A stretch of 60,640 bases of DNA, the filler included. It is 5 parts of 5 records of this genome, joined end to end, with 100 filler letters (N's around TTAATTAATTAA, not from the genome) between each part and the next. Parts side by side here need not be neighbours in the genome. Positions count along the whole stretch, not along the records: positions 1 to 9,117 come from SRR31147125_20880; 4 more parts are not named here. One strand, written 5' to 3'. The notes under the pieces were generated by a model. The model was not told where the DNA came from and searched no databases. It saw only the letters and a program-made list of their open reading frames with translations. The translations under genes and the position numbers were made by a program. Positions within the stretch are counted from its first letter, which is position 1. Each line of letters begins with the position of its first letter. Shown one piece after another: positions 1-60,640 of the stretch.

Positions 1-1
1 C

Positions 2-310
2 GGGCTTGAAAAACTGAGGCGATGCAATTGCTCGTTATGCAGCCGCAGGAACGCGGTCGTCGCTTCCGTCGATCTGGATAATCTGAAAATCGTGAAAGGC
101 GAGGAATGCCTTTCGGTCTATACGTTCAACACGCATACCGCGAAGCACTATTTTTGCTCTAAATGCGGGATCTACACCCATCACCAGCGCCGCTCGAACC
201 CGCATGAATACGGGTTCAACATTTCATGCGTCGAGGGGGTGAAGATCGAGGACTACCAGCATATCGGTTATGTGGACGGGCGGGACAATCACCCCTCAGA
301 CAGGGCGTGA
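2..310 (+). CDS. GFA / CENP-V family Zn protein, 5' truncated by window edge
   Basis: Frame open from position 2: ...RRCNCSLCSRR...HYFCSKCGIYTHHQRRSNP...GFNISC, the CxCxxC + FCxxCG signature of the Gfa family. Confidence 0.9.
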   Translation, partial: GLEKLRRCNCSLCSRRNAVVASVDLDNLKIVKGEECLSVYTFNTHTAKHYFCSKCGIYTHHQRRSNPHEYGFNISCVEGVKIEDYQHIGYVDGRDNHPSDRA

Positions 311-452
311 AAGGGGCGTTGTCGAGGGGCGATCCGGGCATCTACCTACAGATAGATTGATTTCGGGTTCCGATGAGGGTACCCTAACGGCAGTTATTTT
401 ATCGGACTGATTTTACTGCATTTATTTTTATAACTGATTGCAGGAGCATATT

Positions 453-1445
453 ATGGATCGTGCTGGCCCGGCTTATTTCAGCCGTCAGGAAGGCGTGTGC
501 GGACAATCATTCAACACAGATAAAGCAGCGACAACGGAACAGCGGATATTTGCCGAGCTGTTCAAGCGACGAAACCAGATCGATCCCGCACAGGATCTGT
601 CGGAGAAGGCGATTGCGCATCACCTCGGGCAGATCTCAAGCATGGTCGCGCGGGCAGAACCTGTCGTGTTCGTGCTTCCCGCCTTTCCCGGAAAATCTCC
701 CAACCGGCGCAAGACGCTCAGCTACCTGCCGGATCTGGCCGAACGGCTGGCGCTTCAGGAGCTTTCGGAAATGTGCGAGGCCATCGGGCGGATCTATGCG
801 CCGGGTGCGCAGGTGCATGTGTGTTCCGACGGCTATGTGTTCTCCGATCTCGTCCACATCCCCGATGCCCATGTGCGCGAATATACCGACGAGCTTGAAA
901 GCTGGAGCGGCGAGCTGTTCCCCGACCGTTTCGTCTATTTCGACCTGAAGGACGCCTATCGCGGGCTGCCCGATCTGGACCGGATGCGCGAGGTACTGAC
1001 GCAGGATTTCGGCGAGCCGGTGGAGGCGCTCTCGGTGCAGGTGAAGGCGGACCCGGCGGCCAACGCCATGTATCGCGGCATCACCCGCTTCCTCTATGAG
1101 GACTACAAGGGCATGTCGGCCTTTGCTGACCTCTCCAACACCGCCATCCAGAAGAAGGCGCGCGCGACGGCCTATCGGGTCATCCAGCGCTCCAATGCGT
1201 GGAGTGCGCTGCTGGCCAAGCGCTATCCGCGGGCGGTACGGCTGTCGATCCATCCGCAGGGGCCCGACAGCACCAAATTCGGGATCAAGCTGGTGCCGTG
1301 CCTCGATATCTGGCGCACGCCCTGGCACTCGGTCGCCGTCAAGCGCGACGGGCAGGTGTTTCTGGAACGGCGCGCGGATGTGGAGGCCGGGGCCTGCCGG
1401 TTGATGTTCCGCGACGGGCGGCCCTGCCATTTCATCGATTTCTGA
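453..1445 (+). CDS. isnA: Isocyanide (isonitrile) synthase, PvcA/IsnA/DIT1 family, stand-alone
   Basis: Motifs LPAFPGKSPN, SDGYVFSD, RSNAW, RLSIHPQ, KFGIKL, TPWH; ATG at 453 preceded by AGGAG (442-446). Confidence 0.92.
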   Translation: MDRAGPAYFSRQEGVCGQSFNTDKAATTEQRIFAELFKRRNQIDPAQDLSEKAIAHHLGQISSMVARAEPVVFVLPAFPGKSPNRRKTLSYLPDLAERLALQELSEMCEAIGRIYAPGAQVHVCSDGYVFSDLVHIPDAHVREYTDELESWSGELFPDRFVYFDLKDAYRGLPDLDRMREVLTQDFGEPVEALSVQVKADPAANAMYRGITRFLYEDYKGMSAFADLSNTAIQKKARATAYRVIQRSNAWSALLAKRYPRAVRLSIHPQGPDSTKFGIKLVPCLDIWRTPWHSVAVKRDGQVFLERRADVEAGACRLMFRDGRPCHFIDF

Positions 1446-1487
1446 TCATTCGTTTTCATTCGTTCATTTTGCGATCGGCTTTTCATC

Positions 1488-2176
1488 ATGTTTGATATTC
1501 AGGCTGTCCTGTTCGATCTGGACGGAACCCTTGTCGATACGGTTCACGATATCGCCGCTTCCATGAATTCGCTGTTGCGCGAGATGGGAGAGGAGCCGTT
1601 CGACACTGATGATTATCGCCGCTGGATCGGCGGCGGTTCGGGCGCGATGGTGGCCCGGATCTCGCAGATGCTGGGGATAGAGGAGCCGGTGGAGAGCTTT
1701 CTGGAGCGCTACATGCAGCGCTACGGGCAGAACCTCACCACGCTCTCGCGACCCTTTGCGGGTGCCGAGGATATTCTCGCCACCTGCCGCGAACTGGATC
1801 TTCCCATCAGCGTCCTGAGCAACAAGGACCAGTGGATGGTGGACATCATCTGCCGGGAGCTGTTTCCCGATGTCGTCTTCCGCCACACCATCGGGCTCTC
1901 AAGCGCATTTCCGAAAAGCCTGATCCCACCTCCGCCCGTCATATTGCGCGCGATCTGGCGGTGAACCCGCGTCAGTGCCTCTTTGTGGGCGATACGCATG
2001 TCGATATACGCACCGCACTGGCGGCCGGGATGGCGTCGGCGGGCGTCACCTGGGGCTACGGCCTTGCCAGCGAAATCGACGAGGCGGGGCCGGATGTCAG
2101 GTTCCGGCGCATGAATGTTCTCGATCATTTCATCCGCGATCATTGCCATTCGGCCCGCAGGCGCATTTCGGCCTGA
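1488..2176 (+). CDS. HAD-family phosphatase (phosphoglycolate phosphatase-like), split by a 1-nt frameshift at about 1914-1917
   Basis: FDLDGTLVDT (motif I) and LSNK in ORF 1488-1964; KPDP and FVGDTHVD (motifs III/IV) continue in the frame of ORF 1832-2176. One extra A in CCG AAAA GCC restores ...FPKKPDP. Confidence 0.85.
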
Positions 2177-2272
2177 CCTACCCCGGAGCTGTCGCCGCGT
2201 GTGCGCCGCCATGCGTGGAACATATCGTAACCTTTTGATTGTCATTCACTTTTTAAAAAGAGGGTCATTACG

Positions 2273-2737
2273 GTGATTAAAGACATTTTCAATCTGAGGA
2301 TGGTGTCCTCGCAATACTGGACCGCCGGGCAACCGAGCGAAGAGCAGCTTGCCGATGTGGCGAAGGAGGGGTTCGATCTCGTCCTGAACATCGCCCCGCA
2401 GGACCCCCGCTACAGCCTTGAGGACGAGGAGCGGACGGTGAAGTCGCTGGGGATGGAGTATCAGCTCATTGCCATCGACTTCAAGGCGCCGACCCTTGAG
2501 GACTACGACCGCGTGGAAGCCGCGCTCATGATGGCGAAGGACAAGCGCGTTTTCATCCACTGCGCCGCCAATTACCGCGTCACGACGATCTTCGGATGTT
2601 TTGCCGTCAACCACCTCGGCTGGAGCCAGGCCGAATGGGACGACTTCATCACCGACGTCTGGAACATCTCCGAGTTCCCGATCTGGACCGAATACAAGGC
2701 CCAGCTGAAGCATCACGTGAAGGAGTTGGCGAAATGA
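2273..2737 (+). CDS. DUF442 / Blh-N type protein (PTP-like fold, HCAANYR active-site loop); phosphatase or sulfurtransferase
   Basis: AGQP, GFDLVLNI, E...GMEY and VFIHCAANYRV; the stop overlaps the next start (ATGA at 2734-2737). Confidence 0.75.
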   Translation: MIKDIFNLRMVSSQYWTAGQPSEEQLADVAKEGFDLVLNIAPQDPRYSLEDEERTVKSLGMEYQLIAIDFKAPTLEDYDRVEAALMMAKDKRVFIHCAANYRVTTIFGCFAVNHLGWSQAEWDDFITDVWNISEFPIWTEYKAQLKHHVKELAK

Positions 2738-4530
2738 ACGATCAACCGAAAATCATGGATACCGTATGTGCGGTCATCGGCTCCTTTCTGGTGAAGGGGG
2801 AAGGCGACCTGTTCGAGGGGCAAGGCAAGGCGGCGCTTTCCGCCAAGCTGAAGCCCTTCATCGACAAGGCGGAGCCGATCGAACTCGTGCTGCCCGGTTT
2901 TCCGTTCAAGTCGCTGAACTTTCATGCCAAGACGAGCGGTCCGAAGCCGGATTTCGGCGAGGTGCTGGCACTCCGGCGGCTTGAAGAGATGTGCGCGGCG
3001 ATCGATGCGGTCTATGGGCACGGGGTGCAGCTCACCATCGTCTCCGACGGCACGACCTATAACGACGTCATCGGCGTCTCGGACGAGGATCGTCAGGCCT
3101 ATAACGATGCGGTGCGCACGCTCTGGCCGAGCCGCTATTTCCGCTGGGCCACGGTGACGGATCTTGTCGGGGCTCCCGGTTCGCCGCAGGAGCTTCGCGA
3201 TGCGCTCATCGAGAAGGCGTCGCTGCCCTATGCCGACCTTGAGGCGTTCAAAAGGGCTGTGAAGGGCGATGAAGCGCTGGGCGCTGCGCATGATCGCATG
3301 TGCACTTTCCTTTACAACGATCTGCGCCCGCAGGTGGCGGATGATCTCGACGAGGACGCCTATTTCGCGGAAATCCGCGAGAAGGCCTACGAGATGATGA
3401 TCCGCGGCCTTGCGCTCAATGCGGGCGTGGAGCGGGCCTTCCCGGAGGCGGTGCGGCTGTCGGTGCATCAGTACGACAATGCGGGGCCGAAATTCTCCGT
3501 CGGGTTCCTGCCGGGCCTCGGCCATGTTTCGGCACCCTGGCACAAGGTGCCTTACCGCCATCTCGACGGGCATTTCAGCTTTGTCGATCACGCCTGGGTC
3601 GATGCCGCACGCACGCTTGCGGTCTATCGCGGCGAGCAGGTCTGGCTTTATCAGGAAAGCGATGCGGAGATCGATCCGGCGGTGCGGCTTTCTATCGTCA
3701 AGCCGCCGCAGTTCGGGCTGCTGGTGGAACTCGATGCGCCGGAAAAGGTGAAGCTGCTCACGCCGCGGCTGACGCGCAGCCTTGCGGATTTCTTCTCCTT
3801 CATCTGCGTGCGCGGCTGTCACTTTGCGGAGCGGGAGGATCTCGTCGATTACTGCCTGCCGTTCGGCGATATCTACCAGTGGCACTTCGGGCCCGTTCAT
3901 GTGGTGCAGCCGGAGGAAAAGCCGAAGGGCTTCGTGCAGTCGCTGGAAAAGACGCCCATCCACTGGGATCTTTCCATGCTGCCGCTTGATCATGAGCGGG
4001 TGAAGCAGGACGAGTGGTTCTGCGCCGATCTCTTCATGCTCTATTGCAAGACGCCGCCGCAGAAGGGCGAGGGCGAGACGACCCTTGTCGACGGGCGGGA
4101 AATCCTGCGCGAGGTGGGGCCGGAGACGGTGGAGAAATGGCGCAACACCAATATCACCTACAACACCAAGATGACCTATTTCGGCGGTCATCCGCGCAAG
4201 TATCCCCTGGTTCACGAGCATCCGGAAACGGGCGAGCCGATCCTGCGCTATCAGGAGGGCAGCAAGTCGGAATACCAGACCTTCTCGCAGGAGGTGGAAG
4301 GCCTGAGCCAGTCCGACAGCGACGCCTTCCTGGAGGAAATGAACCGGCGCATCTATGAAGCGAAGGTTTGCTACGCGCACCCGTGGGAGGCCGGCGACAT
4401 GGTGATCGTGGAGAATTACCTTGCTCTCCACGGGCGCAATCCGATGTCGGAGGCATCGAACAAGCGCGAACTGTGGCGTGTCCAGACGATCCCCGACATG
4501 CCGGTCGCCAACCGGTCGGCGGCCGAGTAG
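2734..4530 (+). CDS. Fused isocyanide synthase + TauD-like Fe(II)/2-oxoglutarate oxygenase (IsnA-IsnB / PvcA-PvcB fusion)
   Basis: N-terminal half: LPGFPFKS, SDGTTYND, RLSVHQY, APWH. C-terminal half: HWD...GETTLVDG...HPWEAGDMVIVENYLALHGR...RELWRVQ (HxD...H facial triad). Likely start ATG 2734 with AGGAG at 2721-2725. Confidence 0.9.
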   Translation: MNDQPKIMDTVCAVIGSFLVKGEGDLFEGQGKAALSAKLKPFIDKAEPIELVLPGFPFKSLNFHAKTSGPKPDFGEVLALRRLEEMCAAIDAVYGHGVQLTIVSDGTTYNDVIGVSDEDRQAYNDAVRTLWPSRYFRWATVTDLVGAPGSPQELRDALIEKASLPYADLEAFKRAVKGDEALGAAHDRMCTFLYNDLRPQVADDLDEDAYFAEIREKAYEMMIRGLALNAGVERAFPEAVRLSVHQYDNAGPKFSVGFLPGLGHVSAPWHKVPYRHLDGHFSFVDHAWVDAARTLAVYRGEQVWLYQESDAEIDPAVRLSIVKPPQFGLLVELDAPEKVKLLTPRLTRSLADFFSFICVRGCHFAEREDLVDYCLPFGDIYQWHFGPVHVVQPEEKPKGFVQSLEKTPIHWDLSMLPLDHERVKQDEWFCADLFMLYCKTPPQKGEGETTLVDGREILREVGPETVEKWRNTNITYNTKMTYFGGHPRKYPLVHEHPETGEPILRYQEGSKSEYQTFSQEVEGLSQSDSDAFLEEMNRRIYEAKVCYAHPWEAGDMVIVENYLALHGRNPMSEASNKRELWRVQTIPDMPVANRSAAE

Positions 4531-4535
4531 CCGCC

Positions 4536-5744
4536 ATGTCCGGTAAACGAGCCCTGTTCTTCGCGGAAGCGGTCACGCTGGCCCATGTGGTGCGTTCGTA
4601 CCAACTGGCCCGCAGCCTCCTCCACGAAGGCTATGAGGTGCATTTCGCCGTCGCTCCGCGTTTCCGGTTCGTCTATGACGAGCCGGAAATCCGGATGCAC
4701 TGGATCTCCTCCAAGTCGGGGCAGACCTTTCTCGACAATGTGGAGACGGGGCGCAGGCTTTATCGCGCCGATGAGCTGATCGGCTACGCCGGGGAAGAAC
4801 TGGAAGTCATCGAGGCGGTGCAGCCCGACTGGGTGCTCGGCGACTTCCGGCATTCGCTGTCGATCAGCGCGAAGCTTGCGGGCGTTCCGTATCTCAACCT
4901 GATCAACACGTACTGGAGCCCGCACTATGCGGGCAAGCGTCTGCCGGTGCCGGAGCTTCGCCAGTTCCCGCTCAGCCGTTTCTCGATGAGCGAGATCCTG
5001 ATGCCGGTGCTGACGCCGATCATCTTCAAGGCGCAAGGCCAGCCGCTTAACGAGGCGCGGCGGCATTTCAACCTTAAACCTTTCGACCATTGCCTGCACG
5101 GCTGGGCGGGGGGCGACCAGACGATCTTCTGCGATGTGCCGGAATGTTTCGACGGCTATGAACAGGCCGCGACCGAGCATTTCATCGGTCATGTCACGTG
5201 GGAGCCGTCGGTCGGTACGGATGAGACGGACAGGTGGCTGCAAGCCATGGCGCGGGAGCCTCACATCTACGTGGCGCTCGGGTCCTCCGGCGGGCGGGGC
5301 TTGCGGGATCGTGTCGTGGAGCGGGTGATCGCTTCCGGCTATCCTGTCTGCGTTTCCGGCGTGCCGGATAATGAGCGGCCCTCACATTGGTCAGACCGTG
5401 TTCTCTCGGCGGAGTTCGTCTCCGGCTCGGCGATCGCGGCTGAGGCCGGGCTCGTCATCACCAATGGCGGAAGCCCCACCACCTATCAGGCGCTCAACAC
5501 CGGAACGCCCGTCATCGGCATTCCCGCCAACATGGATCAGGTGTTGTGCATCCACCATGTCGACAAGCTCGATGCGGGCCGGATCATCCGTCCGTGGGAG
5601 GTAGAAAAGCCGCGCTTCAAGCGGACGGTGGAAGACTTGATGGAAGGCGAGTGTCGCGCGCAAGCCATTCGCTGGGCGGCGTGGTCAAAGGGCATGTCCT
5701 ATCGCTCCAGATTTCTGGAGGTGCTGGAAAAGACACTCCCGTGA
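4536..5744 (+). CDS. GT-B (GT1/MGT-like) glycosyltransferase of the type found with isocyanide synthases
   Basis: EAVTLAHVVR at the N terminus, YVALGSSG, VITNGGSPTTYQAL.GTPVIGIPANMDQ nucleotide-sugar binding motif; starts 5 nt after the fusion gene. Confidence 0.85.
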   Translation: MSGKRALFFAEAVTLAHVVRSYQLARSLLHEGYEVHFAVAPRFRFVYDEPEIRMHWISSKSGQTFLDNVETGRRLYRADELIGYAGEELEVIEAVQPDWVLGDFRHSLSISAKLAGVPYLNLINTYWSPHYAGKRLPVPELRQFPLSRFSMSEILMPVLTPIIFKAQGQPLNEARRHFNLKPFDHCLHGWAGGDQTIFCDVPECFDGYEQAATEHFIGHVTWEPSVGTDETDRWLQAMAREPHIYVALGSSGGRGLRDRVVERVIASGYPVCVSGVPDNERPSHWSDRVLSAEFVSGSAIAAEAGLVITNGGSPTTYQALNTGTPVIGIPANMDQVLCIHHVDKLDAGRIIRPWEVEKPRFKRTVEDLMEGECRAQAIRWAAWSKGMSYRSRFLEVLEKTLP

Positions 5745-5824
5745 AGATTTCAGCCGGTGTCGTTTCCAAGATGCCGGTTCAGGTTTGAATAGCTCATTAT
5801 TTCAATGGTTTCAGGATATCTGTT

Positions 5825-8200
5825 GTGACGAGCATTGGTGAGGTTGGCGCGACCCGTGAACGGGGTGTCGCGCTTCGGGTTTCGCTTGGCAGGCTGGCAA
5901 CGGGTGCGGTGCTCGGGCTTCTCTGTCTTCTGATCTGGGTGCCTTTTGCGCCCGCCATGATCAACTGGGGGCTCGACCCCTCGTGGATGGCCGGGCTCAA
6001 TCAGGCCGTGGCTCAGGGGCTCGTCTTCGGTCGGGACGTGATCTTCACATTCGGGCCCTATGGCAGCGTCTATTCGCTGACCTATCACCCCGCGACCCAC
6101 AGCCTGACATTGGCGGCGTGCATGGTGCTGGCGACGGGGCATTTCTGGGCGCTGTCGCGTGTGTTCCTGAGCGGGCGGCGCAATGTCTTTGCCGCCTTCG
6201 TTGTGATGTTGCTGGGGCTCTTTTCGCGCGATGCGCTGATCCTGAGCTATCCGCTTCTCTTCGTCTTTGCGCTGACGAGGATGCGGGACAAGGCATCTGC
6301 GCGGAACGGTGTGTGGGATGACGCGGGGCTGGTTGCCGCTGTCGCGGGGCTGGCGCTTCTTTTGCTCGTGAAAGGCTCGATCCTGCCGCTGGTCGGTTTT
6401 GCCGTCATCGCCGCGGCTGTCATATTCGCCATGACCGGGGCGTTCGCCCGGCTGGCCGTGCTTGTCGTCGTCTTTGCGGCGGCGCTTGCGGGGTTCTGGG
6501 TGTGGGCGGGGCAGCCGCTGGACGCGCTGCCCGCCTATCTCGCCGGGCTCGGGCGCGTCATTTCCGGCTATTCGGAAGCGATGGCGGTTCCGGGACGGTC
6601 GTTCGATTTCGTGCTCTTTGCGGCGGTCTTCGTGCCTGCGCTGGTGGTCGGGCTCTTCCAGCGAGGGGCCTTGTGGCAATGGGGCGCGCGCGTCGCGATG
6701 CTGGGTCTTCTGAGCTTCGTCGCCTTCAAGGCGGGGTTCGTGCGGCATGACTGGCATGCCACCATTGCGCTTGCGACAGCCGTGGTGTTGCTGGCAGTCG
6801 TTCTGGCGCGCTCGCGCCTGCCACTGGTCGTCTCGACCCTCTGGCTGATTGCGGCTTCGGGCGCATGGTACGAGGTAGAGCGGGCCAATCAGCAGATCCC
6901 GGCGCATTTCCTGATGCTTGCCAAGGTGAAGCAGGCGATTGTCGATCCGGTTCTGGTGCTGCCCGCGCTGGCGCGAAACCCGGATTATCTGGAAGAGCGC
7001 TTTGAGCGCACTCTCGCCGAGCTTCAGCGCCAATTCCGCTTTCCCGAATTCGACGGGCCTGCGGATGTCTATGATTTCTGGCAGTCGGATTTGCTTGCCT
7101 CGGGCTCGGAATGGTCGCCGCGCCCGACGCTTCAAAGCTATTCCGCCTATACGGGCTTTCTGGCTGATGCCAATGCGCGGCATCTGGAAGGCGCGGGTGC
7201 ACCTGAGGTGATCGCTTTCCGCATCACGCCGATTGACGGCAATTATCCGACGCTTGCCGACGGTGCCTCATGGCCGATGCTGCTGGGCGGGTACGAGCCC
7301 TATGATTTCGGCGAGGGTTTTCTCTACTTGCGCCGTCGAGCCGGGGCGACCGCGCCGGGCATGACGCCAGTGGGCAAGGGCGTCGCCGCCATGGGCGAGG
7401 ATATCGCGCTGCCCGCAACGGGTGGGCCGGTCTTCGTGCAGCTTGCCGTTTCCAAAACGGCCTATGGCAAGGCGAAGGAGCTGTTCTTCAAGCTTGAGAA
7501 CCTGCGTATCGAGGTGACGACGGCGGACGGGCGGGTGCGCGTCTTCCGCCATGTCTCGGGCATGGGCGAGGCGGGTTTCCTCATCTCGCCGCTGGTGGAG
7601 AATTCAACCGAGATGAACGCGCTTTACGGCCATGCGGACAAGCTTGCGAAGAAGCGGGTGGTGAGCTTCCGGCTGATCGCTCCCGATGGATCCATGCGCG
7701 AATGGGAGGATGCGGTCGGCTATGAATTCCGGGGCATCGATCCGGGCGGGATCGCATCCTCGTCCGTGCGCCCGGCTCATGCGCCTGTCGTCGCGAAGGA
7801 AGACGCGATCACCGGGCTTGCGGAAAGTGCGGAAGGGTGTTTCGGCGGGCTCGATGTGCTCAACGATCTCTACCCGGCGCCGGCCTCCTTCCGCATCGAC
7901 GCCATCCTGTCGGTGATCGGGTGGATAAAGGTTCCCGGTGCGACGCGCGAAGCGCCGGGGGAGGTGTTCCTGACCCTCACGGACAAGGCGAGCGGGCGGG
8001 AAGACTGGATCAGGACCCGCCGCGCTCCACGCCTCGATGTGAAGACGCTCATGGGCGATCCCTTCGGTCCCGATCTCGGTTATGACGCCTATGCGGATAT
8101 CGCGCCCTATTCCGGCGACCAGACGCTGGGCGTCGCCTGGGCGAACGAGACGGCGTGGGGGCGGTGCCCGTCGTTTGAACGCGAACTCAGATTTCCCTGA
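5825..8200 (+). CDS. Large polytopic membrane protein with extracytoplasmic C-terminal domains, possibly involved in surface-glycan modification
   Basis: About 10-12 hydrophobic segments in the first ~350 aa with a GLDPSW...FTFGPYG loop, then a soluble region; lies directly upstream of rfbA. Function inferred only. Confidence 0.6.
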   Translation: MTSIGEVGATRERGVALRVSLGRLATGAVLGLLCLLIWVPFAPAMINWGLDPSWMAGLNQAVAQGLVFGRDVIFTFGPYGSVYSLTYHPATHSLTLAACMVLATGHFWALSRVFLSGRRNVFAAFVVMLLGLFSRDALILSYPLLFVFALTRMRDKASARNGVWDDAGLVAAVAGLALLLLVKGSILPLVGFAVIAAAVIFAMTGAFARLAVLVVVFAAALAGFWVWAGQPLDALPAYLAGLGRVISGYSEAMAVPGRSFDFVLFAAVFVPALVVGLFQRGALWQWGARVAMLGLLSFVAFKAGFVRHDWHATIALATAVVLLAVVLARSRLPLVVSTLWLIAASGAWYEVERANQQIPAHFLMLAKVKQAIVDPVLVLPALARNPDYLEERFERTLAELQRQFRFPEFDGPADVYDFWQSDLLASGSEWSPRPTLQSYSAYTGFLADANARHLEGAGAPEVIAFRITPIDGNYPTLADGASWPMLLGGYEPYDFGEGFLYLRRRAGATAPGMTPVGKGVAAMGEDIALPATGGPVFVQLAVSKTAYGKAKELFFKLENLRIEVTTADGRVRVFRHVSGMGEAGFLISPLVENSTEMNALYGHADKLAKKRVVSFRLIAPDGSMREWEDAVGYEFRGIDPGGIASSSVRPAHAPVVAKEDAITGLAESAEGCFGGLDVLNDLYPAPASFRIDAILSVIGWIKVPGATREAPGEVFLTLTDKASGREDWIRTRRAPRLDVKTLMGDPFGPDLGYDAYADIAPYSGDQTLGVAWANETAWGRCPSFERELRFP

Positions 8201-8244
8201 GAGATTTCAGATTTTGATTTAGACATTTTATTCATGAGGTTGTC

Positions 8245-9117
8245 ATGAAAGGAATAATTCTCGCCGGAGGCAGCGGCACGCGCCTTCATCCGATGACAAT
8301 CAGCGTCTCCAAGCAGTTGCTGCCGGTCTATGACAAGCCGATGATCTACTATCCGCTGACAACGCTCATGCTGGCGGGCATCCGCGATATTCTGGTCATC
8401 TCCACGCCGCACGACATGCCGCTTTTCCAGCGGCTCCTGGGTGACGGTTCCCAGTGGGGAATTTCGTTGTCCTATGCCGTGCAGCCGCGCCCGGAAGGGC
8501 TGGCGCAGGCCTATGTGATCGCAGCCGATTTCATCGGTGATCAGTCGTCCTGCCTGATCCTTGGCGACAACATCTATTTCGGCCACGGATTGCCGGGACT
8601 GCTGCGCAAGGCGCGCAACATGGAGCGCGGGGCGACCGTCTTCGCCTATCATGTGGCCGACCCGGAACGCTATGGCGTGGTGGAGTTCGATACCGGGCTT
8701 CGCGCCGTGTCGCTGGAGGAAAAACCTGTGAAGCCGCGCTCCAACTGGGCGGTGACGGGGCTCTATTTTTACGACAATCGCGTCGTCGATATCGCGGCGA
8801 ACCTGAAGCCTTCCGCACGCGGCGAGCTTGAGATCACCGACGTCAACCGGACCTATCTGGAGTGGGGCGAACTCAATGTCTCCATCATGGGGCGCGGCTA
8901 TGCCTGGCTTGATACGGGCACGCCGGAAAGCCTGATCGAGGCCAGCGAATATGTGCGCACGCTGGAGAAACGGCAGGGTTTCAAGATCGCCTGTCCGGAG
9001 GAAATCGCGCTGACGCTCGGCTATCAGAGCGAGGCGGAATTCGAGGGGCAGGTGGAGCGTTACGCCAAGAGCCAGTACGGCGAATATCTGAAATCGGTCG
9101 CCATGATGCGGGCGGGG
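8245..9117 (+). CDS. rfbA: Glucose-1-phosphate thymidylyltransferase (3' end at contig break)
   Basis: [16 protein letters not shown]...[17 protein letters not shown]...EEKP...GLYFYD...RGELEITD...WLDTGT. Confidence 0.97.
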
Positions 9118-9217
9118 NNNNNNNNNNNNNNNNNNNNNNNNNNNNNNNNNNNNNNNNNNNNTTAATTAATTAANNNNNNNNNNNNNNNNNNNNNNNNNNN
9201 NNNNNNNNNNNNNNNNN
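9118..9217. other. Artificial contig spacer (N44 + TTAATTAATTAA + N44)
   Basis: Six-frame stop linker flanked by Ns; base composition changes abruptly across it. Confidence 0.99.
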
Positions 9218-9360
9218 AAAAAATGTAAATAATAAAAAATGTAATGTTCTGCAAAAGCCCTAACAAAACATCTTTTCGAAGCAAGTTTACACGTTCGCTG
9301 AAAATAAAACAATCTGTAAAATGAAACAGTCATTTTACTCCAAAAGTATGTAAAAGTGCG

Positions 9361-10188
9361 TTATAATTTTGCCCCGCAATATTTACAGTATGTCGCGTCA
9401 CTATCATGCCCCTCCGCACTGCATACAGGGCAGGCTTGTGTCGTTATTTTTTTCTTAAATGCCTGAGTCATCTCCACTGTCACAATACCCGTTGGAACAG
9501 CGATAACGCTGTATCCTGTAATCATGAGAAGGGCTGCCAGTGCCTGGCCGATGTTGGTATTCGGGGAGATATCACCATAGCCAACTGTGGTTAAGGTGAC
9601 GATGGCCCAGTAGATACTTTTGGGAATACTGGTGAAACCATTCTCTTCACCCTCGATCATATACATGAGGGAGCCTACAATAACGACAACGGTCATGACA
9701 GCAAAGAGAAAAACAGTGATTTTGCGGCGGCTGGCTCGCAACGCACTCATGAGTAATTGGGCTTCGCCAAGATATTGAACCAGCTTGAAAATCCGAAAAA
9801 TGCGCAAAACGCGTAAGACGCGGATGACAAGTAAATACTGGCTTCCAGGTAACAGCACACTCAAATAGGTCGGCAAAATAGCTAATAGATCCACTACACC
9901 GAAAAAACTGGTGGCATAACGCATGGGACGGCCTACTGACAGTAATCGAAAAATATATTCGATTGTAAACAAAATAGTAAAAAACCACTCAAGGCAATAT
10001 AAAAGCGAGCCATAAGAGGCTCTTATGCCTCCCACACTATCCAGAAAAACAACAATCACACTCAGTACAATACTGACGATTAGGAGAACATCAAACAACT
10101 TTCCACCAGGCGTGTCTGCCTCAAAAATGATTTCGTGTATTCTGGCCTGCCAGGATCTTTTGGGTTTTAACTCTTCTTTTCGATACAT
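9361..10188 (-). CDS. 6-TM potassium channel (ion transporter family) with C-terminal Zn ribbon
   Basis: S4-like RVLRVLRIFRIFK, selectivity filter TTVGYGD, C-terminal CPVC...CKYCG. Confidence 0.92.
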   Translation of the reverse strand: MYRKEELKPKRSWQARIHEIIFEADTPGGKLFDVLLIVSIVLSVIVVFLDSVGGIRASYGSLLYCLEWFFTILFTIEYIFRLLSVGRPMRYATSFFGVVDLLAILPTYLSVLLPGSQYLLVIRVLRVLRIFRIFKLVQYLGEAQLLMSALRASRRKITVFLFAVMTVVVIVGSLMYMIEGEENGFTSIPKSIYWAIVTLTTVGYGDISPNTNIGQALAALLMITGYSVIAVPTGIVTVEMTQAFKKKITTQACPVCSAEGHDSDATYCKYCGAKL

Positions 10189-10246
10189 TTTTTGTCATTA
10201 ATTTAAATGTAGGATCGTGCTTGTCGTTATGATTTAATAATATGAC

Positions 10247-10618
10247 TCATGATTTTTTATGTGATTTTGGTTTTTTTGGTGCCAGAGTTCGGGTATATTC
10301 CGCAGATTTATCCAGCCACTGTTTCAATATGTTTGTTTCACTCAAAATAGTATTTGGAACCAGAACCAAATCCTTAAAATGACAGTTCGATCGGGGTTCA
10401 TAAGGTCCGCTTCCATTGATTTTGAGCATATCGTCTCTGTGATTTGGAGATAATCTCAATCCCAGCTCTTCGTCGACCAGCATGACAAAAAGATGGCCAT
10501 TAATTCGGGCAGCTGGAAATCCGAACATCTTGCGCTGTTCTGCATCCTCTGGCAACACCTTGACAAATCGTTCCAGCAACCACTGAGGTGAGTTGTTTGC
10601 ACCGTGTTTTGGGCTCAT
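10247..10618 (-). CDS. TfoX/Sxy N-terminal domain protein
   Basis: RKMFG.PA...NGHLF...LRL...W...S..Y...L.PK pattern. Confidence 0.75.
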   Translation of the reverse strand: MSPKHGANNSPQWLLERFVKVLPEDAEQRKMFGFPAARINGHLFVMLVDEELGLRLSPNHRDDMLKINGSGPYEPRSNCHFKDLVLVPNTILSETNILKQWLDKSAEYTRTLAPKKPKSHKKS

Positions 10619-10648
10619 ATTATCCTCTTTAGAGCTAGATGGATAATA

Positions 10649-11422
10649 TTACTTGTTTTTAAATTTGGGTTGCCGTTTTTGCAAAAAGGCATTGATCGCT
10701 TCTGTTTGATCCTCGGTTTGAACACAATGGGCCAAAGCCAGGCTTTCCTCATTGATGAGTGCCTCCACGTCATTGGAATAACGGTTCAGCATTTTTTTCG
10801 ACAACTGATTGGCAATAGGTGCCTTTTTAGCGATTTCCTTGGCTATGTCAAGGGCATTAACCATAAGCTGGTCGTGTGGAAAAACATCATTTACCAATCC
10901 TATTGCCTTAGCTTCCTGCGCGGTGATGACTTTGGCCGTAAAGATCAATTCTTTTGCTCTGGCCACTCCTATATAGCGTGGTAAGCGAAATGTCCCTCCC
11001 CAGCCTGTGATCATACCAACCTTAGATTCCGGTTGAGCAAATTTAGCCATATCAGAGGCATATCGCAGGTCACAGGCACAGGCAAGTTCACAGCCGCCGC
11101 CCAGGGCATAACCGTTTATAGCGGCTAAAACCGGACATGGGAAATTTTCAATTTTATTGAGCACCTTGTGCCCCAACAATGAAAATTGCCTGGCTGTAAA
11201 CGAATCAAAGGCTTGAAGCTCTTTCAGATCCGCTCCTGAGGAAAAAGTTTTACCGGTTCCGGTGATGATTAATACTCTGAGATCTTTTACTTTCAACACA
11301 TCAAGCCGTTTTTCCAGATCTTTTAGCATGTCAAAATTAAAGGCATTAAACGTATCCAGCCGGTCAAGTTTCAGAAGCACAATATGTTCTGATAATTGTT
11401 CTTCAATAAAATACTGACTCAT
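10649..11422 (-). CDS. Enoyl-CoA hydratase/isomerase (crotonase family)
   Basis: FSSGADLKE, AINGYALGGGCELACACD, FAQPE...G...GWGGT.RL. Confidence 0.93.
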   Translation of the reverse strand: MSQYFIEEQLSEHIVLLKLDRLDTFNAFNFDMLKDLEKRLDVLKVKDLRVLIITGTGKTFSSGADLKELQAFDSFTARQFSLLGHKVLNKIENFPCPVLAAINGYALGGGCELACACDLRYASDMAKFAQPESKVGMITGWGGTFRLPRYIGVARAKELIFTAKVITAQEAKAIGLVNDVFPHDQLMVNALDIAKEIAKKAPIANQLSKKMLNRYSNDVEALINEESLALAHCVQTEDQTEAINAFLQKRQPKFKNK

Positions 11423-11426
11423 TTTT

Positions 11427-12974
11427 TCAAATCTCTGACAGGTTCATTTTTACAGGCTTGAATATTCTGGCGTCCATTGTTTTGAGAGAGTCACTTATTT
11501 TTGGTGTGAATTCCATTTGTGCCAGGATATCCCGTTCTAGTTCCACACCCGGAGCGATTTCAATCAGTTCCAGGCCATCTGCTGATAGTTTAAAGACAGC
11601 TCTTTCCGTTACGTAAAATACCTCCTGGTTATGCTGGGTGGCATATTCACCACTAAAGGTTATTTGTTCAACGTTTGGAATGAACTTTTTGACTTTTCCT
11701 TCCTGAAGGATTTTTAGCTTGCCACCGGAGATATCTACTTTTAATCCTCCTGCTGTGAATGTGGCGCAAAAGACGACTTGCTTGGCATTTTGTGAGATAT
11801 CTATGAATCCACCGGCTCCCGGAATGTTTTTACCGAATTTGCTCACATTCACATTGCCATGTTGATCTACCTGTGCCATACCAAGGAAAGTAGTATCCAG
11901 ACCGCCACCATGGTAAAAATCAAATTGTGAAGGTGCGTCAAGAATGACATCCGGATTAAATCCGGCACCAAAAATGGCACCCTTGGCTGGTACGCCACCA
12001 ACAATGCCCTGTTCCACTGTTAAAATGATTTTATCGCTTAAATTTTCCTCAGCCGCGATGTTGGCCACACCATCGGAAATGCCAAAACCCAAATTGACAA
12101 TGGTGCCGACCTTTAATTCCAAAGCCGCTCTTCGTGCCACTATTTTTCTGATGTTAAAGTCAAGTGTCGCAATTTCATCCATTGGGATGCGAACCTCACC
12201 TGAGAAGGACGGATTGTATTCCCCTTCAGAGGTCTGCCATTGATCCGGATTAACAACCACGGCGTCCACCATAAAGCCGGGCACCTTGACAAGTCTCGGA
12301 TTCAATGTTTTCTTTTGGGCTAATCTTTTGACCTGGGCAATAACAATACCCTTGCTGTTATAAGCGGCCTGAGCAGCAGATGTGATGTCCAGATCCACGG
12401 CTTCCTGCTCAACCGAGATATTTCCCTCTTCGTCAGCTGTGGTGCCTCGAAGGATTGTGACGTTTATTGGAAAGGATTTATAAAATAAAAGTTCTTCACC
12501 GCCCATATTGACGAGTTCGACCAGGTCTTCTGATGCTTTTTGATTGAGTTTACCTCCTTGAAGGCGGGGATCAATAAAGGTTTTTAGTCCCACACGTGTC
12601 AACAGCCCATTTCGGCCGCCGGCAATTTCACGGGTTAAAAGAGACAATATACCCTGAGGTAAATTATAGGCTTCAATTTCATTATCAATGGCTAACTTTA
12701 TCATCTCCGCAGACCAACCCCAATGGCCGCCGATAATTCTTTTCACCAAACCCTTGTGGGCAAAGTGAGTTATTCCGGTTTTATTGCCACTGCCAATGCC
12801 TGTGACATGCACCAGCGTTATATCGTTAGGTGTACCGGTTTCCAGATACCTTTTCTCGATGGCCTGATATATGAATTCGGCATCCATAAGGCCACCACCC
12901 GAGCCAGTGATTAATACTGTGTCATTTTTCTTAATTAACTGACTGGCCTGTTCCGCTGTTATAACTTTGCTCAT
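11427..12974 (-). CDS. Family I acyl-CoA:acetate/3-ketoacid CoA transferase (YdiF/Pct-like)
   Basis: GLKTFIDPR, VNLGFGI, catalytic TVEQG, GNVNVSKFG, GGFIDISQ, YVTERAVF. Confidence 0.92.
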   Translation of the reverse strand: MSKVITAEQASQLIKKNDTVLITGSGGGLMDAEFIYQAIEKRYLETGTPNDITLVHVTGIGSGNKTGITHFAHKGLVKRIIGGHWGWSAEMIKLAIDNEIEAYNLPQGILSLLTREIAGGRNGLLTRVGLKTFIDPRLQGGKLNQKASEDLVELVNMGGEELLFYKSFPINVTILRGTTADEEGNISVEQEAVDLDITSAAQAAYNSKGIVIAQVKRLAQKKTLNPRLVKVPGFMVDAVVVNPDQWQTSEGEYNPSFSGEVRIPMDEIATLDFNIRKIVARRAALELKVGTIVNLGFGISDGVANIAAEENLSDKIILTVEQGIVGGVPAKGAIFGAGFNPDVILDAPSQFDFYHGGGLDTTFLGMAQVDQHGNVNVSKFGKNIPGAGGFIDISQNAKQVVFCATFTAGGLKVDISGGKLKILQEGKVKKFIPNVEQITFSGEYATQHNQEVFYVTERAVFKLSADGLELIEIAPGVELERDILAQMEFTPKISDSLKTMDARIFKPVKMNLSEI

Positions 12975-13003
12975 CGTACTGTACCTCTAATAGTTTTTTC
13001 TGG

Positions 13004-13067
13004 GATATGCTGGCCCGTTTGACTGATTTTAACTCTGAAAAATGTCAATTAAATGAGCCAGCATATC
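13004..13067. repeat. Long intergenic inverted repeat (possible terminator or stabilising stem)
   Basis: GATATGCTGGC (13004-13014) pairs with GCCAGCATATC (13057-13067); inner TTGAC/GTCAA also pair. Confidence 0.55.
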
Positions 13068-13096
13068 AGTCCGTACCATATATATAAATCATGACG

Positions 13097-15102
13097 TTAT
13101 TTATTTTCAGTTAAAAGCGATCTAACAAGTGCCTCTGTGCGTGGTAACCATACCGCCATTTCTCCTACGCCCCTGTGAGACCAGGCATAGTAGGGGATGG
13201 CGGTAACGTTTACTTTTTTGCTTTTTAAGGAATTTCCATCCAGAATCAGACTTTTCGTTTTGCCTTTGATTACATAGAGACCACCTAGCAGATCTTTTTG
13301 CTCTGTGACTTTTAATTTAGATTCATCCGATAAAATCAGATTCGTGATCGAGCCGCCGTTATCGATCCCTTCAACACAATAAACAATAGGACCACGTTCA
13401 AGTGCAACACGTTCTCTGTTATCCACTACTTTTTCATTACTGAAAACACGCCGGATCGGCATGTCTAATTCCAGTTCTATTGTATCGCCTTTTTTCCATG
13501 TCCGATGGATAGCGGCATAGCCATTTTCCGGTTTTAAGGGTTGTTCACTGCCATTAATTTTGAGCTTTATACTGTTCTTCTTTTTGTTTTATAAAAATAT
13601 AGATCACTGGGTACAGGTTGTCCCTGAGCCCAGCCTGGTATGCGGATATTAACAGTAAATTCTGCTGATTGGTCCGGATCGATTGTTAGCTTTACCTTTC
13701 CATCCCAGGGATAGTTGGTTTCTTGTTTTATATTCACTTTTGTTTTTGCTATTTCCACTGTTCCGCTGTTACCAATATACAGATTTACATATAATTGCTG
13801 ATCCCGAACAGCATATATATAACCTGGTAATGAAGGAATAAATCGGACAATATTAACAGGGCAACAGGAACAACTAAACCAGGGTTGTCGTGTTGCAGAA
13901 CCGTTGTTAAACTCGTATTTTCCATCTGAAGCAAGGGGGTTCGGGTAAAAGAATTTGTTTCCCTCAAGAGAAATACCGGAAAGAAAACCGTTATAAATGA
14001 CACGTTCGAGAACATCAATATATTTACTATCACCATGCAATAAAAATAAACGATGGTTCCAGAACGCATTGGCAATAGCCGCACAGGTTTCATTATACGC
14101 CGTGGCATTAGGTAATTCATAGGCGTCGCCAAAGGCTTCATGTTTATGTCGTGCTCCAATACCTCCGGTTAAATATAACTTTTTGGTGACAACATTATCC
14201 CAGATTCGATCGATGGCCTGGATATAATCGGCATTATTTGTCAGGGCAGCGATGTCAGCCATACCGGTATACATATAGCCGGCTCGTACGGAATGGCCAA
14301 CTGCCTCAGATTGCTCAAGCACGGGTTTATGAGCCTGCAGATATTTCCCATACAGTTCCGGGTCGTTGGCGCGACCGCGTTCATCCAGAAAATATTTCGC
14401 TAATTCCAGGTAATTTTTATTACCAGTAACCCGGTAGAGTTTTGCCAGGCCAATTTCGATTTCCTGATGCCCGGGTACCCCTCGTTTTTTATCCGGACCA
14501 AACACTTTGTAAATTAGATCTGCGCTTTTTATGGCCACATTCAATAATGATCGTTTACCCGTAGCCTGAAAATAGGCGACAGCTGCTTCATACATATGCC
14601 CGACATTGTAAAATTCATGACTGTGGCATAGATAGGACCAGCGTTCCTGCCCTGCATTTTTTGGTAATTTTTCCGGCTGAATAGTCCTGATTGTATAAAG
14701 ATAACCATCGTCCTCCTGGGCTGCTGCAATCTTTACAATAAGATCATCCAGATATTTTTCCAGTTGCGGATCCGGGTGTGTGCTGAGAGAGTAGGCAGCA
14801 CCTTCAATTACTTTATAAACATCCGAATCATTAAAATAGATACCTTCAAAATCACCTTCCATTAAACCACCAGCTATGGCGAAATTATTAATACGGCCTG
14901 TTTCCTCACATTTTTTAAAATCATAAGGAATTGTGACTGTACGGTTGGTTTCAATTCTGGGTGTCCAGAATTGATCCTGAATGTGAACCTGGTTAAATGG
15001 CACTGGCTTTATAGGGTAATCTTTATTTATATCAGCTGCATGCAGGAGATTTGGCAATAAAAGTACTATTGTCAGGGAAATAATATTTATCACTCTTTTC
15101 AT
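13097..15102 (-). CDS. Glycoside hydrolase family 127 (beta-L-arabinofuranosidase-like), signal peptide, frameshifted near 13575-13590
   Basis: DSDVYKVIE, GHQEIE, VGHSVRA, YNETCAAI, FFYPNPL, CSCCPVN; the C-terminal ...RTWKKGDTIELELDMPIRRV...GPIVYCVE...IPYYAWSHRG continues in a shifted frame. Confidence 0.9.
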
Positions 15103-15180
15103 TTTGTTTTTCCTTCCAGACCATTAAGTATATACGAGTTGTATGTTCAAAATAAAAGATGTTATGAAAATTATCAGCTA

Positions 15181-17083
15181 TTATTTTATGCTTGTCATTG
15201 AATAGGGTGCATCCTGCGGATCAGCTCCCAACTCTTTGTTTGGTTCGGCACCCATCTTCATTACAATATGTCCACCATCTTTGATGACAGCATGATCAAA
15301 CCAGGGCTTGGTCCACTCTTTTCCATTTATTGTAACCGATTGAACATAAATATTTTCCTCAGAGGCATTCTGGGCTTCCAGGACAAAGGTTTTACCCGCA
15401 TAAAAACGGTCGTCAAGGTGAATGGTCACCTTTTCAAATATCGGACTACCAAAGACATACTGTGTGGTTCCCGGACAGACAGGATAAAATCCCATACTGC
15501 TGAAAATAAGCCACGCAGACATCTGGCCGGCATCATCATTTCCGCTCAAGCCTGCCGGTCCGGTGTTATAATTTGCTATCATGGCTTTTCGAACCTGTTC
15601 CTGAGTTTTCCATGGCGCGCCGGCGAAACTGTAGAGATAGGGGATTTGATGACTTGGTTCATTGTCCTGACGGTAAAATCCCTGTGCAAAGAATGTATCC
15701 AGTTTTTTAATAAAGGTTTGACGGTCACCCATCAGGTCAATCAGGCCCTGGACATCATGAGGAACGAACCAGGTATAAACCCAGGGTGTGGCCTCTGTGA
15801 TGTACTTGTGATTTTTACCCGGATCAAACTGGGCATCCCAGCGACCATCTCTGTGGCGACCTCGTACAAAGCCTGTGGATATATCAAACACATTTTTATA
15901 AAAGAATGCCTGGTTTTGAAATTTCTTATAATCACTCTTTTTCCCTAATTCTTTGGCAAATTCAGCAAGGCAGAAATCATCATAAGCATACTCCAGTGTT
16001 CTGGAGACCTGTTCCCCTTTGTGGAACGCTTCCAATACCGGATTTTCCATTGGGATGTAACCCAGCTGTAAATAATCATCAAGCGCCCGCCGACCTTTTC
16101 CGTCCACATAATCCGCCTTATTTTCAGGCATTTCAGTTGCATTTTTACGCATATATGAAAAAGCCTTTTCCGTATCAAAGTCCTGAAAACCTTTTTTATA
16201 TGCGTCAACGATCATGGAAATACAATGATCGCCAATCATCTCAGTTGTATAGCTGTTCCATGAAGGAAAAATGGGTAACCACCCTCCCTGGTCCGCCTTG
16301 ACCAGTAAGGATTGAATCATGTCCTTTATTAATACCGGCTCTAAAATTAATAAAAGAGGATGCTGAGCGCGAAACGTATCCCACATGGAATAGTCATCAT
16401 AATAAGTAAAAGACGTTGCCTTGTGTACGTCGTTATCGTCAGCAAAACCAACATAGGAACCATCCGCATCACCGAAAACACGAGGCAGCAGCAGGGAGTG
16501 ATAAAGGGCTGTATAAAAGTTTGTTTTTGCTTCTTCATCTGAACTCTGCACTTCTATTTTTCCTAAAGCGTCCTGCCAGGTTTTTTTTGCGGTATTTTTA
16601 ACAGTTTCAAAATCCCATTCCTGATTTTCTGCGTCGAGATTTTTTCGTGCCTGTTCGATGCTTGTAAAGGAACATCCGATTTTGACTTCAACCACATCAC
16701 CTGCTTTGGTATCAAATTTAATATAAGCGCCTGGTTGGCCTTTTGTTTCTGTACTATTTGTATTTGTCTCATTTTCCGTCCAGGTGCCAAAAGTTTTAAA
16801 AGGTTTACTGAAACGAGCGACAAAATGCCCGCTGAAACCGGCTGGCTTACCTGTGCTGATATAATATCGAAAAGCCGGGTTCGAGCCGACAATTTCGTTT
16901 TTCTCCGGAATAACCTGAACAAAGGCATCTCCATGAGTATGTGGTGCTTTTGGGGTATTATTTGGTTGCACCAATATATAAGCGCTATCCGTCTCTGGAA
17001 AAGTAAACCGAAGATAGCCGGTTCGTAAGGTGCTGGTACATTCCGCTTTTATTTGATAATCCTGGAGCGCGACACTATAATAA
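15181..17083 (-). CDS. Glycoside hydrolase family 92 (alpha-mannosidase-like), 5' truncated at contig end
   Basis: FYTALYH, SMWDTFRAQHPL, EMIGDH, SRTLEYAYDD, NEPSH, GNDDAGQMSAW; frame stays open to the contig edge. Confidence 0.93.
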
Positions 17084-17183
17084 NNNNNNNNNNNNNNNNN
17101 NNNNNNNNNNNNNNNNNNNNNNNNNNNTTAATTAATTAANNNNNNNNNNNNNNNNNNNNNNNNNNNNNNNNNNNNNNNNNNNN
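17084..17183. other. Artificial contig spacer
   Basis: N44-TTAATTAATTAA-N44. Confidence 0.99.
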
Positions 17184-17185
17184 AG

Positions 17186-17443
17186 TATGCCGGTTATACC
17201 CATGAGGCTTCAGGGCATAACCCGAGAAGTAAGACCAAAGAACGGGTAAAAAGACGTTTTTACCACAAATTAAGTTATCAATACGTTAACCAGGATGGTC
17301 ATCCTGGTTGTGTAGGGTGTGGTCGTTGTATAACTGTTTGTGAGGCTTTTAATTTACTGGATATCGCAGCAGTCGTGAAACGGTTACGGCGTGGTGATTT
17401 ACTAGAATCAAGTAACAAGACTTTTGAAACGTCACCCGCCTGA
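17186..17443 (+). CDS. C-terminal part of an AsrA / sulfhydrogenase-beta / FlxB-like 4Fe-4S dicluster protein (not in the ORF track)
   Basis: Translated by eye: YAGYTHEASGHNPRSKTKERVKRRFYHKLSY...GCVGCGRCITVC...ETSPA*. GHNPR, R..HK and CVGCGRC are typical of AsrA-like subunits. Confidence 0.85.
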   Translation, partial: YAGYTHEASGHNPRSKTKERVKRRFYHKLSYQYVNQDGHPGCVGCGRCITVCEAFNLLDIAAVVKRLRRGDLLESSNKTFETSPA

Positions 17444-17518
17444 TAGGTATCATTACATTATTTTTTCTGATTCTAATCCTTTAATTCTATTTGACCAGAT
17501 TTCAGGAACAATATTAAT

Positions 17519-18343
17519 ATGGAAAATATTTATCTGCCGCAACTTGCCAGCATTGATCATATTACGGATGAAACGCCTGATACAAAAACCTTTACCCTGC
17601 ATTTTTTGGATCCGGGTTTTAATGATAAATTCCGCTTTAAATCAGGCCAATTTGCAGAGATCTCCGTGTTCGGTATCGGTGAAGCGCCCTTTGGTTTCAG
17701 CTCAAATCCGTCCAGACATGGGAGTTTTGACGTTACTGTTCGAGCCATCGGCAGTGTAACGGATGCCATGCACAAGATGAAACCTGGAGATATTCTGGGT
17801 GTACGTGCACCGCTTGGGAATCATTTTCCTTTTGAAGAAGCCCAGGGATATGATATTCTTTTTGTTGCCGGCGGTATAGGACTGCCACCACTAAAATCAC
17901 TCATAGAACCAATGCTGGATAAACGAGGTGATTTTGGAGAATTCACTATTTTATATGGTTCTCGTACACCACAAGACCTTGTTTTTAAACCCATTTTAAA
18001 CGAATGGACGGAACGCACAGACGTGAATGTTTTACAAACAGTGGATCGAGCCGATAATGGTTGGACTGGAAATGTTGGAGTTGTAACAACCCTTTTTGAA
18101 AATATAAAATTGGACGTATCAAAAACAGTTGCTTTTACGTGCGGCCCCCCTATTATGATCCGTTTTGTTATTCAGGAATTACTGGCAATGGGTTTATCTG
18201 AGCGCTGCATTATTTCAACTCTTGAAAGACAAATGAAATGCGGTGTTGGAAAATGCGGGCACTGTGCAATTGGCAATCAATATATTTGTGTCGATGGTCC
18301 GGTTTTTTCATATGAACAAATGAAAAAATTACCTGAAAAATAA
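17519..18343 (+). CDS. AsrB / sulfhydrogenase-gamma / FlxA-like FAD, NAD(P) and 2Fe-2S protein
   Basis: GQF...GEAPF, AGGIGLPPL, YGSRTP, CGPPIM, ERQMKCGVGKCGHC...CVDGPVF. Confidence 0.9.
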   Translation: MENIYLPQLASIDHITDETPDTKTFTLHFLDPGFNDKFRFKSGQFAEISVFGIGEAPFGFSSNPSRHGSFDVTVRAIGSVTDAMHKMKPGDILGVRAPLGNHFPFEEAQGYDILFVAGGIGLPPLKSLIEPMLDKRGDFGEFTILYGSRTPQDLVFKPILNEWTERTDVNVLQTVDRADNGWTGNVGVVTTLFENIKLDVSKTVAFTCGPPIMIRFVIQELLAMGLSERCIISTLERQMKCGVGKCGHCAIGNQYICVDGPVFSYEQMKKLPEK

Positions 18344-18346
18344 TTT

Positions 18347-18847
18347 ATGAGTGGATTGGATTTCACATCACGTTTACGTTCATTACTGGATGGAAAAAAA
18401 GTCGTATTGATGGGAATTGGTAATCCGTATAGAGGTGATGATGGTGTCGGTACTCTTTTAGCGGAAAAAATCGGATCCCATCATCATTTCGTCAGTATTG
18501 TCTGTGAAGAAATGCCTGAGAATTATACAGGCCTGGTTCGTGCAGAAAATCCGGATGTTATTCTTTTCGCTGACGCGATAAATTTTGGAGGAAAACCCGG
18601 TCAAATCGTCTTTCTTGATCCTAAAAATCTAACAGACGATCGGTTTTCTTCACATCGTCCATCATTACGATTGATCATGGATTATCTGAAAATTGAGACT
18701 AACGCAGAGGTCATATTGTTAGGCATACAGCCAGGAACGATAAACCATACATCTCAATTAAGCCCTGCTATTGAAGAAACATTAAATAAGCTTGTAAAAA
18801 TAGTGGTGGAGCTATCCCAAACTATCAATGAGGATTGGACTCGATGA
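18347..18847 (+). CDS. hycI: Hydrogenase maturation endopeptidase (HycI-like)
   Basis: GIGNPYRGDDGVG, PEN, DA, SSH, LLGIQP. Confidence 0.88.
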   Translation: MSGLDFTSRLRSLLDGKKVVLMGIGNPYRGDDGVGTLLAEKIGSHHHFVSIVCEEMPENYTGLVRAENPDVILFADAINFGGKPGQIVFLDPKNLTDDRFSSHRPSLRLIMDYLKIETNAEVILLGIQPGTINHTSQLSPAIEETLNKLVKIVVELSQTINEDWTR

Positions 18848-20304
18848 TAACATTTATCATGTTAATGATTCTTTTTCCTGCTCTGGGAGCTGTTCTGGCC
18901 GGATTAACAAAACGTAAATTAAGTGATTTAATTGCCTTCTCAAGTGTTACACTTATGTTTATAGTAGCTCTTGTTTTTGTCGTTTCTAATGGATTTAATC
19001 AATTTGTGAAAAATGTCCCTATCGGGTTACCCTGGCTAAATGATCTAGGAGTCTATGGTTTATTTGGCTACCAGATTGATAGTCTGTCTCTGATCTTGCT
19101 TTTGGTAGTTGTCACTCTGGGATTCCTTGTTGTTCTTTACGGGCTCGGATATCTCGGTGTCGGCAACAAAGAACATTCATCAGCCGAAGGTAAAGAACGG
19201 CATCATTTTTGGATGCTTTTGTTTATAGCTTCTATGATTGGAGTGGCCATTTCTCCGAACCTTTTACAACTCTATGTTTTTTGGGAGATGACGACACTTT
19301 GTTCCTGGGCTCTTATTTCACATTATCGTGATGACAAATCGTTACGAGCCGGCTTTAAGGCTCTGCTTATGACTTTTTCAGGAGGCCTTTTCTTTGCCCT
19401 GGCCCTGGTAATTATTTTTGTAAATACACATAGTTTTGAATTTTCAGCTCTTAATGAATTGTCCCCTCAACTTCGTGGTTGGATATTCCTCTTTTTTCTT
19501 ATTGCGGCCTGGGCCAAATCAGCACAAATTCCATTTTTCACCTGGCTGCCTGATGCCATGGCAGCTCCAACAACTGTTTCCATGTACCTGCATGCTGCTG
19601 CGATGGTAAAAGCAGGTGTTTTCCTCATTGCCAGAATCGCTATTGCCAACTCTTCCCTTTCTTTTGGTTCGGGACTTTTGGTAGGCATTATGGCTGTTTT
19701 AACAATGCTGATTTCTGTTTATCTCTTCTTTTATCAGGATGATCTCAAACGGCTGCTTGCCTATTCCACAATTGCCCATTTGAGTTACGTTTTATTAGGT
19801 GTTGGATTAGGTATAATGGGATCTGTAACTGGCTACCGCGGTGGAGTCATGCATATTATGAATCATGGGGTTGGTAAAGGTTTGCTTTTTCTTTGTGTGG
19901 GTGCTATAGCATACTCTACCGGTACTCGAAGTATAAAAGAATTAGGTGGTCTCGCTAAAAAATCACCTGTTATAGCTGTTGCTTTTTTTGCAGGCATGTT
20001 TGCTATTCTTGGCGTTCCACCCTTTTCAGGATTTTGGAGTAAATTTTATCTTCTAATTGGCGCAATCGACGTGGGCGGCACAGTCGGATGGCTTTTACTC
20101 ATTCCTTTTTTGCTTGAAATTATTGTCGCATTTGCATGGTTTCTGCGAGTCGGGCACTCTGTCTTTTTTGGTGCTGTAACACCGGCGCTCGCAAATAACA
20201 GTAAATTACCTTTTACTATTTCTGTGCCGCTCGTTGTAATGACCATTCTTACATTGGTGGCTCCTTTTATTGCCTTGTCACTGGTTAATTATATTGTTCA
20301 ATAG
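18844..20304 (+). CDS. hyfD: Antiporter-like membrane subunit of group 4 hydrogenase (HyfD/NuoL-like)
   Basis: WEMTTLCSWALI, AKSAQIPF..WLPDAMAAPT.VS.YLHAAAMVKAGVFL, DLKRLLAYSTI; ATG 18844 overlaps the hycI stop. Confidence 0.82.
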   Translation: MITFIMLMILFPALGAVLAGLTKRKLSDLIAFSSVTLMFIVALVFVVSNGFNQFVKNVPIGLPWLNDLGVYGLFGYQIDSLSLILLLVVVTLGFLVVLYGLGYLGVGNKEHSSAEGKERHHFWMLLFIASMIGVAISPNLLQLYVFWEMTTLCSWALISHYRDDKSLRAGFKALLMTFSGGLFFALALVIIFVNTHSFEFSALNELSPQLRGWIFLFFLIAAWAKSAQIPFFTWLPDAMAAPTTVSMYLHAAAMVKAGVFLIARIAIANSSLSFGSGLLVGIMAVLTMLISVYLFFYQDDLKRLLAYSTIAHLSYVLLGVGLGIMGSVTGYRGGVMHIMNHGVGKGLLFLCVGAIAYSTGTRSIKELGGLAKKSPVIAVAFFAGMFAILGVPPFSGFWSKFYLLIGAIDVGGTVGWLLLIPFLLEIIVAFAWFLRVGHSVFFGAVTPALANNSKLPFTISVPLVVMTILTLVAPFIALSLVNYIVQ

Positions 20305-20355
20305 GCATTTTAAAAGAGTCTTTTTTTTCATTTTATCCGTAAGAAGGATACATCA

Positions 20356-22418
20356 ATGAATTCAATAACACTTTTTCAATATTCTGTCGGCTTTTTATTA
20401 CTCGGAGCATTGACAACCTTTTTACTGTCACGACAGCGTCAGTTGATCAGCAAACTTGCTTTTGTTTTTGCCTTTATTTCATCAATCGGTATTTTCTACA
20501 TTGTCATGGATGTTTTTCTTTACGGTCCAATAGAGACCTCTCAACCTCTATGGCAGCTGCCAGACTTAATGCCAGCTTGCTTATCAGAATAGATTTTCTC
20601 AGCGCTGTTTTTTTGACTCTTGTGGCAATTATTAGTATTCTCGCCACTCTGTATGCCTACCAGTTTTTAAAATTACCGGTGTTTAAAGAATTTAGCCTGG
20701 GTCGATTCTATTCCCTGCTTTTGGTCTTTTTTGCAGCCGTCTTGTCCATCGTTGTCATGGCTGATATGTTTTTCTTTTTTATTTTCTGGGAGATCATGAC
20801 CCTCTCATCCTATGCTCTTGTCATATTCAATAATACCCGCAAAGAATATCTCAAAGCTGGTTTTAAATACTTTTTCATAACTCATATCGCAACGGTTCTT
20901 ATGTTTATTGGTGCGATTATTCTGTATTTACATGGTGATTCTTTTTCTTTTAAGGATATTGGCGCTACAATGTCGGTATTGCTACAAACAAATCCCAATC
21001 TCCTCCACCTTGCTCTCTTGTTTTTCTTTATCGGATTCTCCACAAAAGCAGGCATTTTACCTATGGGAGACTGGTTACCCGATGCATACCCCTCAGCACC
21101 AACACCTGCCGGAGCGGCATTTGCTGGAATTATGTCGAAACTTGGCATTTATGGTTTGCTTCGTGTTTTTCTTTTCATTCTACCTATTTCATCTATTTGC
21201 CGTAATTGGGGTATATTTATAGCCATAATGGGCATCATTTCAATATTTGTTGGTTCTCTGTCAGCACTGATGCAGGATGGAGCCAAACGCTTGCTATCAT
21301 TTTCAATCATTGGACAAATGGGTTACCTCTTATTGGGTATAGGTGCCACATTATACGTTCTTGAGCAAAATCGAGTACTGGCCTTTATCATGCTGGTGGC
21401 AACGCTCTTTCATCTGATTAACAATGTTTTCTTTAAAGCAAATCTGTTCTTTAATGCCGGCACCATATACTATCGTACAGGTTCAGAAAACCTGAGCGAA
21501 ATAGGCGGTTTGGGTCGAATTATGCCATTAACGGCTGTTACAGCTATTATTGCTGCCTTTTCTATGTCTGGCGTTCCCCTATTTGCAGGTTTTTCCAGTA
21601 AATGGATGTATTTTATCACAACGGTCAACATTGGACTTGGCTCACCTGCCATTATGGGTTTCTCCATAGTAGCTCTTTTTATATCGGTCGTCACATTAGC
21701 CTATTCTATTAAATTTTTTGGCGCTGCTTTTTTTGGCAAATTCCATCCGGGTAAAAACATGACTAACAAAAAGACGCCTTTATCAATGCAGATTCCGCAG
21801 ATTGTGTTAGCTTTTTTTGCTGTATTGCCAGGATTATTGCCCCTTTTATTTATAAAACCGTTGGGACAAACAGTCGCATCTTTATTAACTGATGTCCCGG
21901 ATCCATTTCGCTCGAACACTGTCTTTAGCGGAATAACCATTCCATTTGGAGAAAACACATTCGTAACCTGGAATCCAATCCTTTTGTCCATTGTAGGCAT
22001 TATCGCCTTTTTGATTGCATTTTGGTTTTTCAGAGCAGGAGCCGCACCAAGGCGAGTTGATTCCACCTGGTATTGTGGTGAAGAACACACAGACGAAGAG
22101 GTTTTTTATCCCTCTTTAAATTTTTATAAATCATTTACCTCTATGCTTCGGCTCAGAATAGGTAATTTTGAGCAGGAAGGTGTCTATCCAAAATTAAAAT
22201 ATCCATCAATTACCTTTTCAGAAAAGGACATTTTGAAAAGAGTGTTAAATATCGACAAATGGCTTTACGATCCTATTGTCAAAGGTTTTATGTTCACTAT
22301 GCATAAATTTAGCGCCTTACATAGTGGCGTTCCACATGTCTATTTACTCTGGTTGGTTATCGGCGCTTTGGCAGCGATAGCTGTCTTATTTTTACTTACT
22401 GCTAACGGTGCCCAATAA
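20356..22418 (+). CDS. hyfB: Antiporter-like membrane subunit (HyfB/HycC-like), frameshifted near 20557-20565
   Basis: ORF 20356-20592 gives the N terminus and 20550-22418 the remainder: WEIMTLSSY, KAGILPMGDWLPDAYP.APTP, TWYCG, LHSG.PHVYL. Confidence 0.8.
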
Positions 22419-22482
22419 TTTTTATTGTCAGTTGCAAATAAAAAAGATTATCCATTATTTTCCAATTTAGGAGGAAAACCTG

Positions 22483-24168
22483 GTGACCACCTCTGATTTA
22501 ATAACCTATCTGCAAAAGCGATTTGGCGAAAAAATCATAAAAGCAGAGACACCTGTTCACGATATGGCTATGATTACCATCGGTCGGGACGATTCTGTTA
22601 CCATCAACAAACACCTGTTTCATGATATGGGAGCTCGCTTTGTGGTTAGTGTCGGTACAGATTACAGAGAAGCTGGAGATGGATTTCTGGTTGACTATGT
22701 ATATTCACTTGCAGCGGATCATCTGTTTTTGACTATTCGTCAACCTGTGCCAGAAGATGATCTATGGGTTAATGCACTGACCGGTGACGCGAAAATGCCT
22801 GCTACAGGATGGGCTGAACGGGAAATCCAGGATTTGTTAGGTATAATAATGCGTAACCATCCGGATCCTCGAAAACTTGTACTTTCCGATGATTGGCCTG
22901 AAGGTCTCCATCCGTTACGCCGGGACGTGCCCCATGACATTCATCCACCCAGCGATCTAAATTGTGCTATGCCACGGAAAGAAAAACCAAAAGGCTCTAC
23001 TGTGGTACCCATTGGACCCTTTTATCCCGTTCTCGAAGAACCGGCATATTTCAGACTCTTTGTAGAAGGAGAAAAAATTGTCGGTGGTGATTACAGAGGA
23101 TTTTATAATCACCGTGGCATTGAAAAAATAGCGGACAGTCAGTTAAATTACAACCAGATACCCTTTCTGGCTGAACGAATATGCGGTATATGAGGGACAG
23201 TGCACAGTACGGGGTACTGTCAGGCAGTTGAAAAAGCAGCAGATATTCAAGTTCCAGCCAGAGGACGGTTCATTCGAACAATCCTTCTTGAACTGGAAAG
23301 AGTTCAAAGCCATTTACTCTGGCTGGGTATTGCCGGTCATATTATAGGCTTTGATACAGTCCTCATGCAGGCGTGGCGTATTCGTGAACCTGTTATGTGG
23401 CTGTGCGAAAAAATAACCGGTAACAGAAAACTGCTCGGAATGAATATTGTAGGTGGTGTCCGGCGTGATATTCCGCAAGATGTCCATGGTGAACTATTGC
23501 AAGTGCTCGATAAAGTTGACAAAGAGACAAAAGCGGTTTTAAATGCCATTGTCACAGATACAACTCTTTTGATGCGATGCGAAAACGTCGGTGTGATCTC
23601 TAATTCGGATGCTATTGCGCTCTCGCTACTCGGTCCGACTGCACGCGGCTCTGGTGTAGCGATTGATATCAGAAACGATCACCCTTATGCCGCTTACGCT
23701 GAAGTTGGTAGTGAAATGATGGTCGAAACAACTGAAGACATTTGGGCTCGAGTTGTTGTGAGACTTAAAGAAACGGTTGAATCAATCAGACAAATAAAAG
23801 ATGCGCTAGCAATGATGCCCAAAGGGCCCGTTGTGGCAACTATCAAAGATCCAATTCCTCCGGGAAAGACCGGTGTTTCCTCTGTGGAAGCTCCGAGAGG
23901 GGAAACACATCATTTTGTCATCACTGGTGAAGATAGCAGACCATATCGCTGGAAGGCCAGAGCTCCCACCTTTCAAAATTTACAAGGTGTCCCGGTAATG
24001 CTGGCTGGCGAGACAATTGCGGATGCACCTATCGGACTTGGAAGTATGGATCCCTGTTTTTCTTGTACCGAAAGACTGGAAACTGTGGATATCAGCAGCG
24101 GAAAAATAACTGTGTATTCAAAAACAGATCTTTACGAGTTGTCTAAAAAGAAATACCAACGTCGTTAA
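22483..24168 (+). CDS. hyfG: Group 4 [NiFe]-hydrogenase large subunit (HycE/HyfG, NuoC+NuoD fusion), 561 aa if TGA 23191-23193 is read through, probably as selenocysteine
   Basis: ORFs 22483-23193 and 23200-24168 are in the same frame and join as ERICGI-(TGA)-GTVHSTGYCQAVE, i.e. the RxCGxC..H L1 motif. C-terminal L2 motif DPCFSCTER is followed by a 30-aa cleavable extension. EAPRGE and HRGIEK motifs present. Confidence 0.9.
23191..23230 (+). promoter_or_regulatory. Putative bacterial SECIS element after an in-frame UGA
   Basis: ACAGTAC-GGG-GTACTGT (23204-23220) is a perfect 7-bp stem with a G-rich loop, starting 11 nt after the TGA (loop 17 nt downstream); it can extend through TGC/GCA and CAG/TTG. 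Confidence 0.72.
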
Positions 24169-24247
24169 AATACGAATAATTCATGAAACAGATGCCTGGG
24201 AAGAAGATTCTAAAACACGGGCATCCTATCGAAGTCATGGAGAAATA

Positions 24248-25164
24248 ATGAACTATTCCACTGGTGAACTGATTGGATTTAGTTTTTTAAATGTATTTCT
24301 TGTCTTAATGTTATCTCCTTTACTTGAAGGCATTATTCGTAAACTTGTGGCATTCGTGCATTCCCGCATCGGACCACCTGTTTACCAGCCTTACCTGGAT
24401 ATTCTCAAACTTTTGGGCAAGGAAGAGATCGTCAGCTCCAACAGTTTTTTATTTCGGTACAGTGCCGTGTTCGCATTTACAGCTGTTTTGGTAACAGCAG
24501 TATTGATTCCAATTGGCGCCCGCCCCCTTTGGAAAATGCCGGCGAAATACTGGTATTCATTTATGTTATCACTTTTTCCGCTATCATGGTTATCATGAGT
24601 GGCATTTCATCAGAAAATCCCTACGGAATCGTGGGTGCGGCACGTGAAATGATGATGGTTTTGACAGTGGAACCAGTTATAGTGATCGCTCTTATCACAG
24701 CTGCCGTTAAATCCGGTTCAATGCGATTTGGAGACATGATGGTTTATCAAACGGAACATGGACTTTCTCTCTCCATGATCATTGTTGGTATTGTTCTGTT
24801 TTTATCCATTGTCGCACAACTCGCGCGTTTGCCTTTTGATATTGTTGAAGCTGATCAGGAGATTATGGAGGGACCCTTTATAGAACAAAGCGGACCCAAA
24901 TTGGCCCTTTTCAAATGGACTTTTTACGCCAAGGAACTTGTGTTTGCCTCAATTTTTGTGTCTGTATTTGTGCCATGGCCTCATACGGGTCAATTTCTTC
25001 TTGATTTCCTGTTTTCTTTGTTAAAAATACTCGTTCTCCTGGTGTTTGTAGGTGTTGTGCATGTCGTAAATCCACGATTACGTATTGATCAGGCAGTACG
25101 GTATTTTGTGATTCTTATTTTTGTGGCTATTATTGGATTGGCTTTTGCTGTGGTTGGTTCCTGA
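24248..25164 (+). CDS. hyfC: NuoH-like membrane subunit (HyfC/HycD), frameshifted in the C-run at about 24523-24527
   Basis: GIIRKLVAFVHSRIGPPVYQPYLDILKLLGKE, then in a shifted frame GAARE...EP...RLPFDIVEADQEIMEGPFIEQSG. Confidence 0.87.
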
Positions 25165-25265
25165 TTTAAAACGAGATTTCTTTTAGTTTTGTATTCAAGA
25201 ATTTTATATCCACGACTCTACATATTCAAAGTAAAATGTGCTGAACCTTTTTAAGCGGATTTAAC

Positions 25266-25760
25266 ATGTTTAAAGCAAAAATCAAAGAAGCGGCTATTTG
25301 TTTCTCAAATCCTCGTGTAACCTTGCCTTATCCATTTGGTGAAGGTTCTGAAATTCCGGAAGGATTCAGAGGCAAGATTGATATTGATGAAACGAAATGT
25401 ATTGCGTGCGGAGGATGTGCTAATGTATGTCCTTCACGGCTCATCCGATTCTATGATAATAATATTGAGACGCGTATGGAATTTATTCTGGATCGGTGCA
25501 CGTATTGTGGTCGATGCGCAGAGGTGTGTCCTGAGGAAGCCATTCAGATGACTCTCGAGTTCGAGACAGCAACCAATGATAAAACAGATCTCTATATCGA
25601 ACAAAATCTCTACATGGCGACCTGTGCCAGATGCGGCCGTTGTTTTGAAACTGAAAATGCCATCGACCGTATCCCCACACGACGTCACAGAGAAGGACGG
25701 AATTATCTCGGCCCATCCATGCCGTACGGAGCACCCAAAGTAAAGGAGGCAGGTAAATGA
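25266..25760 (+). CDS. hyfH: 2x[4Fe-4S] subunit (HyfH/HycF/NuoI-like)
   Basis: TLPYPF, FRGK, CIACGGCANVCP, CTYCGRCAEVCP, CARCGRC. Confidence 0.88.
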   Translation: MFKAKIKEAAICFSNPRVTLPYPFGEGSEIPEGFRGKIDIDETKCIACGGCANVCPSRLIRFYDNNIETRMEFILDRCTYCGRCAEVCPEEAIQMTLEFETATNDKTDLYIEQNLYMATCARCGRCFETENAIDRIPTRRHREGRNYLGPSMPYGAPKVKEAGK

Positions 25761-26422
25761 CTGAACAGACGCTTGTCACCCTGACATTAGCGATTCTGAT
25801 AACTTCTATCGCTGCCGTAGAGATAAGGAATTTACGTACAACAACATTTGCCTATTTATTGCATTCGATTTTCCTGTGCGGAATCATCCTAAGTTATGCT
25901 TATATAAAAGACAATGAAAGTCTCTACCTCTGGGCGATATCCTGTTTTGTGACAAAAGTAACAATCATCCCTTATATGCTGTTTCGCTTTATAAAACAGG
26001 TTCCGCAAAGAGAACATCAACCGATCATTGGATCAGGCTTGTCAATCGTAATCGTCTCCACGCTTATGATCGTTTTCTTCCAATTGTTTAAAAAGTACAT
26101 CTTTTTGCTGGCACCTACAGAAAGCGCGCAAATGGAGCCTGTCCGGAGTTTGCTTGCCGGTGCATTTACGATTTTTTCTCTTGGATTATGGGCATTGCTC
26201 GTACGACGTGATGCTCTAAAGACAGTCATTGGCATTGCGTTGCTGGAAAATGGCGTTCATCTTGTTTTGCTGGCACTGACTCCGCAACTCCGTGAAACCA
26301 CGATGATTGGGATATTAACAAATGTTGTTGCTGTCGTCTTTTTACTCCTTTATTTAAGTACAAGTATCTACCAGGTATTCGGATTTACAGATACTGTTAA
26401 ACTTTCAGAGCTGAAGAGATAA
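25757..26422 (+). CDS. hyfE: HyfE-like membrane subunit
   Basis: Hydrophobic, TK..IIP, LLENGVHL motif; ATGA overlap with the upstream gene. Confidence 0.82.
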   Translation: MTEQTLVTLTLAILITSIAAVEIRNLRTTTFAYLLHSIFLCGIILSYAYIKDNESLYLWAISCFVTKVTIIPYMLFRFIKQVPQREHQPIIGSGLSIVIVSTLMIVFFQLFKKYIFLLAPTESAQMEPVRSLLAGAFTIFSLGLWALLVRRDALKTVIGIALLENGVHLVLLALTPQLRETTMIGILTNVVAVVFLLLYLSTSIYQVFGFTDTVKLSELKR

Positions 26423-26433
26423 CGAGGTTACTT

Positions 26434-27954
26434 ATGGCTGAACCCATTCAGTCTTTTTTACCCATGATTTTGATCCTGCTTCCAATAGTTGGAGCCATTT
26501 TCACTGTTTTGTTGGGCTATAGCAAGATCAAAAATGCACGTGAAATCAGCACGTTAGTCATTCTGGTTATCGAGTTTGCTGTTGCCATCAGGGTCGGTGC
26601 TCTTGTCCTGGCGGGCAATACGCTTGCTGCCCTGGGTAACGCCATCTTTATTGACGGACTGAGCGCCTTGATGATTGTATTGGTAGATGGAATGGTTATC
26701 CTGATTACCCTGCAATCATTCAAATACATGAAGCGTGAACAGCAGCATGGACTTTTTAGCGAAGGCAGACTCACTCTCTACTATGCCCTTGTCCTGCTAT
26801 TCACAGGTACTATGAATTGGACAGTAAGTACGAACCACATGGTCATGCTTTATGTAGCAATGGAAGGTACGACATTAGCCACTGCTTTACTCGTCGCCTT
26901 TTACCGTAAAAAAGCATCCCTTGAAGCAGGTTATAAATACGTCCTTTTAGTGGTAGTCGGGATTACTTTTGCGTTGTTCGGTATTGTCCTCATTTTTGCT
27001 GCCGCCTATCCTCATTTAGAGGTTGGTTCCCACGCCCTTCTGTTAACAGAAATAGGCACTATTGCCAAGCTGATACCCAAAAATATCGCCTTGCTTGGTA
27101 TTGCTTTTATGACCGTTGGATTTGCAACAAAAGCGGGTCTTGTTCCCTTTCATGCATGGCTACCGGATGCTCATTCTGAAGCACCTTCACCTATCAGTGC
27201 CTTGTTATCCGGCCTGATTATTAAAATTGGTGCTTACGCCCTCGCCCGGACGGTAACGATTTTCGCACCAACATATCATTCTGTTATCGTTTTCATTGCC
27301 ATTCTTAGTTCCATTAGTATGTTAATTGGAATTTTTATGGCATTTGTACAGGATGATCTCAAACGTATGCTGGCCTTTTCCAGTGTGAGTCAAATCAGTT
27401 ACGTATTCGAGGGTTTAGGCCTTGGAACTTATCTCGGCATTTATGGCGGACTATTCCATCTTGTAAATCACACGCTGATTAAAGGTTTGCTTTTTATGAG
27501 TATTGGCGCTGTTATGTATGCCACCGGTGGATTACGAAAGATATCCCAGCTTGGTGGCTTGTCTAAAAAAATGCCAATTACAGCCTTTTGTTTTATCGTT
27601 GGAGCCCTGTCCATTGGCGGTTTGCCTCCATTTAATGGTTTTATGAGTAAATTTACAATTTTCCTGGCTATTGGCGAAGAAAAGCTTTATTGGGCTATGG
27701 CGATTTCTGTTATAACCGGTGTGCTGACCCTGGGATGTTTGGTTTGGGCAGCCTATAGAGTATTCTGGCGAACTCCCAAAGTACCAGTACCAGGTAATGA
27801 AGGCGAATTAAAAGAAGTACCTTTTCTCATGTATGCCAGTATTGTTATTCTCGCTATTCTGTGCATTGTCATTGGTGTTTTTCCGCAAATTCTTCATCCT
27901 ATACTGGATGGTGCAACAAAAGCTGTTTTAGAAATTTGGGCTGTAGGAGGATAA
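26434..27954 (+). CDS. hyfF: Antiporter-like membrane subunit (HyfF/NuoM-like)
   Basis: MEGTTLATALLV, SLEAGYKY, TKAGLVPFHAWLPDAHSEAPSPISALLSG, GLPPFNGFMSK. Confidence 0.85.
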   Translation: MAEPIQSFLPMILILLPIVGAIFTVLLGYSKIKNAREISTLVILVIEFAVAIRVGALVLAGNTLAALGNAIFIDGLSALMIVLVDGMVILITLQSFKYMKREQQHGLFSEGRLTLYYALVLLFTGTMNWTVSTNHMVMLYVAMEGTTLATALLVAFYRKKASLEAGYKYVLLVVVGITFALFGIVLIFAAAYPHLEVGSHALLLTEIGTIAKLIPKNIALLGIAFMTVGFATKAGLVPFHAWLPDAHSEAPSPISALLSGLIIKIGAYALARTVTIFAPTYHSVIVFIAILSSISMLIGIFMAFVQDDLKRMLAFSSVSQISYVFEGLGLGTYLGIYGGLFHLVNHTLIKGLLFMSIGAVMYATGGLRKISQLGGLSKKMPITAFCFIVGALSIGGLPPFNGFMSKFTIFLAIGEEKLYWAMAISVITGVLTLGCLVWAAYRVFWRTPKVPVPGNEGELKEVPFLMYASIVILAILCIVIGVFPQILHPILDGATKAVLEIWAVGG

Positions 27955-27955
27955 T

Positions 27956-28389
27956 ATGCTCAAAAAACTTTGTGCAAAAGCTTTTCCCAAAGCATTATGG
28001 GTTTATCATACAAATTGTTCGGCGTGTAATGGTTGTGACATTGAAATTATTAATGTACTGACACCCTATTACGACGCTGAACGATTTGGAATTAAACTCG
28101 TTGGATCACCACGCCATGCCGATGTCTTACTAGTCACCGGTGGTGTCAGCAGGCAGATTGCTCCAGCCTTGAAACGGCTTTATGATGCAACCCCAAATCC
28201 AAAACTGGTTTTTGCTATAGGTTCTTGCGCATGTGGTGGTGATGTTTTTTATGATAGTTATAACATGTATGGTGCTGTAGACAAAAAAATTCCTGTGGAT
28301 TACTATGTGCCAGGGTGTCCTCCAAGACCGGAAGCAATTCTTTATGGAGTGGCAGTTGCGCTCGGTTTGGCTCCTAAAAAAGTGGCCAG
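27956..28389 (+). CDS. hyfI: Group 4 hydrogenase small subunit (HyfI/HycG/NuoB-like), 3' truncated
   Basis: CNGCDIE, GSPRHADVLLVTG, GSCACGG, PGCPPRP. Confidence 0.9.
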
Positions 28390-28489
28390 NNNNNNNNNNN
28401 NNNNNNNNNNNNNNNNNNNNNNNNNNNNNNNNNTTAATTAATTAANNNNNNNNNNNNNNNNNNNNNNNNNNNNNNNNNNNNNNNNNNNN
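28390..28489. other. Artificial contig spacer
   Basis: N44-TTAATTAATTAA-N44. Confidence 0.99.
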
Positions 28490-29206
28490 AAAAGGTGCCC
28501 CTGGCAATTCCGGAAATCATCCGCATGACCTCAATGGTCTGAAGGGCCAGTTCTTTTGACAATTTTTCCCTTGAGACAGCCCCCATGGAAAAGAGAATGG
28601 TTCCAAGCCGCTGACATGTGCTTTTCTGGCGTGAAAGCGCAGCAATGGCGTCTTTCCTGGCCAAAAGCTTTTTCTTTATCAATATAGATGCCAGCTTTTT
28701 GGATTTGGGCCTGTTTTTCCAATAAATATCCACAATTTCTCCGGCCGTGAAATGGATGGAGATTTTTTTCCATCCGCAGATGTGATATTCAGTTCCCCTG
28801 TCCGTTTCTGTATTTTTTTAAGATGTAAGAGATCGCCAATGGAATAATCTGTAAGTTTTCCCTTGGAAAGGGGTTCTCTGAACGTGGTGGAAATGACATC
28901 TGTGAAGCCGGTTTTCTCCTTTTTTAAACCAAAAACCTTGGTCATGCGGGCTCTTCTCAGATCTGCGTCTATTAACAGGACCTTGCTGCCCGACTGGGCG
29001 ATGGTATACCCCAGATTGATTGCCGTATTGGTCTTTCCCTCAGACTCAACAGAACTTGTTACGACCAATGAGGTTAATGGCTTATCCATTGAAAAAAAGT
29101 TGAGGTTGGTCAGGAGGGTTCTAAAGCTTTCTGCATAACTTGATTTGGCTGGAAAGTCCATCAATAGATTTCCCGTCTGCCGTTTAGAGTTTTTAAACAA
29201 TTTCAT
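28490..29206 (-). CDS. CpsD/CapB-type BY tyrosine kinase with an inserted DUF4388/MshEN-like region; frameshift at T-run 28763-28769; 3' truncated
   Basis: AESFRTL.TNL, VTSSVESEGKT (Walker A), LIDADLRR, then GKLTDYSIGDLL...RTGELNI...ISIHFTAGEIV...RLGTILFSMGAVSREKLSKELALQ. Confidence 0.8.
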
Positions 29207-29209
29207 GAT

Positions 29210-30706
29210 TTAGATCCATAGTCAACAGATTTGCTCGCAATGGGTATCACTGAAAGTACCGGAATACCAATGTTTTTCTGAACATCCTCTTCGGTCCGGA
29301 TGGTCTGGTCCATATATTCAAAAAGCGCCACAAAAATACCCCGCCCACAACCCCCAGGGTGACGCCGATAAGAATGATGGCTATTTTATTGGGGCTGACA
29401 GGGCGGTGGGGGACCATTGCGCCTTCAACAAGGCGGATATTTGATGTATCATTGGTTTTTAATATATCGGATTCCTTGATTTTGGCCAAAAGCGTGTCGT
29501 AAAGGTGTTTGCTCGTATTCATGTTTCGTTGAAGTCTGGAATATTCCAGTTCATTGCCGCTGGTGTTCAAGGCATCCTGTTCAAATTCCTTGAGGGTCTC
29601 TTTTAATACCTTTTCCCTGGAATAGAGTACTGTTCTTTTGGCTTTAAGGCTGGCAAGCTCCCGTATAAGTTCTTCCTTGAGACGCATGGCATTTTTATCA
29701 AGTTCGTCCCGTATCTCTATGATCTTGGGATGTTTGTTTTTATAAATTTTAGACAGTTTGGCATATTGTATCTCAAGGTCTTTGACTTTTGCATAGACAG
29801 TACTGATCTCCGGATTTTCAACCAGGGAACGGATATTCCCAATCCCATGCCGGCCGCCGGCATGTTTTTCTATTTCCCTTATTTTTGTATCGATATCCAG
29901 CCTGCTGTGCCGGGTGGCCAGGTAATTGGAATTGAATTCCTTTAATTTCTGGTCTGCCATTTTATGCTTGCCTGCAATGGAAAAAAACTTGTTCGCCTGC
30001 ATGAAATCAAAGAATGTTTTTTCGTCTTTTTCAAGTTTATTTTTTAAGGCATAAAGTTCATTGTTCATCCATTCCAGATTCTTTTTAGATGACTTCATCT
30101 GGTTTGACAGGTTGAACCCGATATACTGGTCTGCAAAGGCATTTGCAATGAGGGCCGCCTGTTCGGGGTCCTTGTCTTTCACACGTATTTTAAGCAGCCT
30201 GGTTTCACCGATGCCTTCTATGGAGACGTTTGCTCTTATATCGGCGATCAGGCTGTTGGCGTTTTCCTCTGAGGTCCGGGGGGCTTTTCCCCCGTGTTCA
30301 ATAGATCCTTAATGTTTTGCCAGTATTCTGCACCACGTTTTTTAACCCGGTAAATGATATGATTTTCATCGGTACCTTCGGGTGCTTTGGCATCCAGATT
30401 CAGGACGTTGATCACCTGCTGAATGACGTTTTTTGAAAGAATCAGTTTAAAATGGGTATTAAAGGTGAGGGTTTCCGACTGATAACTTTCATATTCCATT
30501 CTCTGGCCGGTTATGGGGGAGGTGGGCCGTTCCTTTTCAATCATGATTGTGGATGTCGATTCGTAGACCGGCACCGCATAATAGGTATAGAGAACGGATG
30601 GGAACAGGCCAAGCATGAAAACAACAAAGAAAACCATTTTTCTTTTGTAAAAGATATCCAGACAATCGGCAATATGTAGAGCGTCGTTAAAGTCTTCGTC
30701 ATGCAT
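29210..30706 (-). CDS. Wzc/GumC-type polysaccharide co-polymerase (chain-length determinant), frameshifted near 30280 and 29330
   Basis: N-terminal TM + PVYESTSTI, ANAFA.QYI, coiled coil, Y..KHPKI, A.VP..PVSPNK and a second TM, assembled from ORFs 30248-30706 and 29247-30182. The 3' end is approximate. Confidence 0.8.
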
Positions 30707-30722
30707 ATGAGTTATCCTTAAT

Positions 30723-31590
30723 CTAAAACCAGGTTTCAGGTATATGAATTCTGTCTCCGGGCTTTAAGGGAAGATCGGGCAGATTTCCGTCTTTAATTTT
30801 TTCAAGGTTGATTTTGATGATCTTCTGTTTTTTTCCATCCAGCCGGATGACCCTGGCACGGGAAGGGGCCGCGTATTTATCAAAGCCTCCTGCCATGATG
30901 CAGGCGCTCAGGCGGTAAGACCGGGCTGATAATTGACCATCCCGGGTCTTTTTATTTCTCCTTCAAGGTAAACATTTGTTGAGGACTGGTTGAGTTTCGC
31001 TTTTAAAGGTATATATACCCTGTCTCCGGTTTCCAGAAGGATATTCCGGGACATATCCCCTTCATCGAGAAGCTTTGAAAGATTGATATTGATGGGACTG
31101 CCATTGTGGTGCCGGCCGTTTCTGAGGACGTAGGCAAAACTCCCCTTTCCGCTGTCACACCGCCTGCCTTTGCGATGAGATCCATGATTGTCGGGTGAAA
31201 ATCAAGTTCAAATTTGCCGGGCTCATCCACGGCCCCGGAAATGGTATAGCTCAGACTGTGGTATTCTTTCATGCGTATATGGACCTGGGGATCAACAAAA
31301 TAGTCTTTTTCCAGGGGAATATATATGTTGTGTTCCAGGTCTTTCAATGTTAAACCGGCCGCTTTAACCGTTCCGATAAAAGGGACCGGCACCTCCCCCC
31401 GGTTTGATATCACAAGCTCCGCCCGGGTTTGTTCCGCACCGCCTGCAAGAATGGTAAGGCTGATAATATCTCCGGGTCCAACTTTATAGACAGGCCTGTT
31501 TTTTGGGCTTCCAGATACGTGAACAGGAACCATCAGCAAGGCCAGGCAGATGAAGAAAAAGAGCAAACTTACCTGAATCTGATTTTTCAT
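30723..31590 (-). CDS. Wza-type polysaccharide export protein with SLBB domains, several frameshifts
   Basis: YKVGPGD, G.V.VPFIGTVKAAGLT, DPQV, GAVDEPG; a second SLBB (VYLEGEIKRPG...AGGFDKYA...LKPGDRIHIPETWF*) is read in shifted frames to TAG at 30723. Confidence 0.82.
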
Positions 31591-31593
31591 AGT

Positions 31594-32392
31594 CTATTTT
31601 GAACTCAGGTTGACGTTAATATTTATTCCAATAAATATGTATCTATTTTTATGGTCATTCTCTGACACGCTAGAATCATTGGTTTTAAATTCGAATTCAA
31701 TGCCAAGGGGAAAGCGTTCGCTGCCCAGGCAGTTCCACCTCGGCACTGAACCGTGTGGCAAGGTAATTTTTGTTGCCAAGAGCCGTATCATTATAATTGT
31801 GGCTCAGGGACAGAAAGAGGTGGGGCCGGGAGGCAGATAGAGAGGCGGACCATACAAAGCTTCCCGGATTTTTGTGTCCGTTCTCATTAAAATGCCTCTC
31901 CTGGTAACCGCTGTCAATTGTGAAATTGACGTATTTAAGATCCCTGGCAAGTACATATGCGTCTTTAATGCCGGTATTCAGCCGGTCGGTAATCTGGGTT
32001 TCGGCTGAAACCGCCAGATCATGGCCGATATAATCCTCATGGCTTATGTCTTTACCTGGGTGCGGGCCGCCTTTTTCATCATGCCGTTTGGACGTCAGTG
32101 AATAGTTCAGTACCAGGTCGGTTTTGGTAGTGGTATAACCGAGTTCAAGTTTCGGTTTCAGATAATAGGTTGTAACGGACCTTTTATTCTCCCTGGAAGA
32201 ATAATAATTGGTTTCATGAAAAATGCCGATGGCAAGGATTGGTTTGAGGATCATTCTCCCGGCGGCACCGGCAGTTCCCGCCATGAAAAAAAAGAGGATC
32301 AGAATTTGAAGGAAAAAGAATTTCAGAATTTGGAGAACAGAAATCATACCTTTAATATTCAGCTCATAATAATCCCTGATTAGGGAAGCCAT
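31594..32392 (-). CDS. Putative outer-membrane beta-barrel protein of the EPS locus, frameshifted near the C terminus
   Basis: Signal-peptide-like N terminus, alternating aromatic/polar strands, position at the head of wza-wzc; the C-terminal strand lies in ORF 31594-31791. Confidence 0.55.
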
Positions 32393-32612
32393 AATTATTT
32401 TAAAATTTGTTAAAAAAGCTTTTCGCGACTTTCTCCCTGCACGTAATTAAACTTAAATATACACCCTGTATTGTTATCCGGAACAATAAACAGCAACCTA
32501 TAGGTGGAAACATATATTTGTCAATCTTTTTTTACTAAGTTTTATGTCAACAATACGGGATAAAAAATCATGAATCATTCGAGACCGTTGGAGATACGAG
32601 CTTAAGCCTTTA

Positions 32613-32666
32613 TCATGCAAATTAAGGGGGATAAACCATGGGTTTATCCCCCCGTAATTTGCATGA
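32613..32666. repeat. 54-bp near-perfect palindrome
   Basis: TCATGCAAATTA-A-GGGGGATAAACC-ATG-GGTTTATCCCCCC-G-TAATTTGCATGA. Confidence 0.85.
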
Positions 32667-32768
32667 ACGGTATGTCAAACGGCATAGATCCGCGATTTTT
32701 ACAGCTATTGAACAGGGTCTCCGTCAGGTTCGGTTTAAGCGTAACTGCTTCCCAAGGGCCTTTGGTCT

Positions 32769-34748
32769 CTATATTTTGAAGACATTCATAAGATCTTTCA
32801 ACCTTCGGGCAAGATCGGCCACCTCTTCGGCATGAATTTTCATCTGGGTGCCGCTGCCGGCAAGCTGTGCCATAGACTGATTGGTTGCCTCAATCTCCCG
32901 GCTGATGGTAACCATGGAAGCGGCGCTTTGGTTGACATTGCTGCTGACTTCATTAGCCCCTTCCGACAATTGTGAAATGTTTCCGGATATTTCCTCGGTT
33001 GTTGCCGTCTGCTCCTCAATGGCGGCGGCAATGGATGAAATAAGCCCGTTGCATTGCGTGATCACAGAAGCCACCTCTTTGATTTTCACGGCTGATTCCG
33101 TGGTGTCATTCTGTATGTCATGAATTTTTGTGTTGATATCCTGAGCCGCGATGGTTGTCTGGGTGGCAAGCGCTTTAATCTCATTTGCCACAACGGCAAA
33201 TCCCTTGCCGGCTTCCCCTGCCCGGGCCGCTTCTATGGTCGCATTGAGAGCCAACAGGTTTGTCTGTTCGGAAATTTCAGCAATGGTATCGGTCACCTTT
33301 CCGATTTCCCGGGCAGAGGCCCCCAAGACCTCCATGCGGGATGAGGTCTCCCTGGATTCGGAAACGGCATTGTCTGAAATCTGTCGTGCCGAGGCTGTAT
33401 CCCGGCTGATTTCATTGATGGTGGCGGTCATCTCTTTTACCGCGCTTGCAATCATGGAGATATTGGCATTGGACTGCTCTATGGCTGAGGCCACGGATTC
33501 CATGCTCTGGTTCACCTCTTCTGCGGAGGATGCCACCGTGGATGTCCTGGTGCATGTGGATTCAGTTTCAACGGCCACCTCTCTGGTAAAATCACGCATG
33601 GTTCCTGAAGATTCCCTGACTTGCTCACTATGCGCTGTTACATCTGATAATATTTGGGTCAGCTTATCCAAAAAGGTATTAAAGGAAACACCCAGTTGTC
33701 CCATTTCATCACGGGTGGTTACATTGATCCGCCGGGTTAATTCTCCCCGGGAAATATCCTCCAGTGCCAGAACCGTCTCATTAACGGGGTTTAGTATCCT
33801 GTTGATCAAAACCGTCATGATAAATACCAGGACAACAATAAATATGAGGCTCATGAAAAAGTTGACGGTTTGAATCCTGCCGAGTCCTTTCCCCAACTCC
33901 TGTCTGGGAATCTCAAATACAATTTTCCAGCCAGACGAGGGGATCGTCCTGAATACCACCAGTTTTTCAATGCCTTGGTTATCTGTGTATTCCAGGATGC
34001 CGTCAATGTCCGCAAGCAGCGGCCGGGAGATCGTTTTTTGGAAGCCGCCGTCAGGGAACCGGGTGATATTTTTAACCTCGGCAACATACCTGTTCATGGG
34101 ATGGGCCAGGATGTCACCGGTTTGAGAAATCAGGTAGGCCACACTGGTTTCACTGAGCTTTGTGCTGCGCAACTGCTTTGAAAGGGCTGAAAGGTTGATG
34201 CCCGCACCTGCAACACCAATGGGATTGTCAACAGGACCCACCAGGATGTTGATATAGGCCATCAAATCTTGTGTCTCCTGGGCCCCGTCTATATTGATGG
34301 AGAGTTTTTGCCCGCTTTTTAGCGCATTGAAAAACCAGCTGTCCTTTGGATCCTCGGGATCTATTGTTTTTAAGCGTCCCTTACTGGTGTAGTAGTTGTT
34401 TGAAAAGGCCGAGACAAGAAAGACAAAATCCATGCCACTTTTTTTGACCTCTTTTAAGAATGCCATTGCATTATTCATTCCGGAAGCATTCTCTCCCCCG
34501 TGAATCCATTGGATGATATGGGGGGTATCCGACAGCAGCGTACCAATACTGACAGCTTTTGCCATCTTTTTATCAAAGGTTTCGGCAATATAATTGACAC
34601 TGGCCGGTGCTTCACGTGTCATGATTCTGTTGTAGATGATGTTAAAGGATATTCGGGAACTGATGAAACCGGATACAAACATCATGATGAGTACAAATAG
34701 TGTGACGCAGGTCAGGAGCTTTTTTTTGATGGTTAAATTTTTAAACAC
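32769..34748 (-). CDS. Methyl-accepting chemotaxis protein (TM-dCache-TM-HAMP-MA)
   Basis: [40 protein letters not shown] signalling motif; DEMGQL HAMP; periplasmic Cache-like region. Confidence 0.95.
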
Positions 34749-35127
34749 GTTTTTATCCTTTTATAAATCTTGAACGAAACTTGACTTACCGCTTCCCCCT
34801 GCCCTTGGTTCCCACAGACAGCATGGGGCGTGGAATCTATCAAGGACAGGCCCGGGGGACCCACTCTGCCGGCATGCTTGACAGATTCGGCACTCTGCAA
34901 ATCATCCGCAACGGCATGGGGCGCGCACCGTTTATCAGGCTCTGGAAACTGGTGCTGTCGTTTACACTGGTGTCTTTATTTTTTCAAGCTAAAATCCGCA
35001 AGGGTCATTGGGCCGGACATGCCGCTGTTTCCGGCGATACGGGTCTTCATAACTTTGCCTTTCTTTATAAAATATTAAGTGATATTTATTAGTTATCTTC
35101 AGGCTTCGGGCAATAAGGAGTATTAGA

Positions 35128-36714
35128 ATGAATAAAGAAACCCAGATCCTTGGAAACAGCCTAAAAAATTCACATTTCCTGTCCGATGCAATTGCCTTAT
35201 CCATTAAGATGGCCATTGTCGGCGGTGGGGAAAACTGCAAGTTTGTTTTGGAACTTCTACGCAACGATCCCTTTCCCTTTTTGGATATTCAGATACTGGC
35301 AGTTTACGACAAGAGCCCGGATGCACAAGGCATTGGCCTTGCAAAAAAAATGGGGATATTTACAACAGATAACCTCCATGATCTGTTTAAGGTTGAAGGT
35401 CTGGACAGCATCCTTGAACTCACCGGCAGCAGAGACATCCTTCTTGAGATCATTCGCCTGAGGCCCAAAGGGGTCGGTGTGTTGGAATACAATATAGGCA
35501 GAATCCTGCAGAAGCTGTTTGATATGAATCAATGTTTGAAAACAGCACATCAGGACCTGAAAGCAACCGAAAAAGAACTTATAGCAGAAAAAACATTTTC
35601 CTCTTTCCTGATTCAGCAGAGTACGGCAGCAATTGTAATCATGAATCCGGATTTTACGATAATTGACGTAAATAAAGCCTATCTGAAAGCGGTGAATAAA
35701 CCAAAGGAAGAGGTGGTTGGAAAACCGTGTTATGAAATTTCCCATGGGGTGAATGTCCCGTGCTCAAGTGCTTTCCCCGGGGTTAAATGCCCCATGATAG
35801 AAACATTGAGAACCGGGAAAAATGTTCATGTGATTCACGATCACCAGGGGCCCGGGGGCAGGCCCATGTATTGCAACCTGACCACCTATCCCATAAAAAA
35901 TGATGACGGTGAAATTATACAGATTATCGAATTCTGGCGCGATGTATCAGATGAGTTTATAAACCGCTGGGATAAACAGGTCCGGGAAATGAAATCCGAT
36001 ATCCAGAAACTGGTCCAGGAGGATAGAATGATTTCTTTGGGAAAACTTGCGGCCAGTTGCGCTCACGAGATCAATAATCCCATTCAGGGGTTATTGACCT
36101 TTAGTCATTATATGCTGGATATCTTAAATGAAGGTGAATCAAGCCCTGATAGACTGGATGAATTCAAAGGTCACCTTTCTCTGATGTCAACGGAATTGGA
36201 GAGATGCGGGAATATTGTTTCCGGTCTGCTTTCATTTTCACGGGAGTCCAGTATTGAATACAAGCAGATCGACCTGAATGAGGTTATCAATTCCGTCCTT
36301 TCCCTGACCCGCCATAAAATGGAGCTGGGAAATATCCGCCTGACAACAGGATTGGCTTCTGAACCATTGATACTCAACGGCGATCTCAACCAGCTGCAGC
36401 AGTGTTTTCTCAATCTGATTTTTAACGCCATCGAATCAATGCCAGACAAGGGAGAGTTGACCATTATATCCGAACAGGATGAGGACGGGAAATCTGCCAA
36501 AGTGGAAATTCGCGATACAGGATACGGAATATCCGAAGAGAGCCGGGATAATCTGTTTGACCCTTTTTTTACGACCAAGGACGTGGGAGAAGGGACCGGT
36601 TTAGGATTGTCCATTGTTTACGGTGTTGTTAAAAACCATAAAGGGAAAATACGAATTGACAGTAAGGTTGGAGAAGGGACTGCATTCATCCTGAGATTTC
36701 CCATGCTGATTTAG
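35128..36714 (+). CDS. Cytoplasmic PAS histidine kinase (NtrB-like) with an N-terminal Rossmann-like domain
   Basis: AIVGGG at the N terminus, PAS with GKPCYE...C...CP, AHEINNP H-box, NLIFNA, DTGYGI, FDPFFTTK, GTGLGL. Confidence 0.92.
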   Translation: MNKETQILGNSLKNSHFLSDAIALSIKMAIVGGGENCKFVLELLRNDPFPFLDIQILAVYDKSPDAQGIGLAKKMGIFTTDNLHDLFKVEGLDSILELTGSRDILLEIIRLRPKGVGVLEYNIGRILQKLFDMNQCLKTAHQDLKATEKELIAEKTFSSFLIQQSTAAIVIMNPDFTIIDVNKAYLKAVNKPKEEVVGKPCYEISHGVNVPCSSAFPGVKCPMIETLRTGKNVHVIHDHQGPGGRPMYCNLTTYPIKNDDGEIIQIIEFWRDVSDEFINRWDKQVREMKSDIQKLVQEDRMISLGKLAASCAHEINNPIQGLLTFSHYMLDILNEGESSPDRLDEFKGHLSLMSTELERCGNIVSGLLSFSRESSIEYKQIDLNEVINSVLSLTRHKMELGNIRLTTGLASEPLILNGDLNQLQQCFLNLIFNAIESMPDKGELTIISEQDEDGKSAKVEIRDTGYGISEESRDNLFDPFFTTKDVGEGTGLGLSIVYGVVKNHKGKIRIDSKVGEGTAFILRFPMLI

Positions 36715-36753
36715 CGTCTGTATCATTTAACACCAGTATAATGGAATGAGACC

Positions 36754-38100
36754 ATGGATAAAAACCTGAGAATCATGATCGTAGATGATGAATTAATCGT
36801 CCGGGAATCCCTTGTGCGTTGGTTTGGAAAATATGGGTATATAGTGGAAAGTGCATCTTCCGGCGCAGAGGCACTTGGAAAACTTGAAAAACAACCGTTT
36901 CAGCTTTTATTTGTGGATATCAAGATGCCCGGGATGGACGGGTTGGAATTGCTGGAGAAAGTAAAGGATGAATACCCGGATACCATGGTCGTCATAATAA
37001 CGGCCTACGGATCCATTGAATCTGCGGTGAAAGCCATGCGGATCGGGGCCAGCGATTATCTGTTAAAACCCTTTAAACCCGACCAGCTCTCATTGGCAAT
37101 GGAAAGGGTTTTGTCCCAGAGAAAGCTGACATCCGAGTATCAGTATCTCAAAGACCATCTGGAAAAGATGACCCGGTTTGATAATATTATCGGCCAGTCC
37201 CCTCCCATGGAGGCTGTTTTTGAATTAATCCCGGAAGTGGCCGTCAGTGATGCATCTGTCCTGCTGACCGGAGAAACCGGCACAGGCAAGGAACTGGTTG
37301 CAAAAGCCATACATGCCAAAAGCCCCCGTGCCCATCTGCCCTTTATTGCCATCAATTGCGGCGCCATACCCGATACCCTGCTGGAGAGCGAACTTTTTGG
37401 GCATCAAAAAGGGGCGTTTACCGGGGCCATGAATGCCAGAAAGGGCTTTTTGGAAGTGGTTTCAGGCGGAAGCCTCTTTCTGGATGAAATCGGAGAGATC
37501 AGTCCTAAAATGCAGGTTGACCTTCTCAGGGTCTTGGAAGAAAAAAAGATAACCGCTATCGGATGCCGAAAGCCCGTTGATGTGGATTTTCGTCTTATTT
37601 CCGCAACCAGCCGGGATCTGGAGGATCGAATTGCGCACAACGCTTTCAGGGAGGATTTTTATTACCGCATCAACGTCATCCGGATTGATATCCCCCCTTT
37701 AAGGGATCGAAAAGAGGATATTCCCCTTTTAGTCGACCATTTCCTGGATAAATACAGTCATGAAACAACCAAACAGGTTGATCGTATTAAACCGGATGCT
37801 GTCAGACTGATGAAAAACTATGACTGGCCCGGGAATGTGCGGGAACTTGAAAATGCCGTTGAAAGAGCTGTTGTCCTGAGCAAATCCCGGACCCTTGGTG
37901 CTGAAGACTTTTCTTTTCTTCGGCCCTCCCAGATACCGGATTCAAGGTCTCTCTCTCTCAAAGAGGTGCAAAAGGCACATATTCTGCGGGTTTTGGAAGC
38001 ACATGATTGGAATATCACCCATTCTGCCAGACTTCTGGGAATCAACCGGGTTACATTGCATAAGATGATTAAGCGGGACAATTTAAAAAAAGACCATTGA
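36754..38100 (+). CDS. Sigma-54-dependent response regulator (NtrC/AtoC family)
   Basis: Receiver VDDE...DIKMPGMDG; GETGTGKE, GAFTGA, LFLDEIG, WPGNVRELEN; Fis-type HTH. Confidence 0.96.
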   Translation: MDKNLRIMIVDDELIVRESLVRWFGKYGYIVESASSGAEALGKLEKQPFQLLFVDIKMPGMDGLELLEKVKDEYPDTMVVIITAYGSIESAVKAMRIGASDYLLKPFKPDQLSLAMERVLSQRKLTSEYQYLKDHLEKMTRFDNIIGQSPPMEAVFELIPEVAVSDASVLLTGETGTGKELVAKAIHAKSPRAHLPFIAINCGAIPDTLLESELFGHQKGAFTGAMNARKGFLEVVSGGSLFLDEIGEISPKMQVDLLRVLEEKKITAIGCRKPVDVDFRLISATSRDLEDRIAHNAFREDFYYRINVIRIDIPPLRDRKEDIPLLVDHFLDKYSHETTKQVDRIKPDAVRLMKNYDWPGNVRELENAVERAVVLSKSRTLGAEDFSFLRPSQIPDSRSLSLKEVQKAHILRVLEAHDWNITHSARLLGINRVTLHKMIKRDNLKKDH

Positions 38101-38125
38101 ATATCTGCCGGGGTACCTCTGTTTT

Positions 38126-38662
38126 ATGAAAACGACACAACGATGTATCTGCGTGCTGCCTTTGGGTGCGGTTCCGGACCTTGCATTAAAAATCATAGCG
38201 GCCAATATTACCGCGCATTTAAAGTTGGAAACCAAGCGCCTTGCTGCCCTCAATATCCCTGATTTTGCCCTGGATAAAAGACGTTTTCAGTATGATGCCG
38301 GTCTCATACTAAAGGCACTTGAACGGATGCATTTTAAAGATTGCGAGAAAGTCGTGGGTGTATTGAATCAGGATCTTTTTGTCCCCATTTTTTCCCATGT
38401 GTACGGAGAGGCAAGACAGGGATCGAAATTTGCCCTGGTCTCCCTGTTCCGGCTGGATAAAAATCCGGACGGCTCTTATCCTTCCAAGCCTCTGTATTAT
38501 GAAAGGGCGGCCAAGGTCGCCCTTCATGAGCTTGGACATCTGTTTAATCTGTTTCACTGCGACAATAAAAACTGCCTGATGCATTTTTCAGGTGATATTC
38601 TGGATCTGGATAAAACCCCTTTATATCTTTGCAGGTATTGTTCGGCGTTTTTGGGAAAATAA
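38126..38662 (+). CDS. Archaemetzincin-family (M54) Zn metalloprotease
   Basis: HELGHLFNLFHC...CLM...CRYC (HExxHxxxxxHCx4CxM..CxxC). Confidence 0.9.
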   Translation: MKTTQRCICVLPLGAVPDLALKIIAANITAHLKLETKRLAALNIPDFALDKRRFQYDAGLILKALERMHFKDCEKVVGVLNQDLFVPIFSHVYGEARQGSKFALVSLFRLDKNPDGSYPSKPLYYERAAKVALHELGHLFNLFHCDNKNCLMHFSGDILDLDKTPLYLCRYCSAFLGK

Positions 38663-38673
38663 CCGTCCCGGGA

Positions 38674-39582
38674 TCAGAGTTGTTCTGTTTTAAGGAAGGT
38701 TTGTGCCAATACATCCCACTCTATCTGGGGAAATTGTCCGTATACATCGCTGACCGGTTGCCCACCGGTTGCTGAAAGTTTTTCATATTCCGGCCCCATA
38801 AGTTTGAGCAGTTTTTGGGTTTCCTGGTCTGTCCAGCGGATACTTTTTTTGCCATAATAGAGGCCCTTGAGGTTTCTTTTGGGCATATCCGGTTCAAGTA
38901 TGTACAGCCATCCTTCATGGTACGGGTCTTCATGGGTGATCTGTGGATGCTCCCGTGCCCTGTGATTTGTCGCCAATACTGTCCCGGTGATAGGGGAGAG
39001 GACAGCGGCTTTTTGGCCGCCCCGGCCAAAGGTCAACCCGACCTGGTCTTTTTTCAAAGAAACCCCGAGCGGCGGCAGGGCAAGATCGTCACTGGGGCCG
39101 AACAGCTTGACCATAAAATCATCAAATCCCACCTTGATTCTGCCCCCATGTTCAAATCGCGCCCAGGTGTGCCCCATATGATAGTAATATCCGTCAGCCA
39201 GGCGATAACCGGATGCCAGATTGTATTTTGGGGGGTATTGAGCTCGGTCAGATCCATTTCATCCAGCATCTGATCGAATGTGCAGTGATAGCATTCATAA
39301 TCCAGGGTGCAGATTTTGGGGGCATCAATACGGCCTGTCAATGCATGGCGGCACGGCCGTGAAGCACCCTGGTACCGGGCTTTGAGTTGATCCGCCCATG
39401 TTGAGATTTTTGAATGATTCGACCGACCGGCCTGCATGCTTCGCTGCATCCCCTTGTCAAATGCACAATTCTGGCAGTCATACGCATTATCGCAGAGCCG
39501 GAAATTAACAATGCCGGCCTTCATCCAGATGCATTTGTCTTCCATCACCTGGAAGCCTTTCACCCTCTTTTTTAGATTTCAT
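38674..39582 (-). CDS. GcvH-like protein with two N-terminal 4-Cys modules; apparent indels at 39568-39573 and 39230-39235
   Basis: ORF 39054-39563 (two Cys modules) continues into YYYHMGHTWA...VGFDDF...SPITGTV...N...DPY.EGW (GcvH fold) in ORF 38674-39177; ATG 39582 with AGGAAG upstream. Confidence 0.78.
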
Positions 39583-39610
39583 GGTATCTTCCTTTTTTTG
39601 CGTGTTTATC

Positions 39611-39805
39611 TCACAGGTGTGAAGCATCAAGGATCTGGTCATATTCACAATGATAGCATTCATAATTGAGTAAACAGAGTTTCGGCGCATTAACGATTCC
39701 CGTTAGGACATGGAGGCAGAGCCTTGATGAACCTTGTGTCTGTTTTTTTAATGTTTCGATCGATTTGCAGTCTTTTTTTCGAAAGGTTTTTTTATTTGAT
39801 TTCAT
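39611..39805 (-). CDS. Small 64-aa protein with one copy of the same 4-Cys module
   Basis: AGGAGG RBS before ATG 39805; MKSNKK...CLHVLTGIVNAPKLCLLNYECYHCEYDQILD. Confidence 0.75.
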   Translation of the reverse strand: MKSNKKTFRKKDCKSIETLKKQTQGSSRLCLHVLTGIVNAPKLCLLNYECYHCEYDQILDASHL

Positions 39806-39851
39806 TTGAATATCCTCCTTTCTTGTAAATAGGGGGTCTGTATCAAAGCTT

Positions 39852-39868
39852 TGCAACAGGGATACCAA
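39852..39868 (-). promoter_or_regulatory. Sigma-54 (-24/-12) promoter
   Basis: Minus strand TTGGTATCCCTGTTGCA, GG-N10-GC with TTGC, about 47 nt upstream of ATG 39805. Confidence 0.75.
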
Positions 39869-40052
39869 TGGTGAAAGTATTGTTTTCTATAAGCGTATCC
39901 CGCTGAAATAAAAGGGATTGCCGCGGATTTGATTTGAAAATAATACTAAGGATTGAAGGGGGGCTGAATACATATGATTAAAAAGGCGACAGGTAATGGG
40001 AATAATATAGATGAAAGGATGAATGTGGTTTTAATTTCAGCGGGTTATAAAC

Positions 40053-40091
40053 TGTAGCCTATGGATACAGCGATTGTTGCTATTTTTTACA
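40053..40091. promoter_or_regulatory. Tandem upstream activator sites TGT-N11-ACA for a sigma-54 enhancer-binding protein
   Basis: TGTAGCCTATGGATACA (40053-40069) and TGTTGCTATTTTTTACA (40075-40091), 22 bp apart, about 190-220 bp upstream of the sigma-54 promoter. Confidence 0.6.
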
Positions 40092-40315
40092 CTGTCCAAG
40101 GGCAGGGCATAAATTACCCGTTTTAACCTGGCGCGTTTTTTCCTTGCTTTATGGATCTCATTAATATTATTAAGAATCCTGTCCCGGTCCTGGATTGGTC
40201 CTGGATTGGCCCGGGGCCTGCCGTCAAATTTCAGATGTCAGTGCATACCGGGTTCTTCCCGGGTCCGGGGAACCCTACTTTTGTTCAACGCCTAAGTTTA
40301 ATGAGGAGCCAAGGT

Positions 40316-40522
40316 TTGGGTAAGAGATATTTCGAGGATATTGTTGAAGGGGAACCTCTTTGCTGCAGGCCTGTGGAAATGACAAGGGAGCGGATTCTAT
40401 CTTTTGGAAAAGAATTTGATCCCCAGCCTTTCCATATTAGCGAGGAATTGGCACGGGAATCGATATTCGGAGGATTGATTGCCTCTTCCCTGCATACCTT
40501 ATCTGCCTGTACAAAGGTTGTG
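40316..40522 (+). CDS. MaoC/NodN-like dehydratase, 3' truncated
   Basis: RYFED...I.SF.KEFDPQPFH..E..A..S.FGGLIAS.LHT; probable TTG start after AGGAG. Confidence 0.85.
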
Positions 40523-40622
40523 NNNNNNNNNNNNNNNNNNNNNNNNNNNNNNNNNNNNNNNNNNNNTTAATTAATTAANNNNNNNNNNNNNNNNNNNNNN
40601 NNNNNNNNNNNNNNNNNNNNNN
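40523..40622. other. Artificial contig spacer
   Basis: N44-TTAATTAATTAA-N44. Confidence 0.99.
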
Positions 40623-41287
<665 letters not shown>

Positions 41288-41360
41288 TTAGGAATCTCCC
41301 AAAACCAATATTTCATCAATTTCAATTTTAATAATTTTTTATTTCAATACACTTGTATTG

Positions 41361-42221
41361 TTAGCCTTTTAGCGCTTCAGCACCACCTACAATTTCATTT
41401 AACTCATTTGTAATGGCAGCTTGACGCGCTTTATTGTAATACAATACAAGCTCATTTATCATTTCTTCAGCGTTCTCCGTTGCCGTCTCCATTGCGGTCA
41501 TTTTTGCACCCAATTCGGATGTGGATGACTCGAGCAAACATTTCCAAATCTGAATAGTTAACATCTGTGGAATTAGTTCACCGAGTACCACTCTGGCATT
41601 TGGTTCAAAAACAAAGTTGGCAGGAAAACGCTCTTTATCCGGCACAACCGGCTCTATCGGAAGAAACTGTTCCACCTTCATAATTTGCTGAATAGCGGAT
41701 TTAAATTCCTGATAGATAATATATACACGATCAACTTTATGCGATGTAAAATAACGGATCAAATTAGTAGAAATCGTCTGTGCCTGCGAAAGATCCAAAG
41801 AATCAAATATATCTTCATAATGTTCCAGTATTGGAAAATCCCGGCGTTTAAAATGCTCATAGCCTTTTCTTCCAACTGTAATCAGATATTTTTCTTCCGC
41901 TTCAGAATTATTCCACTCATGGGTTGCCTGACGAATGAGGTTTGTATTAAAACTACCACACAATCCTTTGTCAGCTGTTATCAATACATAACATACTTTA
42001 TCGCCATTACGAGAAGCTAATAGAGGGTGCCGTTTTCGCTTCCCCATCGCAGTCACATGACCTATTACCTGTACAAGCTCGTGAGCATATGGACGCGATT
42101 TCATAAGGTTCTGCTGTACCTTTCGCAGTTTAGCGGCTGCTACCATTTTCATAGCGCTTGTAATCTGCTGCGTACTGCGCACACTTTCTATTCTTCTTTT
42201 TATATGCCTAAGTGTTGCCAT
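41361..42221 (-). CDS. atpG: F1 ATP synthase gamma subunit
   Basis: ITSAMKMVAAAK, DKGLCGSFN, MTAM..AT.NA, YNKARQAAITNEL.EIVGGA. Confidence 0.97.
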   Translation of the reverse strand: MATLRHIKRRIESVRSTQQITSAMKMVAAAKLRKVQQNLMKSRPYAHELVQVIGHVTAMGKRKRHPLLASRNGDKVCYVLITADKGLCGSFNTNLIRQATHEWNNSEAEEKYLITVGRKGYEHFKRRDFPILEHYEDIFDSLDLSQAQTISTNLIRYFTSHKVDRVYIIYQEFKSAIQQIMKVEQFLPIEPVVPDKERFPANFVFEPNARVVLGELIPQMLTIQIWKCLLESSTSELGAKMTAMETATENAEEMINELVLYYNKARQAAITNELNEIVGGAEALKG

Positions 42222-42225
42222 GAGA

Positions 42226-43746
<1,521 letters not shown>

Positions 43747-43941
43747 CTATTACTTCCATGAGGTCAAAAATGAGTATTTTTAAAATAAAAACCTTGCTTT
43801 GCACGACTTTTCGTTATCAGCCAAAACACACTGGCGGAAAACTCTTCATTTCATGCAAATATTCAAACACTATGATTCGAAATATGCTACTGTAATTTGT
43901 TATTTCTGAAATCATAATGAGAAAAGGCAAACATCATCTTT

Positions 43942-44496
43942 TCAGGCAGCCAGGCCATTTGATGTTTTTAAATCTCTTTTCAATATGTTTAATTGATGCG
44001 CCAGGCTGTTATTCATAACTTTACCATCAACTTTGATGATAAGACCTCCTAAAATCTCTTTATCCACTTCCGCGTTTAAAAAGATCTCGGCATCAAGTGA
44101 TTTCTCCAGCACTGTTTGTATTCCTGCAAGTTGCTCTTCACCCAACTGCACGGCTGAAATGATGGTCGCACGAATCCGATTGTTTTTCTTATCATATAAC
44201 GTATCGAATTCAAACACAATTTCCGGATAATATCCTTGCCGTCCCTTGCGGATCAGGAGCAAAAGAAAATTATAAAAGAGGCCTGAAACTTTATCCTTAA
44301 AGAGGCTCTCCACTATCTGTAATTTCTGTTTCTTCTCGATCTCTGGCGAATAAAGATAGGCTCTCAGCCTTTTATTCGATTCGATAATCTCAGAAAATGA
44401 ATGTACTTCTTCAAGTATAGCCTCTAGTGAGCCTCTCTCATTGGCAAGCTCAAAAAGTGCTTTTGCGTATCGTTTAGCTAAGGGATGTGGTCTCAA
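43942..44496 (-). CDS. atpH: F1 ATP synthase delta subunit
   Basis: AKRYAKALFELA...ILGGLIIKVDGKV; operon position. Confidence 0.93.
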   Translation of the reverse strand: MRPHPLAKRYAKALFELANERGSLEAILEEVHSFSEIIESNKRLRAYLYSPEIEKKQKLQIVESLFKDKVSGLFYNFLLLLIRKGRQGYYPEIVFEFDTLYDKKNNRIRATIISAVQLGEEQLAGIQTVLEKSLDAEIFLNAEVDKEILGGLIIKVDGKVMNNSLAHQLNILKRDLKTSNGLAA

Positions 44497-44987
44497 TTCA
44501 AATTACCTAACTTTTTCAAAGAGTCCTGAATGAGTTCTTTATGTTCCTTTTCATCAAGGCTTTTGCCAATCAATTTTGTCGTGGCAGCCATCGAAAGTTC
44601 AACAGACAAATCCCGGATCTCTTCAATTGCCTTGTCACGACTTAATTCAATTTCACGTTTTGCTTTTTGCAAAAGTTGTTCTGCCTCAAAATTGGCTTTT
44701 TTCAGAATATCTTCTTTTAGCCCTTCAGCTGCAAGACGACTTTTGGCCACGAGCTCCTGACCCTCTTTCTTTGCAGAATCAAGTATATCCGATTGACCGG
44801 CCAACGTCTTTTCCGCTTCAATATTGGCCTTTTCTGCCTTGTCAAGAGACTCCTGGATGATTTTTTCTCTCTCATCGAGAGTTTGCAAAATTGGCTTCCA
44901 GGCCACCTTTCGCAAAATTACAAGTAAACTTATAAACGTGACGACAGTCCAAAAAAGAGTGCCGCCCTCAGGTGTCATTAGTTCCAT
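44493..44987 (-). CDS. atpF: Fo subunit b
   Basis: P..GTLFWT...AWKPI...LDERE, coiled coil. Confidence 0.94.
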   Translation of the reverse strand: MELMTPEGGTLFWTVVTFISLLVILRKVAWKPILQTLDEREKIIQESLDKAEKANIEAEKTLAGQSDILDSAKKEGQELVAKSRLAAEGLKEDILKKANFEAEQLLQKAKREIELSRDKAIEEIRDLSVELSMAATTKLIGKSLDEKEHKELIQDSLKKLGNLN

Positions 44988-45017
44988 GTTTTACAACCAG
45001 TTAAGTTGATTAAATTT

Positions 45018-45245
45018 TTATTTGAAACTTAATAAAATACAAATAGCTGCTGACAACAACGCGACACCTTCGATCATAGCGGCTGTAATAATCATTGCAC
45101 CACGAATATCTCCGGCGGCCTCTGGTTGTCTGGCAATACCCTGCATCGCTGCACTTGCTAACTTGCTAATACCATATGCCGCTGAGAAAGTTACACCAGC
45201 TGCGCCAAAACCTGCTGCCAAATATGCAATTGCTGTGGAATCCAT
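45018..45245 (-). CDS. atpE: Fo subunit c (H+-type)
   Basis: ARQPEA loop, conserved Glu in MIEGVAL; lacks the Q...ES/T..Y Na+ signature. Confidence 0.95.
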   Translation of the reverse strand: MDSTAIAYLAAGFGAAGVTFSAAYGISKLASAAMQGIARQPEAAGDIRGAMIITAAMIEGVALLSAAICILLSFK

Positions 45246-45350
45246 TGTTCCTCCTTAATACTAATCTTTCAATTAATTACGACCTACTTACTTCTTTTAC
45301 TATTAATAAATTATACTTTTCACTCTATGTGAAATCTTATAATTCCATAA

Positions 45351-46181
45351 TTAATGCGAATCACTAACAGACTGCCCGATAAAAACCGCTGACAAGATGG
45401 TAAAAACATACGCTTGAATAAGTGCGATCAAAATCTCCAACAAACTCGAGAAAATAATAATTGCAAGAGGAAAGGGTGAAATCAGCCAGTTTTTAAACAT
45501 AAAAATAATACTCATTAGAGAAAGAATCGTTATATGACCGGCAATCATGTTAGCAAACAAACGTATAGCTAATGCAAAGTGCTTGGTAATCATACTCATG
45601 ATTTCCACCGGGGCCATAATAGGGATGATAAACGCAGGCAATCCAGGTGGAACAAAGCTTTTTAGATAACCAATAAAACCGTGTTTGATGATACAAGCAA
45701 GCTGAACAACGACTAACGTTAAAATAGCCAGTGCTGCTGTAACCGCTATATTACCCGTAGCAGTGGAACCTCCGGGTACCAATCCTAATAAATTACATAA
45801 CAGGATAAAAAAGAAGGCTGTCAATAAATATGGGGCATACCTTTTTCCGTCTTTACCTAAATAAGGAATTATTACATCATCCCTCAAATAAAGCACGATC
45901 GCCTCAAGCGCATTCGCCAAACCCTTTGGAACAAGTCGTTTTTTACGAAATGACAAACCAAAAGCCAATATGAGTATGGCAGATACCAACCACATCATAA
46001 GCACATGATTCGTAATCGAAAGATCAATGCCGAAAACGGTTGGTAATTTAATTACGGGGTGGGCTAATATGTGATGCATGATAAAATCAACGCCGCCAGA
46101 ACCATGCTCTGCCGCATGTTCTGCTGCATGTTCTACAGCCTCGTGTCCTTCAATAGCTTTCTCTGCAACTGTTGTAAACAT
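45351..46181 (-). CDS. atpB: Fo subunit a
   Basis: NLLGLVP, ATGNI, ALAIRLFANMIAGH, IQAYVFTILSA. Confidence 0.95.
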   Translation of the reverse strand: MFTTVAEKAIEGHEAVEHAAEHAAEHGSGGVDFIMHHILAHPVIKLPTVFGIDLSITNHVLMMWLVSAILILAFGLSFRKKRLVPKGLANALEAIVLYLRDDVIIPYLGKDGKRYAPYLLTAFFFILLCNLLGLVPGGSTATGNIAVTAALAILTLVVVQLACIIKHGFIGYLKSFVPPGLPAFIIPIMAPVEIMSMITKHFALAIRLFANMIAGHITILSLMSIIFMFKNWLISPFPLAIIIFSSLLEILIALIQAYVFTILSAVFIGQSVSDSH

Positions 46182-46193
46182 ATCTAATCATTT

Positions 46194-46571
46194 TTATTTT
46201 TTGAGTTTTTGATTTACCAAACGAATTTCATGATACTGCAAATACATATAACATAATACAAATGAAACGATAAACCAGGAAACAGGCAATTCCGTACAAC
46301 GTGAAATGACAATTAACGCTGTTATAAACAAGACAAATCGTATCGCCATCCCACCCATAACAACGGAAAAAAAAGTTTTTGTACTTTTGCCAAATCCCCA
46401 TTGGATAGAAGTATATCCAAAGATTATATTTACAAGGCTTAGCAAATAGCCGATGGTCACTGAAATAACGACGGCAGCTCCGCCAAAATGATAAAGTGGG
46501 TATAACACGAAACAAAACGCTACAAGAGTCCAGAGAACAAGCTTGTAAATCGAACCGGTTTTATTTTTCAT
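46194..46571 (-). CDS. atpI: AtpI-like membrane protein
   Basis: Four hydrophobic helices with GM.IRF; position upstream of atpB. Confidence 0.7.
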   Translation of the reverse strand: MKNKTGSIYKLVLWTLVAFCFVLYPLYHFGGAAVVISVTIGYLLSLVNIIFGYTSIQWGFGKSTKTFFSVVMGGMAIRFVLFITALIVISRCTELPVSWFIVSFVLCYMYLQYHEIRLVNQKLKK

Positions 46572-46818
46572 CGCTCTTTTTGTGCTTTACTTTCTTCTCA
46601 TGTGAGGGATATACGGTTCTGTAAACATTCAAAAATCCGGACACAGAACCCAGTGCTAACCCAATCAGAAAAAATAATGGCCTTGTATTTAATTTAGAAT
46701 CAATAAAATAACCTAAAGCCATACCCATAACAACCGCTACGGCTAACTGGAGACCAAGATTTAGATAAGATCCCACATCTTGATTATCTGATGATGTGCG
46801 TTTCGCTCCTGGCTTCAT
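46561..46818 (-). CDS. AtpZ/AtpR-family small membrane protein
   Basis: LG.QLA..V..G..LGYFID.KL.T.P.F...G..LG..SGF. Confidence 0.85.
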   Translation of the reverse strand: MKPGAKRTSSDNQDVGSYLNLGLQLAVAVVMGMALGYFIDSKLNTRPLFFLIGLALGSVSGFLNVYRTVYPSHEKKVKHKKSDEK

Positions 46819-46839
46819 GATAAATATAAAGCTTTTCGA

Positions 46840-47238
46840 TTATTTCCTGTCACTGTTTGACTGGAAATTTGTTTGTGGCTTGTCCTGAAAATTCTTTTGA
46901 TTATCAGACATGATGCTCGTACCTTCAAACAGAGCACCTTCATCTATAACCAATTTTTTTGTCTTGATTTCCCCTCTAAATTCAGATTGACTTTCAAGAA
47001 CCACTTTACTACTCGAAACAACAGTACCTTTGATTTTACCGCCGAGTATTAAATTTTTTACTTTTATCGTGCCTTCAATAGATCCTTCTTTGCCGACAAC
47101 CAGGGTATCAGGTGTTTGGATATCACCTTTGATTTTTCCATCAATCCGTAAACTATGCTCAACTTTGATATTGCCCTCAAGCACTGATCCTTTACCCAGT
47201 ATTGTTGCTAACTCTCCGGTTTTTTCTATCGATTTCAT
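46840..47238 (-). CDS. Bactofilin (polymer-forming cytoskeletal protein)
   Basis: TILGKGSVLEGNI...LRIDG...G.I...L.IDEGALFEG. Confidence 0.93.
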   Translation of the reverse strand: MKSIEKTGELATILGKGSVLEGNIKVEHSLRIDGKIKGDIQTPDTLVVGKEGSIEGTIKVKNLILGGKIKGTVVSSSKVVLESQSEFRGEIKTKKLVIDEGALFEGTSIMSDNQKNFQDKPQTNFQSNSDRK

Positions 47239-47304
47239 CTGATCATTTCCGTTTATTGAAAAGTGTTTCAATTATTCTTTTCCAGTTAACTGACACAAAA
47301 TCAC

Positions 47305-48192
47305 CTATAATCCTGAAAATGCCAGGATATAGTCTTTTGGATCCAGAGATAAACCGTCTTTCCAGATCTCAAAGTGCAAATGAGGTGCCGAGCTATGGCC
47401 AGAGCTTCCCAAAAGCGCGATCGTGTCTCCTTTTCTCACAGAAGCGTTGCGACGAACCATGTTGCGTTGGTTGTGACCATAATAGGTTCGGAATCCATTT
47501 CCATGAGATACGATAACCAAATTGCCCAAATCATAGGTCCATCCCGAGAAAACAACAATTCCGTCTGCCGCCACTTTTACAAAGGCACCACGCTGTGCAG
47601 CAATATCAATACCTCTATGCTCCATGCTGCCATCCATCTTGACCTGCTGAAAATCTGTTGTCAAAACGCCTTCAACTGGCAAAAGTGTTGGAATACTTTT
47701 CTCGTATTCGTGTATACCACTCTTTGAGCGCTGTAAAAATCCCAATTTTTCCTGATTATCCATTTTGTTCGGCTGATATACCTGAAAATTCGACTCATTA
47801 ACTGGTAACATATCAGGAACAATGTCAGGGGCTTCAAGGATGGGTTCTACTGATGAATTACTGGCAACATTCAACTCGCCCAGCCCAAGAGCTGTACGCA
47901 TTTTCGTCTGCGAGTTTTCCAGCTCTTGAAATATCCGGGATAATTCGTGTATTCGCTGATTATTAGCCTCTAGCTGCTTATTTACCGAAACCAGTTCCCG
48001 GTTTTCATGATATACATTTACCAGTAAGACATAACCAACGACACCGAGCAATAAATGAACACCAAGAACAATTGCTATAATCTTTATAAACTTTAACCGA
48101 CGGACCGGAATAGTAAAGGCTTTAGGTTCAGCGTTATCGTCAGAAACTATTAGAACCTGATAAAACTTTCTGTGCATACGCCGTTTTTGCAT
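47305..48192 (-). CDS. M23 family peptidase with N-terminal TM and coiled coil
   Basis: HRGIDIA, GNLVIVSH, YGHN, GSSGHSSAPHLHFE. Confidence 0.93.
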   Translation of the reverse strand: MQKRRMHRKFYQVLIVSDDNAEPKAFTIPVRRLKFIKIIAIVLGVHLLLGVVGYVLLVNVYHENRELVSVNKQLEANNQRIHELSRIFQELENSQTKMRTALGLGELNVASNSSVEPILEAPDIVPDMLPVNESNFQVYQPNKMDNQEKLGFLQRSKSGIHEYEKSIPTLLPVEGVLTTDFQQVKMDGSMEHRGIDIAAQRGAFVKVAADGIVVFSGWTYDLGNLVIVSHGNGFRTYYGHNQRNMVRRNASVRKGDTIALLGSSGHSSAPHLHFEIWKDGLSLDPKDYILAFSGL

Positions 48193-48287
48193 ACAAAAAA
48201 CATCTTTCAAAAATCATATAGACTGCTATTTTTTGAACCAAATAACAGTACTCATAAAATATAGGCAACCTGAATAGGGATTGACAA

Positions 48288-49151
48288 TCACTCGTCACAT
48301 ATGACAGAAATCAATCTCTCCAAATCATCATCATTATAATAGTCAACCTCTACACATCCGCCCTTCTTTTTCACTTTCACTCTAACTTGCGTTGTCAATC
48401 GTAACCGAAGCCTGTTTTCCACATCCTGAATATAATAAGATTTCACATTTTGTGCTTCAGGCTGATTAGCCGGCATCTTGGATTTAGATCGTACTAACTC
48501 CTCAACCTTGCGAACGGAAAGTTGATTCTTTATGATTTTTTTCCAAAGAGCAAGCTGTTCTTCACTTTTTGCAACTGAGAGTAATGCTCGGGCGTGCCCC
48601 ATTGAAAGTTCACCTTCCTGCAAACTCTCCTGTATTCGCCTGGGCAATTTCAGCAATCTCAAAAAATTAGTTACAGTTGATCGCTCCTTTGACACCTTTT
48701 TAGAAACTTCTTCCTGAGTCAATTGACACTCGTCAATCAGTCTCTTGTAACCATTGGCTACATCTATGGGATTCAGGTCTTCCCGATGTATATTCTCGAT
48801 AATTGCCAACTCTAACATCTCTTCGTCAGAATGGACATCAAGAATATAAGCCGGAACCTTCTCGAATCCTAATCCAGTTACAGCTCTTAATCTACGTTCA
48901 CCGGAAATAAGTTGATATCCCTCATTCCAGCGACGCACGGTTATGGGTTGTATAACACCCTTTTCTTCAATTGACTGACTAAGCTCAGCAAGGGCTTCAG
49001 CATTAAATACTTCACGAGGCTGAAAAGGGTTTGGCTCAATCTGGGACACCGAAACAAATTGAATCGAACCTTTGTCATTCCCGGAATGATCTGAAGGGGC
49101 ATCCGGTATAAGTGCCTTTAAACCTCTACCCAGCGCTTTCTTGTTCGCCAT
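48288..49151 (-). CDS. parB: Chromosome partitioning protein ParB
   Basis: [38 protein letters not shown]. Confidence 0.96.
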
Positions 49152-49905
49152 TTTTTATTATTTCCTCAGCCAAGCTCATATAATTTTCCGAACCTGCAGA
49201 AACCGCATCATATAGAATAATAGGCTTACCAAAACTTGGCGCTTCAGAAAGCCTCACATTACGATTGATTACTGAATTAAACACACGACCTTCAAAATAC
49301 CGCCTGACATCCTCAGCAACTTGACGAGATAAATTCAAACGCGCATCATACATCGTCAACAATACACCTTCGATTTCAAGATCCTCATTCAGATTCTTTT
49401 GCACCAATCGAATTGTATTTAACAGCTGGCCCAATCCTTCTAATGCATAATATTCACACTGGATAGGAATCAAGACAGAATCAGAAGCGGTTAAAGCATT
49501 AATTGTGAGCAACCCTAATGATGGCGGGCAGTCTATCAATACATAATCATATTTACTACGCGCTTCTTCCAAAGCTCGCTGTAATTTCATTTCACGCGAT
49601 ATCGCAGACACCAACTCCACTTCAGCACCAACCAGATTTATGGACGATGGAAGTAATTTTAAATAAGAGAGCTCTGTATCCAGTACAAGACTGCTTATTT
49701 CATTCTCATTAACAATGACATCATAAACAGTCTGTTTTATCTCTCTCGAATCAAATCCAAGCCCACTGGTACTGTTTGCTTGTGGATCAATATCGATTAA
49801 CAATGTTGAAAACTCCGCTACCGCCAGGCATGCGGATAAATTTACTGACGTTGTCGTCTTCCCAACACCGCCCTTTTGATTTGCTATGGCAATTACCTTG
49901 CCCAT
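49126..49905 (-). CDS. parA: Chromosome partitioning ATPase ParA/Soj
   Basis: [42 protein letters not shown]. Confidence 0.96.
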
Positions 49906-50375
49906 CTATGGGCATCCTCCTCATTTAACCTAAGATGAAAATATAAACTATCTGGTTGTTAAAATCAATGAAAAATTTATCAAGGGACCTTGTTTACTAA
50001 CTTTTTATTCCATGAGACTACTTTTTCCACGCAAAAATAAATAGAATTTATCTTTATATGTCCCTCCAAATCTGCAGAGTTTCTACTTGCAATTTTTTAA
50101 AAATATTCTTTATATTAACAAAAGAATATTTTTAAAAGCTGATTGGAAAATTAAAAATCAATTACATACTAAATTATTAATATAGTATTAATATGACGCC
50201 TCCACACATTAGCTCCAAATACTCTTTTATTCCAGTTTGCAGTGATATTTCTTTACATTACACTCAACTATATTTATCTCTCAAGGTATTACAATCCTCA
50301 CATATACCCCCATAACATTTTACATGCTTTACTAATTTAGCTGTTGAAAAAGAATTACAAATGGGAGGAATACCT

Positions 50376-51281
50376 ATGTCTCTTATCAACAAACTTATTG
50401 TTCTAGTCCTGCCCCTTATACCCAAATCCATAGTCCGGTTTTTTTCTAAACCATATATTGCTGGACCACATTTGGACGATGCGATTAGAATTGTCAAAGA
50501 TCTCAATCAAAAAGGTATGCTCGCAACGATGGATGTGCTTGGTGAAAGCGCGACAAACCCTCAGGATTCTCTTGAAGCTGTTGAAGAATATTACAAGGTT
50601 TTGGAAAAAATTGACTCTGAAAAATTAAATTGCAACATCTCGATTAAACCAACACAATTAGGATTGCTTATAGACAAAAATGCGTGCTATATTAATATTA
50701 AAAATATCATACAAAAAGCTGCCGAATATAACAATTTCGTTCGAATCGACATGGAAGATTCGAGTGTTACGCAAGATACGATAGATCTTTTTCTTAAACT
50801 ACAAGAGGAATTTAATAATGTAGGTATTGTTATCCAGGCTTATATGAGACGAAGCCTTGAGGATATTAAAAATCTCGTCAAAACCGGTACAAATTTTCGT
50901 ATCTGCAAAGGCATTTATATTGAACCACGAAATATTGCCTATAAAGATCCTCGGATTGTAAATAACAACTTTTCCTTGTTAATTGATAAAGCACTCTCGT
51001 CAAATAGCTATGTGGGTATTGCCACCCATGATGAATTCGTCGTATGGGAAAGCTTTAAGCATATCGAAAACCTGAAACTCAAAAAGGAAAATTATGAGTT
51101 TCAAATGTTATTAGGAGTTGATGAGTATTTACGCCAAATTCTCGTCTCAGAAGGTCACCGGTTAAGAGTATATGTACCTTTCGGAAAACACTGGTATGCC
51201 TATTCTGTAAGACGTTTGAAAGAAAACCCAAAAATGGCGTCCTATATTTTAAAAGCACTGTTCAAAAGCAAACACAAATAA
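50376..51281 (+). CDS. Monofunctional proline dehydrogenase
   Basis: YIAG, DVLGE, SIKPTQLG, RIDMED, QAY.RR, CKGIY.E, ATHD, EFQML.G, RVYVPFG..WY.Y..RRL.ENP; GGAGG RBS. Confidence 0.93.
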   Translation: MSLINKLIVLVLPLIPKSIVRFFSKPYIAGPHLDDAIRIVKDLNQKGMLATMDVLGESATNPQDSLEAVEEYYKVLEKIDSEKLNCNISIKPTQLGLLIDKNACYINIKNIIQKAAEYNNFVRIDMEDSSVTQDTIDLFLKLQEEFNNVGIVIQAYMRRSLEDIKNLVKTGTNFRICKGIYIEPRNIAYKDPRIVNNNFSLLIDKALSSNSYVGIATHDEFVVWESFKHIENLKLKKENYEFQMLLGVDEYLRQILVSEGHRLRVYVPFGKHWYAYSVRRLKENPKMASYILKALFKSKHK

Positions 51282-51380
51282 ATGTACGCATTGATCGGGT
51301 CAATTTCATGCAATCGATCTGTTAAAATACACTTTTTTCTCATTTGTACGAGTCTCACACAAATAATGCATCAAAATTAG

Positions 51381-53462
<2,082 letters not shown>

Positions 53463-53575
53463 TTTCTGTTAATATTCTTATTGTCATATTGTTCGGCTTT
53501 TGGCTCCCGAAACAGCAGTTTTTCTTAACTAAAGCCCGGAAGACAATTTGATACAATTAAACGTAGGATTATAAA

Positions 53576-54400
53576 GTGGATAATTCTTTTTATAAAAAAA
53601 CACTCTATCCTGTTGTTCTTATCATGGCCCTTGTTATTTTATCTTCATGCGCCGGAAGCGGCGCCAATAAGGGCAGGTTGAACTTTATATCTGTAGATGA
53701 AGAACTTGCATTAGGAAAAGAGCTCGTTCTCAAAGCACACAACAGCTTTAATATAATTCGAAATCAAAGAATCAACGCATTTTTTAATAAAATTTGTCAG
53801 GAAATTGGTGTGCAATCCGAGTGGAGTGGCTTATCTTATCAGGTGTATCTCATCAACGAACCTGACCTGAACCATTTTTCTCTTCCTGGTGGTGCGATTT
53901 TCCTTTATAGGGGCCTCATCGTAGCAGCAGACTCTGCCAGTGAAATCGCTCTCATAATATCACACGAAATTTCGCACATTGCTGCACGTGATGGTGTCGA
54001 TCGGGTTTCAGCAAAATATGGTTATGCGTTTGCCGCCCAAAGTGTGATGGGTGAAAATCCGGAAATTGCATCGCAATTAATATCTAATCTGACATCTAAA
54101 GGCACCATTCTCGATTATTCGAAGAAGACCGAGTATCTAGCTGATAAAACGGCACTTAAAAATGCCTGGAAAGCCAATTATGATCCCAATAGTATGATAG
54201 ATATATTAACAAAAATCGAAATCCTTGAAGAGCAGGACCCTTCTCTTATAAGACGGTTGTATTTGACCCATCCATCGGCCTCGGACCGCATAAAGCGCAT
54301 TAGTATGCAATTATCACAAATTCCGCGCAAATCTACTTTGCGCAAAGATCTCGCAGAATTCCAGGAAATCAAGGAATTACTGCAGAGAATACCCATGTAA
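53576..54400 (+). CDS. M48 family metalloprotease, probable lipoprotein
   Basis: LSSC lipobox, N.FSLPGG, HEISH, E..AD, THP....RI. Confidence 0.88.
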   Translation: MDNSFYKKTLYPVVLIMALVILSSCAGSGANKGRLNFISVDEELALGKELVLKAHNSFNIIRNQRINAFFNKICQEIGVQSEWSGLSYQVYLINEPDLNHFSLPGGAIFLYRGLIVAADSASEIALIISHEISHIAARDGVDRVSAKYGYAFAAQSVMGENPEIASQLISNLTSKGTILDYSKKTEYLADKTALKNAWKANYDPNSMIDILTKIEILEEQDPSLIRRLYLTHPSASDRIKRISMQLSQIPRKSTLRKDLAEFQEIKELLQRIPM

Positions 54401-54580
54401 AAATATCAGAACAGTTAGGCTGCATTGCATCATTTTATATAGTCTCACATTCTCACAAAACAATCAACTCTTTCAAATACCTTCTTTGCCGTAATTTCTT
54501 TCAATCCAAAATCATTCCATTATATATGTAACTAAAAAAGTGCTTAATCTGGTTGATTGTCACAAAATAGATATAAAATA

Positions 54581-54595
54581 TGGCATGATTTTGGC
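54581..54595 (+). promoter_or_regulatory. Possible sigma-54 promoter upstream of glycogen phosphorylase
   Basis: TGGCATGATTTTGGC, GG-N10-GC; the -12 element is TGGC rather than TTGC. Confidence 0.35.
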
Positions 54596-54783
54596 TTATA
54601 TATACCATATAATGTAATATAGTCACTGGTATGTAAAAGAAATAGTTGATCCTGAATTATAAGTTTTTTAACTTGGCGCTTATATTAATTTTTTCAATAT
54701 ACTGCCTGAAAAAGGCATCAAGATTTACATTATTTTTTTCTACACCATGGTGTGGCTCCTTATAGATTGAAAGGACAATTTCT

Positions 54784-57360
54784 ATGTTAAAAATAAGAAA
54801 ATTTCAAGTAAATCCATTACTTCCAAAGGAATTAATGGATTTACGCGAAATAGCATATAACCTTTACTGGTCGTGGGATCATGATATCCGTTCTTTATTT
54901 AGACGTCTGGATAGAAATTATTGGGATAAATGCGGCCAAAATCCTGTGCTCTTGCTTGGAAATATCGATCAAAAAGTTCTTGAACTTAGAGCCAAAGATG
55001 ATGGATATCTCGCCCACCTGGAAAGAGCAAAAGAAAACCTTCATGATTATTTATCCAGTCAAACCTGGTTTGATAAAAATTGTAGCACTCTTAATAAGGC
55101 ACGAGTTGCTTATTTTTCAATGGAATTTGGACTCACCAATTGCTTACCTATATATTCGGGCGGACTTGGCATTCTGGCGGCAGACCATCTAAAATCTGCC
55201 AGTGACCTGGGTATTCCCCTTGTTGGTGTCGGTTTGCTCTATCAGGAAGGATATTTCCAGCAATATTTATCCACTGATGGATGGCAACAGGAAACCAACG
55301 AAGAAAGAGATTTCTATAATATGCCCATTAAATGTGAACGAGACCCGGAGGGAAATCCAATTACAATTTCCGTGGATATGGCCGGGAAAAGTGTTTATGC
55401 CCAAATCTGGCGAGCCCAGGTGGGTAGAATATCATTGTATTTGCTGGACACCAACATTCCGGAAAATTCGCCCGAAGATCAATATATTACTGACAGACTT
55501 TATGGTGGTGATGAAGAATTACGTATTAAACAGGAGATATTACTCGGAATTGGTGGATTACGCGCCCTGGAAGTTCTGGGCATGAGGCCGGATGTGTGCC
55601 ATATGAACGAAGGTCATTCTGCCTTTCTCGCACTCGAAAGAGCACGAATCGCTATGCAGGAAAATGGCCTGGACTTTTCTCAAGCCAGACAGGGAACTCG
55701 TGTAGGAAACGTTTTTACAAGTCACACTCCTGTACCCGCTGGTATCGATGAGTTTGAAACGGGCCTTGTTGATAAATATTTAAAAGAATATAATAACGAC
55801 CTGAAACTGTCAACAGAAGAATTTCATAAACTGGGTGGTGTTAATTTACCACAAACAAATGGTAAATTCAACATGGCTATCTTTGCCATCAATATGGCTG
55901 GTTACTATAATGGAGTCAGCCGCTTGCATGGACGTGTAGCACGCAAAATGTGGAATTATATGTGGCCGGATGTACCGGAACAGGAAGTTCCGATTGGACA
56001 TGTAACAAATGGTATTCACTTTCGTACCTGGATGTCTCAGGATCTGTCTGAGCTTCTGAACCGCTATCTTGGGCCAAAATGGTTTCAAAATCCTGTTGAC
56101 GAAATTGTATGGTCTCGGGTCGATTCAATCCCGGATGAAGAATTGTGGCGAGCTCATGAGCGAAGCCGGGTGCAATTAGTTGCCTTTACACGAAAACAGC
56201 TACAGGAACAACTGGAAAAATCTGGCGCCAGTCAGGTTCAATTACAAATGGCAAAAGAGGTACTCGATCCCGAAGCGTTAACGATTGGTTTTGCTCGACG
56301 ATTTGCAGCTTATAAACGAGCTTTTCTTATTTTTAAGGATCTGGACCGACTCAAATCCATTCTTAACAAAAAAGACAAACCTGTGCAAATCATTTTAGCT
56401 GGCAAATCACATCCCCGGGATGATATTGGCAAGTCTATTATACGTGATATTATAAATATTATGAATAAGACAGATTATTCCCATCGCATCGTTTTTCTGG
56501 AAGATTACGATATGCACATCGCCTCTTACCTCGTTCAAGGTGTGGATGTGTGGCTCAATAATCCCAGAAAACCCAGAGAAGCAAGCGGAACCAGCGGCAT
56601 GAAAGCCGGAGCCAATGGTGTGCTGAATTTCAGTATCCTGGATGGATGGTGGGATGAAGCTTATGAAAGAGATCTTGGATGGAGTATCGGCCGTGGTGAA
56701 GAATATGAACATGATTCCATAGAGGAGCAGGACAAGGTGGAATCCGAAGCCATATATCATACCCTTGAAAACGAGATTGTTCCCGCATTTTATAATCGCG
56801 GTTCAAGCGGCATTCCTCGCGATTGGGTTCAAATGATGAAAAACAGTATCAAGAAATTGGGCCCTGTTTATAGTACCAATCGTATGGTACGGGATTATTG
56901 CACCAAATTCTATTTACCAGCTTCTGAAAGATGGAAAAGACTTGCAACAAACAAAATGCAAACAGCCAAAGACCTCACTGCCTGGAAAAAAAGAATAAAA
57001 GATAATTGGAATAAAATCAATTTTGAAAAAGTCGCTTTGAATGATGAAGCGGAAATTAAAGTGACGGAATCCTACAAGGTTAAAGCCTGGTTAAACATCG
57101 ATGGGCTCGATCCAAATGATCTAAGTGTTCAGGTTTATTATGGCCGAATTGATGCAGGCGGTCAGATTGCCAATGGCCATATCCTGCCAATGGCAATGGG
57201 TAAAAAGGAAGGTAATAAAACCTTTTTATACGAAATAGCCATACCTTGTGATACAACCGGACAACATGGCTTTGCATTACGCGTCCTGCCACAACATCCG
57301 GAACTGATCAATCCACATGAATTGGGACTGATCACATGGGAAAGCGGCAACACAATCTAA
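54784..57360 (+). CDS. glgP: Alpha-glucan (glycogen) phosphorylase
   Basis: AYNLYWSW, YSGGLGILA.DHLKSASD, HMNEGH, ARRFA.YKR, EASGTSGMK (PLP lysine). Confidence 0.96.
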   Translation: MLKIRKFQVNPLLPKELMDLREIAYNLYWSWDHDIRSLFRRLDRNYWDKCGQNPVLLLGNIDQKVLELRAKDDGYLAHLERAKENLHDYLSSQTWFDKNCSTLNKARVAYFSMEFGLTNCLPIYSGGLGILAADHLKSASDLGIPLVGVGLLYQEGYFQQYLSTDGWQQETNEERDFYNMPIKCERDPEGNPITISVDMAGKSVYAQIWRAQVGRISLYLLDTNIPENSPEDQYITDRLYGGDEELRIKQEILLGIGGLRALEVLGMRPDVCHMNEGHSAFLALERARIAMQENGLDFSQARQGTRVGNVFTSHTPVPAGIDEFETGLVDKYLKEYNNDLKLSTEEFHKLGGVNLPQTNGKFNMAIFAINMAGYYNGVSRLHGRVARKMWNYMWPDVPEQEVPIGHVTNGIHFRTWMSQDLSELLNRYLGPKWFQNPVDEIVWSRVDSIPDEELWRAHERSRVQLVAFTRKQLQEQLEKSGASQVQLQMAKEVLDPEALTIGFARRFAAYKRAFLIFKDLDRLKSILNKKDKPVQIILAGKSHPRDDIGKSIIRDIINIMNKTDYSHRIVFLEDYDMHIASYLVQGVDVWLNNPRKPREASGTSGMKAGANGVLNFSILDGWWDEAYERDLGWSIGRGEEYEHDSIEEQDKVESEAIYHTLENEIVPAFYNRGSSGIPRDWVQMMKNSIKKLGPVYSTNRMVRDYCTKFYLPASERWKRLATNKMQTAKDLTAWKKRIKDNWNKINFEKVALNDEAEIKVTESYKVKAWLNIDGLDPNDLSVQVYYGRIDAGGQIANGHILPMAMGKKEGNKTFLYEIAIPCDTTGQHGFALRVLPQHPELINPHELGLITWESGNTI

Positions 57361-57390
57361 CCTCTTTTGAAATGACATAGACATTTATTC

Positions 57391-57429
57391 AAAGCGAGAG
57401 GCTCAAACTCAGAACCTCTCGCTTTTTTT
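57391..57429 (+). terminator. Rho-independent terminator after glgP
   Basis: AAAGCGAGAGG...CCTCTCGCTTT followed by a T-run. Confidence 0.8.
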
Positions 57430-57557
57430 GTGTACTCACATTTTCTTTTTTATATCAATGCACACCCTTACTTAAAATAACTTGATAAAATCATGAAATG
57501 TGTTAAATTATTAAAGTTTTTTTTGTAAAATCACTTATTATAGGAAAAGCAGTCAAT

Positions 57558-58733
57558 ATGAATGAGAACTTTTACACAATCGACAGATTACCTCCCTATG
57601 TATTTGCTGAGGTAAATGAGGCCAAAATGAAGGCACGTTGGTCCGGTGAAGACATTATTGACCTTGGTATGGGCAATCCAGACCTGGCAACTCCCGATAA
57701 AATTGTAGAAAAACTTTGTGAAGCTGCCCAAAATCCCAGAAATCATCGATACTCTGCATCAAAAGGAATCTCCGGGCTTCGTCGTGCCATTACGGAATAT
57801 TATGATCAAAACTTTGATGTAAAACTGGATCCGGACACCGAAGCCATTGCCACGATCGGTGCTAAAGAAGGATTGGCTCACCTGGCTCTGGCGATTATTA
57901 GCCCTGGCGATAAAGTCCTTGTACCCAATCCTACTTATCCTATTCACTCTTATAGTGTCATCATTGCCAGAGGCGATCTACATACTGTACCACTGTTTGA
58001 CGCTGAACAATTTCTTCGGGATCTTGCGAAAAGTTATTGGGAAGTCTGGCCAAAGCCAAAACTGTTAATTGTCTCTTTTCCGCATAATCCGACAACAATC
58101 GATATTGATATTCACTTCTTTAAAGAACTCGTCGAATTTGCACGTAAAAGAGAGTTGACAATCATTCACGACTTTGCTTATGCTGACATTACCTTTGATG
58201 GTTACAAACCACCCAGCATATTGCAAGTTCCCGGTGCAAAAGATGTGGCTGTGGAATTTTATTCCATGTCCAAGAGCTTTAGCATGGCAGGATGGAGAGT
58301 TGGTTTCTGCCTGGGTAATCCTAAAATCGTAAATGCACTGGCTCGTATCAAAAGCTACCTCGATTATGGTATTTTTCAGCCTATTCAAATTGCGTCAGCA
58401 ACAGCATTACGTGAATGCCAAGATGCGATACCGGAAATCAACAAAACATATCAAACAAGACGTGATTGCCTCATAAGTGGCCTGGAAAGAATTGGTTGGA
58501 ATATTAAATCTCCCAGAAGTACCATGTTTGTTTGGGCAAAAATACCTGAAAAATATCAGCCCATGGGAAGTCTGGATTTCTCCAAATATCTCATCGAAAA
58601 AGCCAAGGTGGCTGTTTCTCCCGGAATGGGATTTGGTGCACATGGAGAAGGATATGTTCGATTTGCTTTGGTTGAAAATGAACAGCGCATCAGGCAGGCT
58701 ATTCGCGGAATCAGAAAGGCATTTCAGGAGTAA
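57558..58733 (+). CDS. alaC: Class I/II PLP aminotransferase (AlaC-like)
   Basis: [64 protein letters not shown]. Confidence 0.85.
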
Positions 58734-58770
58734 TTTTTTCTGATTCCCCACATGTTTTTGAATTTATAAT

Positions 58771-58822
58771 AAAAAAGGATTGATAAAATTCAGATGTCTT
58801 TTGATTTTATCAATCCTTTTTT
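58771..58822. terminator. Bidirectional intrinsic terminator between convergent genes
   Basis: 19-bp inverted repeat AAAAAAGGATTGATAAAAT / ATTTTATCAATCCTTTTTT. Confidence 0.85.
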
Positions 58823-58905
58823 GCTTTTATAAATACTCTAAACAGTCTCTACTCAAACAACTTTTTCCTGGAAAACAGTTGCTTCAATCAATCCCTGATC
58901 CCGGC

Positions 58906-60639
58906 TTAATTGATTCTGTCCACAGCCTTTCGCGTGGCCATTAACAAAGGTTCTATACTAACCGGGCTGCCAACAGCCTCCTGCATCCAGGCATCCGGTG
59001 TAACAGAGCCAATCTTGCACATTCGCTCCATCTCAATCGCCAGGTTTTTATCCTTCAAATATTGTTCAATCTGAAACGAAATAATATGTCCAAGCGAATA
59101 GTCTGGCAGGTAAAGTCCAATATCAATCATATGAGAATAAACACCCAAAAGAATCACATCTTTTATACCAAAAAGTGGCGCAAAATAGTCATTCCAGACA
59201 TTTTTAGATATGTCCAGAACAGCGTCCCTCAGCTCCTGAGTTGTTGCCGTTGGATGCTCATACATCCAATGCCACACTTTCATATCCACCAAACCAACAG
59301 CGCCAATCTCGCATGTCGCCCAGTAATTAGCCAGGGCTTTTAAATCATCAGCAAAAGGATCCTCCTTGCTTAATCCTAAAAGTTCCAGATCCCGGGATTG
59401 AAAGACAAAAGCAAAGGCCTCGGTAAACGCTGTGTTCGGTACACCCTCCAGCATAATCTGATCTATACCATTTAACGAAAAAACCTGTTCCACATTATGG
59501 CCTAATTCGTGAATGGCAATATTATACCCTTTATAATTCATACCACCCATAGGGATTCGGGTTCTCAGGTGAGCCTTGTCTTCCCTTCTCATGGCACCCA
59601 TTGCATGCCCTGCGCCTCTCGAAGGATCAACAACTATTTTGTCAGCTAAATAACGTGCCTTTTCAGGTGAAAAACCAAGTTTTAGCAATATACCCGGCAC
59701 ATCTGCCTGAAACGCAGGGACGCTTTTATATTTCTCTGACACTTTTTTGTCAAGTTCTTTTTCATTAAAACCACCGCTCCCCTTAAAACCATTATACCAG
59801 ATGTCAAAAGGTTGCAGGTCTCTTCCAAGTCTGCTGGATATAAGATCCGCCACTTTTTGGGCCACAGGATCGGTTAATAACGATACCAAAATTTGTTCGA
59901 CTTTTTCTTCCGGGATTTCCCTATCCTTTTTAAAACGACGATCAATTTTACTTGGCAAACGTGGATTATATTTATCTGCCAGTTGTTCGGCATGAAATAT
60001 ATCCAATAAATGTTGATAACGATCAAGTGGCTCGGGATTCGCCTTTATCTTTTGTCCATTTTTATACGCCTCATTTGAAAATGGATTCCAGGTTACCGAC
60101 TCGTTATCTATCACTATTTCAGGGATATCCTGAGTGATAATTCGTTCCATGACTTTTGTGATCATTTTTTGGCGTTTCAAACCATCCTGATTGGCATACT
60201 GAGCCTTGAGCTCATCCCGTAATCCCCAATGCGTGATAAGTTTGAGACCTTCTGGAAATAAACGCTCTTTTTTATTATCCTGAAGCTGATGCATATAAAT
60301 ATTATAATTACTGATATAGTCATCTGCCTGCACGTATGCTTTAGTGACTTCCTGATTCACATAGGCAGGCACCCTGGACGAAAATTTTTGTGCCAGTCGG
60401 GTCTGCGCCCATTCAATTCTCGACCACTTTTGTCCATCACGAAGACGTTCTTCCAAAGTAGATAATGGGAAATTTAACAAGACAACAAAAGCAATTTTTG
60501 TTTTAAAAAGGTCGGCTTCTATATGAGCAAAAGGATCGTATTCCGCAAAAAGGTAATCCACTGGCAAAATTGCACCCATATCCAATTGAGTCGGCATTAA
60601 TAAATCGCGATTTATTTCATGGTTGTGGCCATATATCTG
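58906..60639 (-). CDS. Uncharacterised gluzincin-like (HExxH...E) protein, 5' truncated by window edge
   Basis: HELGHNVEQ...NTAFTEAFA; frame open to the window end. Confidence 0.7.
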   Translation of the reverse strand, partial: QIYGHNHEINRDLLMPTQLDMGAILPVDYLFAEYDPFAHIEADLFKTKIAFVVLLNFPLSTLEERLRDGQKWSRIEWAQTRLAQKFSSRVPAYVNQEVTKAYVQADDYISNYNIYMHQLQDNKKERLFPEGLKLITHWGLRDELKAQYANQDGLKRQKMITKVMERIITQDIPEIVIDNESVTWNPFSNEAYKNGQKIKANPEPLDRYQHLLDIFHAEQLADKYNPRLPSKIDRRFKKDREIPEEKVEQILVSLLTDPVAQKVADLISSRLGRDLQPFDIWYNGFKGSGGFNEKELDKKVSEKYKSVPAFQADVPGILLKLGFSPEKARYLADKIVVDPSRGAGHAMGAMRREDKAHLRTRIPMGGMNYKGYNIAIHELGHNVEQVFSLNGIDQIMLEGVPNTAFTEAFAFVFQSRDLELLGLSKEDPFADDLKALANYWATCEIGAVGLVDMKVWHWMYEHPTATTQELRDAVLDISKNVWNDYFAPLFGIKDVILLGVYSHMIDIGLYLPDYSLGHIISFQIEQYLKDKNLAIEMERMCKIGSVTPDAWMQEAVGSPVSIEPLLMATRKAVDRIN

Positions 60640-60640
60640 T

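Follow-up and report, generated by a model that had tools for sequence, protein, structure and literature searches.

The closest described relative of the locus analyzed here is the spg cluster, known from Burkholderia gladioli and from B. stagnalis (Dose et al. 2021, PMC8252389), in which spgA, C, D, E and F lie colinear and on the same strand with our genes for a stand-alone isocyanide synthase (ICS1), a DUF442 protein, a second synthase domain fused to a TauD oxygenase (ICS2-TauD), a glycosyltransferase (GT) and a membrane protein; the DUF442 member is called a 'tyrosine phosphatase' in spg. Its product, the isothiocyanate glycoside sinapigladioside, is labelled by the nitrogen and C3 of tyrosine and by a glucose-derived carbon (PMC8252389). 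Knock-out of spgA or of spgD, each alone, abolishes sinapigladioside, which carries a single tyrosine-derived N-C unit, and knock-outs of spgC and spgF leave it unaffected (PMC8252389); these silent phenotypes speak against the DUF442 and membrane proteins being essential. As the spgD knock-out removed both domains of the fusion, it says nothing on the part played by ICS2 itself.

The rhabduscin and byelyankacin clusters of Xenorhabdus, Photorhabdus and Enterobacter follow the same logic, from tyrosine isonitrile to vinyl isonitrile to phenol glycoside (PMC8252389). As described (PMC8252389), these clusters have separate isnA and isnB genes plus a GT, and do without a second synthase, DUF442, HAD or membrane protein. 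PvcA and PvcB of Pseudomonas aeruginosa, known from paerucumarin, match ICS1 (PvcA, 3e59, E 1.1e-68) and the TauD domain (PvcB, 3eat, E 4.3e-22), but pvcC/D-type genes are absent from our cluster and the oxygenase is here fused to the second synthase domain. Ribulose-5-phosphate serves as the carbon donor of isonitrile formation (PMC7949033). The DUF442 rhodanese domains linked to Blh and SQR (PMC5823870, PMC9163753) resemble the DUF442 protein studied here in having a PTP fold with a catalytic cysteine, although the match is weak (34 bits). In the sequences seen, DUF442 proteins of the present type are instead stand-alone or fused to ICS-TauD, and never to a dioxygenase or SQR.

Origin of the cluster contig

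The window, that is, the whole 60,640-nt stretch of DNA analyzed, consists of five contigs joined by N spacers. The cluster contig (1-9117) ends at an artificial, unstranded junction (9118-9217, N44-TTAATTAATTAA-N44), and nothing to the right of 9217 is part of the cluster. Its GC content is 0.612, versus 0.396-0.454 in the other four contigs, which look KSB1-like. A genomic island was considered for the GC jump at 9.1 kb and ruled out, the position being that of the contig junction. Over its whole length, the cluster contig is colinear with a 3.3-Mb contig of a Breoghania metagenome-assembled genome (89.7% nucleotide identity, four indels). Positions 1-9117 are likely a contig of a Breoghania-like alphaproteobacterium, with the front half of a cluster of the spg (sinapigladioside) type on it. 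The pairing of a Breoghania-like contig with a KSB1-like remainder makes the host attribution doubtful, and the contig is probably foreign to the genome with which it was binned. The host of the cluster would be a marine-type alphaproteobacterium, as opposed to Burkholderia for spg.

The comparison set comprised 68 related loci, one genome per species, obtained from a scan with two peptide patterns; Vibrio, from which the sequence-only reading took its example of a stand-alone IsnA beside an IsnA/B fusion (V. cholerae), is absent from this set. Relative to L001, the closest relative, all genes show dN/dS values of 0.06-0.27, indicating purifying selection. An Rfam scan of 1-9117 matched no family, and promoter and terminator signals did not rise above those in shuffled sequences.

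Gene organization and relation to the spg cluster

All genes of the contig lie on the plus strand. It opens with the 3' part of a flanking GFA-family gene (glutathione-dependent formaldehyde-activating enzyme family; 2-310, PF04828, E 6e-7), which has an ortholog in L001 at 7185-7580 (E 4e-12); by tblastn, a GFA gene lies beside ICS1 in one of the 68 loci, that of L001. The five co-oriented genes that the sequence-only reading had placed at 453-5744 were all recovered. They encode ICS1, an SpgA-like stand-alone synthase of the IsnA/PvcA type (453-1445, PF05141, E 1.4e-77), with AGGAG 7 nt upstream of its ATG; a frameshifted HAD-IA hydrolase, phosphoglycolate-phosphatase-like (1488-2176, PF13419 and PF13242 in two frames); an SpgC-like DUF442/PTP-fold protein (2273-2737); the SpgD-like ICS2-TauD fusion (2731-4530, PF05141 and PF02668), which shares its first 7 nt with the end of the DUF442 gene; and an SpgE-like natural-product glycosyltransferase of the GT1 family (GT-B; 4536-5744; GT1 structures E 3.6e-7; TIGR01426 E 7.4e-12, below cut-off). 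The conserved unit runs past 5744 to the contig end at 9117, taking in an SpgF-like membrane protein of 791 residues (5825-8200) and RmlA, a glucose-1-phosphate thymidylyltransferase (8245-9117, TIGR01207, 490 bits, cut-off 360.65), of which 291 codons are present and the stop codon is lost at the contig end.

This five-gene combination had not been recognized from the sequence alone. Its order recurs in three of the 68 loci (L001, L002 and L014). The order ICS1, DUF442, ICS2-TauD, GT and membrane protein is colinear with spgA, C, D, E and F, a gene-for-gene match to a characterized biosynthetic cluster, which the sequence-only reading had itself named as grounds for refuting it. The B. stagnalis locus L053 reproduces the published spg gene list (Table S1 of PMC8252389), and its spgA, C, D, E and F products are 51, 37, 35, 43 and 38% identical to ICS1, DUF442, ICS2-TauD, GT and the membrane protein, respectively. 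Counterparts of spgB (MFS), spgH (HAD-UbiA) and spgI (DprE1-like) occur in the Breoghania relatives L001 and L002, at 48, 37 and 49% identity to L053; the window lacks them, as the cluster contig stops short of them at 9117. The arrangements also differ. In spg, the MFS gene spgB lies between the synthase and DUF442 genes, where our cluster has the HAD gene, whereas in the Breoghania relatives the MFS gene is found further downstream, beyond RmlA and a TetR gene. RmlA occupies the same position in L001 and L002 as here, inside the cluster, unlike in spg. In L001 and L002, the 10 kb examined downstream contain neither spgG nor spgJ-L (O-methyl-xylose), and the sugar decoration is therefore probably not that of spg. 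As found, the region is nothing out of the ordinary and adds one more copy of a cluster type already in the literature.

A GT gene lies directly 3' of the fusion in 8 of the 68 loci. The acceptor of the GT encoded here is uncertain, since SpgE of B. gladioli has been linked to addition of the second sugar, xylose, rather than to the phenol. For the membrane protein, no match was found in Pfam or NCBIfam. A crude hydropathy scan indicates a hydrophobic N-terminal region of ∼340 residues with six hydrophobic stretches, one of them 72 residues long, and the C-terminal half is beta-rich. The best five PDB matches of a low-confidence model (pLDDT 62) were to EmbB, AftD, EmbC and EmbA-EmbB, with ArnT at rank 10 and TM-scores of only 0.16-0.37; in the Atlas, the protein falls in unnamed clusters with a weak PMT_2 lead. 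It is possibly a GT-C-type glycosyltransferase using a lipid-linked sugar.

A canonical and a divergent synthase domain

Both synthases exceed the PF05141 cut-off of 26.4 bits, ICS1 with 261 bits and ICS2 with 193 bits (E 9.5e-57, residues 42-293). The divergent ICS2 domain (∼nt 2854-3609) forms the N-terminal part of the fusion, and an Fe(II)/2-oxoglutarate oxygenase of the IsnB/PvcB type (∼nt 3772-4482; PF02668, E 1.5e-33, 117 bits, residues 348-584) forms the C-terminal part; in the structure search, the fusion matched 7tcl, PvcA and PvcB. The TauD domain has the iron triad HxD...H and the 2-oxoglutarate Arg (H411, D413, H567 and R569), and all 36 sequences compared keep these four residues. 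The fusion is 89% identical to a Breoghania protein and 36% identical to the 611-residue fusion of B. gladioli (P0057). The motif differences between the two synthases to which the sequence-only reading drew attention (SNAW, RLSIHPQ and TPWH versus GLAL, RLSVHQY and APWH) are seen in the translations.

Against PvcA, ICS1 scores 235 bits and ICS2 87 bits. With 239.3 and 86.5 bits, both fall below the 600-bit cut-off of NF045653, the equivalog model for the L-tyrosine isonitrile synthase PvcA; judged by sequence, they are related to PvcA but are not PvcA equivalogs. ICS1 is the canonical member of the pair by the same measure and is taken here as the working tyrosine isonitrile synthase. In the tree, it belongs to a clade of orthologs (support 0.944) that comprises 17 ICS1 sequences and P0066, and its dN/dS relative to L001 is 0.12. 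As near-invariant ICS residues we took 19 positions with 87-99% conservation across 148 canonical sequences; the supplement to PMC8252389 describes the active-site residues as unknown. ICS1 keeps all 19.

ICS2 keeps 19 of 19 as well, versus 16 of 19 in the Burkholderia proteins P0056 and P0057. Of 47 conserved columns, 36 have the same consensus in ICS2 as in the 148 canonical sequences, and the 11 divergent columns (e.g. R212S, P268Q, W287V/A and G209K) are mostly conserved inside the ICS2 clade. Together with a dN/dS of 0.13 relative to L001, on par with ICS1, these features point to a conserved, selected paralog and not a decayed relic. Given the full set of near-invariant residues, a purely non-catalytic role for ICS2 is an assumption. 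Sister cyanobacterial fusions show several of the changes seen in ICS2, and no second ICS lies within 10 kb of them, which makes it probable that domains of this type are catalytically competent. A literature search for the isonitrile synthases of known structure (9dh4, 9dhm and 9dhn) turned up no paper. A prediction of the complex between DUF442 (154 residues) and ICS2-TauD (599 residues), run without alignments, returned a score of 0.00 and a mark of 0.34, values that speak neither for nor against an interaction.

These properties bear on the earlier proposal that both synthase domains work, each on an amine of its own (an aromatic amino acid for one, a second amino acid or amino sugar for the other), to give a di-isocyanide or hybrid glycoside. 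The intact residue set, the probable competence of the cyanobacterial fusions, a selective constraint equal to that on ICS1 and the clade-wide conservation of the divergent columns, as expected of altered specificity and not of decay, are all consistent with it. The sole characterized relative speaks against it: both spgA and spgD are needed there for a single tyrosine-derived N-C unit, which leaves the di-isocyanide idea unsupported, and the synthase domain of SpgD fails to compensate for the loss of SpgA (PMC8252389). Moreover, no gene for a second amine (aminotransferase or amino-sugar) occurs in the window or in L001 and L002, and ICS2 is fused to an oxygenase of the tyrosine-isonitrile type. 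We consider action on two amines quite improbable. ICS2 would rather lack the power to replace ICS1 and act as a substrate-binding or partner domain feeding the fused oxygenase. As the domain is not degenerate, it may nonetheless have a second catalytic role, a point in favor of the sequence-only reading.

A HAD or DUF442 gene as third partner

The HAD gene has an N-terminal part in frame 0 (PF13419, E 2.7e-16) and a C-terminal part in another frame (1832-2176; PF13242, E 3.2e-10; HAD_2 profile positions 133-178). The DxDGT nucleophile motif is present (FDLDGT), but an intact frame is absent. The break is a 1-nt deletion at ∼1910 (TTTCCC to TTTCC) relative to the intact 229-residue ortholog (L001:8757-9446), and it is the only in-gene indel of the contig relative to L001. 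Both halves are stop-free in their own frames, with dN/dS values of 0.11 and 0.26.

Alpha-, Beta- and Gammaproteobacteria all contribute to the 58 loci, out of 68, that have both ICS1 and the fusion. In 51 of these 58, the two are separated by HAD (41 loci), by DUF442 (6 loci) or by both (4 loci). In-frame fusions onto ICS2-TauD occur for HAD in L006 and L042 and for DUF442 in L012 and L064, and 18 database proteins carry an in-frame fusion of HAD or DUF442 to ICS2-TauD. The two genes thus belong to a conserved two-synthase cassette, of which they provide a nearly constant third partner. A literature search covering isonitriles of Dickeya, Pseudomonas entomophila, P. donghuensis and Chromobacterium, with passages of PMC13647977 and PMC13005658, brought up no mention of this cassette.

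The Pfam matches of the DUF442 protein are below gathering (PF04273, E 6.8e-4, 20.4 bits versus 26.1), and the solved protein 3gxg, a 'putative phosphatase (DUF442)', matches at E 1.5e-15. NF040641, the model containing the Blh sulfur-transferase domain, matches at E 1.4e-8 with 34 bits, its cut-off of 625 being that of a two-domain model. In the loop HCAANYR (Cys97-X4-Arg102), H96, C97, N100 and R102 occur without exception in the 23 ICS-linked homologs, and Asp69 is conserved in 22 of the 23; aligned with the C-X5-R loop of the PTP 25xa, this C-X4-R loop shows a one-residue gap. The Atlas places the protein between PF22741 and PF04273, a placement that does not tell phosphatase from sulfurtransferase. 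DUF442 is a candidate isonitrile sulfurtransferase or phosphatase, and it is a better candidate than HAD for adding sulfur to an isonitrile. A literature search for a published isonitrile sulfurtransferase found none.

In the rhodanese/Cdc25 literature, loop length is described as deciding between sulfur and phosphate. The short and invariant C-X4-R loop would then favor a dedicated sulfurtransferase, in which a Cys97 persulfide would convert the vinyl isonitrile to the isothiocyanate, a cryptic step left unassigned in the sinapigladioside study. The match to the Blh model takes in the whole of its sulfur-transferase domain, and the one such cluster with a known product yields an isothiocyanate. 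Class-V aminotransferases are the fold family of cysteine desulfurases, and such a gene directly follows the DUF442-bearing fusion in L064 and lies one gene further in L012; it is, however, found in only 2 of 10 DUF442-bearing loci and was ruled out as a constant partner. For Xylella Blh and Cupriavidus SQR, the DUF442 domain has been proven to act as a rhodanese (thiosulfate:cyanide sulfurtransferase; PMC5823870, PMC9163753). Against a sulfurtransferase stands the spgC knock-out, which left sinapigladioside unaffected (PMC8252389); the rhodaneses of an E. coli host mask DUF442 loss, which could explain this silent phenotype, and SpgC does not appear among the rhodanese candidates listed by the authors of PMC8252389. 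Every Pfam and NCBIfam score of the protein lies under its cut-off, the retained D69 is a general acid of the PTP type and fits a phosphatase, and at 41 loci the HAD phosphatase is alone in the slot. On balance, we regard a sulfurtransferase function of DUF442 as rather unlikely.

HAD and DUF442 could alternatively be interchangeable phosphatases, needed to clear a phosphorylated by-product or intermediate that the ribulose-5-phosphate-dependent reaction would generate only where two synthases are at work. The two genes have a common slot in which either alone is enough in most loci, each is repeatedly fused to the N-terminus of ICS2-TauD, HAD is phosphoglycolate-phosphatase-like with its DxDGT motif, DUF442 retains the PTP Asp, Cys and Arg, and single-synthase clusters are reported to need only IsnA and IsnB (PMC8252389). 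Yet no phosphorylated intermediate is known, both genes are kept in four loci, a C-X4-R loop is atypical of phosphatases, and HAD is broken in this contig while the rest of the cluster is intact. The phosphatase interpretation is offered tentatively, as a somewhat doubtful one.

Proposed pathway and implications

By analogy with spg, we have good reason to expect that the window holds the front half of a cluster of this type, with a glycosylated vinyl isonitrile or isothiocyanate as its putative product. Genetics and product are established in Burkholderia only; combining them with the gene identities, synteny, residue conservation and purifying selection observed here, we infer the following chemistry for the organism with this cluster. 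ICS1 would convert L-tyrosine to its isonitrile with ribulose-5-phosphate as carbon donor, and the TauD/IsnB domain would remove the carboxylate and desaturate the product to 4-(2-isocyanovinyl)phenol. The GT1 enzyme would then glycosylate the phenol or a sugar already on it, with the neighboring RmlA supplying a dTDP-hexose-derived sugar. Where the cluster is complete, as in the relatives, next would come an MFS exporter and, for lipid-linked pentose, a module of HAD-UbiA, a DprE1-like protein and the GT-C-like membrane protein. The end product would be the glycosylated vinyl isonitrile or, as in Burkholderia, the corresponding isothiocyanate. The isonitrile glycoside logic of the sequence-only reading holds for an aromatic cluster of the IsnA/IsnB/GT type with a stand-alone synthase, a synthase-oxygenase fusion, a frameshifted HAD and a DUF442-type protein; the di-isocyanide is not supported.

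New at this locus are an ICS2 domain that has not decayed, the HAD/DUF442 slot with its recurrence across the two-synthase loci, and the invariant HCxxNxR (C-X4-R) loop of DUF442. In a more far-reaching and, in our estimate, unlikely interpretation, ICS1, HAD or DUF442, and ICS2-TauD would form a distinct two-synthase machine, in which ICS2 is catalytically alive with a role of its own and DUF442 adds sulfur to the isonitrile to give bacterial isothiocyanates; the Breoghania cluster, with its undegraded ICS2, would then be a better model than that of Burkholderia. The value of the locus is comparative: the two-synthase cassette is widespread, its second synthase domain is under selection, and a HAD or DUF442 protein is its near-constant partner. 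Two questions about sinapigladioside, which enzyme adds the sulfur and why there are two synthases, can now be tested with named genes.

Gene content and relation to the sinapigladioside cluster

The cluster contig carries eight closely spaced genes across window positions 1-9117, all on the + strand. At 2-310 lies the 3' portion of a gene from the GFA (formaldehyde-activating enzyme) family. It is followed by ICS1, a stand-alone isocyanide synthase (453-1445; PF05141, E 1.4e-77) with AGGAG 7 nt upstream of its ATG, an HAD-IA hydrolase (1488-2176), a DUF442/PTP-fold protein (2273-2737), and a fusion of a second synthase domain, ICS2, to a TauD domain (2731-4530; PF05141, E 9.5e-57, and PF02668, E 1.5e-33), whose start overlaps the DUF442 stop by 7 nt. 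Downstream lie a GT1-type glycosyltransferase (4536-5744), a 791-residue membrane protein (5825-8200) that returned no family match in domain-family searches, and RmlA (8245-9117; TIGR01207, 490 bits). RmlA spans 291 codons and is complete but for its stop codon; the longer ORF at 8245..9165 is an artefact that reads through the Ns of a spacer. The HAD gene is readable in two frames only, and alignment with its closest relative, the Breoghania locus L001, traces the break to one base missing from a C-run near 1910, the sole within-gene indel relative to L001 across 9.1 kb. ORFs and domain searches thereby bear out the five co-oriented genes that a sequence-only reading had placed at 453..5744, the frameshifted HAD included.

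Querying with 36 aligned fusion proteins yielded 68 related loci, among which L053 (B. stagnalis) reproduces the sinapigladioside (spg) gene list published in Table S1 of PMC8252389. Its genes encode IsnA, MFS, DUF442, IsnA-IsnB fusion, GT, a large membrane protein, a methyltransferase, HAD-UbiA, an FAD oxidase, an SDR, and epimerase/dehydratase-type and mutase-type enzymes. The window's ICS1, DUF442, fusion, glycosyltransferase and membrane protein follow the order of spgA, C, D, E and F, with 51, 37, 35, 43 and 38% identity to L053, respectively. In the Breoghania loci L001 and L002, covered to 10 kb on each side, RmlA is followed by a TetR gene, an MFS gene (48% identity to spgB), HAD-UbiA (37% to spgH) and an FAD enzyme resembling DprE1 (49% to spgI); the window's own copy of the cluster is incomplete, its contig ending with RmlA. 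In the spg cluster the MFS gene, spgB, stands between IsnA and DUF442, whereas in the Breoghania relatives it comes after RmlA and the TetR gene. The exact order ICS1-HAD-DUF442-fusion-GT recurs in 3/68 loci (L001, L002 and L014, an Arenicella MAG). The sequence-only reading did not recognise this five-gene combination; its interpretation gives way to the ordered match with the characterised spg genes, the very kind of correspondence that it had itself named as refuting it.

In Burkholderia, the isothiocyanato-vinyl-phenol core of sinapigladioside derives from the nitrogen and C3 of tyrosine plus one glucose-derived carbon (PMC8252389). Knock-out of spgA or spgD abolished the product, that of spgE, G, H, J, K or L left a rhamnoside without xylose, and that of spgB, C, F, I or Z had no effect; the authors identified no sulfur transferase among the spg cluster genes (PMC8252389).

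In the window, ICS1 is directly preceded by the GFA-family gene, an arrangement shared, among the 68 loci, with L001 only (7185-7580; 1/68). Formaldehyde is a proposed co-product of IsnA-type synthases, in view of which the placement could be either meaningful or incidental.

Contig assignment

Spacers of the form N44-TTAATTAATTAA-N44 at 9118-9217, 17084-17183, 28390-28489 and 40523-40622 identify the window as five concatenated contigs, so any gene or ORF crossing a spacer is an artefact. The cluster contig has a GC content of 61.2%, versus 39.6-45.4% in the other four. It is colinear over its entire length with a 3.3-Mb MAG contig of Breoghania (L001; Alphaproteobacteria, Hyphomicrobiales), with 89.7% nucleotide identity and four indels in the alignment, and Breoghania proteins are 89-94% identical to the window's fusion protein. 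On the other contigs lie genes for GH92, Mbh/Mrp-type hydrogenase subunits, sigma-54 regulators and a glucan phosphorylase (54784-57360) whose best named relatives belong to candidate division KSB1 (56-62% identity), the best unnamed matches reaching 66-69%. Given the GC jump and the differing taxonomic signals, the cluster should not be credited to the organism of the remaining window, and its contig is probably mis-binned, that is, bin contamination. At 17519-28389, a gene resembling sulfhydrogenase gamma is accompanied by several for Mrp/Mbh-type membrane subunits (hydrogenase-4 D/B-like), a set that resembles a membrane-bound hydrogenase or an antiporter-like complex belonging to the low-GC organism.

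The two synthase domains

By sequence comparison, ICS1 is the canonical synthase of the two, scoring 235 bits against PvcA (ICS2, 87) and 239 bits against NF045653 (ICS2, 87). It groups tightly with its ICS1 orthologs from 16 other loci (clade support 0.944), in a tree built without the named reference synthases IsnA, WelI, XanB, Dit1 and CrmA and hence without named outgroups. Residues were compared between 148 canonical synthases (147/150 library representatives plus ICS1; three dropped for short matches) and 53 ICS2 domains (52/57 plus the window's own; five dropped for short matches, including P0056 and P0057, Burkholderia SpgD-type proteins that were counted again for the near-invariant positions). 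Conservation in the canonical set reaches 85% or more at 47 columns; there the ICS2 consensus is the same in 36 and different in 11 (L101I, V129T, G209K, R212S, F213Y, S247G, I266V, P268Q, G277T, W287V/A and T289S/A). The window's ICS2 keeps 19/19 of the near-invariant positions examined, mostly polar or aromatic, and the other proteobacterial ICS2 domains inspected keep 18-19; P0056 and P0057 have lost three, and P0054 and P0055 four. The synthase domains of these Burkholderia proteins (P0054-P0057) sit on long branches.

Comparison with L001 gives dN/dS values of 0.13 in ICS2, 0.12 in ICS1 and 0.09 in the TauD domain. In the tree, eight cyanobacterial fusions and one Alteromonadaceae fusion join the ICS2 domains in a single clade (support 0.847); these fusions already carry several of the 'non-canonical' residues of ICS2, and no second synthase was found within 10 kb of them. 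The PMC8252389 supplement, which states the active-site residues to be unknown, suggests from motif differences that the SpgD synthase domain 'might be inactive'. Judged by the near-invariant residues kept, the low dN/dS and the residues shared with single-synthase fusions, this suggestion is weaker still for the window's ICS2 lineage, and the published proposal may be limited to Burkholderia. In the spg cluster, the loss of product on spgA knock-out shows that the ICS2 domain is unable to stand in for ICS1; the spgD knock-out removed both domains, synthase and oxygenase (PMC8252389). The sequence-only reading had the two synthases act on different amines to yield a di-isocyanide or an otherwise new glycoside. 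The motif differences that it quoted between the domains are found in the translations, but the related spg product has a tyrosine core with a single glucose-derived carbon, and a di-isocyanide is unlikely.

Pseudomonas frederiksbergensis 36C6 (NZ_MOBM01000038.1) shows two ICS1-HAD-fusion cassettes (L029 and L030) ~127 kb apart in opposite orientation. Their matches agree exactly in coordinates and identities, and the contig bears the title 'Joined_contig'; the pair reflects either a genuine inverted duplication or the joining of contigs during assembly. In L017, L019, L020, L022 and L046 (Chromobacterium, Xenophilus), the ICS2-TauD region follows ICS1 by ~50 nt (L046: ~100 nt) and both HAD and DUF442 are absent; the tblastn match spans ~2.5 kb, possibly representing a three-domain ICS-ICS-TauD protein.

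HAD and DUF442 between the synthases

Across the 68 loci, profile searches found both HAD and DUF442 in four (L001, L002, L012 and L014), HAD alone in 41, DUF442 alone in six (L005, L050-L053 and L064) and neither in 17, nine of these being fusion-only loci and one a truncated contig. Where ICS1 and the fusion occur together, one or both genes are present in 51/58 loci, without exception co-oriented with the two synthases and located between them. In-frame fusions involve HAD in L006 and L042 and DUF442 in L012 and L064, and database proteins with the same architectures number six (HAD-ICS-TauD) and twelve (DUF442-ICS-TauD). Class-V aminotransferase genes lie downstream of the DUF442-ICS-TauD fusions of L064 (11493-13019; Erwinia), directly after the fusion, and L012 (12203-13651; Pseudoalteromonas), after an acyl-CoA-dehydrogenase-like gene; none was found in the remaining eight DUF442-bearing loci. 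Class-V aminotransferases are the fold family of cysteine desulfurases.

Within the ICS-linked DUF442 set (n=23), H96, C97, N100 and R102 are present in 23/23 and D69 in 22/23. In the HCxxNxR loop, Cys and Arg are separated by four residues, which makes it one residue shorter than the C-X5-R loop of 25xa, a dual-specificity phosphatase; the solved DUF442 protein 3gxg has the same loop. Loop length serves as a rule for telling rhodanese and Cdc25 apart, and conversion of cyanide to thiocyanate is a close chemical analogue of that of isonitrile to isothiocyanate. This analogy, the invariant loop and the rhodanese activity of DUF442 domains elsewhere make the window's DUF442 a candidate, if a doubtful one, for the sulfur step. 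Such activity was measured for the DUF442 domains of Xylella Blh and of a Cupriavidus SQR, and loss of these domains is masked by host rhodaneses (PMC5823870, PMC9163753). Against a sulfur role, the spgC knock-out is silent (PMC8252389), DUF442 family scores are below threshold, the PTP-type Asp (D69) is conserved, and an HAD phosphatase alone fills the slot in many loci; a phosphatase role for both HAD and DUF442, itself tentative, is at least as likely.

Proposed sugar attachment and pathway

The glycosyltransferase (4536-5744) is a GT1 enzyme, and its Burkholderia counterpart SpgE is given in PMC8252389 as sharing 40% identity with the mycobacterial PGL/p-HBAD glycosyltransferase. Since RmlA adjoins it, a dTDP-hexose-derived donor is indicated. 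The N-terminal third of the membrane protein is hydrophobic, a crude hydropathy scan showing six hydrophobic stretches there, one of 72 aa. The five best PDB matches to its model (pLDDT 62, four-sequence alignment) are EmbB, AftD, EmbC and EmbA-EmbB, with ArnT at rank 10, although TM-scores for this low-confidence model are only 0.16-0.37; the Atlas gives a weak PMT_2 lead. HAD-UbiA and DprE1-like genes accompany the SpgF-like protein at L001:18712-21539, L002:19036-21791 and L053:16409-19194, the spgH-like gene being decaprenyl-phosphate phosphoribosyltransferase-like and the spgI-like gene DprE1-like. Together with the membrane-protein model, these genes suggest, as a lead only, that spg-type clusters may transfer a pentose from a lipid-linked donor by means of a GT-C transferase, as in the mycobacterial arabinose pathway. 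The silent spgF and spgI knock-outs stand against this lead (PMC8252389).

In the proposed pathway, ICS1 would convert tyrosine and ribulose-5-phosphate, the carbon donor described in PMC7949033, into tyrosine isonitrile; the TauD domain, whose H411, D413, H567 and R569 are invariant across the 36 fusion proteins, would catalyse decarboxylative desaturation; and the glycosyltransferase would then glycosylate the product. This general scheme, in which ICS1, TauD and GT yield a vinyl isonitrile glycoside or its isothiocyanate, is likely; the isothiocyanate is a sizeable possibility as the end product rather than the expected one.

Follow-up and report, generated by a model that had tools for sequence, protein, structure and literature searches.

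The DNA analysed here, referred to as the window, is a stretch of 60,640 nucleotides in which contigs are joined by spacers (N-run, TTAATTAATTAA, N-run) at positions 9118-9217, 17084-17183, 28390-28489 and 40523-40622. The contig at 17184-28389, from an uncultured bacterium of sediment type, carries a hydrogenase gene cluster, and its large-subunit gene contains one in-frame TGA. The genes and features of this contig are as follows.

17186-17407, plus strand: SHI-beta-like Fe-S subunit, 3' remnant (last ~74 codons), cut by the contig start at 17184
17519-18343, plus strand: SHI-gamma-like FAD/NAD(P)-binding Fe-S subunit
18347-18847, plus strand: HycI-family maturation endopeptidase (passes the superfamily cut-off TIGR00072, 94.8 against 47.45 bits; does not reach that of the hycI equivalog, 94.6 against 119.1)
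18835-20304, plus strand: HyfD-like antiporter-like membrane subunit, over its NCBIfam cut-off
20356-22418, plus strand: HyfB-like antiporter-like membrane subunit, broken into two ORFs by a frame change near 20565
22483-24168, plus strand: large (catalytic) subunit gene, NuoC-NuoD fused, HycE/HyfG-like, 561 aa if the TGA is read through as Sec237
23182-23184, plus strand: codon of the first Cys (C234) of the N-terminal motif, from translation and locus comparison
23191-23193, plus strand: putative Sec codon, a TGA in frame at residue 237, where the N-terminal motif has its second Cys position
23204-23220, plus strand: core of a SECIS-like hairpin, stem ACAGUA(C)/(G)UACUGU, from synonymous constraint and the alignment fold
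24049-24075, plus strand: C-terminal Ni-binding motif DPCFSCTER, all Cys (C525, C528), from translation
24076-24165, plus strand: C-terminal extension of 30 residues, predicted to be cleaved off by the HycI-like protease
24248-25164, plus strand: HycD/HyfC/NuoH-like membrane subunit, split by a missing C at 24523-24527
25266-25760, plus strand: HyfH/HycF/NuoI-like 2x[4Fe-4S] subunit
25757-26422, plus strand: HyfE-like membrane subunit
26434-27954, plus strand: HyfF-like antiporter-like membrane subunit
27956-28389, plus strand: NuoB/HycG-like small subunit, cut by the contig end at 28389

Positions 22483-24168 translate into 561 residues, interrupted by just one internal stop, the TGA at 23191-23193, which takes the place of residue 237. 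Its context, ERIC234-G-I-*237-GTVH240, has the form of the RxCGxCxxxH N-terminal Ni-binding motif (L1) with TGA at the second Cys, the residue that bridges Ni and Fe in [NiFe] hydrogenases. The best solved relative of the large subunit is E. coli HycE (7z0s_E, E 2.9e-114, residues 41-556), whose RVCGICG (RVCGICGFAH) has its second Cys aligned to the TGA; the Mbh subunit 6cfw_L aligns with an E value of 1.1e-73. Translation and the HycE alignment therefore bear out the initial annotation, which had placed the TGA exactly at the second L1 Cys. The same annotation had held that readthrough yields a 561-residue protein with an intact all-Cys C-terminal motif (L2) and a C-terminal extension, and this too agrees with the translation, the HycE alignment and the Pfam matches, which are PF00329 (NuoC-like), PF00374 (the N-terminal portion of NiFeSe_Hases, residues 211-280) and PF00346 (NuoD-like). 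The sequence DPCFSCTER, residues 523-531, has the form DPCxxCxxR and is followed by 30 residues after R531, which, by analogy with E. coli HycE, would be removed by a HycI-like protease. The DPCFSC portion is encoded with TGT codons and no stop, and is not of the canonical DPUxxC form. In the NCBIfam search the large subunit stayed under every cut-off.

The neighbouring genes make up a Group 4 hydrogenase cluster, with NuoB-, NuoI-, NuoH- and antiporter-like subunits together with a maturation protease; HyfB, HyfE, HyfF and HyfH are the best-scoring NCBIfam names of their genes, yet score below the cut-offs. As expected of the Group 4 class, the predicted complex would couple H2 turnover to ion translocation. 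Takano, Inoue, Aono, Ochi and Mihara (Front Microbiol, 3 Sep 2026, PMC13582414; hereafter Takano et al.) describe Hyf-like clusters with SHI-gamma/beta and Fdh-like genes, with which Sec genes co-occur. The window holds the SHI-gamma gene whole and ~74 codons of the SHI-beta gene, the Fdh-like gene falling beyond the contig, and all three are found in the related locus L003, where the genes upstream include a molybdopterin Fdh-like one and a complete SHI-beta-like one. Deletion of the Fdh-like/SHI-beta module was considered and rejected, since the spacers show a contig boundary. Decay of the operon was rejected as well, since the broken genes are explained by the spacers and by an extra C in a contig assembled from sequencing run X1: at 24523-24527 the run is longer by one C in this contig, and the NuoH-like ORFs become one, so that the split of this gene is an error of the record. 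The window record thus contains at least one homopolymer indel error (24523-24527). The counterpart of the HyfB-like gene in L003 is one ORF of 692 aa, and the frame change near 20565 in the window is unexplained.

The TGA of the initial annotation is kept in the Logan assembly of run X1, which has 0 other letters over 22400-25300 at a word depth of 32.3; X1 is probably the source sample, so that its contig is not fully independent, and the comparison is made with contigs, not with raw reads. A contig from X4, a run of another study (151 nt, covering 23107-23254), has no difference listed at the TGA codon. The contigs from X2 and X3 begin or stop at this codon and carry no word on it, and no RNA dataset is among the listed runs containing the sequence. 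These comparisons, together with the recurrence described below, confirm that the TGA at the motif Cys is genuine and not an error. Elsewhere on the contig TGA ends genes in the ordinary way. The genes ending at 18847, 25164 and 25760 stop at TGA, as the initial annotation had read them, and have the same ends as their homologues in L003; across the window TGA closes 16 of 44 long stop-to-stop frames, including these three genes of the hydrogenase cluster. TGA thus serves as a normal stop as well, and a genome-wide reassignment of UGA is rejected on the same counts.

A scan of species-representative genomes found 199 related stretches, and the best 80 of the 199 were kept for reading the motif codons, which for eight loci with the motif QQICGICG needed a tblastn step. 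With the window, these 81 sequences comprise 23 CxxU, five UxxU, one UxxC and 52 CxxC forms, U standing for TGA, so that 29 sequences in which TGA occupies either motif position, or the two together, can be set against 52 Cys-type relatives. Among the best 80 of 199 loci, TGA is thus found at one or both motif Cys in 28, with TGC or TGT in the other 52. Comparing homologues with TGA and with TGY at the window's own codon, as the initial annotation had in mind, finds TGA in 22 other loci among the same best 80 of 199, which is more than chance would give. The stops at the two motif codons are TGA wherever explicitly checked, wherever L2 was found the stretch leading to it from the N-terminal motif is free of further stops, and in all these loci the C-terminal motif is all-Cys, without a Sec codon.

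In a quick maximum-likelihood tree of 80 rows (the partial locus L037 was left out), the window adjoins L001, with 78% identity, and the nearest locus of the genome collection is at most 78% identical to it (best 80 of 199). The window lies inside a clade of 20 CxxU sequences (SH-aLRT 98), labelled KSB1, Calditrichota and, doubtfully, "Cytophagia", whose sister is a pair of CxxC sequences, L019 and L020. At a minimum, the tree needs at least three changes for CxxU and two to three for UxxU, and the single UxxC form, L050, falls within the same HycE-like clade as sister to a UxxU form. Against five members of the 20-sequence clade, identity downstream of the TGA is 0.71-0.78 over 324 codons, and upstream of it 0.63-0.77 over 228-230 codons. 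Comparisons with clade members gave dN of 0.19-0.23, and dS was saturated in all pairs, so that only dN and identity are usable. Since the part 3' of the TGA is conserved like the upstream part and is without further stops, it is, judged by its conservation, translated.

The initial annotation had also foreseen that gene-calling pipelines would split such a gene, and this is what is found in the databases, where one piece is called "NuoC" and the other "NuoD". Among 120 listed database relatives of the N-terminal piece, 71 end in RxCGx and 36 in ERx; that is, 107 end at the recoded codon, the others being 12 Cys-type fragments and one of another kind. This protein search admitted only lengths of 129-413 residues, and its counts show the splitting of gene calls and give no Sec:Cys ratio. 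Because pipelines split the gene at the recoded codon, hydrogen metabolism is under-called in KSB1-like, Calditrichota-like and other uncultured lineages.

Immediately downstream of the TGA, a hairpin is conserved at the level of the RNA. In the window its stem is of 7 bp, pairing 23204-23210 with 23214-23220 around the loop GGG (-7.7 kcal/mol), and begins 10 nt 3' of the TGA; read as in its relatives, it is a 6-bp stem, ACAGUA/UACUGU, with the loop CGnnn (CGGGG in the window), the window having an extra C-G pair. G23211 is the conserved loop G and the third base of a Thr codon ACG (23209-23211), which is also where Takano et al. place the loop G of the class (PMC13582414). In the best 80 of 199 loci plus the window, this ACG is invariant in 28 of the 29 TGA-bearing sequences, and the exact string CAC AGT ACG nnn TAC TGT, scored by eye, is found in 28 of these 29 and in none of the 52 Cys-type sequences. 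In L080, the lone TGA-bearing exception, another hairpin occupies this position, and L019, the nearest Cys-type locus, has only a weak version (-2.2 kcal/mol, z 0.14). Over the conserved residues of the 20-sequence clade, the frequency of the majority codon averages 0.598 in 337 informative columns, and the highest 6-column stretch of the whole gene, at 0.98, is HSTYCQ directly 3' of the TGA. The hairpin is the strongest synonymous-site constraint in the gene.

Thermodynamic folding was less telling. The initial annotation had reported a SECIS-like hairpin at this place, and the conserved element at 23204-23220 supports it, whereas the fold that it probably meant, an 8-bp stem of the single sequence, is unremarkable (z -0.83, with 40 of 200 shuffles as good). 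On refolding z was -1.54; 21 to 40 of 200 shuffles were as stable, and the shuffle z values ranged from -0.8 to -2.2. In the alignment fold, in which L080 is out of register, both sides change in one of six pairs, so that there is essentially no compensatory change and the stem is invariant. Given the weak z values and scant covariation, the case for the structure rests on its synonymous conservation and its association with TGA. The element has the layout of a bacterial SECIS, a stem-loop placed a little 3' of the UGA, with G as the apical loop's first or second base. The distance from UGA to the loop is usually 16-37 nt in bacterial SECIS elements, and is 16-17 nt in the window.

The machinery for Sec insertion was looked for in five related genomes, those of L003, L009, L018, L013 and L010, which served in place of the window's own. 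In all five, a tRNA-Sec with anticodon tca and discriminator G exceeded the Rfam cut-off, at 68.5-73.4 bits, and SelA, SelB and SelD were over their cut-offs; in each genome, one or more of the SelD copies also carries a single in-frame TGA. The next tRNA matches examined, at three loci (43.4-46.4 bits), were tRNA-Ser, eight of the 52 listed matches to the tRNA-Sec model having been inspected. Takano et al. take a UCA anticodon with discriminator G or A as SelC and with U as tRNA-ReC, and report selABCD to be enriched (PMC13582414). By their criterion, the tRNA of all five relatives is therefore SelC and not tRNA-ReC. In the window itself there was no Rfam match at gathering thresholds, no tRNA by ARAGORN and no sel gene by tblastn with the SelA, SelB and SelD locus ORFs.

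Taken together, these comparative tests support the reading of the initial annotation, an energy-converting [NiFeSe] hydrogenase: the TGA at 23191-23193 is very probably a Sec codon, read through into a Group 4 large subunit of 561 aa. On this reading, SelB with Sec-tRNASec(UCA) would be recruited by the hairpin 10 nt 3' of the UGA, Sec would be inserted at residue 237, and the ribosome would go on to complete the large subunit, 561 aa long, of a Hyf-type Group 4 enzyme bound to the membrane. The mature site would then be Ni(mu-Se-Sec237)(mu-S-Cys528)Fe with Cys234 and Cys525 as terminal ligands. The predicted partners in the complex are the NuoB-like, 2x[4Fe-4S], NuoH-like and HyfE-like subunits and three antiporter-like membrane subunits, and its physiological direction is likewise a prediction; a module of SHI-beta/gamma and Fdh-like proteins would feed in electrons in the relatives, and probably also here, beyond the end of the contig.

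The closest rival to this reading accepts that UGA is decoded with the help of the hairpin and supposes that Cys is inserted, by tRNA-ReC/selC* or by a mischarged tRNA when selenium is scarce, to give an all-Cys site. Takano et al. raise this limitation themselves, with tRNA-ReC-like genes in about 17% of genomes with Sec-type enzymes, mostly of the UXXU type, and sequence alone cannot separate Sec from Cys. We nevertheless consider Cys insertion improbable, as the sole over-cut-off tRNA of all five relatives (eight of 52 listed matches inspected) has UCA with discriminator G, which is the SelC type, the proteins SelA and SelD are present in all five, and outside the UXXU type tRNA-ReC is found in only about 2.3% of Sec-type genomes (PMC13582414).

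Termination at the UGA, leaving either a pseudogene or two polypeptides (236 aa and a product starting from GTG at 23200), is exactly what gene callers report, and the neighbouring genes in the window look broken. This possibility is considerably weaker still: the break is always TGA, in frame, and at the same metal-ligand codon in 23 CxxU sequences whose relatives have Cys there, conservation is as high after the break as before it, and a second polypeptide would be without the L1 ligands, whereas the interruption of the NuoH-like gene comes from an indel error in the record and the flanking genes are truncated by the ends of the contig. A TGT or TGC turned into TGA by a fault of sequencing or assembly would find some encouragement in the homopolymer error at 24523-24527 and the unexplained frame change near 20565. 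We regard such an error as scarcely conceivable, since the X1 assembly has the same letters at a word depth of 32.3, TGA stands at the same codon in 22 loci from separate assemblies, and the known errors of the record are indels, not substitutions.

The identical hairpin, CACAGUACGnnnUACUGU, is found after a UGA 10 nt upstream of the stem in CxxU forms, after one 19 nt upstream alone in L050 (UxxC), and after both in UxxU forms. Takano et al. put the share of such Sec enzymes at ~0.2%, from NCBI proteins (PMC13582414). We tentatively propose, as an extension whose truth we rate a little short of even, that one fixed hairpin, CACAGUACGnnnUACUGU, programmes Sec at two registers, that the motif types form a natural allelic series in which bridging Sec is selected rather than drifting in the KSB1/Calditrichota-like clade (20 of 20 sequences), and that these enzymes are much commoner than that share of NCBI proteins suggests.

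Like the predicted enzyme, canonical [NiFeSe] hydrogenases have a [NiFe] large subunit with one UGA-encoded Sec ligand and a bacterial or archaeal SECIS. They are the Group 1a Hys enzymes of Desulfovibrio and Desulfomicrobium and the Group 3 Vhu/Fru enzymes of Methanococcus, in which Sec replaces the first C-terminal Cys (DPUxxC) and is a terminal Ni ligand. The window differs in having DPCFSC and, in the N-terminal motif, the putative Sec at the residue that bridges, and in group, architecture (a NuoC-NuoD fusion with a membrane module) and physiology; 5jsu_B, a canonical [NiFeSe] large subunit, shows weak homology to the window protein, in the L1 region only (E 2.4e-10). The initial annotation had confined natural Sec to the C-terminal motif, which is so for canonical Group 1a and Group 3 enzymes; N-terminal CXXU exceptions, two of them sequences of Group 1 and one of Group 3, are however attributed to Baltazar et al. 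2011 where that work is cited in Takano et al. (PMC13582414).

The architecture of the window protein is that of HycE and of Hyf (hydrogenase 4), with the same NuoC-NuoD fusion, L1 and L2 motifs and C-terminal extension. HycE has Cys at all four ligand positions, whereas the window has a putative Sec codon at residue 237, and in the E. coli FHL complex it is the formate dehydrogenase, rather than the hydrogenase, that contains selenium as a selenoprotein. The HycE structures are PDB 7Z0S/7Z0T. A Ni-Fe-bridging selenolate, if true, would be chemically unlike the Sec that is a terminal ligand in the well-studied [NiFeSe] enzymes, and these genes would be a natural test of the role of selenium at the bridging position in an energy-converting (proton-reducing, ion-pumping) hydrogenase. 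The only experimental analogue is engineered E. coli Hyd-1 C79U (Evans et al., PNAS 2021, PMC8020662), with Sec at the second Cys of the N-terminal motif as we infer for the window; it assembled into an active enzyme that oxidised H2 at 13% of the native level, the highest activity of four single Sec variants, and was O2-sensitive, being almost inactive at 10% O2. This variant differs from the window in being a Group 1 O2-tolerant uptake enzyme that is not natural, its Sec having been inserted at UAG by an engineered EF-Tu-dependent system.

The closest known system is the class of Group 4 [NiFeSe] hydrogenases with CXXU, UXXC and UXXU motifs described by Takano et al. in a purely in silico study of a set of 47 from nine phyla, including KSB1 (PMC13582414). 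The initial annotation knew of no characterised example. This still holds for characterisation, as the literature demonstrates selenium in no Group 4 [NiFeSe] member and reports no purified natural enzyme with bridging Sec; the class itself was already described in silico. The window has the features of their Group 4b CXXU type, namely the Sec codon at the same second Cys, the all-Cys C-terminal motif, the loop G and the Hyf-like cluster. It probably belongs to subgroup 4b, going by the text of that paper, in which KSB1 is one of the nine phyla and the Sec forms of 4e and 4g belong to other phyla (Desulfobacterota, UXXC, and Thermodesulfobiota, CXXU, respectively). The window gene is a new sequence within a class that is already in print and computational so far. 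With the class published since September 2026, what the window offers is confirmation and extension rather than discovery: to the work of Takano et al. the present analysis adds a gene-wide scan of synonymous constraint and a larger count from species-representative genomes.

The window carries an N-run, TTAATTAATTAA and a second N-run at four sites, and it is therefore several contigs linked by a spacer with stops in all frames. These spacers, and a set of domains discussed below, are placed as follows:

9118-9217, 17084-17183, 28390-28489 and 40523-40622: spacers, each an N-run, TTAATTAATTAA and an N-run
28679-30706 (-): three consecutive ORFs that between them encode Wzz, GNVR and P-loop (AAA_31) domains

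The contig ends truncate the genes adjoining the spacers, such as the GH92 gene (15181-16974), the SHI-beta remnant and the hydrogenase small subunit. ORFs that span a spacer, such as 27956-28441, are artefacts.

At 24523-24527 the window has five C's, while the independent contig of run X1, probably the source sample, has six. Because this sixth C merges the ORFs at 24248-24598 and 24529-25164 into a single NuoH/HycD-like gene, the window record carries a homopolymer-length error at this site. The HyfB-like gene is divided between ORFs 20356-20592 and 20550-22418 by a change of frame near 20565, and its counterpart in the related locus L003 is one ORF of 692 aa. No homopolymer is found at the site of this frame change, which may be an error in the record, a true frameshift or a sign of two separate genes. 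Wzz, GNVR and AAA_31 domains usually belong to one Wzc-type tyrosine kinase, and their separation over three ORFs therefore suggests that this contig piece contains more indel errors or genuine breaks.

In L003 the stretch at 16019-20523, immediately downstream of the hydrogenase cluster, encodes two proteins with both [FeFe]-hydrogenase-like and HisKA/HATPase histidine-kinase domains, and also a response regulator; together they could form an H2- or redox-sensing two-component system. Weaker relatives (34-41% identity) lie at about 35956-37137 of the window, on a different contig piece from the hydrogenase cluster. Each of the five related genomes (G001-G005) has a long fused SelD-like ORF, open for 738-823 aa with zero internal stops. 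Besides this ORF, each encodes SelD separately in one or more copies that contain a single in-frame TGA; G001 has two such copies. Several loci of the KSB1/Calditrichota-like clade (L005-L017) are labelled 'uncultured Cytophagia bacterium', which conflicts with their tree position among KSB1 sequences and is probably an artefact of those MAG submissions.

Among the best 80 of 199 related loci, five (L049, L057, L061, L070 and L074, from MAGs labelled Dehalococcoidaceae, Desulfobacteraceae and 'Proteobacteria') carry TGA in place of the two cysteine codons of the N-terminal motif. The two TGAs are 9 nt apart, and a single copy of the same SECIS-like hairpin comes after them. The same HycE-like clade includes L050 of Deltaproteobacteria bacterium RBG_13_43_22, a UxxC form (10679-10722) in which the first motif cysteine is TGA and the second TGT; it is the sister of the UxxU locus L070, and its hairpin is identical to the shared one. 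Takano et al. (PMC13582414) assign UXXC forms solely to Group 4e in their main text; the supplement may list L050.
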